Of a DNA stretch of 64,000 nt, positions 1-64,000 are shown one piece after another. The stretch is from Labilithrix sp. (GTDB lineage Bacteria; Myxococcota_A; Polyangia; Polyangiales; Polyangiaceae). The DNA lies in the NCBI GenBank assembly GCA_046351255.1, contig JAXLYU010000014.1:123730-187729 (forward strand). The letters run 5' to 3'. Numbering within the stretch: position 1 is the first letter of the stretch; every line of letters starts with the position of its first letter. The notes beneath the pieces were generated by a model that saw nothing but the letters and a program-made list of their open reading frames with translations, had not been told where the DNA came from and made no database searches. The position numbers and the translations under genes were made by a program.

Positions 1-135
1 GACGCCCCGGCTGGAAAGTTCGCGCTGGATCCGAATCTTGGATCCTCGAGGCCCCAACCCTCGGGCGCGGTCATCGAGAATCATTGGGGATTTGTGTACC
101 GTAGGTGTGGCGCCTACCTTGCACCACATCGGGGC

Positions 136-1692
136 ATGAGCGGTATGACCCGACGCCAAGCGCTTCACCTCCTCGGTCTGGGCGGCCTCGCCATGATGGG
201 GTGCAGCACGGAAGAGCCGGACGGGGAACCCGCCGTTCAGGAAGGCGACTTCAGCAAGAGCTGCGCGGAGGAGCGGCTTCGTACGTCCGCCGCCTCGTCG
301 CCGGACGCGCTCCGTCGCTACGAGCACATCGTCGTCCTCATGATGGAGAACCGCTCGTTCGATCACTACTTCGGTCACCTCAGCATGCCGACGTCGCTCG
401 GCGGCGAGGGCCGCACCGATGTCGACGGCCTCAAGGGCAACGAGGCGCAGTACCTCCAGCGCACGATCGGCGGTGAGGTCGAGAAGTTCGGCCTCTTCCA
501 CGCCGCGACGCGCAAGATCGGGGACATCTCCCACGAGTGGGACGACTGCCATCTGCAGTTCAACAACGGCCTGATGAACGGCTTCATCCAGGCCCACTTC
601 AACGACATGCTCCGCGGCAACAAGGCGAACTGCGCGAGCAAGTGCGCGGCGATCGGCGATCCGATGGCCTACTACAAGCGCCAGGACACGCCGGTCCTCC
701 ACGAGCTCTTCGACAACTACGCCCTCTGCGATCGCTGGTTCTCGTCCGTGATGGGGCCGACGTGGCCGAACCGCTTCTACCTCCACGCGGGCACGTCGAT
801 GGGCATCAGGACCAACGACAAGATGGACACGGACAGCCATCCGAACGATCCCGGCGAGACGCGCACCATCTGGCACGAGCTCCGCTCCAAGTGCGTGAAC
901 GCGGTCAACTACACGATGGACGTGGCCTGGAATCAGGGCGGCTTCGGCATCTTCAACTCGACGCCGACGCGCTCGGTCTACAAGCACGCCGCCCCGCCGC
1001 ACGACCACGGCGGCGCGCCTCCCAACCCGCCGGAGAGCTTCGAGGAGGCCTGCGAGCGCGGGACGCTGCCGAGCGTCTCGATCATCGATCCGGCGTTCAT
1101 CTTCGCGCCGTGCGACGACCACCCGCCCCACGACATCAAGGCCGGTCAGGCGTTCATCTCGTCGATCTACAAGCTGCTCACGAAGAACCCGAAGCAGTGG
1201 GAGAAGACGCTCTTCATCATCACGTACGACGAGCATGGCAGCTTCTACGACCACGTGAAGCCGCCCACCGTCGCCGAGGAAGAGCGCCCGGAGTTCCAGC
1301 AGCTCGGCTTCCGCGTGCCGGCCCTCGTGATCGGGCCTCACGTGAAGAAGAACTACGTCTCGCACGTGCAGTACGACCACACGTCCTTCCTGAGCACGGT
1401 CACGCGCCGCTTCGGGCTCGACCCGCTGAACCGTCGCGTCGCGACTGCGAACGACGTGAGCGACTGCATCGATCGCAACTCCGTCGAGACGCTGCACTCG
1501 CCCTCTCCGATCGGGCTTCGCAACGTGAACCTGAACGAGAGCCTCGTCCACGAGTCGATCCGCGAGAGCCTCGGTCAGAGCGAGCTCGCGAACGTGGTCC
1601 TCGGCGGTCCGGCCACCCTCGAGGAGAAGCGCCGTCAGACGGACCAGATGCTCGCCGCGTTCGATCGCATCGGCGTGGCGAGCATCCGTTAG
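136..1692 (+). CDS. Phosphoesterase-family phospholipase C / acid phosphatase (PF04185-like), Tat-exported lipoprotein
   Basis: Motif HIVVLMMENRSFDHYFG characteristic of non-haemolytic phospholipase C / phosphoesterase family; N-terminus MSGMTRRQALHLLGLGGLAMMGCS carries an RR Tat motif and a lipobox Cys; internal Met at ORF codon 15 chosen as start. Confidence 0.8.
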   Translation: MSGMTRRQALHLLGLGGLAMMGCSTEEPDGEPAVQEGDFSKSCAEERLRTSAASSPDALRRYEHIVVLMMENRSFDHYFGHLSMPTSLGGEGRTDVDGLKGNEAQYLQRTIGGEVEKFGLFHAATRKIGDISHEWDDCHLQFNNGLMNGFIQAHFNDMLRGNKANCASKCAAIGDPMAYYKRQDTPVLHELFDNYALCDRWFSSVMGPTWPNRFYLHAGTSMGIRTNDKMDTDSHPNDPGETRTIWHELRSKCVNAVNYTMDVAWNQGGFGIFNSTPTRSVYKHAAPPHDHGGAPPNPPESFEEACERGTLPSVSIIDPAFIFAPCDDHPPHDIKAGQAFISSIYKLLTKNPKQWEKTLFIITYDEHGSFYDHVKPPTVAEEERPEFQQLGFRVPALVIGPHVKKNYVSHVQYDHTSFLSTVTRRFGLDPLNRRVATANDVSDCIDRNSVETLHSPSPIGLRNVNLNESLVHESIRESLGQSELANVVLGGPATLEEKRRQTDQMLAAFDRIGVASIR

Positions 1693-1720
1693 TCGGGCGT
1701 TTGCCCGTCCGGCGCGTCGT

Positions 1721-4321
1721 CTACTCGAGCGTCTGCACCGCCGCGGGGTACGTGTCGATCATGAGGTAGGCGCGCATCTTCGCCGGGCGGAGGCTCTCGG
1801 GGAAGCTCACGACGACCGACGTGAGCTCACCGTTCGGGCCAGCGGTCCGCATCGTCGTCGCGGCGAGGCCGTACTTCAGGCTGAGCGGGCGGTTCGTGGT
1901 CGCGTCGACGAGGAGCACGCCCACGCTGTGCTCGCTCAGCTTCAGCGACGAGCCGGTGACGTTCGCGATGACGCTCGGGTTCGTGGCGAGGCCGCCGAGC
2001 CAGCCGCCGGCCTTCGTGAAGGTGACGGTGCCGACACCGCTCGGGGCCTTCGCCACACCGCCGTTCCAGGGGCGGAGGTTCGTGGCGCCGAACACGTTGA
2101 GCACGTCGGTGGTCGGGTTGCAGAAGCCGAGCTTCGCGAGGAACGGGCCGTAGAACGGGATGTTCTGGCACTTCGTCTTCACGTGGACGCCGGGCTGCGA
2201 GACGGGCGTGCCGTCCGCGCCGAGGTGCGCGCTCACGCGGAAGAGATCGAAGGGCATGTCGAAGTTCATCGCGTTGACGGTGAAGCCCGACTCGTTCACG
2301 AGATCGAGGAGGCCGTCGCGGTACGAGACCTCGACCGGGAAGAGCACCTTCGTCTCCGGATCGATGACGGTCTTGTCGTTCGCGTCGAGCATGCCGCCGA
2401 CGACCCAGCCGATGCGCTTGTCGCCGCTGCCCTCGACCATGCCGACGACGTAGTGGAGCGAGTCGAAGCCGATCTGGTTGTAGCTGGGCATGACCGTGGG
2501 GTACGGCACCGCGATCCGATTCAGCTCGAGGACGCCGGAGGGATCGCCGGCGCGCGCCGGGACGGGTAGGTCGTAGGCGGGGCCGCCGGCGCCGAGCGCG
2601 AGCTCGAACGTCTGATCGAACGCGCCTGCCTTCGTGCCGCCGGAGAAGAGGAGCCCTTCGCGCGACGGGTTCACGAGGTAGTCGCCGCGCACGCGGATCT
2701 TCACCTTGCCGGCGGCGTTCGCGGCGAAGCGCGACTTCGGGACGATCGTGACGAAGCGGCGGTCGCCCGAGGTGTCGACGTCGACCTCGGCCGGCGGATC
2801 GAGCGTGACCTTCAGGGTGCGCTCGTCGAGGAGCGCGAGCTTCGTGTCGCCGCTCGTGCGCTTCATCAGAGTGAACGCGAGCGGCTGGTTCGCCTCGACC
2901 TTCGCGGGTGGCTCGGGGAGCACGCTGCCGAGCGGCGTCGTGAAGAGCAGGCTCGCGCCGTCATCGGGCAGCGCCTCCTTCGCGCTCACGTCGCAGTCGG
3001 CGTCGCCGGCGGCGTCCGCGCGGAGGCAGTAGTCGTACGGCGTGGCGAAGATCTCGCCGCTCTCGCCCGCGATGACGATGAGGTCTTTGCCGAGCGCGGG
3101 CGAGCCACCGAAGTCGTTGCGGTCGCTCTTGATGAGCTGGCGGCTGAAGCGGAGCGTACCGTTCCGGTTCAGGACATAGAGCCGGCCGTCGCCGCCGCCG
3201 AAGTAGATGTTGTCGTCCGCGTCGATCGCGGGCGACGAGCGAATGGGCTCGCGCGTGTCGAACTGCCAGCGAAGCGCGCCCGTCTTCGGATCGAGCGCGT
3301 AGACCGTGCCGTCCGTCGAGGGCTGGATGATCGTGCCGTCGGAGAGCGCGCCGGGGCTCGCGTAGACGTGGTCGTTCGTGGCGAACTTCCAGAGCTCGGC
3401 GCCGGTGTCCTGCGCGTAGGCCCGGACGTAGCCGTCGAACGCGCCCAGGATCATGCGGCCGTCGGAGAGCATCGGGCTCGCCGCGATCGTCGCCTGCACG
3501 CCCGTGCCCCAGAGCTCCCGTCCCGAGGGCGAGATGGCGAACGTGTTCCGCCAGAAGCTCATCATCCACGAGTAACCGGCGATGTAGTTGTTCCCCATGT
3601 AGAGGTTGCCGGTCGCGGGATCGATCGCGGGGAGCGACCACGTCTGATCGTTCATGAGCCACGGCCATCCGGGCTTGCTCGTGCCGCCGTCGCGCTCGAG
3701 GCCGTAGATGTGACGGTTGTCGTTCGGGGCGTAGAGCGTGCCGTCGGGGCCGATGGCGATGTTGCCTTCGAACCACTTGATGTAGCCGCCCGTGGTCGAC
3801 GGCTCCGCGGCGGCGAAGCGCCAGACCTCGCGCCCGTCGTGCACGTCGAGCGCGCGAACGAAGCCGTCGCCCGCGCCGTAATAGACGCGGCCCTTGTCGT
3901 CGAGCAGCGCGGACGAGTCGACGATCTCGCCGTTTTTCACCTTCCACCGAAGGTCACCGTGCCGGTCGAGCGCGTAGAAGTACGTGTCCGCCGAGCCGAC
4001 GTACACGTTCTCGTTGCCGTCGATGACGGCGGTGGAGAAGATGCCCTTGCCGGTCTTGAACGACCACGGCTTCGTGGCCGCGTTCGCGCGTGCGTGCACG
4101 GGGCTCCGTCCGTCCTGACGCAGGTCACGCCGGAACTTCGGCCACGGGCTTCGGGGATCGAGCGGTGCGTCGGAGCACTTCCCGCCCGCCGTCTCGCAGG
4201 CGGCGGTGAGCTCATCGACGGCGGAGGCGCTCTCCTCCTCCCGAACGCCGCACGCGGCGATGACCGAGACCAGACCGAACGAACCGACGAGGAATTTCCG
4301 CATTGCGCCGGCGAAATGCAC
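1721..4321 (-). CDS. PQQ-like beta-propeller repeat lipoprotein with large C-terminal extension
   Basis: Lipoprotein signal MRKFLVGSFGLVSVIAACG; repeated YxGSxDxxxYAxDxxxGxxxW units (VYVGSADTYFYALDRHGDLRWK, VYYGAGDGFVRALDVHDGREVWRF, etc.) typical of PQQ/BamB-type propellers; about 400 aa C-terminal beta-rich region of unknown function. Confidence 0.7.
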   Translation of the reverse strand: MHFAGAMRKFLVGSFGLVSVIAACGVREEESASAVDELTAACETAGGKCSDAPLDPRSPWPKFRRDLRQDGRSPVHARANAATKPWSFKTGKGIFSTAVIDGNENVYVGSADTYFYALDRHGDLRWKVKNGEIVDSSALLDDKGRVYYGAGDGFVRALDVHDGREVWRFAAAEPSTTGGYIKWFEGNIAIGPDGTLYAPNDNRHIYGLERDGGTSKPGWPWLMNDQTWSLPAIDPATGNLYMGNNYIAGYSWMMSFWRNTFAISPSGRELWGTGVQATIAASPMLSDGRMILGAFDGYVRAYAQDTGAELWKFATNDHVYASPGALSDGTIIQPSTDGTVYALDPKTGALRWQFDTREPIRSSPAIDADDNIYFGGGDGRLYVLNRNGTLRFSRQLIKSDRNDFGGSPALGKDLIVIAGESGEIFATPYDYCLRADAAGDADCDVSAKEALPDDGASLLFTTPLGSVLPEPPAKVEANQPLAFTLMKRTSGDTKLALLDERTLKVTLDPPAEVDVDTSGDRRFVTIVPKSRFAANAAGKVKIRVRGDYLVNPSREGLLFSGGTKAGAFDQTFELALGAGGPAYDLPVPARAGDPSGVLELNRIAVPYPTVMPSYNQIGFDSLHYVVGMVEGSGDKRIGWVVGGMLDANDKTVIDPETKVLFPVEVSYRDGLLDLVNESGFTVNAMNFDMPFDLFRVSAHLGADGTPVSQPGVHVKTKCQNIPFYGPFLAKLGFCNPTTDVLNVFGATNLRPWNGGVAKAPSGVGTVTFTKAGGWLGGLATNPSVIANVTGSSLKLSEHSVGVLLVDATTNRPLSLKYGLAATTMRTAGPNGELTSVVVSFPESLRPAKMRAYLMIDTYPAAVQTLE

Positions 4322-4477
4322 GCTGCGTACCTGTGCCTACATTGGAACCTTTCACGCGTCCGGCGAAGGAAACACACGTGTTTTATCGGGCGCGGTCGAT
4401 CACCGGTGCATGATCTGGTGGTGCATGGACGCTTCAGCGAAGACGCGCGTCCTCGTTTCTGAAATCGCCGCGCGCGC

Positions 4478-5089
4478 TCAGTTGCGCTTCTCGTAGTCGA
4501 CGGCGGCCTGGACGGAGGGCCAGGCCGTCATGCGCGCGAGGTACTCCTTGAGCGTGCCATCGAGCTTCGTCTTCGTCAGGAAGCTGAAGGCGCGGAGGGC
4601 CCAGAAGGCGTACGCGTCGGCGATCGTGAACGAGTCTCCGAAGATGAAGGCGCGGGCGCCGAGCTGCGTGCGGAGGAGCTCGACGCGCTGCGTGAGGCGC
4701 GTCTTCACCCAGGCGAGCGAGTCGTCGTTCATCTGCGGGATGAGCGTGTACGGGGAGAAGCCCTTGTGGAGCTCGGTGGCGATGAAGTGGAGGAGCTCCT
4801 CGAAGCGGACGCGCTCGAAGGTGCCGACGCGCGGCGCGAGGTTCTTCTCCGCGTGCTGGTCCGCGAGGTACCGGATGATGACCGACAGCTCCGTCAGCCG
4901 CTCGCCGTTGTCGAGCTCGAGGATCGGGACGTAGTCCTTCGGCGTCACCGCGCGGAGCTTCGTGCCCGTGCCGTCCGCCGCTTCCTTCGACGCGAAGTCG
5001 AACTTCACGAGATCGAACGTCGCGCCCAGCTCTCGAAGCACGATGTGCGGGACCAGCGAGCAGACCTGCGGCGAGTAATAGAGCTTCAT
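4478..5089 (-). CDS. Glutathione S-transferase
   Basis: MKLYYSPQVCSLVPHIVLRELG... matches the GST N-terminal thioredoxin-like fold start (MKLYYxP.S) with a C-terminal alpha domain; start moved to the internal Met (ORF codon 34) because upstream residues are Arg-rich junk. Confidence 0.8.
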   Translation of the reverse strand: MKLYYSPQVCSLVPHIVLRELGATFDLVKFDFASKEAADGTGTKLRAVTPKDYVPILELDNGERLTELSVIIRYLADQHAEKNLAPRVGTFERVRFEELLHFIATELHKGFSPYTLIPQMNDDSLAWVKTRLTQRVELLRTQLGARAFIFGDSFTIADAYAFWALRAFSFLTKTKLDGTLKEYLARMTAWPSVQAAVDYEKRN

Positions 5090-5129
5090 GTGCACGGCAC
5101 TGTAGCCGGCCGCCGCACGTCCAGCCACG

Positions 5130-7712
5130 TCACTTCGGGAGCCACGCGTACATGCGCGCGGCGAAGCCCTCGATCGCCTTCGTCGCATCCTCCCGGCTCG
5201 TCACGACCCCGTCCGTGATGGTGGCCGCGCTCTTCGTCCCATCCGAGGCCCGGATCTGCGTCGAGAGCCAGACGTCGCCGTTCGAGCCGCAGCCGAGCTC
5301 GAGGTCGACCGAGGCGCCGTCTCGCGTCCACGTCGCGCGTGGCCCCGCGACGAAGCCGCGCTGCTCGAGCGCGGGACCGAGGATCTGCGTCACGAGCTTC
5401 TCCGGGACGTAACCCCGCTTTCGCTCGTAGAGGCTCCAGAAGCACGCGAGGAGCTTCTCCTCGAACGCGTCGCGGAGCGCGGGGTCGGGCATCTCCTCGG
5501 GCACGTCGCCGAAGACGACGAGGAGCTGCCGCTTCGTGCGGACCACGCGGACGCCCTCGAGCGTGCGCGCGGCAGCGGCGAGCTCGTCGAGGTCGTAGAA
5601 GGGCTCGTGCTCGGGGCCGAAGCCGGTGATCCATCGGTACTCGTGGATGAGGAGGCCCAGGCGCTTGCCGTACGTCTCCACCACGTTGCCGTCGTCCTGA
5701 CGACGGAGGAACGGGGCGGACACGCTGTCGATCTTCCGGGCCTCCAGAAATTCGGCGAGCCACGCGAGGAACGAGTCGAGATCGAAGTCGGGGCGGCGTG
5801 GCGCGGTGACGGCGACCCAGCTGCGACGGAGCACGGCCTGGACCAGCTCCGAGCTCTTCTTCTGGTAGACGAGAACGTGCGTCGTGCGCTTCTTCGCGAG
5901 CGCCTTCCTCACCGCCGCGAGGCCGTCGGCCGGGAGGGGCTCGTGCCCGCCGTTGGAATTGACGTTCATCGAGTCGAACGAGAGCGAGAGCGGCGGCGAC
6001 GCGAGCGCGCTCCAGATCGCGTCGAGGTCGTCCTCGATCCCGTCCGCGGTGAAGAACGCGAGCTTGATGCGCGGCGCGTCGTTCGGACGGCTCTCGACCT
6101 CGCGATCCCAGGGCACGTCGATCTTTCGAAGGTGCTTCGCGTCGGTGAGGGCGGTCTCGAGCGTGGCCAGCGCATGGCGATCCCACGCGAGGCCGCCCCC
6201 GGGCTCGACCACGAGCTCGGTGAGCTGCGAGAGCGACCGGATCACCTGTCCGAGCTCGCGCGGGCCTGGCAGGTGGAGCTCCGGGCTCGCGGGGAACGCG
6301 CGGAGACGCGTGAACCGACCTTGCTCGTCGCGACGGAGCTCGAAGCGCCACTTGCCCTCGTCGGCGGTGAACCATTCGCGCGCTTCGAGGATCGGGACGT
6401 CGATCTTCGCGTCGACGATCGCCGCGAGCGGGAATCGCCAGCCGACGATCACGAGCCGCTCGAGCCCGGCCGGAAGCGGACCCTGGACGTAGGCGGCCAC
6501 ATCCCCCGGGTCCTGGCCGATCCCGAAGCTCCTGAGGCGCGGGAAGCCGGCCGCGATCGTGCGCCGGCGCTCGAGCACCTCCGGCGTGACCTCGGCGCGG
6601 GTCTCGAGCTCCATCTGGAGCTCCTCGAGCCGCGGGGCGAGGCCCTCGGCGGCGATGCGTTCGAGCGCGACCTCGGGCACACGCGCGAGCGAGCGGAGGT
6701 TGCGGAGCCACGGCGCCGCGAGGAGCCCGGGGATGGTCTCCTCGCGAAACTGGAGGAAAGAGAGCGACTCGACGAGCGCCCACTCCGGATGCGCGAGCTC
6801 GGACGCCGTGAGCGTGGCGCTGTCGAGGACGATGCCGCGGGAGAGAAAGCCTCGCGTGAACACGCGTGACTCCTTCTGGAACACGCGATCGAGCGGCCCC
6901 GCCCACGCGCGCCCGTGCTTCTTGAGGAGGGCCGCCTCCCGCTTCTTCGCCGCCGGCGTGGGCTTCGGCGCGAGCTGCAGCGTGATGAGCTCGCCGCGCG
7001 GGTCGCCGCGCTCCGTGAGCCAGTCGGCGAACACGGCGCGGAGCTCGTCGTCGTCGGGCGCGGCGTGGATCGCGGCGAGGAAGTCGGCCTCGCTCTTCTC
7101 GACCGTCTCCTCCGCGCGTCGCTCGCCGGCGAAGAGCGCCTCGACGGCCACGAGGGCGGTCTCGTCGGCGGCGGAGAGCGGTGGCGGCGCGACGATCGCC
7201 TCGAGCGCGCTCTGGAACGACGGCTCTGCGACCCGGCCCCAGGCGCGTGACCTCGCGCGGGCGAGCTCCGCCTCGAGGACGGACCTCGTGCGAAGGTCGC
7301 GGGCGCGCGCCACGATGCGCAGGGCGGCGTAGTAGAAGGCAGACGAGGCGCGGCTCTCGAAGGTCACGGTCGTGACGAGCCGCGCGAGGAAGGCCGCGAT
7401 CCTCGGGTCCTCCGGGAACTTCGCGAGCGCATCGAGGAGCGCGATGAGGTCTTGCCACTTGCCCGGCCACGGCGTCGCGAGGAGCGCGCCCACCCGCACC
7501 GGCTCTGGCTTCTCCGCGAGCTCGAGCCACGCCGCGGTGCGGGCCTTGACCGTCGCGGCCGTGATCGGCTCAGCAGGCAGTCGCGACGCGACGCGGTCGA
7601 CAAGGTCGGCGATGCGCACGGCGCGCGTCTCGCGCCAGGCCTGCAGCAGCACGTCGAGCGCGCGGCTCCAGTCCTCGCGGCCGATCGCCTCGGCCGCCTG
7701 GGCGAGGCTCAT
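5130..7712 (-). CDS. TIGR02996 (repeat-companion domain) containing protein, 860 aa
   Basis: Internal segment DDELRAVFADWLTERGDPRGELITLQ matches the LxxVYADWLEERGDPRAEFI signature of TIGR02996 domains known from Gemmata and Sorangium; helical N-terminal region; LRR-like segments downstream; start overlaps glutaminase stop by 4 nt. Confidence 0.6.
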   Translation of the reverse strand: MSLAQAAEAIGREDWSRALDVLLQAWRETRAVRIADLVDRVASRLPAEPITAATVKARTAAWLELAEKPEPVRVGALLATPWPGKWQDLIALLDALAKFPEDPRIAAFLARLVTTVTFESRASSAFYYAALRIVARARDLRTRSVLEAELARARSRAWGRVAEPSFQSALEAIVAPPPLSAADETALVAVEALFAGERRAEETVEKSEADFLAAIHAAPDDDELRAVFADWLTERGDPRGELITLQLAPKPTPAAKKREAALLKKHGRAWAGPLDRVFQKESRVFTRGFLSRGIVLDSATLTASELAHPEWALVESLSFLQFREETIPGLLAAPWLRNLRSLARVPEVALERIAAEGLAPRLEELQMELETRAEVTPEVLERRRTIAAGFPRLRSFGIGQDPGDVAAYVQGPLPAGLERLVIVGWRFPLAAIVDAKIDVPILEAREWFTADEGKWRFELRRDEQGRFTRLRAFPASPELHLPGPRELGQVIRSLSQLTELVVEPGGGLAWDRHALATLETALTDAKHLRKIDVPWDREVESRPNDAPRIKLAFFTADGIEDDLDAIWSALASPPLSLSFDSMNVNSNGGHEPLPADGLAAVRKALAKKRTTHVLVYQKKSSELVQAVLRRSWVAVTAPRRPDFDLDSFLAWLAEFLEARKIDSVSAPFLRRQDDGNVVETYGKRLGLLIHEYRWITGFGPEHEPFYDLDELAAAARTLEGVRVVRTKRQLLVVFGDVPEEMPDPALRDAFEEKLLACFWSLYERKRGYVPEKLVTQILGPALEQRGFVAGPRATWTRDGASVDLELGCGSNGDVWLSTQIRASDGTKSAATITDGVVTSREDATKAIEGFAARMYAWLPK

Positions 7713-8704
7713 CGCGGCGGCTGGCGGGGATCGCGCTTGGTCGCCAGCGAGTTCACGAGGTCGTCGTAGTTGTGGAAGTTGTAGTGTGCAACGAGCTCGT
7801 TGCAGAAGGCGAGGCCGCGCACGCTGTTACCGAGCGCATCGAGCCGCGGCGACCAGATGCAGAGCCCGAGCACGTTCGGGATGACGACCATCAGGCCGCC
7901 GGAGACGCCGCTCTTCGCGGGGAGGCCGATCGTGAACGCGAACTCCCCGGAGAAGTCGTACATCCCGCAGGAGTACATGAGCGAGAGACAGGCCCGCACC
8001 GTGTCGAACGCGAGCACGCGCTCGCCCGTGAGCGGGCACACGCCGCCGTTCGCGAGCGTGGCGGCGATGACGGCGCTCCGCTCGCAGGTCGTCTCGATGG
8101 AGCAGCACTGGAAGTAGAACTCGAGCGTCTGGATGAGGTCCGTGCCTTCGGGGAAGACACGCTTCTCCTTCATGAAGTATCCGAGGGCGTAGTTGCGGTC
8201 GCCCTTCTCGCGCTCGGAGAGGTAGACCGCGTTCGAGAACCCCGGCTTCGCGCCGCCCGCGAGCCGCTGCCACTGCGCCGTCACCCAGTCGAAGCGATCG
8301 GCGACGGTGGCGCCCTGCTTGATGAGCGAGCACGTCGCGATCGCGCCCGCGTTGATCATCGGGTTGTGCGGTCGATTCTCGTGGTTCAGCGTGAGCACGT
8401 TGAAGCCGCGCCCGCTCGGCTCGCGACCGACGACGTCGTGCACCTGCGCGATGCCGAGCTCCTCGACCGCGATGCAGTAGTTGATGGGCTTCATCGTCGA
8501 CTGCGCCGTGAAATCTGCGGTTGCGTCGCCGGTCGACCACTTCATGCCGTCGATGGTGCAGACGGCGGCGCCGTAGCCCTCCGGATCGACGCGCGCGAGC
8601 TGCGGGATGTAGGTCGCGACGGCGCCCTCCTTCTTCTCCCGCACGCGCTCGAAGAGGTCCGTGAGCTCCCGGCCAAAGGCCTCGAAATCGTGGATGACCG
8701 GCAC
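7709..8704 (-). CDS. glsA: Glutaminase
   Basis: YIPQLARVDPEGYGAAVCTIDG...STMKPINYCIAV...NPMINAGAI are hallmark segments of the serine-dependent glutaminase (beta-lactamase-like) family; GTG start. Confidence 0.85.
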   Translation of the reverse strand: MPVIHDFEAFGRELTDLFERVREKKEGAVATYIPQLARVDPEGYGAAVCTIDGMKWSTGDATADFTAQSTMKPINYCIAVEELGIAQVHDVVGREPSGRGFNVLTLNHENRPHNPMINAGAIATCSLIKQGATVADRFDWVTAQWQRLAGGAKPGFSNAVYLSEREKGDRNYALGYFMKEKRVFPEGTDLIQTLEFYFQCCSIETTCERSAVIAATLANGGVCPLTGERVLAFDTVRACLSLMYSCGMYDFSGEFAFTIGLPAKSGVSGGLMVVIPNVLGLCIWSPRLDALGNSVRGLAFCNELVAHYNFHNYDDLVNSLATKRDPRQPPR

Positions 8705-8708
8705 GCGC

Positions 8709-9290
8709 TCACGATATCGCGCGGAACCGCGAAAGCAGTCGAGAAAGCTCGCGCTCGCTGACGAAGATGTCCTCGATGGCGTCGTCCTCGAGGAGGGCCT
8801 CGTAGGTGCGCGCCGCGTCGTCGAGCGGGAGCTCGGCGAAGTGGTCGCTGGCCGTCTCGCCGACGACGATGAGCTCCTCTTGCGCGAGCCGCTTCACCAG
8901 CGCATCGCCGTCGAGCTCGGTGCCGCGGACGCCGTCGACCCAGGCCTCGTAGTCGTCGAGGTACCTCATGGCCGCCTCGCGGTCCGCGCTCACCGCGTCG
9001 CCGGCGAGCTCCGCCTTCACCGTGACCCCGATCTCGTGGAGCGCCCAGGTGAGGAGCGGCGCGCTCGCACCGTGCGCGGTCGCCTCGATGCGTCCGCCCT
9101 GGGCCGCGAAGTCGAGGACGAAGCCGGCGCACGCGTCCTCGTCGAGCGAGAGCTTGTTCGCGATGCGGAGCTCCTGCCCGCGGAGCTTCGCGCGCGGCGA
9201 GCTCCATCGCCCGAGGATGGGCGTCAGCCGCGCCGGGAGGAGATCACCACTCGCGCTCGTTCGGACGAGCTTCGGTTCGACGGTTTGCAC
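8709..9290 (-). CDS. Hypothetical acidic cytoplasmic protein (operonic with glutaminase)
   Basis: 193 aa ORF ending 5 nt upstream of the glsA start on the same strand; protein-like composition; no recognised motif. Confidence 0.5.
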   Translation of the reverse strand: MQTVEPKLVRTSASGDLLPARLTPILGRWSSPRAKLRGQELRIANKLSLDEDACAGFVLDFAAQGGRIEATAHGASAPLLTWALHEIGVTVKAELAGDAVSADREAAMRYLDDYEAWVDGVRGTELDGDALVKRLAQEELIVVGETASDHFAELPLDDAARTYEALLEDDAIEDIFVSERELSRLLSRFRAIS

Positions 9291-9396
9291 GCACCAAGCT
9301 TAGACGATGCTTCGCACGACGCCGCCGTCCACGCACACGGACGCGCCGTTCGTGGCGCTCGCGGCCTTTGCTGCCGAGATCAACGAGCGGGATGCC

Positions 9397-9849
9397 TCAG
9401 CGAGGGGCGAGGTGGCGGAAGAAGGTCTCGTACTGCGCCCGCATGTCGCCGCCGCCGATCTCGATGCACACCTGATCCTCGATCCAGCCACGCACGAGCG
9501 AGAAGCCGGCGTGCGGCGGCCCGTTGTGGACCTTCGACGCCGTCCAGCCCTCGCGCGCGAACACGGCGAGCACCTTGTCCGCGTCGCAACTATCGCTCGT
9601 GACGTAGACGTGGTGCGGCCACGACGGAGGGAGCGGGAGATCGCTCGGGGCGACGTCGTCGCTCCTCGCGCCCGCGCGCATGGTGGCGGGCCACACCTCG
9701 ATGGCGGAGCCGTCGGCGTCGCCCGCGTAGACGAGCAGGTTGCCCTGCGGGTGCGGCAGCGGGATGACCTTCGCTCCGAGGAGCTCAGCGAGGACGCGCG
9801 CGACGCGCTCGGGGTCGCGGGCCGGGATCGTGGCGTGATGAATCTTCAT
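9397..9849 (-). CDS. VOC/glyoxalase-family protein
   Basis: MKIHHATIPARDPERVARVLAELLGAKV... is the typical N-terminal beta-alpha-beta-beta-beta start of glyoxalase/bleomycin-resistance (VOC) proteins; about 150 aa; internal Met chosen as start. Confidence 0.7.
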   Translation of the reverse strand: MKIHHATIPARDPERVARVLAELLGAKVIPLPHPQGNLLVYAGDADGSAIEVWPATMRAGARSDDVAPSDLPLPPSWPHHVYVTSDSCDADKVLAVFAREGWTASKVHNGPPHAGFSLVRGWIEDQVCIEIGGGDMRAQYETFFRHLAPR

Positions 9850-10450
9850 GGTCCTTCTCCTTGTTGGCTCGCTTCGCTTCGAGCGTGGTGACGAGTGCTT
9901 CCATGGCCCAGGCCGCGGAGCGCGCGGCTCCGTCGGCGTCGAGGCCCCAGGTGTCGCGGAGCCAGCGCCAGCTCGCGGGGGTGACGAGCAGGTAGACCGC
10001 GCCGAGCCACTCGCGGAGGTCGCGCTCGCGGGCGACGCCCTTCCACGTGGGCAGGACGACGGCCGCGCGGTCGACGCTCTGCGCCCGCCGGACACGCTCG
10101 TAGCTCGGGGAGTCCATCACGCGCCGGAGCACCTCGGCGCTCGCTTCGTAGCGGCGGTAGTTGTCACGCACCGCGGCCGGCAGCTTCGACGGAGGAATGC
10201 TCCCGAGCGCGTCGTGCTCCATCCCGATGCGACCACGCACGTGTTGCAACAGGCCGGCCATGAGCGCGTCCTGGTCGGGGAAGTGGCTGTACGCCGTGGG
10301 CTTGGTCACCCCCGCACGCCGCGCGACGGCGGGGAGCGTGACCTCTTCCACCGGGCCTTCGACGAGGAGCGCCTCGCACGCCTCCAGCAGCGCGAGCCGG
10401 GTCTTCGCGGCGCGCTGGTCGCGCACGGGGCTCTCGTAACGCCGATTCAT
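9785..10450 (-). CDS. TetR family transcriptional regulator
   Basis: N-terminal HTH: TRLALLEACEALLVEGPVEEVTLPAVARRAGVTKPTAYSHFPDQDAL (TetR_N signature); 3' end overlaps the downstream VOC gene by about 65 nt. Confidence 0.8.
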   Translation of the reverse strand: MNRRYESPVRDQRAAKTRLALLEACEALLVEGPVEEVTLPAVARRAGVTKPTAYSHFPDQDALMAGLLQHVRGRIGMEHDALGSIPPSKLPAAVRDNYRRYEASAEVLRRVMDSPSYERVRRAQSVDRAAVVLPTWKGVARERDLREWLGAVYLLVTPASWRWLRDTWGLDADGAARSAAWAMEALVTTLEAKRANKEKDHEDSSRHDPGPRPRARRARPR

Positions 10451-10470
10451 GCCATCCAGTATTGGGCTTA

Positions 10471-10509
10471 CCGTAGTAAAGTCAAAATGTATTTACCGGA
10501 GTAAAGTCA
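10471..10509. promoter_or_regulatory. AT-rich direct repeat pair CCGnAGTAAAGTCA x2, 25 bp apart, in the TetR/EEP divergent promoter
   Basis: ccgtaGTAAAGTCAaaatgtatttaccggaGTAAAGTCA read directly; this is the only AT-rich island in the region and sits between divergently transcribed genes. Confidence 0.35.
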
Positions 10510-10563
10510 TTGGGTCTGCGGTCCTGGCTGGTTTCGCTTCTCGCGGCCGGCGGCCTCGGTTAA

Positions 10564-11619
10564 GTGGCGCCCATGACGTGGGATCCGACCGGGGCCTTGC
10601 CGGACGAGGAGGTGCTCGTCGCGACGTACAACGTCGAAGCGCTCTTCGATACGGAGAAGGATCACGAGAAGCAGGACCACGACTACCTGCCGACGGGCTT
10701 CTACGCGTGGGACGAGGCGAAGCTCACGCGCAAGCTCGAGAACCTCGGGCGGGTCATCCGCGCGATGAACGCGGGACGGGGGCCCGACGTCCTCGCGTTG
10801 AACGAGGTGGAGAACCTCGGCATCGTGACTCGTCTCCGCGACGAGGTGCTCGGCGATCTCGGCTACGACACCATCGTTCACCTCGATACGGAGTGCATCT
10901 ACGGGCTCGACAACGCGATCCTCTCACGCTTCCCGCTGGTCGCGCCGGCGCGGCTGCACTCGGTGAATCACTTCCGGACCGAGGCCGCGCGCCGCGCGCG
11001 CGACATCCTCGAGGCGACGTTCGACGTGCACGGCGTGCCGCTCACCGTGTTCGTCAATCACTGGCCGGCGGGCGAGGGTCGCACCGCTGCGCAGCGCCTC
11101 GATATCGGGCGCCAGCTGCGCGCGCAGGTGGAGCGAAAGCTCGAAGCGGAGCCTTACGGCGCGGTCATGGTGATGGGGGACTTCAACGCCACGCGCGACG
11201 AGGACTCGTTTGGACGGCGAGGCCTCCATGCCTCGTCCGATGCGGAGCGCGTGATCGATCAGGACGCGAGCGTGATCCTCTACGACACGCGCGCGCCGGA
11301 CTCCGGCGATGAAGCGGCGACGCACTTCACGCGGCCATGGCCGTACACGGGTCCGGACGGGGACTGGAAGGCGATCGATCACATCTTCGTGACCGCGGGG
11401 CTCCTCGACGACTCCCGCTCCGAGCGCCAGCTCACCTGGGTCGAAGGCTCGACGGTCGTGTTTCGGCCGCCGTTTCTCCTCGCAGAGGACGGGACGCCGC
11501 GCACGTTCTTCGAGCGTGGCGTGAAGCCGCGCGAGCAGGAGCTCGATCGCGTCGGCTTCAGCGACCACTTGCCGATCGTCACGCGTCTTCGTCGCGTCAC
11601 TCCGACGCGTACGTCGTGA
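10564..11619 (+). CDS. Endonuclease/exonuclease/phosphatase (EEP) family protein
   Basis: VATYNVEALFD...VLALNEVEN...FVNHWPAG...MVMGDFNATRDED...IDHIFVT are motifs of the EEP (DNase I-like) fold. Confidence 0.7.
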   Translation: MAPMTWDPTGALPDEEVLVATYNVEALFDTEKDHEKQDHDYLPTGFYAWDEAKLTRKLENLGRVIRAMNAGRGPDVLALNEVENLGIVTRLRDEVLGDLGYDTIVHLDTECIYGLDNAILSRFPLVAPARLHSVNHFRTEAARRARDILEATFDVHGVPLTVFVNHWPAGEGRTAAQRLDIGRQLRAQVERKLEAEPYGAVMVMGDFNATRDEDSFGRRGLHASSDAERVIDQDASVILYDTRAPDSGDEAATHFTRPWPYTGPDGDWKAIDHIFVTAGLLDDSRSERQLTWVEGSTVVFRPPFLLAEDGTPRTFFERGVKPREQELDRVGFSDHLPIVTRLRRVTPTRTS

Positions 11620-12451
11620 ACGCCCAGAGCTGATCGTGCTCGTCGAGGACCGCGAAGCCGTCCTCGCCCCACGAGTCGGAGCCGCACGCCCAGTACCAGC
11701 GCTTCGCGATGCCCGGCCCCGAGAGGCTCGGCGCGAAGCTCGCAAGCTCCGCGTGCTGCCTGACGAACGCGTCGACCGCCTCGCGGCCCCACGCGCGCTG
11801 GCGGCACGACGGCGACACGCCGGCGAGCGCCTTGATCTGCGTGACCGAGGCCTCCCCCTCGAGCACGACCGGCGCCACGAAGCGCGCGCCGTCCGCGCCC
11901 TTCATCGCCTGGTCCCACGCCTTCACGAGCGCCGGGAGGTCGACGCCGGTGGCGGGCCTTGCCGTGGCGACCGCCTTGTCGCGCTGCGCGAGCGCGCACG
12001 CGCGGCCGATCATCGGCGCGTCCGCCTGATCGCACGCGACCTTGCCGGATGCGAGCAGGGCGCTCGGGATCTGCGTCCTCGCCCACGCGTCGAAGGTCGA
12101 CGGCAGCTCGCCGACCGCGAGCTCGGTCTTCTCCGACCAGCGAAAGAGCGCGTCGAGCGTCTCGCCCATCTCGTGATCGACGTGCGCGTAGATCGCGCCC
12201 GGCACGTGCTCGTCGTACGAGACGAAGTCACCGGCGCCGGACCTCGTGACCGTCTGGACGGTCGGGTGCGCCGCGGCGAGCACGGCGAGCGACGCGCGGA
12301 AGCGCGCGGACGACGCGTCGGCGAGCTCGGGGGCCCCGAGCTCGCCGAGCTGGCGCACGGTCACGAGATCGGAGGTCGTCGACGCGGTGTCGTCGGAGGC
12401 GGACGCGGAGCACGCCGCGAGCGCGAGGAGGGCGAAGGAAAAGGCTCTCAT
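11597..12451 (-). CDS. Secreted hypothetical protein
   Basis: Signal peptide MRAFSFALLALAACSASA; 284 aa; conserved Cys pairs; no recognised domain. Confidence 0.5.
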   Translation of the reverse strand: MRAFSFALLALAACSASASDDTASTTSDLVTVRQLGELGAPELADASSARFRASLAVLAAAHPTVQTVTRSGAGDFVSYDEHVPGAIYAHVDHEMGETLDALFRWSEKTELAVGELPSTFDAWARTQIPSALLASGKVACDQADAPMIGRACALAQRDKAVATARPATGVDLPALVKAWDQAMKGADGARFVAPVVLEGEASVTQIKALAGVSPSCRQRAWGREAVDAFVRQHAELASFAPSLSGPGIAKRWYWACGSDSWGEDGFAVLDEHDQLWAFTTYASE

Positions 12452-12581
12452 GCCGGCCGTCTATCACCGGCTCCGCGCTGCACCAGTCGATGGCGGTCGA
12501 TTTCACGAGTCGGACGCAGTCACGAAACCGGTCGAGGCCATCGCGAAGCGGGCAGGGAAGATCTCGCAGCGCGCGGCCGTA

Positions 12582-14327
12582 TCAGTCGACCACGATCTTG
12601 CCGTAGGGCCCGACCGCATACCCGCCGGTGGTCCGCCACGCGCCATGAACGAACGTCTCGCGCGGCGCGCCGCACTCCGGCGCCGCGTGCGCGACGGGGA
12701 TCGTCCACGGGCCGCCGTTGCTCATGTTGACGACCACCGTCCGGCAGCGCGCCGGGCCCGTGTCCGCGCGATTCACCAGCGTGTAGCCGGTCATCGATCC
12801 ATAGAGGCTCGTGCTCACCACGACGCGCGTCTCGGGGGCGAGCGGGAACGATCTCCGAACCGCGAGGATGTTCTTCACGAACGAGAAGAGCGAGCCCGGA
12901 TCGTCCTTCATCGCCGCGAGGTTGTTCTCTCGATAGTTGTCGGGCGCCTGCATCACCGGCCAGGTGCCGCTCGGGAAGCCGACCGCGGGCGACGCGCCGT
13001 CCCACGGGAACGCGCGCACCGTGTCGACCTTGTCCTCGAGGATCGGCGGATTCGCGCGCGGGTTGGCCCGGACCACGTCACCCGCCATGCCGACCTCCTC
13101 GCCGTACAGCATCGACACGGGCTCTGGCGCGAGGAGCGCGAGGAAGTGCGCCATGCGGATCTTGTCGAGGTCGCCGCGGAAGACGGTCCAGAGGCGAGGC
13201 ACGTCGTGGTTGCCGGCGAACACGACGCGATGACCGCGACCGAGCCGATCCTGCGTGGCTTCGTAGCGCTGGAGCGCGCGCCGGACGGCGTCGGCGTGAT
13301 CGCCCCACGCGTCGAGGCCCTCGCGGATGGCGTACATGTACGGGAAGTCGAGCGCGAGATCGCTGGCGTCCGGGAGGTAGCTCTCGATCTCCTCCGTGCC
13401 GCTGTAGACCTCCGCGATGAAGGAGCTGCCCGCGCGATAGCTCCGCGCCGTGCGGAGGAGGTGGCGCAGGAGCTCGAGGTTGTGCGACGTCGAGGGCGGG
13501 ACGTTCGACGACGGGCCTTCCACGAGGTGCTTCGCCGCGTCGATGCGGTAACCGTCGACGCCGAGCGCCGACCACTTCTCGAAGAATCGGCGGATGTCGT
13601 CGAGGAGCGGCTCGTTGAACCGTTCCCGGTCGAAGTCCCAGTACGCGAGGTCCGGCATCTGCGGGCTGAACGTGGCGTAGTACGGCTCGTCGCGATCGCG
13701 GCTCGCGTCGAAGCCCCACGGGCGATGAAAGACGTCTGCCGACGTCGTGTGGTCCCAGTCCCAGGGCTTGTGCCAGCTCGAGTAGGGCGCCGTCGAGCCG
13801 GGCGACCTCGCGAAGTAGAAGTAGCGGCAGTAGGGGCTCGCGCTCGAGCCGCCCGCGCAGTCCTTGTGGCGCGCGCGCTGGAACCAGGCCGAGCTGTCGG
13901 CGATGTGGTTGAGCGGCGTGTCGATGAGGACCCGGAAGCCGCGCGCATGCGCCGCGTCGACCATCGCGCGGAAGTCCTCCTCGTGGCCGTAGCCCGGATC
14001 GAGCCCGAAGAGGTCCGTCGGCACGTAGCCCATGCCGCCCGTGCTCGGATGGACCGGCATCAAGAGGAGCGTGTCGACGCCGAGGTCCGCGAGGTAGTCG
14101 AGCTTCGCGACCACGCCCGCGAAGTCGCCCGTGCCGTCGCCCCACCACCAGCCGTCCCAGAACGAGCGAACGAGCACCTGGTAGATGACGCGCGAGGGCT
14201 CGGCGGAGAGCGGGCGGGTCGCGAGCGTCTCGGTGCTCGCCGCCGTCGTGCTCGCGGCCTCCTCCTCGGTGGGGGCGCACGCGGCCAGCGTGGCGGCAAA
14301 CAGGCCGAAAAAGACGCGTCGAAGCAC
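12582..14327 (-). CDS. Alpha-amylase family glycoside hydrolase (GH13) lipoprotein
   Basis: VIYQVLVRSFWDG...GDFAGVVAKLDYLADLGVDTLLLMPV (GH13 region I/beta2-3), GFRVLIDTPLNH (region II-like), GYRIDAAKH (catalytic Asp region); lipobox LAACA; GTG start. Confidence 0.8.
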   Translation of the reverse strand: MLRRVFFGLFAATLAACAPTEEEAASTTAASTETLATRPLSAEPSRVIYQVLVRSFWDGWWWGDGTGDFAGVVAKLDYLADLGVDTLLLMPVHPSTGGMGYVPTDLFGLDPGYGHEEDFRAMVDAAHARGFRVLIDTPLNHIADSSAWFQRARHKDCAGGSSASPYCRYFYFARSPGSTAPYSSWHKPWDWDHTTSADVFHRPWGFDASRDRDEPYYATFSPQMPDLAYWDFDRERFNEPLLDDIRRFFEKWSALGVDGYRIDAAKHLVEGPSSNVPPSTSHNLELLRHLLRTARSYRAGSSFIAEVYSGTEEIESYLPDASDLALDFPYMYAIREGLDAWGDHADAVRRALQRYEATQDRLGRGHRVVFAGNHDVPRLWTVFRGDLDKIRMAHFLALLAPEPVSMLYGEEVGMAGDVVRANPRANPPILEDKVDTVRAFPWDGASPAVGFPSGTWPVMQAPDNYRENNLAAMKDDPGSLFSFVKNILAVRRSFPLAPETRVVVSTSLYGSMTGYTLVNRADTGPARCRTVVVNMSNGGPWTIPVAHAAPECGAPRETFVHGAWRTTGGYAVGPYGKIVVD

Positions 14328-14457
14328 GAGCCGACACTAGTCGATGAGTGACGGATTGCCGACGGGAAAATCGGCCGGATTCGCAGGAGAAGAGAGATCG
14401 ATCGGCGGGTTGACGCGTCCTCGAGCCGACCCCTACTCGAACCGAATGGAGGTCATC

Positions 14458-14686
14458 ATGACGACGACGTACAAGCAGTTCACCGAGCCCATCTTCGACC
14501 GGCTTGCCGAGTACCGCGTGCAATTGATCGAGCATCCGCTCTCGATTGCCGGACGCGCCGGCAAGCTCTCTCCTCTACGGGCCCATCGCCCTCGTTCGCA
14601 TGGCGATCGGCCTGAACGAGGCCTGGGCCGAGACGCGCGCGATCCCGGATCTGCTCTGGGCGCGGCAGCTGACCCGAGCCGCCTGA
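14458..14686 (+). pseudogene. Small ORF MTTTYKQFTEPIFDRLAEYRVQLIEHPL... with a probable frameshift; protein-like C-terminus (...LYGPIALVRMAIGLNEAWAETRAIPDLLWARQLTRAA*) lies in the +1 frame
   Basis: GGAGG 6 nt upstream of the ATG; first about 35 codons are protein-like, then the frame degenerates into Arg-rich junk, while the adjacent frame gives a clean 45 aa segment ending in TGA; the shift lies near a CTCTCTCCTCT run. Confidence 0.3.
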
Positions 14687-14712
14687 CCCACCAGCAAGAG
14701 CGTCTCTCTCAC

Positions 14713-15225
14713 TCAGCGCTCTGCGGCCCACGCCTTCAAGTTGCCTTCGCCGACCATGCCGGGACGTCCGAGCCCGGACCTCCCGCATGGCTCGACGGCG
14801 ACGCGAACGCGTGTGCCAAGGGGCTTCGACTTCGGCTGCGGCGCGAAGAGGACGAGCGATCGTTCGGGCGATGCCCCGTCGCCGACAGCGATGTACGGCG
14901 GAGGTTGCGGCTTGCACGTCGCGCCGGGCGGACACGGCGCGGGCACGAACGCGTCGACGATCGTGCCGCTCGTCACGTACGGCTCGCGCATGCTTGCGGC
15001 GTCCGCGATCGTGCGCGCCGGCCACGGCGGCAACGTGGTCGCGACCTCGCTGCCAGGTCCGCAGCTCGCGGGCGTCGCCGGAGGCGGGGGCGCGAGCGAT
15101 GGCGCGGCGGAGGCGATCGTCGGCGCCGGCGTCGGCACGGGCGCCGGCGTCGGTGCGGGCGTCGGGGCGGGTGGCCGCTCCGCGCAGGCTGCGAGCGCGA
15201 CGGCGAGGGCGAGGCAGAGTCTCAT
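14713..15225 (-). CDS. Pro/Ala-rich lipoprotein, hypothetical
   Basis: MRLCLALAVALAACAERPPAPTPAPTPAPVPTPAP lipobox plus PAPT repeats; 170 aa. Confidence 0.5.
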   Translation of the reverse strand: MRLCLALAVALAACAERPPAPTPAPTPAPVPTPAPTIASAAPSLAPPPPATPASCGPGSEVATTLPPWPARTIADAASMREPYVTSGTIVDAFVPAPCPPGATCKPQPPPYIAVGDGASPERSLVLFAPQPKSKPLGTRVRVAVEPCGRSGLGRPGMVGEGNLKAWAAER

Positions 15226-15369
15226 CCACGCAGTATCCCCCCACCAGATCATTGGATCGCAAGCGGGGGTACGTGTGTGAGTGTGCGCTCAGGTAGTCAA
15301 ACGGACGAACCAGGGGATGATCGAATGGTTTCGCGCCATTGGATGGTGATCGGTTCGATCGGTGTGCGC

Positions 15370-15383
15370 GGCACCCGGCTTGC
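15370..15383 (+). promoter_or_regulatory. Candidate sigma54 (-24/-12) promoter GGCAC-N5-TTGC upstream of the 15401 gene
   Basis: cGGCACccggcTTGCg has exact GG-N10-GC spacing; ends about 18 nt before the ATG at 15401, so the leader would be very short; two sigma54 activators are encoded in the window. Confidence 0.3.
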
Positions 15384-15400
15384 GGAGAGTGTCCTACATC

Positions 15401-16195
15401 ATGAACAAGCCCGCCGCGCTCCTCTCCCTCCTCTCTCTCTCGATCCTCGGCTGCTTCGCGGTCGGGTGTGCGGATGCGGCGGGCGAAGACGTCGCGGACG
15501 CGACCCAGCACGCGGAGTCGAGCACGCTCGTCTACAAGCATGACGAGCCGGTGAAGTTCCAGCCGCTCGGCGGCCGCGAGACGGACACGCTCCTCCTCAA
15601 GCTGTTCAAGGACGGCTACCGCAAGACCTACGAGGAGTGCGACACGCAGCTCCCCGACGCGCGCATCATCCCCACGGTCGCCGGCAAGCTCCCGGGCTCG
15701 TTCACGGGTACGTACAAGCGCGAGGTGCTCTATGTCGTCAACGTCCTCGGCTGCGACGCGTCGCACGCGGAGGGCTACGGCACGACGCGCTTCGTCGTCG
15801 TCGATCCCTCGGTCACCACCGACGTGAAGATCGTCGCGAACGTCGAGCAGCAGGGGGCGGAGGCGTCGCTGAACCGCCTCGTCGACCTCGACCACGACGG
15901 CCAGAACGAGCTCGTCGTGACGGGCGGCTGGAGCGGTCAGGGCTACACGATGGAGACCCCGTCGCTCGTTCGCTTCGCCGGCAACAAGCTCGCGCCGGAC
16001 GCCGCCTTCGCCGCCTACGCGGAGAAGCTGTCGGCGACCAGCGAGGCCGAGTCGGCGTTCTTCACCGACTCGTGCGGCACCGGCAACGCCGACGCCAACA
16101 TCGTCTTCGCGAACGTCTACGGCTCGCTCTCCAACGGCAAGCTCGCGTTCACCGATCAGCGCGGCACGCTCACGTGCCCCGCCGAGCAGAAGTGA
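15401..16195 (+). CDS. Secreted hypothetical protein
   Basis: Signal peptide MNKPAALLSLLSLSILGCFAVGCADA; 264 aa; beta-rich. Confidence 0.55.
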   Translation: MNKPAALLSLLSLSILGCFAVGCADAAGEDVADATQHAESSTLVYKHDEPVKFQPLGGRETDTLLLKLFKDGYRKTYEECDTQLPDARIIPTVAGKLPGSFTGTYKREVLYVVNVLGCDASHAEGYGTTRFVVVDPSVTTDVKIVANVEQQGAEASLNRLVDLDHDGQNELVVTGGWSGQGYTMETPSLVRFAGNKLAPDAAFAAYAEKLSATSEAESAFFTDSCGTGNADANIVFANVYGSLSNGKLAFTDQRGTLTCPAEQK

Positions 16196-16207
16196 ACCGG
16201 CGGTAGC

Positions 16208-18331
16208 TCACCAGATGCGGACGCGCTTCTCCGGCGGGAGGAAGAGCGCGTCGCCCGGCTTCACGTCGAACGCCGCGTACCAGGCGTCGATGTTGCGAAC
16301 GATGCCGTTCGCCCGGTACATGCCCGGCGAGTGCGGGTCGGTCATGACCTGGTTCTTCAGCGCGTCGTCGCGGAAGAGCGAGCGCCAGACCTGCGCGTAG
16401 CCGAGGAAGAAGCGCTGATCGCCGGTGTAGCCCTCGATGAGGCCGTCCGGCTGGCCGCCGAGCGAGATCTGGTAGGCCTTGTACGCGACGTTCACGCCGC
16501 CGAGGTCACCGATGTTCTCGCCGAGCGTCAGCTTGCCGTTCACCTTCACGCCGGGCAGCGGCTCGTACGCCGAGTACTGCTCCGAGAGCGCGTCCGTGCG
16601 CTTCTTGAAGCTCGCGAGATCCTCGGGCGCCCACCAGTTGCGGAGCACGCCCTTCGCGTCGTACTTCGCGCCCTGATCGTCGAAGCCGTGGCCCATCTCG
16701 TGGCCGATGACGGCGCCGATGCCGCCGTAGTTCACGGCCGCGTCCGCGTTCGGATCGAAGAAGGGTGGCTGCAGGATCGCGGCCGGGAAGACGATCTCGT
16801 TGTAGAGCGGGTTGTAGTACGCGTTCACCGTCTGCGGCGTCATCGCCCACTCGTCGCGATCCGTCGGCTTGCCGAGCTTCGACAGCGCATATGCGTGGCC
16901 CCAGAGGCCCGCGCGGCGAACGTTGCCGAACGCGTCGCCCGGCTGGATGTCCATCGCCGAGTAGTCGCGCCACTTGTCCGGATACGCGATCTTCGGCCGG
17001 ACCGACGCGAGCTTCTCGAGCGCCGCCTTCTTCGTCGGCGCCGTCATCCAGTCGTTCGCCTCGATGCGCATGCCGTAGGCCTTGAGGACGTTGGCGACGA
17101 GCGCCTCCATCTGCTGCTTTGCCTCCGGCTTGAAGTGCTTCGCGACGTAGAGCTCGCCGACCGCCTCGCCGAGCACGCCGTTGGTGGCGCCGACCGCCTG
17201 CTTCCAGCGCTCGCCGCGCTCCGGCGCGCCGCCCACCGTCTTGCCGTAGAACTCGAAGATCTCGTTGTCGAGCGCCCGGGGGAGGACCGAGGCCGACTTC
17301 CGGAGGTAGTGGTACGTCTCGTACGCCTTCCAGGTGGCGAGGGGCGTCGACGCGAAGATCTCGGCCAGCGCCGGCATCGCATCGAGCTCGCGCACGATGA
17401 CGCGCTCCTGGCCCTTGAAGCCCGCCGCGTCCGCGTACGCACGCCACGGGAACTTCGGGATCTCCTTCTCGAGCTCGGCGAGCGTCTTCGGGTTGTACGT
17501 CTTGTCCGCGTCGCGGCGCTTCACGCGATCCCAGTGCGCCTCCGCGATCTTCGTCTCGAGCGCGAGGATCGCCTTGGCGTTGGCCTCGTCCTTCGTCGAC
17601 TGCGCCTTGCCCTTCTTCGCGTCGTGCGAGAAGGCGAGCACCTTCGCGATGTGCTGCTCGTACTTCGCGCGGATGTCCTTGAAGCGCGCGTCGTCCTTCA
17701 AATAGAAGTCGCGGTCGGGGAGGCTGAGCCCGCCCGCGCCGGCGCTGAGCACGTACTGGTTCGGGTCCTTCGCGTCGATCGAGATGCCGATGTTGATCGG
17801 ACACGCGAGCGGGATCCCCGGCGCAGCGATGAGCTTTGCGAGCTCCTTCGGCGTCTTCACCTTCTGGATCGCGCGGAGGTCGGCCTGCGCCGGCTTCATG
17901 CCCTTGCGGTCGATCGCGTCCTGATCGAGATACGCGGCGTAGAAGTCGCCGACCTTCTGTCCCGTGGAGCCCTTCGGGTTCTGCGCCTTCGCGGTCTCCT
18001 CGAGGATCGCGTGGACGTCGTCGCTCGACTGCTGCGCGAGCGCGTCGAACATGCCCCAGCGTGTCTTGTCGGACGGGATCTTGGTGTTCGCCGCCCACTT
18101 GCCCGACGCGTACTTGAAGAAGTCCGCGCCCGGCTTCGCCGTGATGTCCATGCCGTCGGTGTCGACGCCGAACGAGCCGAGCTTCGGCTTCGGGCCCGGC
18201 CGGACCTTCTCCGCCGGCTTCGGAGCCGCCACCTTGACCGCGGTGGTCTCGGTGGTGCTCGTCTGCGTGGTGTCGGCGCACGCGGCGAGGGTGGCGAGGA
18301 CGAGGGCGCCGAGGGCAAGCGAACGTTTCAT
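16208..18331 (-). CDS. M13 family zinc metallopeptidase (neprilysin/PepO-like) lipoprotein
   Basis: GAVIGHEMGHGFDDQG (HExxH zinc site), ENIGDLGG (ExxxD third zinc ligand region), NAYYNP, VNGKLTLGENI; lipobox LATLAACA; internal Met used as start. Confidence 0.85.
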   Translation of the reverse strand: MKRSLALGALVLATLAACADTTQTSTTETTAVKVAAPKPAEKVRPGPKPKLGSFGVDTDGMDITAKPGADFFKYASGKWAANTKIPSDKTRWGMFDALAQQSSDDVHAILEETAKAQNPKGSTGQKVGDFYAAYLDQDAIDRKGMKPAQADLRAIQKVKTPKELAKLIAAPGIPLACPINIGISIDAKDPNQYVLSAGAGGLSLPDRDFYLKDDARFKDIRAKYEQHIAKVLAFSHDAKKGKAQSTKDEANAKAILALETKIAEAHWDRVKRRDADKTYNPKTLAELEKEIPKFPWRAYADAAGFKGQERVIVRELDAMPALAEIFASTPLATWKAYETYHYLRKSASVLPRALDNEIFEFYGKTVGGAPERGERWKQAVGATNGVLGEAVGELYVAKHFKPEAKQQMEALVANVLKAYGMRIEANDWMTAPTKKAALEKLASVRPKIAYPDKWRDYSAMDIQPGDAFGNVRRAGLWGHAYALSKLGKPTDRDEWAMTPQTVNAYYNPLYNEIVFPAAILQPPFFDPNADAAVNYGGIGAVIGHEMGHGFDDQGAKYDAKGVLRNWWAPEDLASFKKRTDALSEQYSAYEPLPGVKVNGKLTLGENIGDLGGVNVAYKAYQISLGGQPDGLIEGYTGDQRFFLGYAQVWRSLFRDDALKNQVMTDPHSPGMYRANGIVRNIDAWYAAFDVKPGDALFLPPEKRVRIW

Positions 18332-18497
18332 TCCGCCGGCGGGGTAGCGCGCGATCGGCGATCTCGCCACTTGAACTTTCGGAACAGCGGCATATTCGTT
18401 TGGGAAACAACACCTCCCAAGCTCTGAAACCCGACGCGTTGCGCAACTTGCACCGGGACGCTCCCAGCGGTCGCTCCCTCTGGCCGCCGTCGTCGCG

Positions 18498-19649
18498 TCA
18501 GGGAGTGGCGGGGGCGCGGACGGAGATCGCCCAGCCCATGCGCTCGTGGCCGAACTGGTTCCACTGGGGGTTCTTGCCGTTCACGACCTGGGCCGCCGTG
18601 AAGTCGGGCGCGCCTCGGCCGGTGCCGGGCGACACCGTGTTGCCGAAATACGTCGGGTGCGTGTCGTCCGTGAACATGTAGTCCGCGGTCCCGCTGGTCG
18701 AGACGCCATGCGTGTTCGAGTCGTGCACCGTCGAGCGGAGCGTCACCGTGATGCGCTTGAGGTACTGCGCCTCCGTCTCGCTCGGGTCGAAGCGGAGCGC
18801 GGCGGAGTCGACCTTGCCGTCGCCGTTCGTGTCGTAGTCGGCGCCCATGAACTCGGCGAACGCGTCGACGCAGTCGAAGCCGTAGCGCTTCGCCAGCGTG
18901 CACGCCTGCCAGTTCGAGTGCGCCATGTACGGGAGGAGCGTCTGCTGGATGTTGATGCGCTGGCCGGCGGCGTCGGTGCAGCGCGCCTGCGTGTCGTCGG
19001 CGGCGAAGCCCGGGTAATAGAGGTTCACGACCGCCCTGTGCTTGGCGGTCGTCGCGGCGGCGTTGATCTTCTGCATCGCCGCTTCCATGCTGCGGACGCA
19101 GCCGGCGAGCGCGTCGTCGAGGCCGGAGAGATCGCAGCTCCCCGTGTCGTTGCGGAGCTTCGTGCGCGCCTGGAGGTAGTCGTTGCCGCACATCTCGAAG
19201 TAAACGGCGCGTGTGCTCGCGTCGGCCATGTAGCTCCGGTCGGAGTCGACGATGCCCACGATCTCGCTCGAGAGGGCGCCGCTCGTCGTGCGGCGGACCA
19301 CCTCCACGTTCGCGCCCCAGCGATGTGCGAGGTACTCGCCGGCGACGTGCGGGCCGGAGCGACGCGCGACGGTGAAGATCGAGCGCTGGTAGCCGGCGAA
19401 GATCGAGTCTCCGTAGGCGACGACCCGGTAGGTCTTCGACGCGCCCATGTCGATCGTCCACGTCGTGTTCTGCGCCAGCGAGATCTCCTCACCGCTGCCG
19501 ATGTCGAGCTCCGGGTCGGACGCCGAGCCGTTCGTCACGGCCGACGCGCCCGCCCCTGCGTCCTCGCCCGGGGCGGCGCACGCAGAGACGAGGGCGGCGC
19601 TGACCACGAAGGAGACACCGAACCAGAGCTTTTCCCGCATGCGGCGCAT
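18498..19649 (-). CDS. SGNH/GDSL-family hydrolase lipoprotein
   Basis: RVVAYGDSIFAG (GDSx block I with catalytic Ser), signal/lipobox LVSACAAPG; C-terminal DxxH-like block DDTHPT; start at the internal Met of a 661-codon artefactually long ORF. Confidence 0.7.
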   Translation of the reverse strand: MRRMREKLWFGVSFVVSAALVSACAAPGEDAGAGASAVTNGSASDPELDIGSGEEISLAQNTTWTIDMGASKTYRVVAYGDSIFAGYQRSIFTVARRSGPHVAGEYLAHRWGANVEVVRRTTSGALSSEIVGIVDSDRSYMADASTRAVYFEMCGNDYLQARTKLRNDTGSCDLSGLDDALAGCVRSMEAAMQKINAAATTAKHRAVVNLYYPGFAADDTQARCTDAAGQRINIQQTLLPYMAHSNWQACTLAKRYGFDCVDAFAEFMGADYDTNGDGKVDSAALRFDPSETEAQYLKRITVTLRSTVHDSNTHGVSTSGTADYMFTDDTHPTYFGNTVSPGTGRGAPDFTAAQVVNGKNPQWNQFGHERMGWAISVRAPATP

Positions 19650-19814
19650 CCTCCTCCGGAAAACACCCTCGATGCGAGAGGTGGCAATCTCGAGACGGGA
19701 ACCAGACGAAGGGGCGGCTGGGCGTATTGAGACGCTCATTTTACGCTCGAATTGCGGCTTTGCAGGGGTGGGGGAACTGGCGCCACTCCCGAATTGCGCT
19801 ACGAGGGAGCCGCC

Positions 19815-20486
19815 ATGACGCGCCTCGGCTCTGCTGGCCTGCTCCTCGCGACGCTCATTGCTGGTGGCTGCGCCGCCACCGCCGGGGACGGCACCGGCTC
19901 GAGCGAAGACAGCATCCATCTCGGTCGCCCGCTCGATGGCGGCAGTGACGCGGCCGCGACCACGGACGGCGCGCCCAGCGATCCGAGCGACGGCGGAGCG
20001 CCCGACGACGACGCGGCCGTCCACGAGGCCGACGCCGCGCCGCCCGGCCCGCCCGGACCCACCACCACGACGTTCGGGGCGAAGCTCGCCTCGATCGGGC
20101 TCGACGTGAACAACCTGCCCGCGCTGCACGATCTCCCGATGGGGCAGAAGATGAAGGTGATGCGCACCTTCAACGAGTCCATGGGCATCAGCTGCAACTC
20201 CTGCCACGACGTGTCGGACTACGCGAAGCCGACGAAGCAGAAGGAGGTCGCGTCGGAGGGCTGGGAGCTCATCAGCCGCACCCTCACGATGGCGGACGGC
20301 GGCGCGCTCTATTGCGACAGCTGCCACCATGGCAAGTTCGAGTTCCTCGATCACTCCGCTGGCTTCGACGGCATCGCGGCCTGGATGCAGACGAACTTCG
20401 TCGAGCAGATCAAGACGAAGAGCGGCGACCCGATGGCATGCACGACCTGCCACAAGAACGGGCCGCCCGGCGGCGCGACCCACTGA
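19815..20486 (+). CDS. Tri-haem c-type cytochrome lipoprotein (photosynthetic-reaction-centre cytochrome c subunit-like family)
   Basis: Three CxxCH motifs (CNSCH, CDSCHH, CTTCH); signal plus lipobox LIAGGCAA. Confidence 0.7.
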   Translation: MTRLGSAGLLLATLIAGGCAATAGDGTGSSEDSIHLGRPLDGGSDAAATTDGAPSDPSDGGAPDDDAAVHEADAAPPGPPGPTTTTFGAKLASIGLDVNNLPALHDLPMGQKMKVMRTFNESMGISCNSCHDVSDYAKPTKQKEVASEGWELISRTLTMADGGALYCDSCHHGKFEFLDHSAGFDGIAAWMQTNFVEQIKTKSGDPMACTTCHKNGPPGGATH

Positions 20487-20500
20487 GCCAGCCCGGCCTC

Positions 20501-20516
20501 GTCACGCTCGCGTGAC
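20501..20516. promoter_or_regulatory. Inverted repeat GTCACGC-tc-GCGTGAC between the cytochrome gene and the next gene
   Basis: 7 bp perfect arms read directly, 15 nt after the stop codon. Confidence 0.2.
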
Positions 20517-20607
20517 AGCGCCCGTACGCGCGTGATCCACCGCATACGCGCCAGGTACCGGAAATCAGACGGTTTCGCGCGGCATCCCTCATGCACCTAC
20601 ACCGTGC

Positions 20608-21708
20608 ATGATCACGAAGAAGCTCGTCGCCCTCCTTCCCATCCTCGCCATCGGCTGCGCCGGCGGAACGGACGACGCGGACTCTGCACAGCAGGACCTC
20701 GGGGCAGGCGCGGGGGTGCAATTCACGACGTCGGTCGGTGCGGTCGTCGTCGATGGCAAGCGCCTCTGCACGGCGGCGCTCGTCGACGTCGACGCGGCCG
20801 CGTGGGCAGGGAAGGCCTCGCTCAGCGGACGACAGATCGTGATCGGTGGCGCGTGCGTCGGCAAGCTCCACGACGGGATGAGCGGCGCGGCGGCCTTCGT
20901 GATCTCGAAGAACAACGTGTCGCTCGCGACGCCCATCGTGACCTTCGACTTCGAGAGCCAGGCCGCGGCCGGGCTCGCGGTGGGCATCCTGTCGAATCGG
21001 CCCGCCGACACGAAGCCGATGAAGCTCTACGGCGCGGATGGCACCGTGACCGGCGGCGCGTCGGTCGGGACCGTGCTCCGCGCGGACGAGAACGGCGTCC
21101 TCGTCGCGGCCGGCGTGTCCGTCAACACGGGCGCCGAGTTCAACCTCGTCACGCAGTGCAGCGAGCTCCACTTCAAGGCCGCCGCCGGCGCCACCGTCGC
21201 GGCCGGCTTCGAGGCGTCGGACGACGGGCTCGGCGCCGCCGCCCTCGTGCAGGTGAACGGCGAGCTCCGCTTCGCGGCCTCGATCGACGCGGGCTGCGTG
21301 GTGCGAAAGATCAGCGGCGCGATCCAGCACCTCGCGCGGCATGCGCTCGAGGTGTGCGCGGAGCTCGAGGACCGGCTCATCCAGGCGGGGCAAGGAGAGC
21401 AGATCGCGGTCTACGAGCAGACCTCGACCACGCAGCGCGTGCGCGTCCGCATCAATCACGACGCGACGACGATCCAGATCGGCGCGTTCGCCAACGTGAC
21501 CGCGAAGGCGATCGGCATCCGGACCTTCGACGAGACGGGACCCCACGCGGACACGGAGTGCGCGATGATCGCCGGCCAGTGCGAGATTCGTCCCATCGTG
21601 GGCGGCACGGGCGCGCCGCGCGGCTTCAAGGCCGGGCAGTACGTGGACCTCGAGGTGACGATCCACTTCGGTCGCGACCGCGTCTTCATCGCCACGAAGA
21701 ACGACTGA
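20608..21708 (+). CDS. Hypothetical lipoprotein
   Basis: MITKKLVALLPILAIGCAGG lipobox; 366 aa Ala/Gly/Val-rich beta protein. Confidence 0.55.
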   Translation: MITKKLVALLPILAIGCAGGTDDADSAQQDLGAGAGVQFTTSVGAVVVDGKRLCTAALVDVDAAAWAGKASLSGRQIVIGGACVGKLHDGMSGAAAFVISKNNVSLATPIVTFDFESQAAAGLAVGILSNRPADTKPMKLYGADGTVTGGASVGTVLRADENGVLVAAGVSVNTGAEFNLVTQCSELHFKAAAGATVAAGFEASDDGLGAAALVQVNGELRFAASIDAGCVVRKISGAIQHLARHALEVCAELEDRLIQAGQGEQIAVYEQTSTTQRVRVRINHDATTIQIGAFANVTAKAIGIRTFDETGPHADTECAMIAGQCEIRPIVGGTGAPRGFKAGQYVDLEVTIHFGRDRVFIATKND

Positions 21709-21736
21709 GCGCTCGTGGGCGGTCGAGCTTGACCCG

Positions 21737-22195
21737 CTACGCCACCGTGTTGAGCGAGACGGAGTGGAAGATCGCTCTCGCGGGGCGCGTGTCCATCGAC
21801 TCGAGGCGCCACCCGAAGCCCCCGAAGCCGAAGGTGGCGTCGATGCACGCGCCCACGTGGTGACCGTTGATGAAGATCTGGTGAATGGAGTCGGCGCAGC
21901 GGAAGGTGGCGACGTAGCGCGTGTAATCGATGACGCGATAGAACGGGACGGAGACGAGCGCGCCGTCCCGCGTGGCGTCGAAGCGCGTGCCGTCGCTCGT
22001 CGCGCCGTGGAGCGCGAGCTGCCCCGGCAGCGGAAACGCGGTGAGGTCGAAGTAGAGGAGCGGCGCGCCGGGCCGTATGAACGGATGCTTGGGGCGGACC
22101 CCTCCGTCGAACCAGTCGAACGAGACCTGGCACTCCTCGCAGCGCGCTTGCCCCCGCGTGACCGGCGCATGGCAGGTCGGGCAGCTCTCCGTCAT
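21737..22195 (-). CDS. Hypothetical protein with N-terminal zinc-ribbon (CPTC...CEEC)
   Basis: MTESCPTCHAPVTRGQARCEECQ four-Cys ribbon; 152 aa. Confidence 0.5.
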   Translation of the reverse strand: MTESCPTCHAPVTRGQARCEECQVSFDWFDGGVRPKHPFIRPGAPLLYFDLTAFPLPGQLALHGATSDGTRFDATRDGALVSVPFYRVIDYTRYVATFRCADSIHQIFINGHHVGACIDATFGFGGFGWRLESMDTRPARAIFHSVSLNTVA

Positions 22196-22242
22196 CAGGG
22201 ACAGCAGACCGTAACCGCGGCCGTCGGATCAACCACCGCGGA

Positions 22243-22854
22243 CTACTTCCTCGTTCCCGTCGTCGAGAAGGTGAGCGTGCAGGGCAGGCCCTTGCCGCCG
22301 GCGGGGTCGCTGTCGATCGTGCCGACGTTCTTGATCGTCGCCTTGTCGCCTTCGATCGTGACCGTCTGCGTCTGCTTCAGGACGATGTTCACGGGGTTGC
22401 CGTCGTCGTCCTTCGCGCTGCCCGTGATCGGCTCGAGGTCGCTCGAGAGGACGCACTTCGCAGCGTCGAGCGTGAACGACTCGATCGGCGCCATCGCGTC
22501 GTCGACGTCCGTCTGCGAGTACGTGCCGTCCGCCTCCTTCGCGTACTTGTAATTGAGCGCGGGGGCTTGCTCGTTGCTCTGCTTCGCGAGCTGATCGCAC
22601 ACCTTGCCGCCGTTGCTCACGTAGACGAGCTTCGCGAACGCGAAGGTGCCGAGCACGTCGCAGCTCGATCCGCCGCTGCTGCTCGATCCGCCGCTGCTGC
22701 TCGACGACGAGGAGCTGCTGCTCGTGCTGCCGCTGCTGGAGCTGGTGCTCGAGCCGTCGGTGTCGTCGCTGCTGCTGCATGCCCCCGTCCCCACGAGCAC
22801 GAAGCCGCTCAAGGCCACGACGCTGTTTCGCGCAAACCGACGTGCCACGCGCAT
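22243..22854 (-). CDS. Hypothetical lipoprotein with poly-Ser linker
   Basis: MRVARRFARNSVVALSGFVLVGTGACSSS signal/lipobox followed by about 40 residues of S/G/T and a globular C-terminal domain. Confidence 0.55.
   Translation of the reverse strand: MRVARRFARNSVVALSGFVLVGTGACSSSDDTDGSSTSSSSGSTSSSSSSSSSSGGSSSSGGSSCDVLGTFAFAKLVYVSNGGKVCDQLAKQSNEQAPALNYKYAKEADGTYSQTDVDDAMAPIESFTLDAAKCVLSSDLEPITGSAKDDDGNPVNIVLKQTQTVTIEGDKATIKNVGTIDSDPAGGKGLPCTLTFSTTGTRK
22664..22800. repeat. Tandem 18-nt repeat (GCTCGATCCGCCGCTGCT)n and AGC/GCT-rich tract encoding the poly-Ser linker
   Basis: gctcgatccgccgctgctgctcgatccgccgctgctgctcga... read directly. Confidence 0.6.
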
Positions 22855-23148
22855 CCCCATCACCTCCCGGACAAGGCTGCAGTAGCTCGCCCGTATGTGC
22901 AAGCTCGCTGCGAGCGATGCGCCGCCGTCGCCGTTCATGTCGGCGCTGCACGACGTCAAGCAGGCCGCGTCGCGACACACGAACGAGCCGCAGGGGACGG
23001 GATGCGACGCCGATCCATGAAATGTGTATGATGCACCGATCTGAGCCGGGCGAGGTGACGAGCTCCAGGCCGCCTCCGGGAGCGTCCCGCCCGCGTCGCG
23101 ACGGCGCGCCGACGCGGATCGACGCTGGCGGTGAAGTCATTTCTTGCG

Positions 23149-23841
23149 CTACGGCTTCGAAACGCAGGCGTGGACCTTGTGGTCGCCGTCCGTACCCTTC
23201 ACGGCGATGAGCTCGCACTTGTCCGTCGCCTTGCACTCGTTGCCCTTGAGGCACTGGCGGAGGCACGGGCTGTCCTCCTTTCGCTGGACGTAGCCGGGGC
23301 GGCAGTTGCCCCAGAGGCCCTTCGACGCCGGCCCCGTGCTCTTCAGCGTGGTCGCCGTGGTGGGGCGGCGCGCGACCTCCACGACCTTCTCCGAGGAAGG
23401 CTCTCCGTCGACGCCCGTCGTGCGCGTGACGACGAGCGCGCCGCTCGCGAGCTTTGCGGTGAAGAAGTTGTAGGCGGGGGTGCCCCCGCAGACGAATTCG
23501 CTCGAGGTGGCCACGCCCTTCTGCATCGCGCAGGCCTCCACCGTCCCCGAGGGCTCCGAGTCGGCGGTGGCGTCGAGCTCGCCGAGCGCGATGGTCTGTC
23601 CGGCGGTGATGACGGAGACCGCCACGTGCGCGTTCGCGGCGTTCGTGGCCTTCCACGTGAGCGTGAGCACGCCATTCTCGGCGGCGAGCGAGGAGGCCGA
23701 GGTCACCGGGGTCACGGCCGACGGCGCCGGCGCCGGTGCCGACGCCGGCGGCGGCGCGCTCGCGTCGGGCACCGGCTCGGTGGTCTTCGTGGTGTCTTTG
23801 CAGGCGGCGATGAGGAGCAGGCAGGTGAGCCAGCGGCGCAT
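23149..23841 (-). CDS. Hypothetical lipoprotein with Cys-rich C-terminus
   Basis: MRRWLTCLLLIAACKD lipobox; Pro/Ala linker; C-terminal CRPGYVQRKEDSPCLRQCLKGNECKATDKCE. Confidence 0.55.
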   Translation of the reverse strand: MRRWLTCLLLIAACKDTTKTTEPVPDASAPPPASAPAPAPSAVTPVTSASSLAAENGVLTLTWKATNAANAHVAVSVITAGQTIALGELDATADSEPSGTVEACAMQKGVATSSEFVCGGTPAYNFFTAKLASGALVVTRTTGVDGEPSSEKVVEVARRPTTATTLKSTGPASKGLWGNCRPGYVQRKEDSPCLRQCLKGNECKATDKCELIAVKGTDGDHKVHACVSKP

Positions 23842-23855
23842 CGTGGCAGGCTACC

Positions 23856-24368
23856 TCAATCGGCGGCCTTCGATTTCGCGCGACGGCGGTGGTGCTTCGG
23901 CGCCGGCTTCTCCGGCGCCTTCTCCGACGCGGCCGGCTTGGCCTCCTCCTTCGGTTTGTCCGAGGCGGCGGGGGCGGGGAGCGACGCGGCGGGCGCCGGG
24001 GGAGGGGGCGCGACGGCGGCGGCGGCGGGCTTGTCGTCCTTCGGCTTCGGCGCCGGCTCGCTCGGGCTCCGTGCGATCACGACGGCGGCGATGGCGAGAC
24101 CGACCGCGACCACGACGCCGAAGATCTTGCCGCGCTGGCGCCGGCTCTCTCCGTCCGGATCTTCGGTGATGCCGAACGACGACATCGAGAACGACGAGGC
24201 CGGCTGCTCCGACGCGCGGATCGAGACCGCGGCGGGCATCAGGCTCGGCGAGTGATCGGCGACCGTGGTGGGCGGATCGTCTCCGGCGTGATCGGGAAAC
24301 ATCCCGGTGTCGCGGCCGACGCCGCGCGCGACGAAATCCATGTGCGTGTGCCAGACCTCGGTTTTCAT
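23856..24368 (-). CDS. Single-pass membrane protein with Pro/Ala/Lys-rich tail
   Basis: TM helix IFGVVVAVGLAIAAVVIA followed by PAPKPKDDKPAAAAVAPPPPAPAAS...KHHRRRAKSK; internal Met start. Confidence 0.45.
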   Translation of the reverse strand: MKTEVWHTHMDFVARGVGRDTGMFPDHAGDDPPTTVADHSPSLMPAAVSIRASEQPASSFSMSSFGITEDPDGESRRQRGKIFGVVVAVGLAIAAVVIARSPSEPAPKPKDDKPAAAAVAPPPPAPAASLPAPAASDKPKEEAKPAASEKAPEKPAPKHHRRRAKSKAAD

Positions 24369-24458
24369 CTGCGCGCGTTCTACGGCGTCCGCCGCAAAAG
24401 ACGCCTGAAAGCAGCGCTGAGACTTCGCGAGGACACGCGCGGCGCGCGATGATTGCAG

Positions 24459-24485
24459 CACCAACGAATTGTTTCGTTCGTGGTG
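24459..24485. promoter_or_regulatory. Imperfect palindrome CACCAACGAAttgtTTCGTtcgTGGTG in an AT-richer divergent promoter region
   Basis: Nested 5 bp inverted repeats read directly between divergent genes (23856-24368 minus, 24633-25400 plus). Confidence 0.25.
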
Positions 24486-24632
24486 TTGCGCCGAGCGCTC
24501 GCTGGCCGAGGGCCTGGCCAGCTACCCCTCGGACTGTCCCAACCTTCGGACACCAGCATTGCGCAGCAGGCGCGTGATTTCGTGGCGTTAGGGGCCCGCC
24601 TACCTCGGCATACGATGTGCGTGCGCGCGGGC

Positions 24633-25400
24633 ATGCCTTTCCTCCGCGCTGCCTCTCTCTCCTTCTTCATCCTTGCCGCCGGCTGCTCCGCCGGGCCCGA
24701 GACGAGCACCGCTCCGAGCGACGTCATCGGAGGCGTCTCGACGACGGACTTTCCGGACGTCGGGCAGATCACCTCCGGCTGCACGGCGACGCTCATTCAT
24801 CCGCGCGCGATGCTCACCGCTTCGCACTGCTGCCAGCGGGAGACGAGCTGCAAGAAGGTGAAGATCGGCGGTCGGACGATCGGCACCACCGCGACCAATC
24901 ATCCCGACTTCGTCGTCGCCCCGGAGGGAGGCATCACGCCGAGCGTCGACGTGTCGATCCTCGTCCTCGACGAGCGCGTCGACGACATCGCGCCGCGACG
25001 CCTCGCCGTGACGCCGCCTGCGACGGGGCGGCCGATCGTGTTCGTCGGCTTCGGCTGCAGCGCGTTCGGCGGCGCCGGATACGGCACGAAGCGGACGGGG
25101 ACGAACGAGATCGACTTCTTCGGGGCCAACGTCGACGGCGCCGATCAGGCTCGCTTCGCCCACACGTTCGGCTGGCACTCGAAGCCGCTCGCTTCGCTCG
25201 ATGGAGGCACGCCCAACGACGACGCCAACATCTGCCCCGGCGACTCGGGAGGGCCCACGTTCTGGCAGGAGGACGGCAAGGCCGTGCTCGCCGGCGTTCA
25301 CACGCTCGTCGGTCCGACGTTCGGCTACTCGTGCCAGGTGAGCGAGAACCGCGCGTGGATCGACAGCCAGCTCGCGAAGCTCGAGCCCGTGCGCGACTGA
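24633..25400 (+). CDS. Trypsin-like serine protease (S1 family), secreted lipoprotein
   Basis: TASHC (catalytic His), DVSILVLDE (Asp), GDSGGP (catalytic Ser); signal FFILAAGCSAG. Confidence 0.8.
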   Translation: MPFLRAASLSFFILAAGCSAGPETSTAPSDVIGGVSTTDFPDVGQITSGCTATLIHPRAMLTASHCCQRETSCKKVKIGGRTIGTTATNHPDFVVAPEGGITPSVDVSILVLDERVDDIAPRRLAVTPPATGRPIVFVGFGCSAFGGAGYGTKRTGTNEIDFFGANVDGADQARFAHTFGWHSKPLASLDGGTPNDDANICPGDSGGPTFWQEDGKAVLAGVHTLVGPTFGYSCQVSENRAWIDSQLAKLEPVRD

Positions 25401-25404
25401 GCCT

Positions 25405-26142
25405 TCAACGCAGGTAGAGCCACGTGATGGCTCCGGCGACGGCGAGAAGTCCGACGCCCGCGAAGACGTCGCCGACGATGAGCTTCGTACGCGCGGCATC
25501 GATATCGGACGTCGCGCAGGCACCGGTGGGCGCACAACTCGACTCGAGGTCGTCATGCTCACCGCGACCGAGGGCCCAGAGGACGCTCCCGCCCGCGACG
25601 AGCCCGAGGCCGACCGCGCCGAGCACGATCGCCGGGACGCGACTGCCGCGCTCTGCGGGGGCCGGCTTCGAGGCGGGCAGATCGGGAGCGAGATCGATCG
25701 CAAGCACGCGCGCGCGCTCCCCGTTGCCGACGACGATCCGGCGCGAGACGACGGCGCCGCCGCGTTGGACGCGCACGACATGCTCGCCAGCGTCGAGGGC
25801 GATCGGCCGCCCATCGGCCTTGTCGGCCACGCGTGCGTCGTCGACGGAGATCCGCACATCGACGATGTCGTCGCCGCGTCCGTCGCGCACTCGAACCACG
25901 ATCGTCGGGAGCTCCGTCTCGACCTCCGACAGCCAGCGCGCGCAATCCCGCCGCACGACGGCGGGACACGACTCGCGCGCACACTCGATGAGCGCGTCCC
26001 GCGCGGTACGGAGCTTGTTCTCCTGTCGCGCCCGCTGCGCTTCTTCGGCCCGATCCGCGCAGCGGTCGGCGTTGTCCGCCAGCGCCGGCGTCGCCCGTGC
26101 GAAGAGCACGACGGCGAGCGCGGCAGCAGCGAGACGCGTCAT
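25405..26142 (-). CDS. Secreted two-TM 'PEGA-like' protein, paralogue of the 46338-47270 product (module A)
   Basis: Signal peptide, Cys-bearing helical N-domain (CADRAEEA...ECARESCPAVVRRDCARW), beta-sandwich region (VVRVRDGRGDDIVDVRISVDDARV...HVVRV), Pro linker, TM, short loop with CAPTGAC, second TM; same architecture as the 46338 gene; start overlaps kinase stop. Confidence 0.55.
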   Translation of the reverse strand: MTRLAAAALAVVLFARATPALADNADRCADRAEEAQRARQENKLRTARDALIECARESCPAVVRRDCARWLSEVETELPTIVVRVRDGRGDDIVDVRISVDDARVADKADGRPIALDAGEHVVRVQRGGAVVSRRIVVGNGERARVLAIDLAPDLPASKPAPAERGSRVPAIVLGAVGLGLVAGGSVLWALGRGEHDDLESSCAPTGACATSDIDAARTKLIVGDVFAGVGLLAVAGAITWLYLR

Positions 26143-27638
26143 CGAATACAGGCACGTTTGTACCGACGCAGCCCGCTTGCGTCTACGACGAACGGCGGGT
26201 CGCACTCGTCCGTCGCATGCGCGCGCTCCGTCGTCGTCGCCGCCGGCGCCGCGCGCTTCGAGGACGTCTTCTTCGGCCTCGGCTCGGCCATCGGCGTCAC
26301 GGTCGCGAGCGGGGGCGCGGCCGGAGTCGTGGTCACGGCGTCCATCGCTTCCATCGCGGGTGGCGGTGCGAGGACGGCGGCCGAAGCCGCCGGCGCCGTC
26401 TTCGCGAACGCGACCGAGCCGCCAAACGCGGCGAGCGCGCCTGCTGCGGCAGCCGTCACGAGCGCGGCTCCGAGAAGGACCGAGCGCCGTCGGCGCGGCG
26501 GCTTCATCACCGGCGGCGGCATGACCACGGTACGCACGAGCGCCGCCCGGCCCGCGCTCGACCGCTCGGCGTGCACGATGGCCGCGGGGGCGGCGGCGGC
26601 GAGGGAGCGGCGCGTAGCGAGCGCTTCCTTGGCGAGCGACTCGACCCAGGCGGCGACCTCCGTTCGCGTCGCGACTCTCCCCTCAGCGGCGATCGACAGG
26701 GCCTCGGCCATGGTCGCCGCCGACGGGTACCGTTCGCTGGGCACGCTCGAGAGCGCGCGCATGACGATCGCGTCGAGCGCGGGCGTGACGTGCGCGGCGT
26801 GTGCGCTCGGCGCGCTCGTCGCACCGGCGAGCACGTGGCCAATGAGCTCGAGATCGGTCTCCGCGTCGAAGAGCCGCTGGTTCGCGAGAAGCTCCCAGAG
26901 CACGATACCCGCGGCGTAGACATCGCTCGCGATCGAGGCATCTCCGCCAAGCTGCTCGGGCGCCATGTAGGCCAGCTTGCCTTTGACTTGACCGTCACGG
27001 GTCTCGTGGATCCGGCCCCGGGCCTTCGCGATGCCGAAGTCGAGGACGCGCGCCACGCCGTCCGTGCCCACGATGACGTTCTGCGGTGAAACGTCACGAT
27101 GGACGATGCCGAGAGGTTCTCCCTTCTCGTCGGTCGCGCGGTGTGCCGCGTCGAGGCCGGCGAGGAGGTCGAGCCCGATCGCGATCGCGACCGCGGTCGG
27201 TGGCGCGCTCCCGGACGCGGTGAGCGCCGCGAGTGACTCTCCCTCGATGTAAGGCATCACCGCCCAGACGCGCGTGCCGTCGTCGACGAGATCGAGCGTC
27301 GGCACCACGTTCGGATGCATGATCCGACCTGCCAGCCGCGCCTCGTCGAGGAACATCGCGACGAGATCGGGATTCGAGGCGAGATGCGGATGGAGCTCCT
27401 TGATCGCGACCGCCTGGGTACAGCCCGAGGGGCCTCGACGGCGTCCAAAGCGTACGACCGCCATGCCGCCCGTTCCGATCGGGAAGCCAAGCTCGTACAT
27501 GCCGCCGGTGGTGTCGGAGACCATCGCTTCGGTCCCCGTAGCGTGGATCGTGCCGTCGATCGGGCGCCGCGGCCGGTTCATTCCACGGCGGAAAATGCCG
27601 CCTCCGCGAGCCGCCTCCTCCTCGCGGCCATCCGGCAT
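26139..27638 (-). CDS. Membrane-anchored Ser/Thr protein kinase (module A)
   Basis: YELGFPIGTGGMAVV (Gly loop), AIKEL (VAIK Lys), HRDVSPQNVIV (catalytic loop), DFGIAK (DFG), YMAPE (APE); C-terminal TM SVLLGAALVTAAAAGALAAF and Pro-rich tail. Confidence 0.85.
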   Translation of the reverse strand: MPDGREEEAARGGGIFRRGMNRPRRPIDGTIHATGTEAMVSDTTGGMYELGFPIGTGGMAVVRFGRRRGPSGCTQAVAIKELHPHLASNPDLVAMFLDEARLAGRIMHPNVVPTLDLVDDGTRVWAVMPYIEGESLAALTASGSAPPTAVAIAIGLDLLAGLDAAHRATDEKGEPLGIVHRDVSPQNVIVGTDGVARVLDFGIAKARGRIHETRDGQVKGKLAYMAPEQLGGDASIASDVYAAGIVLWELLANQRLFDAETDLELIGHVLAGATSAPSAHAAHVTPALDAIVMRALSSVPSERYPSAATMAEALSIAAEGRVATRTEVAAWVESLAKEALATRRSLAAAAPAAIVHAERSSAGRAALVRTVVMPPPVMKPPRRRRSVLLGAALVTAAAAGALAAFGGSVAFAKTAPAASAAVLAPPPAMEAMDAVTTTPAAPPLATVTPMAEPRPKKTSSKRAAPAATTTERAHATDECDPPFVVDASGLRRYKRACIR

Positions 27639-27660
27639 GGTGGATCCCTATGACCCCACC

Positions 27661-28926
27661 TCACGGCTTCGGGCGGAGCTCCGCCATGAGGAGGTGGAAG
27701 TAGCGCCGTGTCAGGCCCGAGGCGGCCGCCGCACGCGTCACGTTGCCATCATGCTGTGAGAGCGCGCGCTCGACGTAGCGGCGCTCGAGCTCGCGAACGA
27801 CGAGCTGCCGCGCGGCGGCGAGCGGGAGATCCAGCTCGAGTGTCTTCGCGATGACGTTCTCGCGGAGCGCGCTCGGCGTCGCGTGCGCAGTGAGCTTCGA
27901 CCCATACTCCTCCGCCGCGTCCGGTCCCAGCGCGACGGCACGGGCGATCGCGCTCTGCAGCTCGCGGACGTTTCCGGGCCATGATGCACGCGCGAGCTTG
28001 ACGAGGAGCGGCGCGGGTGGCTCGAGGTTTGGCGCGTAGATCGACCAGAAGTGCTGGGCGAGCAGGGCGACATCGCCATGACGCCGGCGGAGCGGAGGCA
28101 TCTCGATCCGCGCGCCCGCGAGGCGATACATGAGATCCTCGCGTAGGCGACCATCCTGCACGTCGCGATCGGTGTCCCGGCGCGCGCTCGCGATCACGCG
28201 CACTCGTTGCGCTCGAGGCTCGTCCACGAGTCGGACGAGCGAGGCCTGCGCCTCCGCTTCGAGATCGCCGATCTCGGACAAGACGAGGGTGCCTCCCGCA
28301 GCGCGGGCGAAGGCGCTCGCGAGGTCCTCCGCGCTCGAGGCGGCGCATTCGACGACCACGAACGGCCCAGCCGCCGTGGCACCGGCCTCGTGGATCGCCT
28401 CCGCCAGGAGCTCTTTCCCCGTGCCGGTCTCGCCCTCGATGATGAGCGGTAGGTCCGATCCAGCGAGCTTCTCCGCCACCTCGAAGACGCGCTGCATCTC
28501 GAAGCTGGCCCCGACGACTCGGCCGAAGCCGCGCCGCGAGCTCGGGAGCACAGGCGCGGCGATCGGAGCTCGCGCAATGCGGAGCTGCGTGTCGCCGATC
28601 ACGATGAGCTCACCTCCGGCGAGGAGCGCCTGCACGATCCTCAGACCGCCCACCGCGGTGCCGTTGCTCGAGCCGAGATCGGTCGCGCGGAGGAGCGCCG
28701 CCGCCGGTGCGATCTCGAGGTGGCGGCGCGACACCCGGAGATCGCGTAGGCGAAGATCGCAGAGCGGACCTTGGCCGATCAGGTAGGACGACCGCTTCGA
28801 CCAATCGAGGAGCAGGGACTGTCCTGCGTCGACGCCGTGGGTGACCCGCAGGATGAAGACCGGCGCGGGGGAGCCGTCGTCTGCCAGCGGGCCATCGGTC
28901 ATCGTCAGCAGCTCTCCGCTCACCAT
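27661..28926 (-). CDS. FHA-domain sigma54-type enhancer-binding protein with deleted GAFTGA segment and Fis-type HTH (module A)
   Basis: N-terminal FHA (RSSYLIGQGPLCDLRLRDLRVSRRHLEI...SSNGT), AAA+ Walker A GETGTGKE, Walker B/arginine-finger regions, C-terminal HTH LSQHDGNVTRAAAASGLTRRYF; relative to the paralogue at 47267 the [15 protein letters not shown] stretch is missing. Confidence 0.8.
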   Translation of the reverse strand: MVSGELLTMTDGPLADDGSPAPVFILRVTHGVDAGQSLLLDWSKRSSYLIGQGPLCDLRLRDLRVSRRHLEIAPAAALLRATDLGSSNGTAVGGLRIVQALLAGGELIVIGDTQLRIARAPIAAPVLPSSRRGFGRVVGASFEMQRVFEVAEKLAGSDLPLIIEGETGTGKELLAEAIHEAGATAAGPFVVVECAASSAEDLASAFARAAGGTLVLSEIGDLEAEAQASLVRLVDEPRAQRVRVIASARRDTDRDVQDGRLREDLMYRLAGARIEMPPLRRRHGDVALLAQHFWSIYAPNLEPPAPLLVKLARASWPGNVRELQSAIARAVALGPDAAEEYGSKLTAHATPSALRENVIAKTLELDLPLAAARQLVVRELERRYVERALSQHDGNVTRAAAASGLTRRYFHLLMAELRPKP

Positions 28927-28952
28927 GACCGAATGCTATCGTGCGACCGGCG

Positions 28953-30032
28953 ATGCTCGCGCGCCGGCTTCTTCTCCCGCTCGCCTTCTCCACGGCCGCG
29001 TGCGCGCTCCTGACGAGCTTCGATGGGTTCGACGAGCCGAAGACCCAGCGCGACGACGGGGGCAGCCTGGAGCTCGACGCAGGCGTCGAGGCGGCGTCGA
29101 GCTGCCACAAGCAAGTCCCCGATCCTCCGCGCACCGGCGGCTCGAGCAAGAACGCGGGCTCCTTCGTCGCGGCCGCGCGCTCGATGACCTTCGTCGGCTC
29201 TCCCGGTTTCGATCTGGACGTCGCCTGCACGTGCCCCGCACCGGCGAGCTGTCGAGGCGCGAAACCGGACCAGCCCTGCGATGCAGACGGCGGCGTCGAC
29301 AACGCGGCTGCCGACCTCTTTGCGTTCGCCTCCGTGTTCCTCGACGGCGGTCTCGACGAGTCCGGGCTCGCGCTCGGCCTCAGCCGGGGACGTTACGGCC
29401 TTCTCTTCAAGATCGATGGCTGGAACGGGGAGCGCAACGACGATGCGGTCGCGGTGTCGTTCGCGAACGCGTTCGACGTCGTTCCAGAGGGCGCCGGTGC
29501 GCGCTTCGACGGTAGCGATGTCTGGCGCGTCGACGAAGAGAGCTACATCCCGAACAGCACCATCCCGGCCTACCCGGCCGAGAGCTGGGTGAAGGATGGC
29601 GTCCTCGTCGCGCGGTTCGTTCGTCTCCCGCTCAAGCTGAGAATCCCCACCGTGAATGATCGCTGGCTGCTCCTCCCCGTGGCCATCGAGGACGCGACCA
29701 TGAGCGCTCGTCTCGAGGCGGGCGGCGGCGGCGTCACTCTCACGAAGGGTGAGCTCGGCGGCCGCCTCTCGATGGCCTCCGTCTTTCGAATCATCCAGAG
29801 CGTCGGTGGTTGCCTCGAACCCGCGAGCGCGACGACCCCCGCGATCGTGTCGAATCTCTGCGCGCGGCGCGACATCATGCTGGCGTCGAAGGACGACAAC
29901 CGCGATCTCGGGTGCGATGCGCTCTCGGTCGGGATCGCCTTCGAGGCCACCCCCGCGAAGGTCGCTGACACGCCGGGCGTCCCGACCGACGAGGCGCCGT
30001 GCGCGAGCGGCGTGCTGCCCACCTGTCCCTGA
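28953..30032 (+). CDS. Secreted hypothetical protein
   Basis: Signal MLARRLLLPLAFSTAACALL; 360 aa; conserved Cys; start only 27 nt from the divergent activator start. Confidence 0.5.
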   Translation: MLARRLLLPLAFSTAACALLTSFDGFDEPKTQRDDGGSLELDAGVEAASSCHKQVPDPPRTGGSSKNAGSFVAAARSMTFVGSPGFDLDVACTCPAPASCRGAKPDQPCDADGGVDNAAADLFAFASVFLDGGLDESGLALGLSRGRYGLLFKIDGWNGERNDDAVAVSFANAFDVVPEGAGARFDGSDVWRVDEESYIPNSTIPAYPAESWVKDGVLVARFVRLPLKLRIPTVNDRWLLLPVAIEDATMSARLEAGGGGVTLTKGELGGRLSMASVFRIIQSVGGCLEPASATTPAIVSNLCARRDIMLASKDDNRDLGCDALSVGIAFEATPAKVADTPGVPTDEAPCASGVLPTCP

Positions 30033-30041
30033 TCCGTTCAT

Positions 30042-31814
30042 TCAGTGGACCCCGCGCTCCCCGGCCGCCGGGTAGACCTTTCCGTCGATCGTCCAGTCGA
30101 TCGGCGTGCGTGCCTTCACGACGGTCTGGATGTCCTCGATCGCTTCGAGCGCGGCGCGACTCGAGAGGCTCCATCGCCCCATATGAGCGGCGGCGGCGCC
30201 GGCCGCGGTGCCGGTGGCCCACTCGATTGGATGGAGCCGCGTCGCCGCGTTGGCGAGGAACGACTGGGCGATCGTCTTCCCCGCGACGAGGAGGTTCGGG
30301 ACATCGCGGTTCGTCAGCGCGCGGAAGGGAATGTAGAAGGGCAGCGTCTCGTGCCCCGCGCTCGCGATGTACGCGGGGTAGCGGCAGCCCGAGAGGCCGT
30401 GGATGTCCATCGCGTAGGAGCCGATCGCGACGCGGTCGAAGAAGCGCTTGCCCGTGATTTGCGAGGCCGGACCGCGGAGGTCGTTCGACGTCAGGACGAA
30501 ATTGTCGAGACCGATCGAGCGGCGGGTGTCACGGACGTACGGCACCTTGGTGAGGCCATGACCAGTCCCGAGCACGGTGTGATCGAGCGAGACCCGCTCT
30601 CCCATCTCCCCGCCCGCTCGTTTGAAGAACGAGTGCCAGCCGTACGCGTGGCGTTCGGCGCCGGCCATGACGGAGAGGTCGACGCCGCCCTTCCAGTCGG
30701 ACGCCTGGGCCCGCGTCGCCGCCTTCGAGAGGAAGAGATATCCGAACGGGTAGTCGTTGCCGGGGTTCCAGTTCTGAAGCGAGAGATCGTTCGTCGCCGC
30801 TCCCGCCGCGCTGCCGCGCACGCGTCGGTAGCGCCAGATCTTGTCCCACTTCTGAGCGGTGGTCTCGTTGGCGCCGACGGAGAGAGAGTAGAACGCGCTC
30901 GACTCGGCGGTCGGCTCCGGAAGCGCCGCCTCGTTCACGGGGCTGGCCTCGAGCTTTTCGACGAGGCCGTACACGATCGCCTGACCGCAGCGGTCGTCGC
31001 CTTCGAGCGCGCCCTCGCGCGGCTCGACGCCCTGAAGATACGACGCGTTCGACAGCGCGAGGAGCTCGCCCCACTCCGTCGCGTCGATGAATACGGCGGG
31101 CCGGTCGTAGCCCGACAGGAGCTCGATCGTCTGCTTGTCATAGCGGGCCGAGGGGGTCGGGTCGTACCAGTCGGGCAGGTCTTCGGAGAGCAGGCGGTCG
31201 TACCCGCCCCATGCGACGCCGCTCTTTGCCGTTCGCTGCACGACGACGAGCTTCTCGATGTCGTGGCCGCGCATGTCGACGCGCTTCGGCACCGCCTGCG
31301 CGAGCACGAGGAGGGTCCCGTTGCGCGTGTATCTCGCGACCAGGCTCCCGAGCGCACCCGTGAGGAGTGACTTCGGCTGGTAGCAGTTCTTGCTCACCCA
31401 GCAGCCGCCTGGGTTCCCCATCGCTTCGGTCATCGCGAAGAAGCTCGGCGTCACGTTCGCGCGGGCCTTGGCCGCAGCGCCCACGTCGAGCGAACCGACT
31501 TTGTGCCATGCCCAGTCGACGGCGCTGACGCCGCTCGCGGTGAGCTGACCGCCGACCCACTCCGTCGGCTCGACGAGGCACGTCCGCGCGCCGCTGTCGG
31601 CGGCCGCCACCGCGGCCGCGATCGCAGCCGTCGTTCCTCCGGCGATCACGACATCGCAGTGCTTGCGCGTCGCGGTGTCGACGGGCTTCGCGGGGAAGCT
31701 GGCGAGCTCCTGCGATGACTCGGAGCTCTCTTCTTCTGGTGGCGGAGGCGCACATCCCATCGCGAGGCAGGAGAGGGAAAGAACGGCAGGCAGGATCGAG
31801 CTCGTACGAGTCAT
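30042..31814 (-). CDS. FAD-dependent oxidoreductase lipoprotein (FAD_oxidored / PF12831-like)
   Basis: Lipobox LSCLAMGCAPPP; dinucleotide fold DVVIAGGTTAAIAAAVAAADSGARTCLVE...GGQLTASGVSA. Confidence 0.7.
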   Translation of the reverse strand: MTRTSSILPAVLSLSCLAMGCAPPPPEEESSESSQELASFPAKPVDTATRKHCDVVIAGGTTAAIAAAVAAADSGARTCLVEPTEWVGGQLTASGVSAVDWAWHKVGSLDVGAAAKARANVTPSFFAMTEAMGNPGGCWVSKNCYQPKSLLTGALGSLVARYTRNGTLLVLAQAVPKRVDMRGHDIEKLVVVQRTAKSGVAWGGYDRLLSEDLPDWYDPTPSARYDKQTIELLSGYDRPAVFIDATEWGELLALSNASYLQGVEPREGALEGDDRCGQAIVYGLVEKLEASPVNEAALPEPTAESSAFYSLSVGANETTAQKWDKIWRYRRVRGSAAGAATNDLSLQNWNPGNDYPFGYLFLSKAATRAQASDWKGGVDLSVMAGAERHAYGWHSFFKRAGGEMGERVSLDHTVLGTGHGLTKVPYVRDTRRSIGLDNFVLTSNDLRGPASQITGKRFFDRVAIGSYAMDIHGLSGCRYPAYIASAGHETLPFYIPFRALTNRDVPNLLVAGKTIAQSFLANAATRLHPIEWATGTAAGAAAAHMGRWSLSSRAALEAIEDIQTVVKARTPIDWTIDGKVYPAAGERGVH

Positions 31815-32063
31815 GGGGGCGTCTCCTACGCGCCGCTCGAGCACACCTCGGACCACACTGTCTGTCTAATGATTTCAAACGGTTATGGCGCGAGGGATCC
31901 GACGGATCTCGGTGGACGGACCAGCGGTCGTCCGCCAGCGGACCCACGCGGATCGTGGACCTGGGATCTGGGAGTTCTCGCTCGACGAAAACCGCGAGGA
32001 AACGTGACAGCCTCGAGCGGCACGGTCCTCGCACCTTTGACCACTCATACCGAGGAGGTCGTC

Positions 32064-33068
32064 ATGAAAGCGATCGCGATGGGGATCATGGTCTCGAGCG
32101 TGCTGGTGGGCTGTGCGACGAACGTCGCGGTCGAAGAGGAGGAGGGGGCGTCGTCGGAGGCGGTGACCGCATGCGTCGCGCCGAGCAAGGACCGCGTCGG
32201 CAACTCCCTGCAATCCGTCTATGACGCGCTCTACCGCCCCGAGACGGGCACCGGGTTCCAGCGCGTGAACAAGGGCGGGCTGCCGAGCGCGATCGCGCAG
32301 AAGTCGTGGTCATCGCCGGTCAGTGTGCCCACGTCGCAGTGGCGCGCGTTCGGCGTCATCAGCACGCCGCTCGAGAAGAAGAACGGCGGTCACGAAGGCG
32401 TCGACATCGGGGTCGGGCGCAATACGCCGGTCAAGGCGGCGGGCGCCGGTACGATCGTCTATCGCCTCAACAGTTGCACGGAGGGGGACCGGTGGTGCGG
32501 CAACGGCTGGGGCAATCACATCGTCGTCGATCACGGCGACCACGTGTTCACCCGGTATGCCCATCTGACGAAGACGTCGGTCGCGCTCGGCGCGAAGGTC
32601 GACGCCGGCGACGTCGTCGGTCTCTCTGGCACGACGGGCCTCAGCGACGGTCCACACCTTCACTTCGAGCTCGGATTTCACGGCGGAGCCCTCGACGGGT
32701 GCGCCCCTCCCCAGAACTTCTGGCAGGACTCCGGCGGCACGCGTGGCGGCGTCTACGACCCGCGCCTTCTCTCCTTCGGCGCCGCGGCGACGCGCGAGAA
32801 TGCGATCGGCAAGTCGTGCCGCATCTCGTCGGGCGGCGACCGCACGAGCAATGTGCGGCCGGAACCGAACAGCACGGCGGCACCCTACGGCGTCGTGCTC
32901 GCGGGGCAGCGCGCGCAGGTGAGGGGCTTCCTCGGCGACTGGGCGAGCATCGAGCGTCTCACGCTCGACGGCACCGGAACGAAGGCGGCCGGGACCGACG
33001 TGGGGGCTGCCGTGGGCCTCACGGCGTTCGTCCACGCGAGCCAGCTCGACCTCGCGGATTGTCACTGA
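32064..33068 (+). CDS. M23 family metallopeptidase (LytM-like) lipoprotein
   Basis: HEGVDIGVGRNTPVKAAGAGTIVY...NHIVVDHGDHVFTRYAHL...GLSGTTGLSDGPHLHFE (HxxxD and HxH zinc motifs); lipobox LVGCA; GAGGAGG RBS before the ATG. Confidence 0.8.
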   Translation: MKAIAMGIMVSSVLVGCATNVAVEEEEGASSEAVTACVAPSKDRVGNSLQSVYDALYRPETGTGFQRVNKGGLPSAIAQKSWSSPVSVPTSQWRAFGVISTPLEKKNGGHEGVDIGVGRNTPVKAAGAGTIVYRLNSCTEGDRWCGNGWGNHIVVDHGDHVFTRYAHLTKTSVALGAKVDAGDVVGLSGTTGLSDGPHLHFELGFHGGALDGCAPPQNFWQDSGGTRGGVYDPRLLSFGAAATRENAIGKSCRISSGGDRTSNVRPEPNSTAAPYGVVLAGQRAQVRGFLGDWASIERLTLDGTGTKAAGTDVGAAVGLTAFVHASQLDLADCH

Positions 33069-33098
33069 GGCTGCGAATTGCTGATACGCTTCGCAGGG

Positions 33099-34385
33099 AT
33101 GGGGCGTCGCTCGGTCGAGATTGCATCTGCGCTTTTTTTCGGCGCCGCGGTGCTCCTTGCCTGCAACTCCATCATCGGCGTCGAGGACGTCCGCCAGAAG
33201 AGCACCACCTACCGCGACGGCGGCAGCTCGGGCAGCAGCGGCGTCGGTGACGACGACGACGACGACGACATCGTGAACCCGATCGACGGCGGGCCCACCG
33301 AGCCATCGCTGCCTGCGCTCGCGCTCGGCGCGTCCCACTCGTGCGCGCGCATGGTCGACGGCACGGTGCGCTGCTGGGGCGAGTCGCGGCTCGGCCAGCT
33401 CGGCGACGGGATCAACCTCGACGGCGGGCCGGAGCCCCAGCCCTCGCTGAAGCCGAAGTCGGTGCCCGGCATCACGGACGCGGTCGCGATCGGCGCAGGC
33501 TCGAACCACACATGCGTCATCCGCACGGGCGGCAAGCTCTCGTGCTGGGGCTTCAATTACAGCGGTCAGCTCGGGACCGGGAACAAGAACACCGCCTCCG
33601 CGCCGGTCGACGTCCCCAACCTCGGCGAGGTCACGGCCGTCGCCGGTGGCGGCACCGCGACCTGCGTGGCGCTCGCGGACAAGACGGCGTCTTGCTGGGG
33701 CGACAATGATTTCGGGCAGCTCGGCGACGGCACCAAGAACGAGTCGTCGAGCCCGGTGAAGGTGAAGGACCTGACCGGCGTGGTCGCGGTCGCGGTCGGC
33801 TCGCTCCACAGCTGCGCCGTCGTCGACGTCGGCGACGTCTACTGCTGGGGCAACAACGACAAGGGCCAGCTCGGCAACGGGAGCACCACGCAGAGCTTGG
33901 TCCCGCAGAAGGTCGGCGGTCTCACCGACGCCGTGCAGGTGGTCGCGGCGGCGAGCTTCTCGTGCGCGCGGCAGAAGAACGGCCGGGTCGCGTGCTGGGG
34001 CAACAACGACGTCGGCCAGCTCGGCAACGGCGTCGCCTCGCCCACGCCGAACCCGTCGCCCATCCTCGTAGCCTCGCTGACCGACGCGGTGTCGCTCGGC
34101 GCGGGGCTGCAACACGCATGCGCCGTTCGCCAGACGGGTGAGGTGGTGTGCTGGGGCGAAGGTGACTGGGGGCAGCTCGGCTCCGGCCGCGACGCGGGCT
34201 CGCCGATGATCGTCACGGTGGCGTCGCTGAAGGACGCGCGCGCGGTGTGGGGCGGCGCGTTCCGCACCTGCGCGGTTCGTGCCGGCGGCAAGGCGCAGTG
34301 CTGGGGCACGAACAACTACGGCGAGCTCGGGGACGGCAGCAAGAACCGCGCGTACCTGCCGGTGGACATCGTCGACTTCCCGTAG
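33099..34385 (+). CDS. RCC1-repeat (ATS1-like) beta-propeller secreted protein
   Basis: Seven or more repeats of hsCalxxDGxvxCWGxNxxGQLGxG (e.g. SHSCARMVDGTVRCWGESRLGQLGDG); poly-Asp linker near the N-terminus. Confidence 0.75.
   Translation: MGRRSVEIASALFFGAAVLLACNSIIGVEDVRQKSTTYRDGGSSGSSGVGDDDDDDDIVNPIDGGPTEPSLPALALGASHSCARMVDGTVRCWGESRLGQLGDGINLDGGPEPQPSLKPKSVPGITDAVAIGAGSNHTCVIRTGGKLSCWGFNYSGQLGTGNKNTASAPVDVPNLGEVTAVAGGGTATCVALADKTASCWGDNDFGQLGDGTKNESSSPVKVKDLTGVVAVAVGSLHSCAVVDVGDVYCWGNNDKGQLGNGSTTQSLVPQKVGGLTDAVQVVAAASFSCARQKNGRVACWGNNDVGQLGNGVASPTPNPSPILVASLTDAVSLGAGLQHACAVRQTGEVVCWGEGDWGQLGSGRDAGSPMIVTVASLKDARAVWGGAFRTCAVRAGGKAQCWGTNNYGELGDGSKNRAYLPVDIVDFP
33249..33269 (+). repeat. 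(GAC)7 trinucleotide repeat encoding DDDDDDD
   Basis: gacgacgacgacgacgacgac read directly inside the RCC1 gene. Confidence 0.6.
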
Positions 34386-34487
34386 CACGCAGATTCTGCG
34401 TCCCGGGGCGGGCGGTAGTGCACGATTTCTGGGCGCAATTCGGCGGCGCGATTAAGCAACAACGAGCGTGTCCGTTCCTTCTGGGGC

Positions 34488-36668
34488 ATGGACCCAGCGA
34501 GCACGACGAACCGTTCGAGCGAGCCGCTCTCCTCCGCGCGACCGCTTCGCTCGGTCGGGACGAAGCTCGCCGGCGCCACGCTCGCGATCCTGAGCGCGGT
34601 CGCGATCGTCCTCTTCCTCTACGTCACCCGCGTCGAGCGTGAGCGGGTCCTCGCCGCGAAGGAGACCACCGGCGTCACCGTGACCGGCCTCTTCGCGCAA
34701 GGCGTCCAGGCGCCCGTCGCCTTCGACGATGCGAACGGCGTGTCGGAGCAGATCGGCCTCTTCCTCTCCGCGCCGAGCGTCGTTCACGCGAGCGTCTACG
34801 GTCTCGACGCGAGCGGCGTCTCGCACGCCCTCGGGAGCGGCGGCGGCGAGAGCCCGGCGCCGGAGTTCGACCTCTCCGTCGAGGGCGCGCTCGCCGGCGG
34901 CGTCCAGCGAGGCCGCGACCAGATCCTCGTGCAGGCGCCCATCCTGTCGCCGGCCGGACGACCGGTGGGCTTCACGCGCGTCGCGTTCTCGCTCGCCGAG
35001 GATCACGCCGCGATCTCACGCATCCAGCGCCGCGCGCTCTGGGGCACCGTCGTCTTCGGCGTCGGGCTCGCGGTCCTCCTCATCGGCCTGAGCCGCCTGC
35101 TCATCGTCCGGCGCCTCGGCGAGCTCGCGTTCGCCGCGCGTCGCCTCCAGCGCGGCGAGCACGTGGAGGTGCAGGTCCGTGGCGACGACGAGGTCGGCTC
35201 GCTCGCCGGCGCGTTCCGCGCGATGTCGTGCGCGATCGAGACCCGCGAGCTCGAGATCAAGCGTCGCAATCGAGATCTCCGCCGCGTCCTCGACAACGTC
35301 GACGCCGGCTTCCTCACCGTCGACCGCGAAGGCGTCATGGCCTCCGAGCGCTCGCGGATCCTCGACGCGTGGTTCGGCCCCGCCGACGGCACCAGCTTCT
35401 TCGACTGGGTGGAGCGCTTCGCGCCCGTCGCCGCGCACACGCTCCGCAACGGCTGGCGCGACATCGCCGACGACTTCATGCCGGTCGAGGTGATCCTCGA
35501 TCAGCTCCCCACGCGCGTGGAGGTCGGCGACCGCACGTTCGCGTTCACCTACGCGCAGATCCTCGAGGGCGAGGCGCTCGCGGGTGTGGTCGTGTCGATC
35601 ACCGACGTGACGGCCGAGGTGCGCCGCACGGCGGCCGAGCGCGCGCAGCGGGAGGCGATGTCCATCTTCCGTCGCCAGCTCGACGACCGCGCCGGCTTCG
35701 CCCGCTTCATCGCCGACGGCGAGCGCATCCTCGAGGGGCTTCGCTCCGGCGAGACGGATCGCACGACGCGGCTCCGGCACCTCCACACCCTCAAGGGCAA
35801 CGCCGCGATCTACGAGCTCGAGAGCATCGCCTCGGCGTGCCATGCGCTCGAGGACCGTCTCGCGGACGAGGGGGGCAACGAGCTCGCGCCCGAGCTCTTC
35901 GCGAAGCTCGAGGGGGCGTGGTCGGACCTCTGCGCGCTCTTCGTCGAGCTCGGCGGCAGCCGCGCCGCGCACCTCGAGCTCACCCTCGCCGAGCATCACG
36001 CGCTCCTCGAAGCGATCCGCGCCGGCGTCTCCACGTCCGAGCTCGAGCGTCGCGTGGCGTCGCTCGCACGCGAGCCGGCGCGCGCGAGCCTGGCGCGGGC
36101 CGCGCAGCAGACGCGCGCCATCGCCCGGCGCCTCGGCAAGCATCACCTTCGCGTGACCATCGCCGTCGCGCCGCCCGAGCTCCGGCTCGACGCCGACACC
36201 TGGAGCCCGATCTGGCTCGCCGTCCCGCACCTCCTCCGCAACGCGCTCGATCACGGGATCGAGTCGGCGGACGTCCGCGAGCGCGCGGGTAAGCCGTCCG
36301 GCGGCGAGATTCGCCTCGCGCTCGAGCAGTCGACCGACGGCCGCTCGATCGCGCTCGTGGTGGCGGACGACGGCGCGGGCATCGACTGGCAAAAGCTCCG
36401 GCGCGTGGCCGAGAAGCGAGGGCTCCCATGCACGAGCGAGAGCGATCTCGTGGCGGCGCTGTTCGCAGACGAGGTCTCGACGCGTGACGAGGTCACGGAG
36501 ACCTCCGGCCGCGGCGTCGGTACGAACGCGGTGCGCGTCGCGGTGGAGGCGGCCGGCGGACGCGTGCGCGTCACGAGCGAGCGCGGGCGGGGCACGACGT
36601 TCACCCTCGAGGTGCCGATCGGGGCCCACGAGCGCTCGAGCGCGAGCGAGGCGTGTCGTGCGGCGTAG
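34488..36668 (+). CDS. Transmembrane sensor kinase: periplasmic domain-HAMP-Hpt-dimerisation-CheA-type HATPase (no CheW-like domain)
   Basis: Two TM helices flanking an approximately 150 aa periplasmic region; HAMP; Hpt motif HTLKGNAAIYELE; CheA N-box HLLRNALDHGIE, G1 DDGAGID, G2 GRGVGT; ends at TAG overlapped by the next gene start. Confidence 0.75.
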   Translation: MDPASTTNRSSEPLSSARPLRSVGTKLAGATLAILSAVAIVLFLYVTRVERERVLAAKETTGVTVTGLFAQGVQAPVAFDDANGVSEQIGLFLSAPSVVHASVYGLDASGVSHALGSGGGESPAPEFDLSVEGALAGGVQRGRDQILVQAPILSPAGRPVGFTRVAFSLAEDHAAISRIQRRALWGTVVFGVGLAVLLIGLSRLLIVRRLGELAFAARRLQRGEHVEVQVRGDDEVGSLAGAFRAMSCAIETRELEIKRRNRDLRRVLDNVDAGFLTVDREGVMASERSRILDAWFGPADGTSFFDWVERFAPVAAHTLRNGWRDIADDFMPVEVILDQLPTRVEVGDRTFAFTYAQILEGEALAGVVVSITDVTAEVRRTAAERAQREAMSIFRRQLDDRAGFARFIADGERILEGLRSGETDRTTRLRHLHTLKGNAAIYELESIASACHALEDRLADEGGNELAPELFAKLEGAWSDLCALFVELGGSRAAHLELTLAEHHALLEAIRAGVSTSELERRVASLAREPARASLARAAQQTRAIARRLGKHHLRVTIAVAPPELRLDADTWSPIWLAVPHLLRNALDHGIESADVRERAGKPSGGEIRLALEQSTDGRSIALVVADDGAGIDWQKLRRVAEKRGLPCTSESDLVAALFADEVSTRDEVTETSGRGVGTNAVRVAVEAAGGRVRVTSERGRGTTFTLEVPIGAHERSSASEACRAA

Positions 36669-38853
36669 CGGCTTGGCCCTCGTCCTCGCCGCGCTCACCA
36701 CGGCGCCGAGCGCGTTCGCGGGCGATGACGTCACGGAGCTCGAGGCGCTCCTCAGCGAGAACGTCGTCTCCGGAGCATCGAAGGAAGCGGAGACGTCATC
36801 CGACGCGCCTGCGATGACGACGACGCTCACCGCAGCCGACATCCGGCGGTACGGGCTCCGCAGCATCGACGAGGCGATCGATTTTCTCGGCATGGGAATG
36901 GTGACGCAGAACCCGCTCCACTCCGTCGAGATGGGCGGACGCGGCGTGCTGATCACGGCCGACTTCGGAAATCACGTGCTGCTCGTGGTCGACGGTCACG
37001 TGATGAACGAGCCGTGGAACATGACCGCTTACTTCGAGCAAGGCGCGGGCATCCCCATGGAGCTCATCGACCACATCGAGCTGATCCTCGGCCCGGGCTC
37101 GGTGCTCTACGGCGGGAGCGCCATGCTCGGCGTGGTGAACGTGGTCACGAAGCGCGCCTCCTCCTTCAAGGGCGCGCACGTGGTGCTCGAGGGCTCGGTC
37201 TCGCCGCAGCAGGGCGGTGGCGGACGCTTCTCGAGCTTCGCGCCGGGCGATCTCGGCGGCGCCGGTCGCGTCGGCGTCGGCGGCGGACACACGACCAGCT
37301 TCCTCGGCAAGCCGCTCGAGTGGATCGGTCAGGTCGAGATCTACGGTCAGAACGGCCCCTCGTTCGAGTGGAGCCCGCAGGTCGTGACCAACGAGGACGG
37401 CACGCCGAAGAACTTCGGGTCGCGGGCCGCTCCGGGCGTGTGGGGCGGTCGCACCACACGCAGCTACGACACGACCGTGCCCGCGCTCTACACGCGTCTC
37501 GACTGGAACGGCTTCGCGCTCATGTTCCGGACCGCGAGCTATGCGCGCGCGACGCCGTACACGAACAACTTCAACCAGCTGCGTGGCGACTTCGACGATC
37601 CGCGCAGCGGCGAGCGGGACAGCTGGCTGTCGGTCGACCTCCAGCACCGCGCCCGCTTCGGTCGCTGGTCCACGCTCGCGCACGGCTACTTCGACAACTA
37701 CCGCTACGGCCAGTCGATGTACGAGGCCGACGGGAGCCAGTGCATCTTCCCGGTGGCTGGCACGTGCTTGACGAAGGTCCGCGGGCGCTCGAGCTGGGGC
37801 GGAGCGGAGGCGCAGGCCACCTACGACTGGCTCGGCGACAGCACGCTGACGACGATGCTCGGCGTCGATGGGCGCGTGCGCTACATCTCCAACTCGACGA
37901 CCGCGATCGCGCTCGACACCGGGCAGGTCGTGGGCATCGTCGGCGACCGGAGCGCGACGGAGCTCGCGTACGCGGTGTATGGCCAGCAGCGCTGGAGCCC
38001 GTTTTCTCGGCTCCACCTGAACGCCGGCGCGCGCTTCGACCACGATCCACGCGGCGGTGATCGGCTCTCCCCACGCGCCGCGGTCTCCTTCACGCCGTGG
38101 ACCGGCGGCACCCTCAAGGCGATCTACTCCGAGGCGTTCCGGGCGCCGTCGTTCTACGAGAAGTACTACGCGGACGGCATCGTCCGTCCCGCGACCTCGC
38201 TCGGACCCGAGGTCGTGCGCAGCGCGGAGGCCAACTTCGAGCAGCGCCTCGGTCGCCACCGGCTCGTCATGGGCGTCTTCCGGAGCTGGTGGTCGGGCAT
38301 GATCGCGCTCCGCACCGTCGACGACAGCACGCTCGAGTACGCCAACCTCTCGCGGATCGACAACTGGGGCTACAACGCCCGCGTCGACGGGACGATGGGC
38401 GCGTTCTCGTACGGGCTCTCGATGACGGGGGCGCACACACGCCGTGACGACGGCGACGGCGATGGCGAGCATCCGCTCCCGGTGGCGCCGCAGGTGTTCG
38501 GCAATGCGCGCGCCGCCTACGACCTTCCCGGGGCGTTGCCAACCGTCGCGATCGCCACCACCTTCGTCGGCTCGCGTCCGGCCGATCGTGCGTTCGACGG
38601 CGGCTTCCCCACGACGCCCTACGCGCCGGCGCAGGCGCGCGTCCGTCTCACGCTCTCGGACGCGGTCCCGGCCGTCCCCGGCCTCTCCTGGCGCCTCGCG
38701 GGCGAGATCGTGACGAAGGGCGAGAGCGCCTACGTCGCGGGTCCCACCCAGAGCGTCGACCCCGCGACCGACAATCCTCGGGCCGCGCAGCTCGCGCCGG
38801 TGAACCGAGCGATGGTGCTCGGGACGCTTCGCTACGACTTCGGCGGGCCATGA
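36658..38853 (+). CDS. TonB-dependent-receptor-like outer-membrane beta-barrel protein
   Basis: GTG start giving signal peptide (M)RRSGLALVLAALTTAPSAFA; plug-domain motifs (LITADFGNHVLLVVDGHVMNEP...IELILGPGSVLYGGSAMLGVVNVVTK); long beta-rich barrel region with aromatic-rich C-terminus. Confidence 0.65.
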   Translation: MRRSGLALVLAALTTAPSAFAGDDVTELEALLSENVVSGASKEAETSSDAPAMTTTLTAADIRRYGLRSIDEAIDFLGMGMVTQNPLHSVEMGGRGVLITADFGNHVLLVVDGHVMNEPWNMTAYFEQGAGIPMELIDHIELILGPGSVLYGGSAMLGVVNVVTKRASSFKGAHVVLEGSVSPQQGGGGRFSSFAPGDLGGAGRVGVGGGHTTSFLGKPLEWIGQVEIYGQNGPSFEWSPQVVTNEDGTPKNFGSRAAPGVWGGRTTRSYDTTVPALYTRLDWNGFALMFRTASYARATPYTNNFNQLRGDFDDPRSGERDSWLSVDLQHRARFGRWSTLAHGYFDNYRYGQSMYEADGSQCIFPVAGTCLTKVRGRSSWGGAEAQATYDWLGDSTLTTMLGVDGRVRYISNSTTAIALDTGQVVGIVGDRSATELAYAVYGQQRWSPFSRLHLNAGARFDHDPRGGDRLSPRAAVSFTPWTGGTLKAIYSEAFRAPSFYEKYYADGIVRPATSLGPEVVRSAEANFEQRLGRHRLVMGVFRSWWSGMIALRTVDDSTLEYANLSRIDNWGYNARVDGTMGAFSYGLSMTGAHTRRDDGDGDGEHPLPVAPQVFGNARAAYDLPGALPTVAIATTFVGSRPADRAFDGGFPTTPYAPAQARVRLTLSDAVPAVPGLSWRLAGEIVTKGESAYVAGPTQSVDPATDNPRAAQLAPVNRAMVLGTLRYDFGGP

Positions 38854-39434
38854 AGCTCACGCGCGCCGAGATCCTGCAGGCGTCGCTGGCGCTGGCGCTG
38901 GGCGGTCTGGTCGGCTGGCCTCGCCGTGGCTTCGCCGCCTCCGCGCCCACCGCCCTCCAGGCGCAGCTCATCGGACGGCTCGCCGCGTTCGATCGGAGCT
39001 TCGCTGCGCGCGCCGGCGCGGTGGCGAAGGTGTCGTGTCATCACAAGACGAAGGACGCAGAGTCTGCGTCCGTCACGAGCGCGGTCGCGAAGGCCACCGC
39101 CAGCCTCGGCGACATCGGCGGCCTGCGCCCGGAGGTCACGGTGTCGGAGCTCGGGGACGCGGCGAAGCTCGCCGCGCGGTGCCCGGCGGAGAGGATCGCG
39201 ATCCTCTACTTCGGCCCCGGGACCGAGACCGACATGGGCGCCATGGCGCAGGCCCTCTCGGGGGTCGACGTGCTCAGCATCGGCGGCTCGGGAGCTCATG
39301 CGGAGCGCGGCGCCGTCGTCGGCTTCGACGTCGAGGAAGGACGCCCGCGCATCGTCGTGAACCTCCGATCGGCGCGGGCACAGAAGGTATCGCTGCGCGC
39401 CGAGCTCCTCAAGCTTGCTCGTGTGATCGAATGA
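38850..39434 (+). CDS. YfiR-like (DUF4154) periplasmic protein
   Basis: Signal peptide; C-terminal VLSIGGSGAHAERGAVVGFDVEEGRPRIVVNLRSARAQKVSLRAELLKLARVI matches the YfiR/DUF4154 pattern (vLtIGesd...GgiI.F......vrFeiNl.aa...gl.iss.LL.lA); ATGA overlap with the upstream stop. Confidence 0.55.
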   Translation: MKLTRAEILQASLALALGGLVGWPRRGFAASAPTALQAQLIGRLAAFDRSFAARAGAVAKVSCHHKTKDAESASVTSAVAKATASLGDIGGLRPEVTVSELGDAAKLAARCPAERIAILYFGPGTETDMGAMAQALSGVDVLSIGGSGAHAERGAVVGFDVEEGRPRIVVNLRSARAQKVSLRAELLKLARVIE

Positions 39435-39483
39435 CTTAACGGCGGCGCCTCTGCCGCCGTTCCACTCCAGAGGACGAGGACGA

Positions 39484-40011
39484 ATGGACAGCATGGAACG
39501 CGAAGTAGTCGTGTCGACGCTCGAGAGCTCGGTCGTCGAGTTCTTTCGAGCGTATGGCATCACGTGCGACAAGACCGAGTCGTGCGCCGCTGCGCCGGGA
39601 GCCGAGATGGGATCCATCGTCGGCTTCCGGGGGAAGGGGCTCCGTGGGGGTCTCGCGTTCGTCGCCCCGACCGAGCTCGTGGCCCGGCTCCTGCCGGTGC
39701 CGAAGCGGCCCGCGCGCGGCGAGCTGCAGCTCCGTGACTGGAGCGCGGAGATCGCGAATCAGCTCGTGGGCCGACTGAAGAACAAGCTCTCGGCTCACTC
39801 GATCGACTTCGAGATCGGCACGCCGGTCTGCTTTCGCGGCTCGAGCATCCGCCTGTCCTTCTTGCCCGAAGCCGACGGCGTGACCCTCGACTTCAACGCC
39901 GGCAGCGATCCCGTGCGCGTCTATCTCGACTGCGCCCTCGCCGCCGATGGCTCCGCAACCTCCGCCCCTGCGCCACGCATCGTCACCGAGGGCGAAGTCG
40001 TCCTCTTCTGA
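39484..40011 (+). CDS. CheX-like chemotaxis phosphatase-fold protein
   Basis: About 175 aa; EMGSIVGFRGKGLRGGLAFVAPTELVARLL resembles the CheX/CheC-fold core; strong GAGGACGAGGA RBS; placed between sensor genes and cheY. Confidence 0.45.
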   Translation: MDSMEREVVVSTLESSVVEFFRAYGITCDKTESCAAAPGAEMGSIVGFRGKGLRGGLAFVAPTELVARLLPVPKRPARGELQLRDWSAEIANQLVGRLKNKLSAHSIDFEIGTPVCFRGSSIRLSFLPEADGVTLDFNAGSDPVRVYLDCALAADGSATSAPAPRIVTEGEVVLF

Positions 40012-40027
40012 GAACCGCGAGTGAACC

Positions 40028-40405
40028 ATGTCCAAGACCATCATCGTAATCGACGACTCCGAGACCATCCGTGACCAGGTGAAGCTGGTCCTCGACGAGG
40101 CTGGCTATCAGGTCATCGAAGCGGAGGACGGCGCGGAAGGCGCGGCGGTCATCCGAGCCAATCCGGGCGCGGCGCTCGCGATCTGTGACGTGAACATGCC
40201 CCGCATGAGCGGGATCGACATGCTCGAGCACCTGAAGTCGCTCGGGCTGCCGAACATCCCGCCCGTCCTCATGCTCACGACCGAGGGCCGGCCCGATCTC
40301 ATCGATCGCGCGCGCTCGGCGGGGGCCAAGGGGTGGATCGTGAAGCCCTTCAAGCCCAACATGCTGCTCGCGACGGTGAAGAAGATCGCGAGCGTAGCGG
40401 CATGA
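40028..40405 (+). CDS. cheY: Single-domain response regulator (CheY-like)
   Basis: IIVIDDSETIR (DD pair), ICDVNMPRMSGID (phospho-Asp), LMLTTEG (Thr), IVKPF (Lys); 125 aa. Confidence 0.85.
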   Translation: MSKTIIVIDDSETIRDQVKLVLDEAGYQVIEAEDGAEGAAVIRANPGAALAICDVNMPRMSGIDMLEHLKSLGLPNIPPVLMLTTEGRPDLIDRARSAGAKGWIVKPFKPNMLLATVKKIASVAA

Positions 40406-42300
40406 ACGCCAGCGCCACCCCGGTGTCCCGGCGGTTTGGTGCGCCGCCACGCCGGGAGTCGATCGCCTTCGAGGCCGTCGTCGCGGCCCCGCGCGTCTTG
40501 CTCGTCGATGACGACGACGCGGCGCGCACGGAGGCGGCCGCCGCTCTCCGGAGCATCGGCTGCACCGTGTTCGAGGCCAGCAACGGTCTCGACGGGCTCA
40601 AGACCTTCGAGACCGTGCGCCCCCACATCGCGTTCCTCGAGGTCATGACGCCGTTCGTCGACGGCTTCTCCACCTGCCGCGCGATGCGTGACCTCCAGGG
40701 TGGAGGTGACGTCGCGATCGTGATGATGACCGACGAGGACGACGTCGAGTCGCTCCGCTTCGGCTACGAGGCCGGCGCGACCGACTTCATCATCAAGCCG
40801 ATCAACGCGATGGTGCTCCAGCACCGCGTCCGCTTCATGAACCGCGCCATCGCGTCCGCGCAGCAGAACCGCGCGCACGAGCGCAAGATCGCGCACCTCG
40901 CGTATCACGACGCGCTCACCGGGCTCCCCAATCGACGCACGCTCTCCGAGTACATGGAGAAGCTCGTCGCGGAGACGCCGCGCAAGGGCGCCGTCTTCGT
41001 GCTCGACCTCGACGGCTTCAAGCGCGTGAACGACACGCTCGGCCACTCCGCAGGCGACGAGCTCATCTGCGAGGTCGGGCGTCGCATGCTCGCCGCGTTC
41101 GCCATCGAGCCGACGAACTGGAGGCGCGGCTCCCGGCCGGACCGCCAGCTCCTCGTGCGCCTTGGCGGTGACGAGTTCGTCTTCGTCGATCCCAACGTCG
41201 ACAGCGCGATCGAGGCGTCGATGCTCGCGGAGCGCTTGCTCTCCGCGGTCGGGACGGTCTTCGAGCTCCACGGGCACGAGGTGCTCGTCACGGCGAGCAT
41301 CGGGATCGCGCTCGTCGGCGAGGTCGAGGGCGGCGTGGACGAGCTCCTGCAGAGCGCCGACACCGCGATGTACGACGCGAAGGCGCACGACCGCAACAAC
41401 GCGCGCTTCTACTCGCGGAAGCTCTTCGAGCAGGCGCGGAAGAAGGTCGACACGGAGAGCGCCCTTCGCCAGGCGATCGCGGGCAACCAGCTCGTCCTCT
41501 ACTACCAGCCGAAGGTCGCGCTCGCGACCGACGAGGTGGTCGGCGTGGAGGCGCTCCTTCGCTGGAACCATCCGACGCGCGGCATCGTCTTCCCCGGCGA
41601 GTTCATCGGGACGGCGGAGGAGACCGGGCTCATCGTGCCCATCGGCATCTGGGCGCTCGGCGAGGTGTGTCGTCAGGCCAAGCGCTGGAGCGAGCGCGAG
41701 GATCTCCGCGGCATCCGCATCGCGGTCAACGTCTCGGCGCGCCAGTTCCGTAGCCCGACCTTCCTCGCGCAGGTCGAGCACGAGATCAGGAGCTCGGGCG
41801 TCGATCCGCGGCTCATCGAGATGGAGATCACCGAGGGCATCCTCCTCGAGGACACGAAGGGCGTTCGCGTCATCCTCGACGGCCTCAAGGCGCTCGGGCT
41901 GCACATCGCGCTCGACGACTTCGGCACGGGCTACTCCGCGCTCGGCTACCTCCGCCAGTTCCCGTTCGACTGCCTCAAGATCGATCGCTCGTTCATCACC
42001 GACCTCCTCGTCGACGAAGGCTGCGCCGCGATCACGAGTGCGGTGGTGGCCCTCGCGAATCGGCTCCGCCTGAACGTGGTGGCCGAGGGCGTGGAAGAGG
42101 CGGGACAGGCGGAGCAGCTCCGGCAGCTCGGCTGCGACGAGGCTCAGGGCTATCTCTACAGCCCGGCGCTTCCGGCCGATCAGCTCGCGGCTTGGGCCTC
42201 GGGCCGCGTACGCAAGCTCGACGCGGGCGAAGGCCTCCGTCGCGTGTTCTTCCCCCGCGGAAGCGCGGTCCCCTCTCTGCGCGTTCACTCGCTGCTCTGA
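40402..42300 (+). CDS. REC-GGDEF-EAL protein (diguanylate cyclase/phosphodiesterase) with Glu at the receiver phospho-acceptor position
   Basis: Receiver: LLVDDDD, FLEVMTPFVDG (Glu where phospho-Asp is expected), MMTDE, IIKP; GGDEF: RLGGDEFVFV; EAL: EALLRW, DDFGTGYS, EGVE; ATGA overlap with cheY stop. Confidence 0.85.
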   Translation: MNASATPVSRRFGAPPRRESIAFEAVVAAPRVLLVDDDDAARTEAAAALRSIGCTVFEASNGLDGLKTFETVRPHIAFLEVMTPFVDGFSTCRAMRDLQGGGDVAIVMMTDEDDVESLRFGYEAGATDFIIKPINAMVLQHRVRFMNRAIASAQQNRAHERKIAHLAYHDALTGLPNRRTLSEYMEKLVAETPRKGAVFVLDLDGFKRVNDTLGHSAGDELICEVGRRMLAAFAIEPTNWRRGSRPDRQLLVRLGGDEFVFVDPNVDSAIEASMLAERLLSAVGTVFELHGHEVLVTASIGIALVGEVEGGVDELLQSADTAMYDAKAHDRNNARFYSRKLFEQARKKVDTESALRQAIAGNQLVLYYQPKVALATDEVVGVEALLRWNHPTRGIVFPGEFIGTAEETGLIVPIGIWALGEVCRQAKRWSEREDLRGIRIAVNVSARQFRSPTFLAQVEHEIRSSGVDPRLIEMEITEGILLEDTKGVRVILDGLKALGLHIALDDFGTGYSALGYLRQFPFDCLKIDRSFITDLLVDEGCAAITSAVVALANRLRLNVVAEGVEEAGQAEQLRQLGCDEAQGYLYSPALPADQLAAWASGRVRKLDAGEGLRRVFFPRGSAVPSLRVHSLL

Positions 42301-42341
42301 GCGACCGGCGGGCAGGGCCCGGACCTTGCTAAGGGCCGGGT

Positions 42342-43175
42342 ATGGGGCTCCTCTCGCTCGAAGCGATCGTCGCGGACGTGATGACGCACGACGTCTTCAC
42401 GCTCTCGCCGTCCCACAGCCTTCCGCTCGCGGACACGATGATGACGCTCCGCCACATCCGGCACATCCCGGTGGTGGATGACGCGCATCGGCTCGTCGGC
42501 CTCGTCACCCACCGCGATCTGATGAAGGCCCAGCTGAGCGCCCTCTCCCCGCTCTCGAAGGACGAGCGGAGCACCCTGGAGCTGGCGATCCCGATCTCGA
42601 AGATCATGCAGAAGGAGGTGTGGACGATCGCACCGTCTGCGCGAGCTGCGCAGGCGGCGCAACTTCTGCGTGACCATCGGTTCGGATGCCTGCCCGTGAC
42701 GGAGCACGGACGGCTCGTCGGGATCGTCTCGGAGTCCGACCTCCTCCAGCTGCTCGCGCAGCCGGGGCCCTCGGTGCCGGCGCCGCAGCACTGGCCGATC
42801 AAGCAGTTCATGACCGGCGCGCCCGTGACGATCACGCTCGACACGTCCCTCGCGGAGGCGCGGCTCGCGTTCGAGCAGCACCACATCCATCATCTGCCCG
42901 TCCTCTCGGAGGGGCGCGCCATCGGCATCGTCCACGAGCGCGATATCCGCGTCGCGGAGGCGATCTTCGGCGCGAGCCAGAACACGCGCGCGGTGCACGT
43001 CGCGCAGCTCCTCGGGGACATTCACTCCGACCACGCTCGGCCGGACGAGGCGCTCGCCGTCGTCCTCGAGCGGATGATTCGCGACCGCGTCGACGCGGTG
43101 GTGGTGGTGGAGAACGACGTGCTCTGCGGGATCTTCACTCTGGTCGACGCGTGCCGCGTGCTCACCGTGCGCTGA
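42342..43175 (+). CDS. CBS-domain tandem (two CBS pairs) protein
   Basis: Four CBS-like units (VMTHDVFTLSPSHSL...HIPVVDD, VWTIAPSA...CLPVTEHGRLVGIVSESDL, FMTGAPVTI...HLPVLSEGRAIGIVHERDI, ...VVVVENDVLCGIFTLVD). Confidence 0.8.
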   Translation: MGLLSLEAIVADVMTHDVFTLSPSHSLPLADTMMTLRHIRHIPVVDDAHRLVGLVTHRDLMKAQLSALSPLSKDERSTLELAIPISKIMQKEVWTIAPSARAAQAAQLLRDHRFGCLPVTEHGRLVGIVSESDLLQLLAQPGPSVPAPQHWPIKQFMTGAPVTITLDTSLAEARLAFEQHHIHHLPVLSEGRAIGIVHERDIRVAEAIFGASQNTRAVHVAQLLGDIHSDHARPDEALAVVLERMIRDRVDAVVVVENDVLCGIFTLVDACRVLTVR

Positions 43176-43188
43176 TGTTCCACGCCGC

Positions 43189-43262
43189 GAGACAGGTGTT
43201 CCACGCGACGGAACACCTCTCGCGCGCCGGCCTGCATTTCCCGGGGAAATGAGGGGTTTTGG
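43189..43262 (+). terminator. Probable tandem-hairpin intrinsic terminator ending the 34.5-43.2 kb operon
   Basis: GAGACAGGTGTTCC-acgcgac-GGAACACCTCTCTC (13/14 bp stem), then CATTTCCC-g-GGGAAATG followed by GGGGTTTTGG; begins 14 nt after the CBS gene stop. Confidence 0.4.
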
Positions 43263-43332
43263 CGGTGGCGAAGCGCTTGCTCTTTCTGGCGGAGACGCGA
43301 AGGTCGCGCGTCTCTTTCGGAAGGAATCGAAG

Positions 43333-44874
43333 ATGAAGATGGGTGTCGTTGGTCTCGTGAGCAGCGTGGCGGCGGTGATGATCGCGGCGACGGTCGGCTG
43401 TGTGACGCAGAGCACGAAGGACGGAGAGAGCAGCTCGGGGGGAACGAACGACGCGGGAGGTGGCGACGGCGGCAGCGGTGTCGAGGATGGGAGCGCGACC
43501 GGTGACGGCGGCGCGACCGAGCAGGGGCCCACGCGCTACGCCTGCCCGATCGACAAGCCGCAGAAGGTGTACGGCTACGCGCTGAACGCGAAGTCGAGCA
43601 TCGACGCGCCCGAGACCTGGACGCCCGACAACGTCTATCTCGTCTTCGGGCCGCTCCACATCCAGAAGCCGCTGACGATCCAGGCCGGCACCGTCGTGTG
43701 CTTCGACTACGGCCCGCCCGGCGCGAACGGCTCCGCCGAGCCCCCGCCGGGCGAGATGCTCCTCGAGGAGGGCGGCGCCATCGACGCGCAAGGTACGCCG
43801 ACCTCGCACGTCGTCTTCACTGCGAAGTCGGACGGGAGGGGTCCCGAGCAGCTCTACTGGAAGGGCCTCACCGCGTTCTCCGGCTGGACCGGCTTCAAGC
43901 TCGTTTACTCGGACATCTACAACGGCGGTCTCTCCGCTGGTGGCGCGCCGCTCGAGGTCATGGCCGACAACGGGCTCGCGCCGCTCGTCGACTGGCAGAA
44001 CGTGAAGGTCTACTCGTCGCAGCGCGTCGGCATCAAGATGCTCGCGGAGAAGGGCTTCACCCCGGAGACGAAGCTCACCTTCGTGAACTTCGCGGACGAG
44101 TACGTCACCAAGTACGCGAGCGACGCGAACTACGAGGACTACTACGACCACGGCTATCCCGTGCTTCGTCTGAGCCACTACGGCGCCTCGTCGGTGAAGC
44201 CGGGCATGTTCGACATCGGCGATCCGGCGAAGGTCCCGCCCGCGACGCGCTACGTGCAGCTCGATCACGCCGAAGGCGCGATCGTCTCGAAGGACTACCA
44301 CCTGCACAAGCTCCCGCCGGGCCTCGCCTGGCGCAACGTGCAGAACGAGCTGCTCGACGCGACGCTCACCATCGATCCAGGCACCACGATCGCCGTCGCC
44401 AACGGCGGCACCTGGTTCATCGGCGACAAGGGCGGCTGCAGCGGCGCGGGCTCGCTCGTCGCGGTCGGCACTGCGGCGGAGCCGATCACGTTCACGAACG
44501 ACATCCCGTGGCAGGGGCCGGCGGAGAAGTCGCCGACGAAGAGCCCCGGCATCACCATCAACTCGTGCGCGTTCGCGAGCACGAAGCTCGACTACGTCGT
44601 GTTCGACGGGCTCGGCGCGCAGTCGGCGGTCTCCGTGCACTGCAAGGGCGAGAGCCCGGCGTTCGCGGGCGAGGTGAACTTCCTCTACTCGGGCGACGGC
44701 GTCGACCGCGAGGGCCCGCCGATCACGCACTCCACCTTCAAGAGCTCGGCGGGGTACGGCATCCTCCGCGTGGACGGCTCGCACATCACGACCGACTACA
44801 CGAAGGCCGAATTCGGCAACACGTTCGAAGGGTTCACGGACCCGGCGAAGCCCGCGCAGCCGACCTGCAACTGA
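43333..44874 (+). CDS. Hypothetical secreted lipoprotein (beta-helix-like)
   Basis: MKMGVVGLVSSVAAVMIAATVGCVTQ lipobox; Gly/Asp/Ser linker; 513 aa beta-rich body; AAGGAA RBS. Confidence 0.55.
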   Translation: MKMGVVGLVSSVAAVMIAATVGCVTQSTKDGESSSGGTNDAGGGDGGSGVEDGSATGDGGATEQGPTRYACPIDKPQKVYGYALNAKSSIDAPETWTPDNVYLVFGPLHIQKPLTIQAGTVVCFDYGPPGANGSAEPPPGEMLLEEGGAIDAQGTPTSHVVFTAKSDGRGPEQLYWKGLTAFSGWTGFKLVYSDIYNGGLSAGGAPLEVMADNGLAPLVDWQNVKVYSSQRVGIKMLAEKGFTPETKLTFVNFADEYVTKYASDANYEDYYDHGYPVLRLSHYGASSVKPGMFDIGDPAKVPPATRYVQLDHAEGAIVSKDYHLHKLPPGLAWRNVQNELLDATLTIDPGTTIAVANGGTWFIGDKGGCSGAGSLVAVGTAAEPITFTNDIPWQGPAEKSPTKSPGITINSCAFASTKLDYVVFDGLGAQSAVSVHCKGESPAFAGEVNFLYSGDGVDREGPPITHSTFKSSAGYGILRVDGSHITTDYTKAEFGNTFEGFTDPAKPAQPTCN

Positions 44875-44898
44875 CGCTCCGCGACGTGATGTCGCGCA

Positions 44899-46338
44899 TT
44901 GTGCGGTACGCTGCCATCGATGGCGGATGTCCGCGCAGCCTCCCCCGGGATCCCCGAGACGGGTCAGATCGTCTCGGGGAAATTCCGGATCGAAGAGCCG
45001 CTCGGCCGCGGCGGTCTCGGCGTGGTCGTGGCGGCGACGCACCTTCAGCTCGGACAGCGCGTCGCGATCAAGTTCCTCGACGCGCGCGTGCTCGCGGCGG
45101 TCGACGGGGTCGCGCGATTCCTTCGTGAGGCGCGCTCCGCCGCCACCATCGAGAGCGAGCACTGCGTTCGCATCCTCGATTTCGGCACCGCGGAGGACGG
45201 CGCGCCCTACATCGTCATGGAGTGCCTGCGTGGTCACGACCTCGCGACCGAGCTTCGCGAGCACGGTGCGCTCGAGGTCGAGCGCGCGGTCGACTACGTC
45301 CTCCAGGCCTGCGACGCGGTCGCGGAGGCCCATGCGCACGGGATCATCCATCGTGACCTCAAGCCCGCCAACCTGTTCCTCGCCCGCCGCGAGGCTCGCG
45401 GCTCATTGAAGGAAGGCGCCCTGCTCGTGAAGGTGCTCGATTTCGGCGTCGCGAAGGTCCTCGACGAGGGTGACGGTCGCATGGGCCTCACGGGCGAGTC
45501 CGCGGTGATCGGCACGAGCTACTACATGGCGCCCGAGCAGGTCCGCGACTCGAGCCGCGTCGACGCTCGCACCGACGTCTGGGCGCTCGGCGTGATCCTC
45601 TTCGAGCTCCTCACGGGGGAGCGTCCCTTCGACGGGCCGACCGCCTCCGCCGTCACCGCCGCGATCGTCGCGGATCCGCCACGGCTCCTCGACGACGTTC
45701 GCCCCGACGTGCCGCCTGCCATCCGCGCCGTCATCGCGAAGTGCCTCGCGAAGGATCCGGCGCGCCGCTGGCCCGACGTGCGCGCCTTCGCGCAAGCGCT
45801 CGAAGACGCGCTCGGCGGCTCCGCGCGCCTCCGCCTCGTGCGACCCTGGTCCGAGACCGAGCGCGGCTCGGCGGGGCGGCTCGTGGTCTCCACTGCACCC
45901 GTGTCGAGCCCCGAGGCCCTCGCCGCGACGGAGCTCGCGTCGAGCGAGTCGGGCCAGCAGGTGAGCGAGCCGGTGAGCGAGCGCGCGGACGCGAGCCCGC
46001 GACGGTCGCGCGCGCCGATCGCGATCGCGGCCGTCCTCGGCGTCGGGCTCGCCGTCGGATGGGCGGTGCGCGCGCTTGCGCCCTCGACACCGCCGGAGCC
46101 GGTGCGCGCGACGGTCGATGCGGCCGCGAGCACGGTGGCGAGCGTGCTGCCGAGCGTGACCGCCTCCGTCGAGCCGCCGCCTCCGGTCACGGTGGCGATC
46201 ACGTCGGCCGCGCCGCCGGCGAGCTCCGCGCGCGGTATGGTGCACGCGCCGCGCATCGGCACCAAGCCAATCGCGCCGGCGCCACCGCGCGCCACCGATC
46301 CGAAGGGCATCGATGATCCGAACCTGACGAACCGCTGA
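44899..46338 (+). CDS. Membrane-anchored Ser/Thr protein kinase (module B)
   Basis: LGRGGLGVVV (Gly loop), VAIKFL, HRDLKPANLFL, DFGVAK, YMAPE; C-terminal TM IAIAAVLGVGLAVGWAV plus Pro-rich tail; an alternative Met start lies 21 nt downstream. Confidence 0.85.
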   Translation: MCGTLPSMADVRAASPGIPETGQIVSGKFRIEEPLGRGGLGVVVAATHLQLGQRVAIKFLDARVLAAVDGVARFLREARSAATIESEHCVRILDFGTAEDGAPYIVMECLRGHDLATELREHGALEVERAVDYVLQACDAVAEAHAHGIIHRDLKPANLFLARREARGSLKEGALLVKVLDFGVAKVLDEGDGRMGLTGESAVIGTSYYMAPEQVRDSSRVDARTDVWALGVILFELLTGERPFDGPTASAVTAAIVADPPRLLDDVRPDVPPAIRAVIAKCLAKDPARRWPDVRAFAQALEDALGGSARLRLVRPWSETERGSAGRLVVSTAPVSSPEALAATELASSESGQQVSEPVSERADASPRRSRAPIAIAAVLGVGLAVGWAVRALAPSTPPEPVRATVDAAASTVASVLPSVTASVEPPPPVTVAITSAAPPASSARGMVHAPRIGTKPIAPAPPRATDPKGIDDPNLTNR

Positions 46339-47270
46339 TGAACCCCCGATTTTTACCTGTTCTCGTGACGTTCGCGTCTGCGCTCGTCGCCGTGAGCGCG
46401 CCGGCGCTCGCGGACGACGCTGCCACGCGCGCCGCGGAGGTGCTCTTCACCGAGGGGCGCGACCTCATGCGCGCCGAGAAGTACGACGAGGCCTGTCCGA
46501 AGCTCGCGCGGAGCCACGAGCTCGCGCCTGCGGTGGGCACGCTCCTGAACCTCGGCCTCTGCTACGAGAAGAGCGGTCGGACCGCGAGCGCGTGGCTTCG
46601 CTACAAGGAGGCGGCCTCCATCGCGGCGCAGAAGCACGACGCGCGCGAGACCTACGCGCGTGACCGCGTCTCCTCCCTCGAGATCGAGCTCGCACGTCTC
46701 ACGGTCGACGTCGCGCCGGACGTGGCCAAGGCCAGCCCGCACGTGGTGCTCGACGGCGCGGACCTGCCCAACGCGTCGTGGGGCGTGGCGATCCCGATCG
46801 ATCCGGGCGATCACGTCGTCGTCGCGATCGCGAGCGAGGACCGGACGGTCACGAAGCGCACGCACATCGACGCGAAGACGAAGGTGACGCTGACGATCGA
46901 CGCGTTCGAGACGGCCGGACGCCCCGGTCCTGGCCCCGGTCCGACGGCGCCCGTCACGCGTCCGCTGGTCCTCGCCGAGCCTCCGCCCGCGCCGCACGAG
47001 CGCTCCTCCGTCCAGCGTCCGCTCTCCTACGCCGTGCTCGGGCTCGGCGGCGCGGCGCTCCTGGCCGGTGGCGTCGTCGCGACGATCGCGAAGGTCCGCT
47101 ACGACGGCGTGGAAGACGAGTGCGGCGGCAATCGCTGCACGCCCTCGGCGCGAGACACGCGAAACGGCGCCTTCGATCAGGCCGACGTCGCGAGCGTGCT
47201 GGGGATCTCCGGCCTCGTCGTGCTCGCGGCGGGCAGCGTGCTCTGGCTCACCTCGCGCGGGGAGCGATGA
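46338..47270 (+). CDS. Secreted two-TM 'PEGA-like' protein (module B)
   Basis: Signal [25 protein letters not shown]; TPR-like Cys-bearing helical region ([10 protein letters not shown]...[10 protein letters not shown]); beta-sandwich (HVVLDGADL...[15 protein letters not shown]); PGPGPGP linker; TM; CGGNRC loop; TM; TGATG overlap upstream and ATGA downstream. Confidence 0.55.
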
Positions 47271-48589
47271 GCACCGAGGCGATGGGCAGCGCGCGCCGCG
47301 CGCTCGCCGTGGACGTCCTCCGTCTCGTCGTGATGGACGGCCCCGACGCGGGCGAGCGCTTCGAGTCGACGCAGGGGCGGCTCGTCGTGGGCACGCATGC
47401 CTCGGCGGACGTGGTGCTCTCGGACCCCGCCGTCTCGCGCTTCCATTTCGAGCTCGTCACCTCCTCGACCGGCATCCTCCTTCGCGACCTCGGCAGCACG
47501 AACGGTACGTGCGTCGACTCGGTCCCCGTGATCGCTGCGCCGCTCCGGCCAGGCGCGGTCCTCGAGGTCGGCCGCACGCGCCTTCGCCTCGAGGCCGCGG
47601 CCGAGAAGGCGACCGTCGAGCTGCCCGCGCGTCAGTCGTTCGGCGTCGCGGTCGGCCGCTCCGTCGCCATGGCTCGCACCTTCGCGCTCCTCGAGCGCGC
47701 GGCCGCCTCGGACGCGACGGTGCTCCTCGAGGGCGAGACGGGCACCGGAAAAGAAGCGGCGGCGGAGTCCGTCCACATCGAGAGCGCGCGGCGCGATCAG
47801 CCGTTCATCGTCGTCGACTGCGCGTCGATCCCGAAGGACCTGCTCGAGTCCGAGCTCTTCGGTCACGAGCGCGGCGCGTTCACGGGCGCGGTCGCCGCGC
47901 GCGCGGGCGCCTTCGAGGCCGCGAACGGCGGCACCCTCTTCCTCGACGAGATCGGAGAGCTCTCGTCCGAGCTCCAGCCGAAGCTCCTGCGCGTGCTCGA
48001 GCGCCGCGAGGTGAAGCGCGTGGGCGCGAATCGATACGAGAAGGTCGACGTGCGGCTCATCGCGGCCACGCACCGCAACCTCCGCGAGGAGGTGAACAAC
48101 GGTCGCTTCCGCGCCGATCTCTACTACCGCCTCGCGGTCGTGCAGGTGCGGTTGCCGCCGCTCCGCGAGCGTCTCGACGACCTCGCCCTCCTCGTGGAGA
48201 GGCTCCTCGCGCAGCTCGGCGCGAGCACACGCCCCGAGGCGATGATGGTCCGCACGCCCGAGTTCTACGCCGAGCTCGCGCGCCATTCCTGGCCCGGCAA
48301 CGTGCGCGAGCTACGGAACTACGTCGAGCGTTGCCTCGCGATGCGCGAGACGATGCCGCTCGATCCGGTGGGCGAAGCGGGGACCGAGCGCGATGCCACG
48401 TTCGATCCGCGCTCCCTCGCGGGCCTGCCGCTCAAGGAGGCCCGCGATCGCTGGGTCGACCTCTTCGAGCGCGCCTACGTGGCCGAGCTCCTCAAGGCGC
48501 ACGACGACAACGTGGCCGCCGCGGCGCGTGCCGCGGGCGTCGCGCGCAACCACTTCTACCGCCTGCTCTGGCGGCACGGCTTTCGCTGA
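47267..48589 (+). CDS. FHA-domain sigma54-dependent transcriptional activator (module B), intact GAFTGA
   Basis: FHA ([26 protein letters not shown]...STNGT); GETGTGKE; [15 protein letters not shown]; RADLYYRL; C-terminal [19 protein letters not shown]. Confidence 0.85.
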
Positions 48590-48609
48590 GGGACGGGGGC
48601 TCGGGCGCT

Positions 48610-49977
48610 TCAGGGCGCGCGCACGTCGACGACGCTGGCGCTCACGCCGCCGATGGTGCACTCGAGCGGCGCCGGCGAGCGACCGTCGAGGCCGAGGCGA
48701 AAGAGCTTCGTGCCACCAGAGCCGGTGACGCAGATGAACTCGCCGGACGCAGGGAGATGTCGGATGCGCGCGCAGCCGAAGCGCGAGGCGATCTCCGTGC
48801 CGAGGTTCGGGTAGGGGCTCGACATGGTCGCGCCGTTGGCCCAGTCGAGGCGATCGATGCGCGACGACGACGCGAGCTCGACCTGCGCGAGAAGGCCGTC
48901 GTCGCGAGCGCCGAAGGGGGCGATGGAGAGGCCGTCAGCCGGAGCGTCGAGCGTGCGCATGCCGAGGGTGCCCCCGTCGAGCGCAAGGATGCGAAGCTCG
49001 GCGCCTCCGTCGCGCGTCGACGCGACCGCCAGCGGGCCCTGCGCGGTCCGCGCGACGACGGCCCCGAGGCCCTTGCCGAGACCGGTGGCGAGCGTGAGCG
49101 TCTCGTTCGTGACCGTCGACCAGCGCGCGATCGATGTCCCGGTGTCGCACGCGCTCGGCGCGCGCCGGTAGGCCACGAGTTCGTCGTCGAGCAGCACGCC
49201 GTCGCACGCCGAGGGGAGCGGTCGATCCTTGGACGGGGCGACGGCGAGCGGCCGGTCCGCGTCGAGGCGTACGAAGGAGAGCACCCAGCCGAATGCCTCG
49301 GGGACCCCGAGCGCGACGAGCGCGGTCTTGCCCGAGGGGCTGATCGAGAGCGGGGCGCACCCGACGCAGATACGCGCCGGGTTCCGGCAGTCGCGATCGG
49401 TGACGTACGTGCTGAAGCTCGGACCGACCGGGACCGCCACGAGCCACGTCTCGCCGGGGCGCACGAGCGCGCCAGGATCGTGCTCGGCGAGGCGACCGCG
49501 GCAGACGTCGTTCACGCAGGCCTGGTCGGTCGTGCACGACGCGCCGGGAGCGTCGGCGGCGGTGCACTTCGTCCGGCAGCGCCCGTCCTCCATGCACCTC
49601 GTCCCCTCGGGACAGCCCGACGAGGCGATGGCGCAGTCCCCGGCCGTATCACTGACGCACCCGTTTCCAGCGTTCGTGTGGAGGCAGCGCTCGCCGGCAT
49701 GGCACTCCGCGTCGGAGAGGCAGCGCACGGCACATGTTCCGAAGAGGCAGGAGCGCGCGTCGGAGCAGGGCGCGGTCGAGCTACAGCTTCCCGACACGAC
49801 CGGACCATCCGCCCCGCCTCCGCCGGTCTCGCCCAGGCGTCCCTCGTCGCCACCGGCGTCGGTCGCCTCGAGGCCTGGGCGCTCGAAGCCGAGAATGGCG
49901 CTACATCCGCCCGCGAGCGCCCCAGCCCCCCCGAGCGCGAGCGCGAGCAGGATGGCCAGAGCTCGCCGTCGCCGCAT
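48610..49977 (-). CDS. Secreted Cys-rich (EGF/furin-like) protein with C-terminal beta-propeller-like domain
   Basis: Signal MRRRRALAILLALALGGAGALAGGCSA; clusters of Cys (SCSSTAPCSDARSCLFGTCAVRCLSDAECHAGERCL...); about 300 aa beta-rich C-terminus. Confidence 0.5.
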   Translation of the reverse strand: MRRRRALAILLALALGGAGALAGGCSAILGFERPGLEATDAGGDEGRLGETGGGGADGPVVSGSCSSTAPCSDARSCLFGTCAVRCLSDAECHAGERCLHTNAGNGCVSDTAGDCAIASSGCPEGTRCMEDGRCRTKCTAADAPGASCTTDQACVNDVCRGRLAEHDPGALVRPGETWLVAVPVGPSFSTYVTDRDCRNPARICVGCAPLSISPSGKTALVALGVPEAFGWVLSFVRLDADRPLAVAPSKDRPLPSACDGVLLDDELVAYRRAPSACDTGTSIARWSTVTNETLTLATGLGKGLGAVVARTAQGPLAVASTRDGGAELRILALDGGTLGMRTLDAPADGLSIAPFGARDDGLLAQVELASSSRIDRLDWANGATMSSPYPNLGTEIASRFGCARIRHLPASGEFICVTGSGGTKLFRLGLDGRSPAPLECTIGGVSASVVDVRAP

Positions 49978-50143
49978 GTGACCGAACCTTAGCCGATCTC
50001 GTGCCACGGGTTTGTCCCGACGAAGGGAGTCGATGCAACACCTGCGCGACGCGCAGCGCTTGCGTCTGGCAGGGCCGTCCCCGCGCGCGCGAGCGGCACG
50101 GGTGAGCATGGCCGCGCGGCGCGAGCCTTGCTCGACGCCGTTC

Positions 50144-51343
50144 ATGCATCGATCTTTGCCGCTCCACGGGGAGAGCCCGGGCGTGGCGACCCCGCCGCGC
50201 TGGCCCCTCGCGCGAAAGGGCTTCCGTCCCTTCTTCCTCCTCGGCGCGCTCGGAGCATCGGCCCTGATCCCGATGTGGCTGCTCGTGCTCGGCGGCGTCG
50301 TCCGTCCGAGCGCCTACGTGGATCCGGTCACGTGGCACGCGCACGAGATGCTCTTCGGCTTCGCGACCGCGGTCATCGCGGGCTTCCTGCTCACGGCCGT
50401 GGGCAACTGGACGGGCCGCGAGACGATCATCGGGCCGAAGCTCCTCGCCCTCTCTGGCGTCTGGCTCGCCGGGCGCGTCGCGATGATGGCTTCCGTGCCA
50501 GGGGCGGGGATCCATGCGCGCGGGATCATCGCGGCGGTCGACCTCGTGTTCATGCCGCTCCTCGCGGTGACCATCGGCCGGCCTCTCCTCGCGACGCGGA
50601 ACCGCCGGAACTTCGTCATGCTGGGCGTGCTCGCGGCGCTCTTCGCGTGCAACGTCGTGATGCACCTCGAGGCGCTCGGTCTCGCGGCGGCGGGCGCGGG
50701 CCGTCATGCGGCGCTCGTCGCGCTCGACGTCGTGATCTTCCTCTGCCTCGTGATCGGAGGCCGTGTCATCCCGATGTTCACGCGGAACGGCACCGGTCGC
50801 GGCGGGCTCGCCTCGCCGCCCTGGCTCGACGTCGCGGTCGTCGTCTCGATGGTCGCGCTCGTCCTGGCCGACGCGATCCTCCCGGCCTCGACCCTCGCCT
50901 TCGCGCTCGCGGGCGTGGTCGGCCTCGTCTCGCTGGCCCGTACCGCGTTCTGGGGCACGCGTCACACGCTCCGCCATCCGCTCCTGTGGATCCTCCACGC
51001 CGGCGCGCTGTGGATCTCGGCGGGCATGCTGCTCCGCGCGGCGCCGCTCGCCGGAGTCTCCATCTCGGGCTCGTCTGCCGCGCACGCGCTGACGGCGGGC
51101 GCCATCGGCGCGCTCACGATCGGCATGATGGCCCGCGTCGCGCTCGGGCACACCGGCCGCCCGCTCACCCCACCGCGCGCGATGACCGTCGCGTTCGTCT
51201 GCGTCACGCTCGCCGCGCTCGTCCGCGTGGCGGGCGTCTCGCTCGTCGTGAGCGGAGCGCTCTGGGCCACGGCGTTCGCGATCTACGTCGTCGCGTATGT
51301 CCCCGTCCTCTTTGGCGCCCGCGTCGACGGGAAGTCGGGCTGA
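50144..51343 (+). CDS. nnrS: NnrS family haem-copper membrane protein (NO-response)
   Basis: FRPFFLLGAL...HAHEMLFGFATAVIAGFLLTAVGNWTG is the conserved NnrS N-terminal signature; about 12 TM helices; start codon uncertain (an in-frame GTG downstream is also possible). Confidence 0.75.
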   Translation: MHRSLPLHGESPGVATPPRWPLARKGFRPFFLLGALGASALIPMWLLVLGGVVRPSAYVDPVTWHAHEMLFGFATAVIAGFLLTAVGNWTGRETIIGPKLLALSGVWLAGRVAMMASVPGAGIHARGIIAAVDLVFMPLLAVTIGRPLLATRNRRNFVMLGVLAALFACNVVMHLEALGLAAAGAGRHAALVALDVVIFLCLVIGGRVIPMFTRNGTGRGGLASPPWLDVAVVVSMVALVLADAILPASTLAFALAGVVGLVSLARTAFWGTRHTLRHPLLWILHAGALWISAGMLLRAAPLAGVSISGSSAAHALTAGAIGALTIGMMARVALGHTGRPLTPPRAMTVAFVCVTLAALVRVAGVSLVVSGALWATAFAIYVVAYVPVLFGARVDGKSG

Positions 51344-51354
51344 GGAGGCGCGAC

Positions 51355-51831
51355 GTGCTCTATGTCTTTTCGGTCACGATTCACGTGCTCGCGGCGACCT
51401 TGTGGGTCGGCGGGATGGGCTTCTTCGCGATCGCCGTCGTGCCGGTAGCGCGGCGTACGCTCGAAGAGGCGCACGCGGGCAAGATGCTGCGTGGCGTGGG
51501 CACGCGTCTCGGCTCGGTCGGCTGGTGGCTCCTCGGCACGCTCGCAGTGACGGGCCTCATCAACCTCTGGTCGCGCGGGGTGCTCCCGCTGATGGCGACG
51601 ACGATGTTCTGGCGGAGCCCCTTCGGAACGACGCTCGCGCTGAAGCTCTCGCTGGTGGCGCTGATGACGCTCGTGAGCTTCGTGCACGGCCGCGACGCGC
51701 GCCGTCAGGGCCAGGGCCAGCACGTGACGCCCGCTGCCCGCACCCGCTCCTCCCTCCTCGGCCGCGCGACCTTCGGCCTCTCGGTCGTGGTCGTCTTCCT
51801 GGCCGTCCTCCTCGTCCGCGGCAATCCCTGA
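51355..51831 (+). CDS. Small integral membrane protein (4 predicted TM helices), nnrS-linked
   Basis: GTG start preceded by GAGGAGG; MLYVFSVTIHVLAATLWVGGMGFFAIAVVPV...; 158 aa; operonic position after nnrS (an NnrU/CopD-like role is possible but unproven). Confidence 0.5.
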   Translation: MLYVFSVTIHVLAATLWVGGMGFFAIAVVPVARRTLEEAHAGKMLRGVGTRLGSVGWWLLGTLAVTGLINLWSRGVLPLMATTMFWRSPFGTTLALKLSLVALMTLVSFVHGRDARRQGQGQHVTPAARTRSSLLGRATFGLSVVVVFLAVLLVRGNP

Positions 51832-52048
51832 CCCTGGCGCCACCCCGACGCTCGACGCTGCGCGCTGGACGTTCGAGCGCAGGGCGTGTGCGGCGCCCGC
51901 TCCTATCCCTATCGCGGCTGGTTGGTCGCCCTGAACGCGGGGTTGCCGCTCGCGGGCCGCGATCGCACGGACCTCGGCCTCGCGCTTGCGGTCGGTTGGC
52001 CGCAATGAACCTCGCGATTTAAGGATTCGCGACCAGACTCGGCGATTG

Positions 52049-52071
52049 CTGCCACCGGAAGAGGGTGGCAG
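52049..52071 (+). promoter_or_regulatory. Perfect 8 bp hairpin CTGCCACC-ggaagag-GGTGGCAG overlapping the ribosome-binding region of the cytochrome gene
   Basis: Read directly; 3' arm ends about 10 nt before the ATG at 52082. Confidence 0.25.
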
Positions 52072-52081
52072 AAGGCGTGCC

Positions 52082-53668
52082 ATGAGCCTTCGCACGCTGG
52101 CCCTGCGCTATTTCCTCCCGCTCGGCTTGCTCGCGACCGCCGCGAGCTGCGCAGCAGCGTCGAAGCCCTCGACGGACAACGGCGGAGGAGTGACCGGCGA
52201 CACGAGCCCCACCACGCCGGCCGGTGACGAGGCGACGGGCGACGACGACGACGGCTCCGAGAAGGTCAAGGACGGCACGAAGCCGAAGCCGACGTCGCCG
52301 CCGTTGCCGAGCGGTGTCGATCCCTTCGCGCCTCAGGTCGACGAGAGCGCGGGGCTCACCAACGTGTCGAAGAACCTCGATGCTCTCCTCGAGCGCGGCG
52401 CCCTCGCGTCGGCGTGCGAGAAGTATCGAAACGGCGCCAAGGATCGCAAGACCAAGCTCCTCTGCGGCAAGTGGATGTACTTCTACGAGAGCTTCGGGAC
52501 CGCGGGAGCGCCGGCGCCGATCGTGAAGTTCCTCGCCAAGAACTTCCCCGACGAGCTCGGGCTCGGCTTCTCCAAGCTCGGCATGATCCCCGATCCCTCG
52601 TCTGCGGATCACATCCCACTCGGCATGGCGCCCACCACGCCGATCAGCAACAACGTCGACGCGCTCGCGTACACGTGCGCGAGCTGCCACTTCGGTCGCC
52701 TGCCCGACGGTCGCTATGCGGTCGGCGCCCCGAACCACGACTACGACTACGCCGGCCAGATCCTCGCCATCGCGATCGCGCCGGCGCTCGGAATGGGGAC
52801 GGGGAGCGCCAGCGCCCACGATCCGGCCGCGGTGGCGAAGGTCCAACCCGTGCTCGACAAGCTCAAGGGCGACTTCGCGCTGAAGGCAAAGTTCGGCGCC
52901 GCGCTCTTGCCGCTCCTGTCGCTCCAGAACCCGGGCATCTCGAAGGACGTCGAGGCGCAGTACGCCTCGTGGCCGCGCGGGACGCTCGATTTCATCATCG
53001 CGCCGCTCCCGATCGATGACGGGGTCGAGGTCGTCGGCAAGATGATCGGCCTCTGGAACATTCCGCGCGACGAGGAGGCAAAGACCGCGGGCATGAAGAA
53101 CGCGATGCTCGCCTGGACCGGCGCCGCGAAGTCGCTTCACGAGTTCCTCGGCGGCTTCGCCATCGTCGGTGGTACCGAGAAGCCGTCCGACGAGGATCTC
53201 GAGCCGCTTGCAGAGTACATCTACTCGCTCCGCGCCCCCACGAACCCGAGCCCACCGGACGCGAAGCTCGTGGCCGACGGCGCCAAGCTCTTCGAGTCGA
53301 AGGGCTGCATCGGTTGCCACGATGGACCGCGCGGTAGCGGCAAGCGTACCTACACCTTCGACGAGATCGGCACGGACGACACGCTCGCCGGCTGGATGGA
53401 CTCGGACCTCGACGGCGAGCCGTGCTGCGGTCTCGAGAGCGAGACCGATATGCTCACCCACGAGGTGAAGTCGCCGCGTCTCGTCGGCATGTGGGCGCTG
53501 AAGCGCTTCCTCCACAACGGCTCGCTCTCTTCGCTCGAGCAGCTCTTCTGCCTCGAGTCGCGCCCCGCCGGGAAGAAGCCGCTCTCGAGCAGCGGGCACA
53601 TGTACTCGTGCGACGGCCTCGACGAGTCCGAGAAGCGCTCGCTGATCGCCTATCTTTTGGCGCACTGA
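52082..53668 (+). CDS. Di-haem c-type cytochrome lipoprotein (cytochrome c peroxidase/MauG-like arrangement, uncertain)
   Basis: Lipobox LLATAASCAAA; two CxxCH motifs about 220 residues apart (CASCHFG, CIGCHDG); Asp/Gly/Thr linker. Confidence 0.55.
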   Translation: MSLRTLALRYFLPLGLLATAASCAAASKPSTDNGGGVTGDTSPTTPAGDEATGDDDDGSEKVKDGTKPKPTSPPLPSGVDPFAPQVDESAGLTNVSKNLDALLERGALASACEKYRNGAKDRKTKLLCGKWMYFYESFGTAGAPAPIVKFLAKNFPDELGLGFSKLGMIPDPSSADHIPLGMAPTTPISNNVDALAYTCASCHFGRLPDGRYAVGAPNHDYDYAGQILAIAIAPALGMGTGSASAHDPAAVAKVQPVLDKLKGDFALKAKFGAALLPLLSLQNPGISKDVEAQYASWPRGTLDFIIAPLPIDDGVEVVGKMIGLWNIPRDEEAKTAGMKNAMLAWTGAAKSLHEFLGGFAIVGGTEKPSDEDLEPLAEYIYSLRAPTNPSPPDAKLVADGAKLFESKGCIGCHDGPRGSGKRTYTFDEIGTDDTLAGWMDSDLDGEPCCGLESETDMLTHEVKSPRLVGMWALKRFLHNGSLSSLEQLFCLESRPAGKKPLSSSGHMYSCDGLDESEKRSLIAYLLAH

Positions 53669-53692
53669 AGGGGCGAGAGTTACCTTCGCGGC

Positions 53693-54550
53693 ATGAAGAG
53701 CCGCCTTGTTTACGCGCTGATCGTCTCGTCGCTCGTCCTTGGCTGTGGCGGAAACCGCGCGGCGAACAGCGCGAGCTCGAAGAGCGGCGAAGCGGCCTTG
53801 CTCGCGCCGCACAAGTGTCGCGAGGGTGGTCACGTCGAGCAGTACGACCTCCACGACGAGGACGGACAGGAGGCCTTCGTGCCGTGCTCCACCGAGGGAA
53901 AACACGATCTCTCCGGCCTCGTCCGTATCGACACGACGCCCGAGGGAGTCGTGATCACGATCCACGCGACCGACGACGACTTCAACGAGGGCGCGCTCGG
54001 CTCGGACCTCAAGGGCCGCGACGCGATCATCGTCTATCCGAAAGGCCGCGAGAAGAAGGGCGTCGAGGTCCCGCTCACGAAGACGAAGCACGGCTACGAC
54101 GGCAAGCGCCTCATCCCCTACGAGGAGCTCGACAAGCTCACGGACGAGGGCACGAAGATCGAGGTCTCCATCTACGACCACGACGATACGCACAAGAACG
54201 GCGAGCACGAGGAGCTCAAGCTCGCGGTCGCGGTCAGCGCCGGCAAGAGCTGCGAGAAGGCGATCGACGACAACCCGCAGACGGTGGAGATGGGCAAGAA
54301 GGGCACGCCGGACCTCACCGACAATCAGCTCGGCGGACCGATCCGCTCGAGCGCGTTCTTCCAGCACTGCGGTCTCGCCGACAGCGCCAACGCCGAGATC
54401 TGCGTCGCGGTGAAGAAGGGGAAGCCGCTCGGCGTGTCCGTCAAGGTCGCACCGAACAACAACAAGGTCGCCGCGTGCATCGACAAGGCGACGCGGAAGC
54501 TGACATGGCCGTCGAGCGAGAAGCTCGACGTGGTGAAGCAGAAGTTCTGA
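53693..54550 (+). CDS. Hypothetical lipoprotein
   Basis: MKSRLVYALIVSSLVLGCGG lipobox; 285 aa, Lys/Asp/Glu-rich, less GC-rich than neighbouring genes. Confidence 0.55.
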   Translation: MKSRLVYALIVSSLVLGCGGNRAANSASSKSGEAALLAPHKCREGGHVEQYDLHDEDGQEAFVPCSTEGKHDLSGLVRIDTTPEGVVITIHATDDDFNEGALGSDLKGRDAIIVYPKGREKKGVEVPLTKTKHGYDGKRLIPYEELDKLTDEGTKIEVSIYDHDDTHKNGEHEELKLAVAVSAGKSCEKAIDDNPQTVEMGKKGTPDLTDNQLGGPIRSSAFFQHCGLADSANAEICVAVKKGKPLGVSVKVAPNNNKVAACIDKATRKLTWPSSEKLDVVKQKF

Positions 54551-54574
54551 GCGGGAGACGGCCGCGCGTCCGGA

Positions 54575-56410
54575 TCAGTTCGCCTCGTCGGGGCCGATGT
54601 CGATGGTGACGCCCTTCGGCCGCTTCTCGCCGTCGAAGTCGAGCGCGGGCGCGTCGGTGGCGGTGCCCTTGTCGAAGAGCGGCGAGGTGGCATCGAGATG
54701 GAAGGTCGCGTCGACCACGGGATCGAGGGCGAGGTTGTTCGTCGGCGCGGGCGTGGTCGGCACGGAGGCGGTCAGCTCGGCCGTCGTCTTGAGGTCGGTC
54801 GCCGTGGTGCCATTCCACAGGTGATAGAGGGCATCGGTCCGGTTCGCGGCGGGCGCGAAGAAGAAGTCGTTCGAGTCGAGCTTGTCCGGATGCGCGGTGC
54901 GCGTCGCGACCTGCTCCTCGAAGACTCCGTAGCGCGTCGAGTTGTTGCCGCCGAGGATGATGTTGTTCCGCACCCGTCCGATGACGGCGTTGTTCCCGCA
55001 TCCGCCGCCGCTGCAGATGCGCATCCAGACACCGGAGCTGACGGTGGGGTTGCCGCCCACCGCGATGCCTCCGCCCGCGCCGTCGAGGTAGTTGGCGTTG
55101 AGGACCACCGGTCCCGGCGTGCCTTCCGCCTCGGAGAGGAGGACCGCCGTGCTGCGCGCGGAGCGCACGCCGAAGACGACGTTGTTCGTGATCGTGGTGG
55201 TGGAGCTCAGGCTCGCGATGCCGCCACAGAGCGCGGTCGCGTTGCACAGGCCGGCGTTCGCGGTGTCGAGGTTGATGCGATTGCGATCGATGGTGAGGCT
55301 GGAGCTCACCTGGATGCCCCAGCTTCCGCCGTTGCCGGTCGAGGTGCCAGCGAGGATCGTGTTGTCCTGGATGAGCGTCGCAGCCGCGCTCGAGCTGGCC
55401 GCGATGCCGAAGCTCGACGCGCCGAGGCCGCCGCGAATGGTGTTGTTCACCACCCTGGCGATCGCGTTCGCGCCGCCGCCAGCCTTGCGCTCGAACGAGA
55501 TGCCGACCCACCCGTTCGAGGCGCTGCCGCCCTGGATACGGTTGGTATCGATCAGCGCGCCTGCCGGGTCGTTGCTGGGTGAGATGACGGCGATGCCGAC
55601 GGCGCGGCCGGCGCCACCATTCACGGCGCCCGGGTTGAACGTGTTGCCCTGAATCGTGGGCGAGCCACCGTCGAGGGAGAGGCAGTTACTGCTGTTCGCG
55701 GACCCCGTCGTCCCGTCCTTGCCGAGCACGCGGAAGCCTTCGAGCTTCGTCTTTCGCGTGATCGTGCTTCCGGCGAGCACGCCTTCGCTGTCCGTGTTGT
55801 TGATCGTGGTGAGGTTGCTCACCGCGTCCTGTGTCCACGTGCAGGACACCACGTTGCAGAGGTAGCCGCCGCTGACGCTCACGCCCTCGACGAGCGTGAC
55901 CTTCTCTCCATACGTTCCGCCCGCGACGAACACGGTCTGCGTCCCACCGAGCTTCACCGCGTTGGCGATGCCCTTCGTGATCGTCTTCACCGGCGCTGCT
56001 TTCGTGCCCGGGTTCGAGTCGAGGCCGATCGCGTTCGAGACGTAGGTGCCGATGGTGCCCGCGTCGGTCCCGGAGTCCGTGCCCGAGTCGACGCCGGAGT
56101 CGGTGACGCTGGAGTCCTTGCCCGCGTCCACGAGGCCGCTGCTGCCACCGTCGTTGCCGCCATCGACGCCGCCGGTGCTGCTGGAGCTGCTGCTGGTGAC
56201 GTCGTCGTCGTCGCCCGCGCCGCTGCTCGACGAGCCGGCGCCGGAGGAGCTGCTCGCGCTGCTGGTCGTGCCGCTGGTCGTGCCGCCGCTCGAAGCGTCG
56301 GGCTTGAAGGGCTCATCGATGTCGACGTTGGACGCTCCACCACAGGCTGCGGCCACGACGATGAGCACGAGCGCCGGCGCGAGGGCGCCCTGGCGAACGA
56401 AGCGTTTCAT
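54575..56410 (-). CDS. Right-handed parallel beta-helix repeat lipoprotein with Ser/Gly/Asp-rich linker
   Basis: MKRFVRQGALAPALVLIVVAAACGG lipobox with GGAGGG RBS; about 90 aa S/G/D/T low-complexity tract; repeated xNNxIxGG/IxxNxIxG rungs (VVNNTIRGG, IQDNTILAG, ITNNVVFG, VRNNIILGG). Confidence 0.6.
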   Translation of the reverse strand: MKRFVRQGALAPALVLIVVAAACGGASNVDIDEPFKPDASSGGTTSGTTSSASSSSGAGSSSSGAGDDDDVTSSSSSSTGGVDGGNDGGSSGLVDAGKDSSVTDSGVDSGTDSGTDAGTIGTYVSNAIGLDSNPGTKAAPVKTITKGIANAVKLGGTQTVFVAGGTYGEKVTLVEGVSVSGGYLCNVVSCTWTQDAVSNLTTINNTDSEGVLAGSTITRKTKLEGFRVLGKDGTTGSANSSNCLSLDGGSPTIQGNTFNPGAVNGGAGRAVGIAVISPSNDPAGALIDTNRIQGGSASNGWVGISFERKAGGGANAIARVVNNTIRGGLGASSFGIAASSSAAATLIQDNTILAGTSTGNGGSWGIQVSSSLTIDRNRINLDTANAGLCNATALCGGIASLSSTTTITNNVVFGVRSARSTAVLLSEAEGTPGPVVLNANYLDGAGGGIAVGGNPTVSSGVWMRICSGGGCGNNAVIGRVRNNIILGGNNSTRYGVFEEQVATRTAHPDKLDSNDFFFAPAANRTDALYHLWNGTTATDLKTTAELTASVPTTPAPTNNLALDPVVDATFHLDATSPLFDKGTATDAPALDFDGEKRPKGVTIDIGPDEAN

Positions 56411-56547
56411 AAGCCCTCCGAGGAACGCGCGCTCGTGCATGCCGCGTGCCTCGCGGGTTTTCGCCGATCTGCGCGCATGGGCCGAGCGTACCGACTCGAC
56501 CTCTTTTCGCGACCCGAAACTTTTTGCGAGGCGGCTAAGCTCCCCCG

Positions 56548-57006
56548 ATGCCGTCCGCGCGCGTCGTCGCTGTGCTGGTTGGTCTGGTCGCGGGATGTGC
56601 CGGCCGCCCCGATGGGCCACCGAGCGCGCCGATGATCGTCGCGACCGCGACACCGGTCGCCTCCGCGGCGCCTGCCGGATCTGCCCACCCGATCCCGCCA
56701 CCGGATCCCGAGCCGGCCGCCTCCGGGATCGCAGGGTCGACCTGGCGCTTCTGCGGCACGGCCAATGACACCGTCACCTTCGAGGCCAATGGCAGCGTGG
56801 TCTTTCGCAGGGATGGCGTCGCCAACGGCAAGGGCTTCACCTGCGGGAACGCGCGCTGGACGCAGGAGAACGATCGCCTGACCTTCGACTGCAATCAGTT
56901 CACGGAGTACGTCGTCACCGTCGCGCGCAAGGAGATGCGTGGCGAATGGCATCGCGTCCGAGATCCGAAGGATCGGGGGGCGACCTGCCTGCAGCGCGTC
57001 CCGTGA
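56548..57006 (+). CDS. Small hypothetical lipoprotein
   Basis: MPSARVVAVLVGLVAGCAG lipobox; 152 aa; paired Cys. Confidence 0.5.
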   Translation: MPSARVVAVLVGLVAGCAGRPDGPPSAPMIVATATPVASAAPAGSAHPIPPPDPEPAASGIAGSTWRFCGTANDTVTFEANGSVVFRRDGVANGKGFTCGNARWTQENDRLTFDCNQFTEYVVTVARKEMRGEWHRVRDPKDRGATCLQRVP

Positions 57007-57017
57007 CCAGCGCGCCC

Positions 57018-57422
57018 ATGCCTCCCGCGCCGCGCGCCGTGCACTTCATCCTCTACGTCCGCGATCAGCGCGCGAGCGCCGCGTTCTATCGAGCGATCCT
57101 CGACATCGAACCTCGGCTCGACGTGCCGGGCATGACCGAGATCGAGGTCGGTCGCGGGGTCGTGCTCGGGCTCATGCCCGAGGCCGGCATCCGGCGTCTG
57201 CTCGGAGACGCGCTCCCGGATCCAGCGGCTGGCCACGGCGCGTCGCGGGCGGAGCTGTATCTCGTCGTCGACGACCCAGCCGCGTATCACGCGCGAGCGA
57301 TCGCTGCGGGCGCGACCGAAATGAGCCCCCTCGCAGAGCGCGACTGGGGGCATCGCGTCGCCTACAGCCTCGACCCCGACGGCCATGTCCTCGCGTTTGC
57401 GGAGGACATGGCGCGCGCGTGA
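57018..57422 (+). CDS. VOC/glyoxalase-family protein
   Basis: AVHFILYVRDQRASAAFYRAIL...YLVVDDPAAYHARAIAAGATEM...GHRVAYSLDPDGHVLAF is the glyoxalase fold pattern; 134 aa. Confidence 0.65.
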   Translation: MPPAPRAVHFILYVRDQRASAAFYRAILDIEPRLDVPGMTEIEVGRGVVLGLMPEAGIRRLLGDALPDPAAGHGASRAELYLVVDDPAAYHARAIAAGATEMSPLAERDWGHRVAYSLDPDGHVLAFAEDMARA

Positions 57423-57473
57423 GCGCGAAGGCGCGGAGGCGCTGATTCGACGTGCCCCCGGTCCGACGCGACC

Positions 57474-58493
57474 TCACTCCGATGAATGCGACTCGCGGTG
57501 CCATTCCGCGGGCGGGCAGCCGTACCAGCGTCGAAACGCGCGGTGAAACGGCGAGAGCGACGAGAAGCCGACGAGGCGCGCGATCTCCGTCATCGGCCGG
57601 CGCTCGCGCAGGTACCGCGTCGTCAGTTCCATGCGGACCTGGTCGAGGATGCCGTGATGCGTGGTCCCCTCCGCCGCGAGGTAGCGCGCGAGCGTCCGCG
57701 TCGAGAGCCCGAGCCTCGCCGCGACGTTGTCCGCGAGGGGATTCCCGTCGGGGAGCTCGCGCAGCACGATCGCGCGTACCGAGGCCACGAAGTCCGTCGT
57801 GGTGAGCTGGTGGAGCGTCGCCGAGACGCGATGCTCGAGCGTCTCGTGGACGAATGGCTTCGAGGTCGCGAGCGGGATCGCGAGATCGGCAGCGCGGACC
57901 GCGAATCCGGCGCGCGGCGCGTCGAAGCGGACCACGGGCGAGAGCACGCGCTGGTGAGCGCTCGGATCCGGCGGCGCCGCGTGCGGGAGCATCACCTCGA
58001 CGGGCTCGAACGGCCGCGCCACGGAGTGCCGCAGCGCGCACAAAAGGGCGGCGACGATGTGCTCGGTGAGGATCGGAGCGCCGGCGACGGGCGCGAAGTG
58101 GAGGTGGCTCGTGGCAGCGCCGTGCTCGAGCGCCACGTCGATTGGGCCATACGCGACGGGCAGGCTCCGCGTGATCGCTTCGAGCGCCGCGCCGACGGTC
58201 GCGCTCGAGATCATGTGGTGCATGGCGAGGAAGTCGGTGGGCTGCTCCAGCGATCCCAGCGTGCGAAAGTCGATGAGCTCGGCGCTCACGAGGCCGAGCG
58301 TGGGATCGTCGAAGCGCGCCACAGCCCGCGTGAACGCGCGCTGCAGCCCCTCGGCGGGGACCCGGAGCTCGGGCTGGGCGAGCAACGCGGTCGTCAGGCC
58401 CGCGTCTGCGAGGAGCGTGGCCGCGTCGTATCCCGCTCTTCGCGCGTAGACGACGAGGGGAAGGAACGATCGAATCGATACCGTCGCATTCAT
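57474..58493 (-). CDS. AraC family transcriptional regulator
   Basis: C-terminal dual HTH: LADNVAARLGLSTRTLARYLAAEG...MTEIARLVGFSSLSPFHRAFRRWYGCPPAEW. Confidence 0.8.
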   Translation of the reverse strand: MNATVSIRSFLPLVVYARRAGYDAATLLADAGLTTALLAQPELRVPAEGLQRAFTRAVARFDDPTLGLVSAELIDFRTLGSLEQPTDFLAMHHMISSATVGAALEAITRSLPVAYGPIDVALEHGAATSHLHFAPVAGAPILTEHIVAALLCALRHSVARPFEPVEVMLPHAAPPDPSAHQRVLSPVVRFDAPRAGFAVRAADLAIPLATSKPFVHETLEHRVSATLHQLTTTDFVASVRAIVLRELPDGNPLADNVAARLGLSTRTLARYLAAEGTTHHGILDQVRMELTTRYLRERRPMTEIARLVGFSSLSPFHRAFRRWYGCPPAEWHRESHSSE

Positions 58494-58601
58494 CGTGAGG
58501 TGGTCCGGACGAGGGCCCGAGACGCACCGTATGCCGAGCGCGCCGCCGCTCGCCTCGATCACACGAACCCCAATGCCGGCTCAACAATCGCTAACACGGT
58601 C

Positions 58602-60524
58602 CTACGACGCGAGGAGCTCTGCGAGGCCGTCGAGCATGCTCGCGTCCTCGGTCGTCGCCGGGACGTCCCACGGATCGCCGTTGGCCATGAGACGAAGCGT
58701 ACGGCGGAGCGTCTTGCCGGAGCGTGTCTTTGGCAGGGCGGGGACGACGACGACGTGCTTGAAGCAGGCGACGGGCCCGATGCGATCGCGAACGAGCTCG
58801 ATCAGCTCCGCCTTGATGTTCGGGGCCGCGACTCCTTGTTTGAGCACGACGATCCCGAGCGGCATCTCGCCCTTCAGGTCGTCGCGGACGCCGATGACGG
58901 CGCTCTCCGCGACGGCGGCGTGCGTGGCCACCACCTCCTCCATCTCTCCCGTGGAGAGGCGATGGCCGGCGACGTTGATGATGTCGTCCGTGCGGCCCAT
59001 CACGAAGACGTAGCCGTCCTCGTCGATCACGCCTGCGTCGGACGTCGTGTAATAGCCGGCGTAGTCGGAGACGTAGCTCTTCACGAAGCGTTCGTCGTCG
59101 TTCCAGAGCGTGGGCAAGCATCCTGGCGGTAGCGGCAGGCGCAGCGCGAGGGTCCCCGTTGTCCCGCGCGGCAGCGGCGCGCCTTGCGAGTCGAGCACGC
59201 AGAGATCGAAGCCGGGCATCGCGTGGCCCGCGGAGCCGACGCGCACCGGGACCTCTCCGGGCGGCGAGGCGGTGATGGGCGCGCCCGTCTCCGTTTGCCA
59301 CCAGTGATCGATGACGGGAACGCGAAGGAGCTTCTCCGCCCACGTGAGCGTCTCCGGATCGCAACGCTCACCGGCGAGGAAGAGCGCGCGGAGCCGCGAG
59401 AGATCTCGTCCCGCGAGGAGCGCGCCCTCGGGGTCCGCGCGGCGAATGGCGCGATACGCGGTGGGGGCGGTGAACATCGTGACGACGCCGTACTCCTCCA
59501 TCACGCGATAGAACGCGCCCGCGTCCGGCGTCCCGATCGGCTTGCCTTCGTAGATGAGCGACGTGGCCCCGCGAAACAGCGGCGCATAGACGATGTACGA
59601 GTGACCGACGACCCAGCCGAAATCGGAGGCTGCCCAGAACACCTCACCGGGCGCGATCCGGTACACGTGCTCCATCGTGTGAGCGAGCATGACGGCGTGA
59701 CCGCCGTTGTCGCGCACGATGCCCTTCGGATGCCCGGTAGTGCCAGACGTGTAGAGGATGTAGAGCGGGTCGGTCGCATCGACGGGGACGCACTCCGCCG
59801 GCGTCGCCGAGTCCATGACCTCGTGCCAGTCCACGTCGCGCGGGGCGCGGAGCTCGCCTCGTAGCTCCTTCCGCTGGAGGACCACGCAGCGCGCAGGACG
59901 GTGCTGCGCCAGGTCGAGGGCCTGATCGACCAGCTCCTTGTAGTGCACCGTGCGTTGCGGCTCGAGACCGGCCGATGCACATAGGACGACCTTCGGCTTT
60001 GCGTCGTCGATGCGGGCGGCGAGCTGCGGCGCCGCGAAGCCTCCGAACACGACGGAGTGAACCGCTCCGAGACGCGCACACGCGAGCATCGCGATCGCGG
60101 TCTCGGGGATCATCGGCATGTAGATGACGACGCGATCCCCCTTCTCGACGCCGAGCGCGCGGAGACCTCCTGCCACGCGCGCGACGTGATCGCGCAGCTC
60201 GCGATACGTGATGCGCCGCTTCTCGCGGGCGAGCGGGCTGTCGTAGAGGAAGGCGAACCGCTCCCCATGACCAGCCTCCACGTGGCGGTCGACCGCGTTG
60301 TAGCAGGAGTTGAGTTTCGCTCCGACAAACCATCGCGCGAACGGAGGACGCCCGAAATCGAGCACCCGCTGCCACGGCTCGACCCAGTGAATCGCACGCG
60401 CGGCGCGCTCCCAGAACGCTTCGTCCACCATCCAGAGACCATGGATCGGGGGGTCGTCTCCGAGAAGCGGTTCCGTGCAACGCGCACCCTTTGCACGAGG
60501 AGCAATGACCACCCGAGTGACCAC
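58602..60524 (-). CDS. prpE: Propionyl-CoA synthetase (propionate-CoA ligase)
   Basis: Colinear with PrpE/Acs family throughout: FWERAARAIHW, PPFARWF, DRVVIYMPMIPE, YTSGTTGHPKG, WWQTETG, GRTDDIINVAGHRL, LPKTRSGKTLRR; start ambiguous (GTG at 60524 or ATG at about 60431). Confidence 0.85.
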   Translation of the reverse strand: MVTRVVIAPRAKGARCTEPLLGDDPPIHGLWMVDEAFWERAARAIHWVEPWQRVLDFGRPPFARWFVGAKLNSCYNAVDRHVEAGHGERFAFLYDSPLAREKRRITYRELRDHVARVAGGLRALGVEKGDRVVIYMPMIPETAIAMLACARLGAVHSVVFGGFAAPQLAARIDDAKPKVVLCASAGLEPQRTVHYKELVDQALDLAQHRPARCVVLQRKELRGELRAPRDVDWHEVMDSATPAECVPVDATDPLYILYTSGTTGHPKGIVRDNGGHAVMLAHTMEHVYRIAPGEVFWAASDFGWVVGHSYIVYAPLFRGATSLIYEGKPIGTPDAGAFYRVMEEYGVVTMFTAPTAYRAIRRADPEGALLAGRDLSRLRALFLAGERCDPETLTWAEKLLRVPVIDHWWQTETGAPITASPPGEVPVRVGSAGHAMPGFDLCVLDSQGAPLPRGTTGTLALRLPLPPGCLPTLWNDDERFVKSYVSDYAGYYTTSDAGVIDEDGYVFVMGRTDDIINVAGHRLSTGEMEEVVATHAAVAESAVIGVRDDLKGEMPLGIVVLKQGVAAPNIKAELIELVRDRIGPVACFKHVVVVPALPKTRSGKTLRRTLRLMANGDPWDVPATTEDASMLDGLAELLAS

Positions 60525-60647
60525 GTGATACCGCAGGTGACCGCCATTTTCTCGGTAGAATCATGAGGTTCCGCAAGCGCGACCGTGCGAATCTCCAGGG
60601 GTCGAGAGCGCGCACCCTTGCGCGCCGATATCTCGAGGAGGCCCTGG

Positions 60648-63600
60648 ATGCGCGTCCGATCGATCGTCGCATTGTTCTTTGCGAGCGCCATTGGCGTCGT
60701 CGTCGCGTGTGGCTCGGAGACGGGCCCCGATGGTGGCGGAACCAGCGGACAGGACAGCGGCTCGACGCAGTCGAGCACGGGCTTCATCAACGCCGACTCT
60801 TCGGCGGCAGATGCCACGAAGGAGAACACCGGCTGCCTCACCGACTGCGCCAAGCTCGGCGCGACGTGCGGTCCCGCGGGTGACGGCTGCGGTGGTCTCA
60901 TCCAGTGCGGTACGTGCGAGGCACCGGACACGTGCGGTGGCGGCGGCACTCCGAGCAAGTGCGGTGGAGGCACCTCGACGTGCAAGCCGAAGACGTGCGC
61001 CGACTACCCGGCGAAGTCGTGCGGTCCGCTCGCCGACGGTTGCGGTGGTCTCCTCGAGTGTGGCGAGTGCACCGCGCCCGAGTACTGCGGCGGCGGCGGC
61101 ACGAGCGTCTGCGGCGGCAATAGCGGATGCAAGCCGAAGACGGTCGCGGATTGCGGCGCGCAGAACTGCGGTCCGCTCGCGGACGGCTGCGGTGGCGTCG
61201 TGCAGTGCGGGACGTGCGGCGCGAACGAGAGCTGCGGCGCCGGCGGCGCGGGCAAGTGCGGTCCCGCGGGCGGCGGCACGTGTGTGCCGAAGACCTGTCC
61301 CGAGCTCGGCATCACCTGCGGTCCCGCGGGCGACGGCTGCGGAAATCAGCTCGAGTGCGGGACCTGTACCGCTCCGGCGACGTGTGGCGGCGGCGGCACT
61401 CCGAGCAAGTGCGGAGGCACGACGGGCTGTCAGCCGAAGACGTGCCCGCAGCTCGGCGCGACGTGCGGTCCGGCGGGCGATGGCTGCGGCGGCACCATTC
61501 AGTGCGGTAACTGCGATGCTCCCCAGACGTGCGGTGGCGGCGGCACCCCGAGCGCGTGCGGCGGTAACAACGCCTGCAAGCCGAAGACGTGCGCGGACTA
61601 CCCGGCGAACAGCTGCGGTCCGCTCTCCGACGGCTGCGGCGACATCCTCACGAACTGCGGCGTCGGCCCGGCCTCGAACTGCCCCGCGGGCACGATCTGC
61701 GGCGGCGGCGGTGTTCCGAGCGTCTGCGGCGGCGGCTCCCTCGACGGCGGCGTCGACAGCGGCGCCTGCACCACTGGTCTCTGCACGCAGCAGGTCAGCT
61801 GTCCCGGCGGCGGCACCACCACGCTCACCGGCACCGTCGTCAGCCCTCGCACGTGCGCGGGCGCGGTATGCAACGTCACGGCGCACGCCGGCGACGCGGA
61901 TCCGATCCCGAACGTCACCGTCTTCGTGCCCAACGGCGGCGCAGCAGCGGTGAAGCCGTTCACGGCCGGCGTCCAGTGCGACCAGTGCGGCGGCGCCGGC
62001 GCGCAGGACGGCGTCCTCGTCAGCACCACCACGGGCGCAGACGGCACGTTCACGCTGAGCAACGTACCGGTCGGCGCGAACATCCCCGTCGTCATCCAGA
62101 TCGGCCGCTGGCGACGCATCTTCACCATCAACGTGTCGAAGTCGTGCCAGGCGAACGCCGCGGGCGACCTCCACCTCCCGGCGAACAAGACCCAGGGCGA
62201 CATCCCGCTGACCGCGATCGGCACGGGCGCCGTCGATACCCTCGAGTGCGTGCTTCGCAAGATCGGCATCGAGGACGCGGAGTTCACGGCGCCGAGCGGC
62301 AGCGGTCGCATTCACCTCTACGTGGGCGACGCGGACCGCGACGGAAATCGCGGCCACCACGCCCGCAACGACAACACGTCGTGGACGACGCTCTATGGCA
62401 ATGCCACGCAGCTCGCGAAGTACGACCAGCTCATCTTCGACTGCAACGGCGACCCGTCGAAGGCGTCGATGAACGACGCCGACCGCGGCCGTCTGCGCGA
62501 CTACCTCAACACCGGCGGTCGCCTCTTCGCGACGCACTACGAGTACGTCTGGCTGAGCTCGTTCGCACCGTTCAGCGGCACGGCGCAGTGGCACGTCGAT
62601 CAGCCGAACGCCGGCAATCAGGCGGTGCTCGGTGACATCGACACGTCGTTCCCCAAGGGCGCGCTCTTCGCGTCCTGGCTCGGCAACGTGAACTCGCTCG
62701 CGCAGGTCTCGCCCCCGAAGATCAGCATGAACGTCTCGCGTCACGATCTCGATCCGCTGCCGGCGCCTCCGGGCACGGGCGTCGTCTCGCCGGCGCAGCG
62801 CTGGATCTCCGTCGACCCGAAGCTCCCGAACGGCAGCAACTTCCCGACGCAGAGCGGCGGGCAGACCCCGCAGCCGCTGACGAACTACGTCGGCGCGCCC
62901 CAGCACTACACGTTCAACACGCCGTGGGGCTCGCCGGCCGCGAACCAGTGCGGTCGCGTCCTCTACAGCGACTTCCACGTCCTCAACGCGAGCCTCGACG
63001 GCGACCGCTTCCCGAACGGCTGCGGCGGCAGCCGGACGGATCCGCTCTCGCCGCAGGAGAAGGTCATCGAGTTCATGCTCTTCGACCTCGGCTCCTGCAT
63101 CACGCCGGACAATCCCGTCCCGCCTCCCTCGTGCACGCCGCTCAAGTGCCCGACGACGCCGGGCACCTGCGGTCAAATGGCGGACGGCTGCGGCGGCGTC
63201 CTCTCCTGCGGCACCTGCACGAAGCCGCAGACCTGCGGCGGCGGCGGCACGGCCAATGTCTGTGGCGGCACCGGCTGCACGCCGCGCACCTGCACGCAGG
63301 CGAACGCGAACTGCGGACCCGTCGCCGACGGCTGCGGTCTCATCCTCGACTGCGGAACCTGCACCGCTCCGCAGACCTGCGGCGGCGCCGGCGTCCCGAG
63401 CCAGTGCGGTAACCCCACGTGCCTCGCGACCACCTGCGCCGAGCAGGGCATCCGCTGCGGTCCGGCGGGCGACGGCTGCGGCCATCTCCTCCAGTGCGGT
63501 GACTGCACGGCGCCGCTCACCTGCGGCGGTGGCGGCTCGCCCGGCGTGTGCGGCAACTCCACGTGCAAGCCGCTCACATGCACGGCGCAAGGCATCGAGT

Positions 63601-64000
63601 GCGGTCCGGCCGGCAACGGCTGCGGCGGTCAGCTCGAATGTGGTGACTGCCCGTCCGGCCAGGTGTGTGGCGGCGCGGGTCCGAGCAAGTGCGGAAGCGG
63701 CACCTGCGTCCCGCGCACCTGCGCGCAGGCCGGCGCGAACTGCGGTCCGATCGGCGACGGCTGCGGCGGTCAACTCGATTGCGGACCGTGCTCCCAGGGA
63801 CAGAGCTGCGGCGGCGGCGGTACTCCGAACGTCTGCGGTGGTTGCACGCGCACGAGCTGCGCGGCGATCGGCGCCGAGTGCGGTCCGATCGGCGATGGCT
63901 GTGGCGGCATCATCGACTGCGGCGTGTGCACGAAGGCCGGCGACACCTGCGGTGGCGGCGGCATCGCGTTCAAGTGCGGTCAGGTCGGCGTCCACTGACC
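60648..64000 (+). CDS. Giant secreted Cys-rich repeat protein (more than 1117 aa, 3'-truncated by window end)
   Basis: GAGGAGG RBS; signal/lipobox MRVRSIVALFFASAIGVVVACGSE; six N-terminal and six or more C-terminal copies of an approximately 48 aa unit C-xPKTC-x5-CGPxxDGCGGxxxCGxCxxPxxCGGGGxPxxCGG flanking an approximately 450 aa central domain; no stop before the window end. Confidence 0.7.
60830..61765 (+). repeat. Cys-rich repeat array 1 (six units of about 144-150 nt)
   Basis: Near-identical DNA segments, e.g. acgtgcggtggcggcggcactccgagcaagtgcgg occurs in units 1 and 4; tgcggtcccgcgggcgacggctgcgg recurs. Confidence 0.65.
63130..64000 (+). repeat. Cys-rich repeat array 2 (six or more units, continues past window end)
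   Basis: Repeats CxPxTC...CGPxxDGCGGxLxCGxCxxPxTCGGGGxPxxCG read from translation. Confidence 0.65.

Follow-up and report, generated by a model that had tools for sequence, protein, structure and literature searches.

Do the three minus-strand genes at 25405-28926 of the window (the whole 64,000-nucleotide stretch of Labilithrix sp. DNA analysed here) form one signalling device, and if so, what does each part contribute? The cluster, which we call module A, has the order that the first-pass annotation gave it: a regulator (27661-28926), a Ser/Thr kinase (26139-27638) and a membrane protein (25405-26142), with reading frames that are all backed by third-position GC. The stop codon of the kinase does overlap the start codon of the membrane protein as ATGA (..CGATGACG..). 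The 22 nt gap reported between regulator and kinase holds only for the longest kinase ORF: in the kinase orthologues of L001 and L006, in-frame stops interrupt the upstream stretch and the gene begins at the counterpart of M39 (ATG at 27524). M39 is probably the true start here too, which would put the gap at 136 nt. The trio is bracketed by a divergent ORF (28941-30032) on one side and, on the other, by a convergent gene for a trypsin-like protease (24453-25400), its order recurs elsewhere and a second module in the window has the same parts; these observations support the earlier view that the three genes are one unit. We lean slightly towards module A being a self-contained three-gene signalling operon of a Labilithrix-like soil myxobacterium, composed of a split receptor kinase and a sigma-54-independent FHA-AAA+-HTH regulator.

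The membrane protein, hereafter the partner (245 aa), belongs to a very large, uniform and unnamed family (37,204 cluster representatives), whose members consist of a signal peptide, a helical N-domain, a sandwich of the transthyretin/PEGA-like kind and a helical hairpin that carries a pair of Cys, followed in most of them by a C-terminal tail that ends in Phe or Trp. In module A these elements are an A-x-A signal peptide (26077-26142), a three-helix N-domain with four invariant Cys (25912-26076), a transthyretin-like beta-sandwich (25687-25911) and two hydrophobic helices (25567-25638 and 25411-25482) with the Cys loop between them (25516-25536). The architecture first proposed, an exported protein with a Cys-bearing helical domain, a beta-sandwich and two TM helices, was thus correct, but the CxxxxC loop was not, as the spacing is C-x5-C in module A (CAPTGAC) and C-x4-C in module B (CGGNRC). 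Similarly, the label "PEGA-like" is apt at the level of the fold but not at that of the Pfam PEGA model, which weakly matched 2 of 30 relatives of the module B partner (B-type) and did not match the module A partner. The latter had no significant Pfam match of any kind, the family matched neither Pfam nor NCBIfam, and none of the curated models searched describes the N-domain, the sandwich, the Cys-loop hairpin and the aromatic C-terminus together. We infer that the N-domain is periplasmic and the Cys loop cytoplasmic, charge counts not being decisive for this topology.

Module B lies on the plus strand and contains a kinase (44920-46338), a partner of the same family (46338-47270, 310 aa), in which a TPR-like N-domain replaces the four-Cys domain, and an FHA-EBP (47267-48589), whose GAFTGA is canonical, whose Walker B is DE and whose start overlaps the partner stop as ATGA. 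The same three parts are therefore present in permuted order. That the membrane protein recurs in this module had been suggested from the sequence alone, and proper alignment of the two products establishes true homology: the pairwise BLASTP match is weak, but profile-profile comparison with hhalign gave 99.7 % probability (E 2.5e-26, 233 columns) and the reciprocal HMM matches have E values of 2.5e-17 and 5.9e-8.

The module A kinase is a single-pass membrane Hanks-type enzyme (499 aa in its longest ORF; Pfam Pkinase, 103.3 bits), for which the best model in an NCBIfam search, PknB_PASTA_kin, scored under its cut-off. Its catalytic domain (residues 49-305, 26724-27494) possesses VAIK, DFG and APE, and its catalytic loop reads HRDVSPQN (27078-27101), with Ser replacing the canonical Lys; the Pendulispora kinase has Thr at this position. 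A transmembrane segment (residues 386-411, 26406-26483), recognised as a hydrophobic block aligned across all orthologues, precedes an extracytoplasmic tail (26142-26405), which is a Pro/Ala/Thr-rich spacer closed by the Cys-bracketed motif CDPPFVVDASGLRRYKRAC (26148-26204). This motif covers 19 residues, C-D-P-P-F-x2-D-x2-G-x-R-x2-K-x2-C. The module B kinase, with a canonical HRDLKPAN loop, likewise has one TM segment and then a Pro/Ala-rich tail, ending in ..KGIDDPNLTNR, so that the Pro-rich tails ascribed to both kinases are indeed there. Tails of the B type are free of Cys and carry a short linear motif, [LF]-x-x-R-[KRE], at the C-terminus.

How tightly are kinase and partner associated? 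The order regulator, kinase, partner is kept at loci L001, L002, L004, L006, L101 (the cultured Pendulispora rubella, CP089983.1) and L102 (another Labilithrix MAG), with the trio, or the kinase-partner pair, retained against changing flanking genes. A kinase gene was found immediately upstream of the partner on the same strand in 13 of 16 A-type loci; the 33 B-type loci have it upstream on the same strand (21), divergent (2), downstream (1) or not at all (9), about 24 of 33 thus having a kinase. Co-occurrence with Ser/Thr kinase genes is borne out by these counts. For EBP genes it is only partial: the trio exists at several loci, but most kinase-partner pairs are not accompanied by an EBP gene, and at some loci the EBP carries REC in place of FHA. 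Since about a quarter of the B-type members are without a nearby kinase and occur in unrelated contexts (for example with ABC_transp_aux and DUF4340 genes), the family is not obligately kinase-linked in cis.

The Cys motif is found at the extreme C-terminus of all 15 complete kinases beside A-type partners and in none of 80 B-type loci (0 of 33 kinases in B-type loci). All six Cys, four in the partner N-domain and two in the kinase tail, are invariant across the A-type pairs. In four loci the catalytic domain is of the "wrong" type, L005 having a B-like kinase domain with an A-type partner, and L055, L081 and L100 an A-like HRDVSPQN domain with a B-type partner: in 4 of 4, the tail matches the partner and not the kinase domain. 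The extreme C-terminal motif of the kinase thus tracks the type of the partner N-domain, not the catalytic type, and from this co-variation we infer docking between tail and partner. Together with the synteny, it favours the earlier suggestion that the membrane protein is the partner of the kinase; it is probably the outside sensor for a kinase that has almost no sensor domain.

The two proteins would then be the halves of a split receptor. One half would be the single-pass kinase, whose sole extracytoplasmic part is a flexible spacer and the terminal motif; the other would be the separately encoded, Sec-exported and membrane-anchored partner, with its four-Cys domain, sandwich and hairpin anchor. 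The kinase motif would dock onto the N-terminal domain of the partner, which would supply the ligand- or envelope-sensing surface that is absent from the kinase. In module B, the C-terminal [LF]-x-x-R-[KRE] tail may sit on the TPR-like N-domain in the manner of Hsp70/Hsp90-binding TPR clamps. Signalling would run inwards, with changes in the partner altering kinase autophosphorylation, and the phosphorylated kinase recruiting or modifying the FHA-AAA+-HTH protein of the same operon.

One might argue that the partner is not a sensor, but an envelope component expressed alongside the kinase, one of its substrates or a scaffold that only localises it, with for instance its transthyretin-like sandwich holding cell-wall or polysaccharide material. 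Transthyretin/CarboxypepD_reg/PEGA-like sandwiches are frequent in envelope proteins, many family members have no adjacent kinase, the Phe- or Trp-ending tails recall envelope sorting or PDZ-recognition signals, and Ser/Thr residues are conserved in the putative cytoplasmic loop. We nevertheless find such a role unlikely, as it leaves unexplained both the switch of tail motif with partner N-domain type, independent of catalytic-domain lineage, and the existence of kinases without any other ectodomain. For the A-type pairs alone, a periplasmic redox sensor might be envisaged, the kinase-tail Cys and the four Cys of the partner exchanging disulfides and so gating the kinase. The invariance of the six Cys would fit, as would the presence of both Cys elements in an oxidising compartment, one beyond a signal peptide and the other beyond a TM segment. 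Yet the Cys may be mere structural disulfides, and redox chemistry cannot explain such pairs in general, since those of the B type have the same architecture although their kinase tail lacks Cys; we regard a redox sensor as improbable, and retain the split receptor.

The regulator (421 aa; alternative start M9, 28902) had been taken for a sigma-54 activator, which the kinase would switch on via FHA-phosphothreonine binding and which would hydrolyse ATP to remodel the sigma-54 holoenzyme. Its Pfam matches, FHA (38.9 bits), Sigma54_activat (97.1), Sigma54_activ_2 (85.7), AAA_lid_14 and HTH_8, include above-threshold scores for Sigma54_activat, AAA_lid_14 and HTH_8, and the identical protein from a Labilithrix sp. 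MAG is entered at NCBI as "sigma 54-interacting transcriptional regulator". Walker A is GETGTGK (28414-28434). However, alignment to ZraR (1ojl) and FleQ (5exp) leaves gaps exactly across ELFGHEKGAFTGA and the pre-sensor-I loop: 19 residues spanning GAFTGA (deletion site CAASSAEDLASAF, 28309-28347) and 10 residues of the pre-sensor-I loop are missing. The degenerate Walker B, GGTLVLSEI (28270-28296), is SE, its Asp being replaced by Ser. These losses recur in the closest orthologues and among the 60 nearest relatives in the database, none of which has GAFTGA, and are a clade trait. No sigma-54-like promoter was found near module A, from 22913 to 30623. The FHA domain (residues 27-119, 28570-28848, from Pfam and the alignment of relatives) keeps SRRH (28720-28734) and NG (28657-28668), S-R-x-H and N-G being invariant among the 120 closest relatives, but has G-Q for the canonical G-R (28765-28779); none of these 120 has the Arg, this FHA subfamily having Gln, Lys or Thr instead. 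The canonical sigma-54 mode is thus very improbable in module A. It was probably the ancestral one, because the distant trios L004 and L009 and module B keep an intact GAFTGA or GAFSGA and have DE in Walker B. Judged by analogy with VpsR, TyrR and HupR, the module A regulator is most likely an atypical EBP, a sigma-54-independent activator or repressor that would bind DNA through its Fis-type HTH_8 motif (residues 377-408, 27703-27798; E 5.9e-7) and may have a sigma-70-type output. The claim that the kinase controls it through phospho-Thr is weakened by the Gln, but synteny keeps FHA-pThr coupling plausible; with a kinase lacking the catalytic-loop Lys and an FHA domain lacking the canonical Arg, both phosphotransfer and pThr reading are putative.

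Kinases and EBPs abound in myxobacterial genomes and chance adjacency does occur, a few per cent being expected for a kinase from the gene density in such genomes. Myxococcus xanthus has 99 STPKs and 53 EBPs (PMC4320627). That the three genes are functionally uncoupled neighbours, adjacent by such chance or by shared segment ancestry, is effectively ruled out by the synteny counts of both locus types, the changing flanks, the permuted order of module B and the four-base overlap of kinase and partner genes.

Among known systems, the FHA-domain enhancer-binding proteins of M. xanthus, for which Jelsbak, Givskov and Kaiser reportedly proposed Ser/Thr kinase control in 2005, also join an FHA input, an NtrC-type AAA+ domain and a Fis-type HTH in one protein and belong to a kinase-rich myxobacterium, with a Ser/Thr kinase and not a histidine kinase as proposed input. 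Module A differs in having the kinase in the same operon, together with a third conserved gene, and a regulator without GAFTGA and the Walker B Asp, with Gln, Lys or Thr at the FHA Arg. Atypical EBPs without GAFTGA (VpsR, TyrR, HupR, HsfA, PhhR and NtrX; PMC6158489) have been documented to work with sigma-70 or to repress transcription. Like VpsR, with its non-consensus Walker B (N-D; S-E in module A), the module A regulator has lost GAFTGA and kept the AAA+ fold and HTH; unlike these proteins, which have REC or ACT/PAS inputs, it has an FHA input and a Ser/Thr kinase in its operon. The module A partner differs from PEGA, CarboxypepD_reg and transthyretin-like domains (PF08308, PF13620) in having no Pfam match.

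A proposed parallel for module B is the TPR "carboxylate clamp" of Hop, Sgt2, Tom71 and FKBP52 (PDB 5lyp for Sgt2, 3fp4 for Tom71 with the Ssa1 tail, and 1qz2): a small TPR-like domain is paired with a protein in which a short motif, at the extreme C-terminus and following a disordered linker, is the sole conserved extracytoplasmic feature. The B-type N-domain model matches such C-terminal-peptide-binding domains weakly (E 0.006-0.07), in a fold where small domains are all alike. The module B motif is [LF]-x-x-R-[KRE] and not the EEVD of Hsp70/Hsp90, the setting is the bacterial periplasm and not the eukaryotic cytosol, and in module A the helical domain differs, with four Cys, and the motif is of the disulfide type. 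PknB, PrkC and StkP are Hanks-type receptor kinases with a built-in PASTA-repeat sensor. The module A kinase shares with them a cytoplasmic kinase domain, a juxtamembrane linker, a single TM segment and an extracytoplasmic C-terminus, but has Ser for the catalytic-loop Lys (Thr in Pendulispora) and, in place of a folded ectodomain, a motif of about 19 residues at the end of a low-complexity spacer, the sensing surface apparently having been outsourced to a separate gene product.

The three genes of module A lie on the minus strand in the order regulator (27661-28926, 421 aa), kinase (26139-27638, 499 aa in its longest reading) and partner membrane protein, A3 (25405-26142, 245 aa from ATG), and each frame carries a coding GC3 signature in a window of about 70% G+C. 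An ATGA overlap joins the kinase stop to the partner start, so the same-strand arrangement and the overlap described in the first-pass annotation are borne out by the open reading frames. The 22-nt gap that it placed between regulator and kinase holds if the kinase ORF is read from its earliest ATG; the kinase probably starts at the ATG at 27524, leaving a gap of about 136 nt, because in-frame stops in two related loci (L001 and L006) sit upstream of the Met that corresponds to M39 in the window kinase ORF. A divergent gene upstream (28941-30032, plus strand) and a convergent gene for a trypsin-like protease downstream (24453-25400, plus strand) bracket the three genes as one unit. The divergent neighbour (GC3 0.86) encodes an exported, Cys-rich protein of 363 aa that matches no Pfam model and whose N-terminus (..LAFSTAAC..) is lipoprotein-like; this gene begins some 15-50 nt from the regulator start, which leaves very little space for two promoters. 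A minus-strand ORF (28920-30041) was considered as an upstream operon gene and rejected, its GC3 being 0.68 vs 0.86 for the overlapping plus-strand frame. Scans for sigma-70 promoters and terminators near module A gave no informative match. Genes for an M23 peptidase and an RCC1-repeat (WD40_RLD) protein also lie nearby (31869-34385, plus strand); these envelope or secreted-protein genes, that of the trypsin-like protease included, are not kept beside the trio in other loci.

A3 shares 100% identity with a protein of a Labilithrix sp. MAG annotated as "hypothetical" (locus tag U0270_29835), and matches no Pfam or NCBIfam model. Its description as PEGA-like has to be given up as a domain identity: PF08308 matches neither A3 nor its counterpart in module B, B3 (46338-47270, plus strand), is found in only 2 of 30 relatives of the latter (E about 0.001), and the similarity is at the level of the fold only. 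A word-indexed search with A3 returned only 15 relatives, from which a profile was built. Searched against 1.84 billion representatives (50% identity clusters), this profile matched 37,204 of them at E<=1e-3, with 5,359 reaching E<=1e-30, the best 150 matches being nearly all full-length (257-324 aa). The product name is always "hypothetical", and the named sources are Polyangiaceae, Labilithrix, Byssovorax and one Vicinamibacterales MAG. Two alignments (A1 and A2) serve to define the family, with support from models and from hhalign.

The family has a uniform architecture, namely an A-x-A signal peptide, a helical N-domain, a beta-sandwich bearing D-x-G-x-H, a Pro-rich linker and two hydrophobic helices that flank a C-x4-12-C loop. 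In the A-type, to which A3 belongs, the N-domain has four invariant Cys (C28, C54, C59 and C67) and an invariant W-L-x-E. The density of Lys and Arg is equal before helix 1, within the loop and after helix 2. The N-domain is predicted to be periplasmic, as it follows a signal peptide and carries four Cys, and the Cys loop would then be cytoplasmic. One member (P0143, 422 aa) has the four-Cys N-domain and sandwich twice in tandem, ahead of a single hairpin anchor, so the ectodomain module can be duplicated. Most members have a C-terminal tail some 28 residues long (..P..GG......G.F). It closes with F in 142/159 sequences of the A-type and with F or W in 108/120 of the B-type (Phe or Trp in 250/279 overall, P0002-P0282). 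This tail is missing from both window copies, which end 1-6 residues after helix 2 (25405-25410 and 47253-47270), and, among a few close relatives, from P0008 and P0017. AF2, run on a B-type member that has the tail, models it as disordered, and it is reminiscent, by analogy, of an outer-membrane beta-signal or of a C-terminus recognised by a PDZ domain. A role in anti-phage defence was dropped, as PADLOC gave only generic kinase (PD-T4-6) and AAA+ (RtcR/PspF) similarity, and no match for either partner protein.

Module B (44920-48589, plus strand) presents the trio in a permuted order, kinase (44920-46338), partner and FHA-containing sigma-54 enhancer-binding protein (EBP; 47267-48589). The kinase and partner genes meet in TGATG, overlapping by 1 nt, and the partner and EBP genes in ATGA. 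The module B kinase has a canonical HRDLKPAN loop and the module B EBP a canonical GAFTGA, the L1-loop motif that contacts sigma-54, with DE in its Walker B. Directly upstream of this kinase, the same strand encodes a secreted protein of 541 aa that Pfam does not recognise (43249-44874). Searching with B3 gave more than 380 relatives. BLASTP of A3 against B3 aligned little beyond one TM helix, and would by itself have led wrongly to the view that the two are unrelated; profile methods were thus needed. The two family alignments match by hhalign (probability 99.7%, E 2.5e-26), and the 233 aligned columns span sandwich, linker and hairpin; each family HMM matches the other's window protein and nothing further in the window. 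Judged by these profiles, A3 and B3 are homologous and differ in their N-domains, in agreement with the earlier proposal, which a lack of homology would have refuted, that the membrane protein recurs in module B. The N-domain of B3 is TPR-like: TPR_2 scores 25.5 bits, under its cut-off of 27, with weak matches in 21 of 30 relatives. In an AF2 model of the B-type member of Polyangium aurulentum (P0132, pLDDT 85.5), the N-domain forms five helices that resemble 3-TPR domains. The best PDB matches of this model, all weak (E 0.006-0.07), include Sgt2, Tom71 with the tail of Ssa1 or Hsp82, Hop and FKBP52, that is, TPR domains that clamp C-terminal peptides.

The association of the family with Ser/Thr kinase genes, on which the reading of module A as a coupled unit depended, holds in most loci. 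In 13 of 16 A-type loci a same-strand kinase gene directly precedes the partner gene, in one (L009) the kinase gene is divergent and further off, beyond an FHA-EBP gene, and in two there is none; a further locus (L014), with a divergent kinase and a REC-type EBP downstream of the partner, was kept outside this count because its upstream DNA is too short. An FHA-EBP gene precedes the kinase in L001, L002, L004, L006, another Labilithrix MAG (L102) and the cultured Pendulispora rubella (L101, CP089983.1, 9.607-9.618 Mb), and in L011 and L013 the gene ahead of the kinase encodes an EBP-like protein of REC type. The B-type was assessed from 80 metagenome loci, which were counted if an upstream kinase was visible or if the available DNA extended for 1.8 kb or more upstream and 0.9 kb or more downstream. 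A kinase is present in 24 of the 33 loci so counted (upstream on the same strand in 21, divergent in 2 and downstream in 1) and lacking in 9, the kinase-less contexts being heterogeneous. Since the flanks of the trio vary from locus to locus, what is conserved is the unit, not a genome segment. Four loci without a kinase (L076, L080, L085 and L099) have the B-type member after genes for an ABC-2 permease, an ABC_transp_aux (GldG-like) protein and a DUF4340 protein, which is a second recurrent context of the family.

The C-terminal tails of the kinases provide the main new argument for a pairing with the partner, one that is drawn from sequence co-variation. The module A kinase has one TM segment (residues 386-411) followed by an 88-residue tail (residues 412-499) rich in Pro, Ala and Thr that finishes with CDPPFVVDASGLRRYKRAC, two residues short of the stop. 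Each of the 15 kinases that are complete and adjoin an A-type partner finishes with C-x-[PS]-P-[FYW]-..-D-..-G-..-K-..-C, and the motif of the L014 kinase, which runs off the contig end, starts with CDPPY. No B-type locus out of 80 has this strict Cys motif, and the kinases beside B-type partners have long Pro/Ala/Ser tails with a short end motif of the [LF]xxR[KRE] kind (for example DFLPSDRK, DVLDGRR, DKMLENR; DPNLTNR in the window). A loose pattern for the latter matches 25 of 33 kinase ORFs in B-type loci, the other 8 being mostly truncated or not adjoining the partner. Pro-rich extracytoplasmic tails, as ascribed to both kinases by the first-pass annotation, are thus seen in A and in the B-type. 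Four natural swaps separate partner type from kinase lineage. In L005, an A-type partner stands beside a kinase with a B-like domain (238 bits to kinase B vs 70 to kinase A; HRDLKPQN) and a Cys tail, and in L055, L081 and L100 B-type partners stand beside kinases with A-like HRDVSPQN domains and non-Cys tails. The tail type accordingly goes with the partner and not with the lineage of the kinase.

The conserved core, we conclude, is a split receptor in which the ectodomain of the kinase has been outsourced, FHA-type EBPs being one frequent output. The kinase would consist, beyond its catalytic domain, of a disordered periplasmic leash with a short C-terminal docking motif, plugging into a separately encoded co-receptor. 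The co-receptors would form one very large family with interchangeable N-domains, four-Cys helical or TPR-like, and docking motif and N-domain would co-evolve. The co-variation suggests a physical docking of the kinase tail on the partner N-domain, with the partner as the candidate sensor, and the TPR-clamp likeness of the B-type model fits such docking, short of proof. Eukaryote-like kinases number in the hundreds in myxobacteria, many of them without a recognisable sensor domain, and the signals they sense are, to our knowledge, largely unknown. It is conceivable, if still short of probable, that in the Polyangiales a modular split receptor with co-evolving motif and N-domain solves sensing for many Hanks-type kinases. 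For a large subset of kinases, the locus would offer a testable answer to how they sense, in the form of a dedicated co-receptor family matched via a short C-terminal motif, and hence a direct handle on perception by "sensor-less" myxobacterial kinases. If true, this would be a previously unrecognised and widespread bacterial receptor and co-receptor architecture. Pendulispora rubella, which is cultured and has a complete genome with the same trio, could be used for experiments.

The module A kinase is clearly recognised by the Pkinase model (103.3 bits), with AVAIKE, LDFG and MAPE all in place. Its catalytic loop reads HRDVSPQN (27078-27101), Ser replacing the Lys of HRDxKxxN. The same loop is kept in 15 of 16 kinases adjoining A-type partners, and is HRDVTPEN in the Pendulispora and L102 kinases. 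HRDV[ST]P[QE]N thus marks a large kinase subfamily (L001-L019, L101 and L102) with its remaining catalytic motifs intact, and no publication mentioning this variant was found by literature search. On the regulator, FHA (PF00498) scores 38.9 bits vs a cut-off of 20.7 and Yop-YscD_cpl 46 bits vs 33.2. The FHA residues S-R-x-H and N-G are invariant in the regulator and its 120 best relatives; the Arg of the Gly-Arg pair is Gln (Gln52) in the regulator, and in the same 120 relatives Q (85), K (18), T (11), S (4) or H (2), never R. With the Arg of the FHA domain and the catalytic-loop Lys of the kinase both missing, a coupling of kinase and regulator by phosphorylation is proposed only tentatively.

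The regulator had also been called a sigma-54 activator, a label that its AAA+ domain does not support. Pfam assigns to it FHA, Sigma54_activat, Sigma54_activ_2, AAA_lid_14 and HTH_8, with the match to Sigma54_activat (PF00158; 97.1 bits vs a cut-off of 20.2) split into two stretches. In an alignment with the solved EBPs ZraR (1ojl) and FleQ (5exp), the regulator has a 19-residue gap over ELFGHEKGAFTGA and a second gap, of 10 residues, at the pre-sensor-I loop. G[AS]F[TS]GA is absent from the regulator and its closest orthologues; Walker A (GETGTGK) is intact, and Walker B (GTLVLSE) has Ser for Asp. The closest syntenic orthologues (L001, L002 and L006) likewise lack GAFTGA and carry the same Ser, GAF[TS]GA and the D-E Walker B being retained in the more distant trios L004 and L009 and in module B. 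Among the 120 best database relatives, GAFTGA occurs in 0/60 of ranks 1-60, in 9 of the next 30 and in 22 of the last 30, and the Asp-to-Ser change is confined to the 13 closest. No site resembling TGGCAC-N5-TTGCW (up to 2 mismatches) lies within 22913-30623, the whole window having 21 vs 13.5 expected. Loss of GAFTGA, the SE Walker B, the precedent of atypical EBPs and the lack of a nearby sigma-54-type promoter together leave the label unsupported. "Sigma-54 activator" probably describes the ancestor of the module A trio, and we infer that the present output is sigma-54-independent. On motif evidence, a sizeable clade of proteins named "sigma-54-interacting transcriptional regulator" would be unable to contact sigma-54, which bears on regulon predictions in these genomes, and this clade of FHA-input, sigma-54-independent EBP derivatives would, if the split-receptor reading is true, be one output of the receptor. 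The EBP-like proteins of L011 and L013, with REC input, have GAFPEA or GAFEGA, a GEPGTEK Walker A and LAE or LEE as Walker B; it looks as if the sigma-54 and ATPase machinery had decayed independently here, in a module of the same type.

Literature searches found no description of the partner family or of PEGA-kinase links, a paper on ambruticin sensing proving unrelated. Across the literature searched, Pfam, NCBIfam and PADLOC, we found no earlier description of the partner family, its kinase pairing and the tail motifs, nor of the putative clade of atypical EBPs with FHA input; such descriptions may exist elsewhere. Control of FHA-EBPs by kinases and EBPs without GAFTGA are both already known. 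The first is an established idea: Jelsbak, Givskov and Kaiser are said to have reported in 2005 FHA-EBPs in Myxococcus that were presumed to be controlled by Ser/Thr kinases. As to the second, VpsR, TyrR, HupR, HsfA, PhhR and NtrX are documented as atypical EBPs that dispense with sigma-54 (PMC6158489), and the module A regulator is like them in combining an EBP-like AAA+ domain and an HTH with a lost GAFTGA and a degenerate Walker B.

Follow-up and report, generated by a model that had tools for sequence, protein, structure and literature searches.

An HKIII-type sensor kinase encoded with a YfiR-like protein and a TonB-type receptor in Labilithrix sp.: a proposed envelope-sensing two-component pathway

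Organisation of the locus

The window analysed here, a stretch of 64,000 nucleotides from Labilithrix sp. (contig JAXLYU010000014.1, positions 123,730 to 187,729), carries on its forward strand a run of seven open reading frames with GC3 values of 0.83-0.93. The initial annotation had described these as one operon joining a membrane-bound CheA-type kinase to receptor, periplasmic, chemotaxis-like and c-di-GMP-related proteins. Both the layout and the domain calls are confirmed by the reading-frame coordinates, by GC3 and by Pfam searches, in which the expected domains were found in all seven products with scores above gathering; the TonB-dependent receptor call for 36658-38853, the DUF4154 call for 38850-39434 and the CheX, HAMP, Hpt and HATPase_c calls were all matched. 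The genes and the structured elements around them are the following:

34488..36668, + strand: HKIII-type sensor kinase (726 aa; Pfam HAMP, Hpt and HATPase_c)
36658..38853, + strand: TonB-dependent-receptor-type outer-membrane protein (731 aa; Pfam Plug and TonB_dep_Rec_b-barrel)
38850..39434, + strand: YfiR-like (DUF4154) periplasmic protein (194 aa; Pfam DUF4154, E 2e-14)
39438..39461, + strand: GC-rich 9-bp stem-loop in the DUF4154-cheX gap (RNA fold -21.3 kcal/mol, z -2.2)
39484..40011, + strand: CheX-like protein (175 aa; Pfam CheX, E 1e-8)
40028..40405, + strand: CheY-like single-domain response regulator (125 aa; Pfam REC, E 6e-24)
40402..42300, + strand: REC-GGDEF-EAL protein (632 aa; domains from Pfam)
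42342..43175, + strand: stand-alone four-CBS protein (277 aa; Pfam CBS, four copies)
43186..43264, + strand: two consecutive hairpins, then GGGGUUUU (RNA fold -44.8 kcal/mol, z -2.5)

The genes are tightly packed. The GTG start of the receptor gene at 36658 overlaps the end of the kinase gene by 11 nt, an overlap also present in two relatives (loci L003 and L087), and the receptor/DUF4154 and cheY/REC-GGDEF-EAL junctions are ATGA overlaps at 38850 and 40402. All three overlaps had been pointed out initially and are borne out. The remaining junctions are gaps of 49 nt (DUF4154-cheX), 16 nt (cheX-cheY) and 41 nt (before the CBS gene), and the description of the operon as translationally coupled is therefore retained for three of its six junctions and dropped for the other three. 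No sigma-70 promoter was found by a simple scan.

The order kinase-receptor-DUF4154-CheX-REC-(REC-GGDEF-EAL) recurs at loci L004, where the kinase is 41% identical, and L008, which argues that the juxtaposition of these six genes did not arise by chance; at 41% kinase identity the ATGA overlap between cheY and the REC-GGDEF-EAL gene is kept together with the gene order. The synteny recorded for the first six genes does not extend to the seventh. No homologue of the CBS gene was found at any of 85 related loci, L004 has opposite-strand genes where the window has the CBS gene, and an exact-sequence look-up of the CBS protein gave no match. On this distribution the CBS gene lies outside the conserved module, and a conserved unit of seven genes was rejected.

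As regards the structured elements, the close relatives L003 and L087 have a stem-loop at the position of 39438..39461, between the DUF4154 and cheX genes, and the inner bases of its stem differ from those in the window. The element lies between the sensor trio and the genes for the output and might be a leaky terminator or an RNA-stability element that sets the two groups apart. The double hairpin downstream had been taken as the terminator of the operon. Two hairpins do fold 3' of the CBS stop codon, and the consensus terminator scan made no call there because the U-run is just 4 nt; a role as operon terminator is plausible.

The sensor kinase

The kinase can be divided as follows (residue numbers of the 726-aa product):

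~23-50: TM1
~55-168: periplasmic CHASE8-like alpha/beta domain
170-204: TM2
205-250: HAMP
273-373: PAS-like domain
375-487: Hpt bundle
500-548: short helical linker
~541-711: CheA-type P4 ATPase

The Hpt domain (Pfam E 5e-9) carries His433 in the motif HTLKGN (codon at nt 35784-35786), which is invariant in 71 homologues. The initial description of a CheA (P3/P4) kinase is upheld for P4 and not for P3. Residues 515-711 align with CheA chains of the PDB (E 4e-25) and with NCBIfam CheA models (E 1e-36), a Foldseek comparison with CheA P4 gives a TM of ~0.8 and, in the same 71 homologues, the CheA-type N, G1 and G2 boxes are invariant, the N box reading HxxRNxxDHGIE. Concerning P3, there is no Pfam H-kinase_dim match in the kinase, and the AlphaFold2 model (pLDDT 85.6) has three short helices and no long hairpin at residues 500-548. 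Moreover, the CheA alignments reach back to about residue 340 in the protein of T. maritima and to residue 313 in that of E. coli, positions that we place at the P3 C-terminus and in the linker from P3 to P4; canonical CheAs from the same search bear both PF02895 and PF01584. The absence of a CheW-like P5 domain, also noted initially, holds good, since the protein terminates at residue 726, 15 residues past the CheA-like domain, and Pfam gives no CheW match in the kinase.

The periplasmic domain relates the kinase to YfiN. In the window kinase the CHASE8 match is weak (E 0.031), and among 11 members of the kinase family eight match CHASE8, the best at E 7.7e-6; E. coli YfiN/DgcN, whose gene adjoins that of YfiR, matches it at E 1e-33. 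Model NF053592 covers the sensor region of the window kinase and its relatives end to end (E 5e-8 to 1.5e-23), and one relative matches the DgcN/YfiN N-terminus at E 2e-13. The link to CHASE8 rests on these Pfam and NCBIfam profile matches, as hhalign found no significant similarity between the kinase N-terminal profile and one DgcN sequence, that of E. coli (E 0.13). An exhaustive search of representatives places the sensor module in 171 clusters at 50% identity and finds it, besides HKIII kinases, on HisKA hybrid kinases and on PP2C/SpoIIE phosphatases.

The receptor, the YfiR-like protein and their association with the sensor

The product of the second gene has the features of a TonB-dependent receptor, with a plug (Pfam E 2e-10), a barrel of the 22-strand type (E 1.5e-26), a C-terminal aromatic strand (LxYDF, followed in the window by GGP) and a predicted signal peptide cleaved after AFA, ahead of GDD. 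The mature protein begins close to a further conserved element:

36736..36783, + strand: ELEALLSENVVSGASK, a motif at the N-terminus of the mature receptor, conserved among orthologues

The motif DLxALLxE(N/H)VVSGASK, which includes the conserved ENVVSGAS, is present in 21 of 22 receptor orthologues, that is, in all those with the N-terminus present, distant ones included. ELEALLSENVVSGASK resembles a TonB box, and taken together these elements fit a TonB-dependent receptor. Pfam gave no match to an STN signalling domain in the receptor, and no TonB or ExbBD genes occur in the window. Its best NCBIfam match is NF053590 (TOL_0244 family), at 84.7 bits for a cut-off of 645.

The DUF4154 protein has a predicted Sec-type signal peptide and scores 54 bits with the Pfam model (gathering 25). 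Its best NCBIfam match is NF053591 (TOL_0243 YfiR-like), at 40.9 bits for a cut-off of 125; with the NCBIfam YfiR equivalog it reaches 18 bits (cut-off 85), and its family profile matches solved YfiR structures at E 4e-4. By these scores the protein is a YfiR homologue and not an orthologue. The matches of a DUF4154 homologue search were confined to Polyangia, with no true TOL_0243 members among them.

The connection of both proteins with the kinase was assessed by counting neighbours within 10 kb of 88 family kinases in related Polyangia loci. The receptor-DUF4154 pair accompanies 18 of the 39 kinases which share the sensor and none of the 49 without it (Fisher p 2.6e-8), while CheX plus CheY are found beside 13 of the 39 and 19 of the 49 (32/88 overall). 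The other 21 sensor-sharing kinases have no such pair within 10 kb, a figure that includes some incomplete loci and several with one gene only. The three genes, consecutive and overlapping in the window, recur as a neighbourhood at 18 related loci, and the trio is kept in divergent orientation (L001, L002) and where inserted genes split it (L014, L015). In a sister clade, an alanine racemase, an NRPS-like A-T-reductase and one further gene are inserted between kinase and receptor, a cassette absent from the window operon. Because the co-occurrence follows the sensor domain of the kinase, a functional tie of the receptor and the YfiR-like protein to the kinase is supported at the level of sequence and gene neighbourhood, as the initial annotation had supposed.

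CheX, CheY and the REC-GGDEF-EAL protein

The CheX-like protein bears E89-x-x-N92, and ExxN is kept in 38 of 39 aligned CheX-like proteins, Ser replacing Asn in the remaining one. It matches the CheC-like/CheX chains 3h2d, 3iic and 6vpw of the PDB and is a predicted CheY~P phosphatase. In the adjacent CheY the residues D9/D10, D54, T and K are intact, and the catalytic residues are kept in all 43 aligned CheY-family proteins. It is by Pfam a stand-alone receiver without an output domain and is the predicted phosphoryl acceptor of the kinase; a CheY-type neighbour of at least 90 bits lies beside 41 of the 88 family kinases.

The receiver of the REC-GGDEF-EAL protein is of another kind. Its acceptor position is occupied by a glutamate (Glu80, in FLEVMTP) in all four orthologues (window, L003, L004 and L008), as against Asp54 in the adjacent CheY, and paralogous REC-GGDEF neighbours retain the acceptor Asp. 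A receiver with Glu at this site is not known to take up a phosphoryl group from His~P. The domain is probably a pseudo-receiver and, the Glu being conserved, direct phosphotransfer from the kinase to it is unlikely. The signature motifs GGDEF and EAL are intact in the translation, in which no RxxD I-site was seen. A REC-GGDEF-EAL neighbour lies beside only 3 of the 88 family kinases. More generally, c-di-GMP enzymes recur beside the kinase family, and REC-GGDEF genes lie beside paralogous CheX-CheY-kinase modules, a recurrence that supports the association with c-di-GMP drawn initially.

Proposed pathway and alternative readings

We favour, at a probability of roughly 0.5, a two-component pathway of the HKIII type that takes its input from a YfiR/YfiN-related envelope module, the outer-membrane partner being a TonB-type receptor. 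In this pathway the YfiR-like protein would bind the CHASE8-like periplasmic domain of the kinase and set its activity in the way that YfiR controls YfiN, and the receptor would capture or release the YfiR-like protein, or deliver its ligand, by means of ligand occupancy and/or its TonB-box-like N-terminus, thereby filling the YfiB role of YfiBNR. The kinase would dimerise through its TM/HAMP/PAS stalk, not through P3, and become autophosphorylated on His433 of the Hpt domain; the phosphoryl group would pass to Asp54 of CheY and be removed by CheX. The REC(Glu80)-GGDEF-EAL protein would remain unphosphorylated and is the likely effector, by binding either the kinase or CheY~P (a link that we infer), so that the output would be altered c-di-GMP turnover. 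The CBS protein would be a lineage-specific add-on. The scarcity of REC-GGDEF-EAL neighbours across the family and the lack of TonB and ExbBD genes in the window count against this model, as do the weak CHASE8 match of the window kinase, the 21 sensor-sharing kinases with no pair within 10 kb and the low scores with all three models of the NCBIfam trio.

A broader view, put forward tentatively, regards the receptor and the YfiR-like protein as a portable outer-to-inner-membrane input, distinct from FecA/FecR signalling. Depending on its ligand or TonB state, the receptor would hold or free a YfiR-like inhibitor in the periplasm. This inhibitor would gate the CHASE8-like sensor, which could be wired in turn to interchangeable cytoplasmic outputs; for the sister clade, a D-alanine-derived metabolite made by the cell itself is a possible ligand.

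The same genes admit other explanations. It is possible, at about the level of that broader view, that the receptor simply imports a small molecule by TonB power and that the DUF4154 protein is a periplasmic, ligand-binding co-sensor presenting this molecule to the kinase, with no sequestration involved. YfiR has been reported to bind small molecules, the receptor has a complete plug and barrel, carries a conserved TonB-box-like motif and lacks a signalling extension, and the alanine racemase/NRPS-like insertion of the sister clade hints at a self-made ligand, but that biosynthetic cassette is missing from the window operon; import with sensing and sequestration both fit the data. A total lack of connection is, by comparison, very improbable. 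Receptor genes are abundant in these genomes and some sensor-sharing kinases have no pair nearby, as would be seen if the receptor and DUF4154 genes formed an uptake unit merely lying beside an unrelated kinase operon; such a chance neighbourhood is disfavoured by the start/stop overlap of the receptor gene with each of its neighbours, by the specificity of the pair for the sensor type, by the survival of the trio through inversions and insertions, and by the independent curation of the same trio in NCBIfam.

On the output side, it is doubtful that, as proposed for HKIII systems in general, the target of CheY~P is the machinery of type IV pili or of gliding, with the GGDEF-EAL and CBS genes as unrelated passengers. 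The title of the HKIII report and a paraphrase in another paper tie the class to type IV pilus-based motility, CheY stands alone, and most related loci have CheX and CheY without a c-di-GMP gene. No pilus, gliding, MCP or CheW genes were found, however, among the scanned ORFs of the window, and the conservation of the cheY/REC-GGDEF-EAL overlap and order in the 41%-identical relative, together with the recurrence of REC-GGDEF genes next to paralogous modules, speaks against passengers. Less probable still is the relay of the initial annotation, in which the kinase phosphorylates both CheY and the receiver of the GGDEF-EAL protein and so directly switches c-di-GMP synthesis or breakdown. The ATGA overlap of the two genes agrees with it, and the intact acceptor Asp of paralogous REC-GGDEF proteins adjoining CheX-CheY-kinase modules means that other members of the family could plausibly pass a phosphoryl group straight to a diguanylate cyclase. 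Such a step is unlikely for the window, L003, L004 and L008, where Glu80 stands in place of the Asp found in CheY.

YfiR-type control is so far understood in one circuit, that of YfiB, YfiR and the cyclase YfiN. As the present data indicate, a YfiR-like protein and a CHASE8-type sensor have been paired again here, this time with a TonB-type receptor at the outer membrane and with a CheA-derived HKIII kinase, CheY and CheX on the cytoplasmic side. If the receptor gates the YfiR-like protein, it would represent a second mechanism of surface signalling by TonB receptors, besides the sigma/anti-sigma route. HKIII kinases would in that case gain a testable input along with a testable output, c-di-GMP. 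The conserved Asp-to-Glu receiver of the GGDEF-EAL protein offers a clear, testable pseudo-receiver beside a genuine CheY.

Comparison with known systems

HKIII kinases, a class attributed to Adebali and colleagues, reportedly combine sensor domains, an Hpt domain and a CheA-type ATPase without P3 or P5. Their partners are said to be CheX and a single-domain response regulator, with no chemotaxis array, and a frequent though not universal association with soluble chemoreceptor or type IV pilus genes is likewise said to exist. The window kinase resembles the class so described in its N-terminal sensory domains, its Hpt domain with His433, its CheA-type ATPase and its lack of P3 and P5, and the operon also encodes a single-domain regulator and CheX. 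The membrane-anchored Hpt-CheA-ATPase architecture, initially judged unusual, is by this agreement not new in itself, and the sensor module alone makes up 171 clusters at 50% identity. The differences lie at both ends. The input domain, periplasmic and CHASE8-like, has a genetic tie to the YfiR-like protein and the TonB-type receptor, and the likely effector encoded nearby is a c-di-GMP enzyme. Neither pilus genes nor a soluble chemoreceptor were found among the window ORFs scanned with Pfam. The class is tied to type IV pilus-based motility by the title of the report (2017, J Bacteriol 199:e00218-17) and by a paraphrase in another paper. In the literature, 'class III histidine kinase' also denotes fungal kinases. 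The initial view that the locus is not a classical Che pathway proved sound, as the kinase lacks P5 and neither CheW nor MCP genes occur among the scanned window ORFs; such a pathway was ruled out.

With YfiBNR (TpbB) and HmsCDE the locus shares a DUF4154 protein encoded with a CHASE8-type, HAMP-containing inner-membrane protein and an outer-membrane partner and, on the side of the window as a proposal, c-di-GMP in the final readout. According to PMC4655355, YfiR is a periplasmic repressor sequestered by the outer-membrane protein YfiB. In the window, by contrast, the outer-membrane partner is a plug-and-barrel receptor, where E. coli YfiB is an OmpA-like lipoprotein, and the CHASE8-like sensor ends in Hpt and CheA-type ATPase domains, with CheY and CheX at hand, unlike YfiN with its own GGDEF domain. 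An orthologue of YfiBNR was thus rejected, two of the three components being different, and the earlier statement that this is not a Yfi system is correct, with a TonB-type receptor in place of YfiB and a kinase in place of the GGDEF output.

In FecA/FpvA-type transducers, an outer-membrane TonB receptor passes an extracellular signal to a cytoplasmic regulator, and the window receptor is likewise proposed to relay an extracellular signal toward the cytoplasm. It differs from them in lacking STN, and its periplasmic relay would be the YfiR-like protein acting on the kinase. A FecA-type transducer was ruled out on the absence of STN and of sigma/anti-sigma genes, none of which were found among the flanking ORFs scanned.

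A further parallel is a trio of NCBIfam models, namely NF053590 (TOL_0244 receptor), NF053591 (TOL_0243 YfiR-like) and NF053592 ('sensor histidine kinase, YfiR-like protein-associated'), which describe the same three-part neighbourhood as in the window. For the window kinase NF053592 is the eighth-ranked NCBIfam match, at 32.8 bits for a cut-off of 194, a cut-off below which the relatives of the kinase also fall. Literature searches for the receptor/YfiR-like/kinase trio, or for DUF4154 with TonB, returned no relevant paper. The existence of three linked models means that the association of receptor, YfiR-like protein and kinase is already catalogued and, since all three scores (84.7/645, 40.9/125 and 32.8/194) fall far below their cut-offs, the window system is, by these models, a distant relative of the catalogued one.

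Organisation of the operon

The window has a G+C content of about 70%, and the seven genes of the operon are all located on the + strand with GC3 values of 0.83-0.93. The domains named for them in the initial annotation, apart from the P3 of the kinase, were matched in all seven products.

Genes of the operon and domains matched above Pfam gathering scores
34488-36668, + strand: kinase; HAMP, Hpt and HATPase_c
36658-38853, + strand: receptor; Plug and TonB-receptor barrel
38850-39434, + strand: YfiR-like protein; DUF4154
39484-40011, + strand: CheX; CheX
40028-40405, + strand: CheY; REC
40402-42300, + strand: REC-GGDEF-EAL protein; REC, GGDEF and EAL
42342-43175, + strand: CBS protein; four CBS

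The GTG start of the receptor gene and the stop of the kinase gene overlap by 11 nt, as they also do in the close relatives at loci L003 and L087, and ATGA overlaps are found at 38850 (receptor/DUF4154) and 40402 (cheY/REC-GGDEF-EAL). The remaining junctions are gaps of 49, 16 and 41 nt, and the translational coupling proposed for the whole operon thus holds at three of the six junctions only. Beyond the CBS stop are two hairpins (-44.8 kcal/mol, z -2.5), which the consensus scan did not call as a terminator; nor did it find a sigma-70 promoter for the operon. The CBS gene had been counted as a member of the unit, but no CBS homologue exists in any of the 85 related loci examined, and the gene falls outside the conserved unit. 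Domain, strand, GC3 and junction results therefore confirm the original observation with three corrections (coupling, P3 and CBS), while its overall interpretation is partly supported.

Just 3' of the DUF4154 stop, a GC-rich stem-loop is present in the window (39438-39461), L003 (11728-11745) and L087 (9611-9629), with inner stem bases differing among the three. Its role may be that of a leaky terminator or an RNA-stability element that makes the expression of sensor and output genes unequal.

The kinase and its sensor domain

Residues 515-711 of the kinase align with CheA chains (E 4e-25) and are also matched by NCBIfam CheA models; on this part of the AlphaFold2 model (pLDDT 85.6), CheA P4 was superposed by Foldseek with a TM of about 0.8. 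The Hpt motif H433-T-L-K-G and the CheA-type N, G1 and G2 boxes are invariant in 71 homologues. Pfam found neither H-kinase_dim nor a CheW domain, and in place of the supposed P3 the Hpt bundle (375-487) and P4 are joined in the model by three short helices (500-548), the protein ending at residue 726. N-terminal to the Hpt bundle, the kinase has TM1, a periplasmic alpha/beta domain (about 55-168), TM2, HAMP and a PAS-like domain (273-373). Histidine kinases of Class III (HKIII; Adebali et al. 2017) reportedly combine sensory domains with the lack of a dimerization domain, and have a single-domain regulator and CheX as partners. The kinase appears to match this class, so that its architecture taken alone is no novelty.

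As regards the periplasmic domain, CHASE8 (PF17152) hits were obtained for 8 of 11 members of the family (best E 7.7e-6). The match of the window kinase is weak (E 0.031); that of E. coli DgcN/YfiN, whose gene lies between yfiR (DUF4154) and yfiB (OmpA-like), has E 1e-33. Moreover, the NCBIfam model NF053592 ("sensor histidine kinase, YfiR-like protein-associated") can be aligned over its whole length with the sensor and HAMP region of the window kinase, at E 5e-8 and far below its cut-off, and with that of relatives, where E falls as low as 1.5e-23; one of these relatives also matches the DgcN/YfiN N-terminus (E 2e-13). The best NCBIfam matches of the receptor and the DUF4154 protein, both far below cut-off, are NF053590 (TOL_0244 family TonB-dependent receptor) and NF053591 (TOL_0243 family YfiR-like periplasmic protein), respectively, and the DUF4154 family profile matches solved YfiR structures at E 4e-4. 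Literature searches found no paper describing a receptor/YfiR-like/kinase system.

An exhaustive profile search placed the sensor module in 171 clusters at 50% identity, with E up to 1e-30. Among the ten sampled, five were PP2C/SpoIIE phosphatases and two were HisKA-HATPase-REC-REC-Hpt hybrid kinases, alongside HKIII-type proteins, which shows the sensor to be a portable module.

The receptor and the gene context in relatives

The receptor has a signal peptide (cleavage AFA|GDD) followed by plug and barrel, with no STN signalling domain according to Pfam. The mature N-terminus carries the motif DLxALLxE(N/H)VVSGASK, which is kept in every orthologue with its N-terminus present (21 of 22), distant ones included; by comparison with TonB boxes, we take it to be TonB-box-like. 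At the other end lies a C-terminal strand LxYDF, of a type typical of outer-membrane barrels, to which the window copy adds three residues (GGP) at the overlap with the following gene.

About 80 clusters in the protein database share the architecture of the kinase, and 177 loci with related kinases (at most 44% identity to that of the window) were found in species-representative genomes, nearly all of them Polyangia/Myxococcota metagenome-assembled genomes (MAGs), several with multiple paralogues. The six-gene order from kinase to REC-GGDEF-EAL also exists in L004 (41% kinase identity), where the genes beyond are on the opposite strand, and in L008, a Labilithrix MAG; L003 and L087 keep it as far as their contig ends reach.

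The 10 kb around 88 family kinases were surveyed with phmmer. Receptor and DUF4154 genes were present near 18 of the 39 kinases with the window-type N-terminal sensor, whereas none of the 49 with a different sensor had them (Fisher exact p 2.6e-8); CheX plus a CheY-type REC occurred in 13/39 and 19/49, respectively (p 0.66). Furthermore, the trio of receptor, YfiR-like protein and kinase persists in divergent orientation (L001, L002) or split by inserted genes (L014, L015). There are thus two layers: a core of HKIII kinase, CheX and CheY, and an accessory receptor and DUF4154 pair tied to one sensor type.

In a sister clade (L006, L009, L011, L014, L015, L032), genes are inserted between kinase and receptor (e.g. 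L015:6783-12574), namely an alanine racemase (Alr), an NRPS-like adenylation/carrier/reductase (A-T-R) protein of ~1200 aa and an unknown protein of 298 aa that is present in four of these six loci, the order being CheX, kinase, Alr, A-T-R, unknown, receptor, DUF4154, CheY. The insert suggests that the receptor ligand in this clade is a small molecule made by the cell itself. In L005, REC and CheX genes are followed by those of two proteins without Pfam match (234 and 334 aa; 8276-9999), and these in turn by a more distant kinase of the family (34% identity, with a different sensor). The two proteins may serve another sensor type as alternative partners, periplasmic or accessory. Finally, kinase-CheY modules of the family occur on Planctomycetota-binned contigs (the MAGs L038 and L056, and L048, a MAG labelled Candidatus Kuenenia stuttgartiensis). 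Two of these three loci also have CheX. The occurrence reflects either horizontal transfer or binning error.

Output genes

The catalytic residues of CheY (D9/D10, D54, T and K) are complete, as in all 43 aligned family members. CheX is matched by solved CheC-like and CheX structures, and its ExxN motif (E89, N92) is found in 38 of 39 aligned CheX-like proteins, Ser replacing Asn in the other. The REC-GGDEF-EAL protein retains both signature motifs, GGDEF and EAL, in intact form, and its translation has no RxxD I-site. Glu80 occupies the acceptor-Asp position of its REC domain (FLEVMTP, versus ICDVNMP in CheY), likewise in L003, L004 and L008; REC-GGDEF proteins adjoining paralogous kinase modules keep the Asp. 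With both kinds of protein beside these kinases, c-di-GMP enzymes are thus recurring neighbours of the family. In the receptor-linked clade, though, the enzyme is probably not a phosphoryl acceptor; protein-protein contact with CheY~P or with the kinase would be its more likely mode of control.

Surroundings of the operon

A phosphoesterase/PQQ beta-propeller/GST block is shared by window 1-5200 and L003:440-6697. In L003 it is the immediate upstream neighbour of the kinase, with an RCC1 gene before it, whereas in the window it is ~29 kb from the kinase, which the RCC1 gene (33078-34385) abuts; this difference suggests that some 28 kb were inserted or rearranged. Directly 3' of the putative operon terminator, 43249-44874 (+) encodes a 541-aa protein without Pfam match, with a linker rich in Gly/Ser/Asp and an N-terminus predicted to be of signal or lipoprotein-like type. 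The operon is also flanked by two pairs of a Ser/Thr protein kinase and an FHA-domain sigma-54 activator (26139-28935 and 44899-48589), which look like a paralogous regulatory module:

26139-27647 with 27661-28935, - strand: first pair
44899-46338 with 46778-48589, + strand: second pair, TPR protein between

Proposed mechanism and relation to known systems

The identity of the domains, the conservation of residues and the co-occurrence specific to one sensor are observed. By analogy with YfiR-YfiN control as outlined in PMC4655355, a pathway can be proposed, all its interactions and directions of regulation being what we infer. The YfiR-like protein would bind the CHASE8-like domain and so set kinase activity, while the receptor would capture or release that protein or import its ligand. 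The kinase would autophosphorylate His433 and the phosphoryl group would pass to Asp54 of CheY. CheX would reset CheY, and the output would be c-di-GMP turnover through the pseudo-receiver GGDEF-EAL enzyme.

There are four rival readings. Direct transfer of the phosphoryl group to the GGDEF-EAL protein is unlikely in view of the shared Glu80. Import and sensing might take the place of sequestration by the receptor, and motility might be the output. Chance adjacency of the genes is disfavoured by the tie of the receptor and DUF4154 pair to one sensor type.

Several elements have precedents: the kinase class appears to have been published, YfiBNR already pairs YfiR with CHASE8, and NCBIfam lists the receptor/YfiR-like/kinase trio. 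What is new is the combination of an HKIII core behind a YfiR-like and TonB-receptor input, together with the conserved Asp-to-Glu pseudo-receiver c-di-GMP enzyme that follows this core and the co-occurrence statistics linking the receptor pair to the sensor type.
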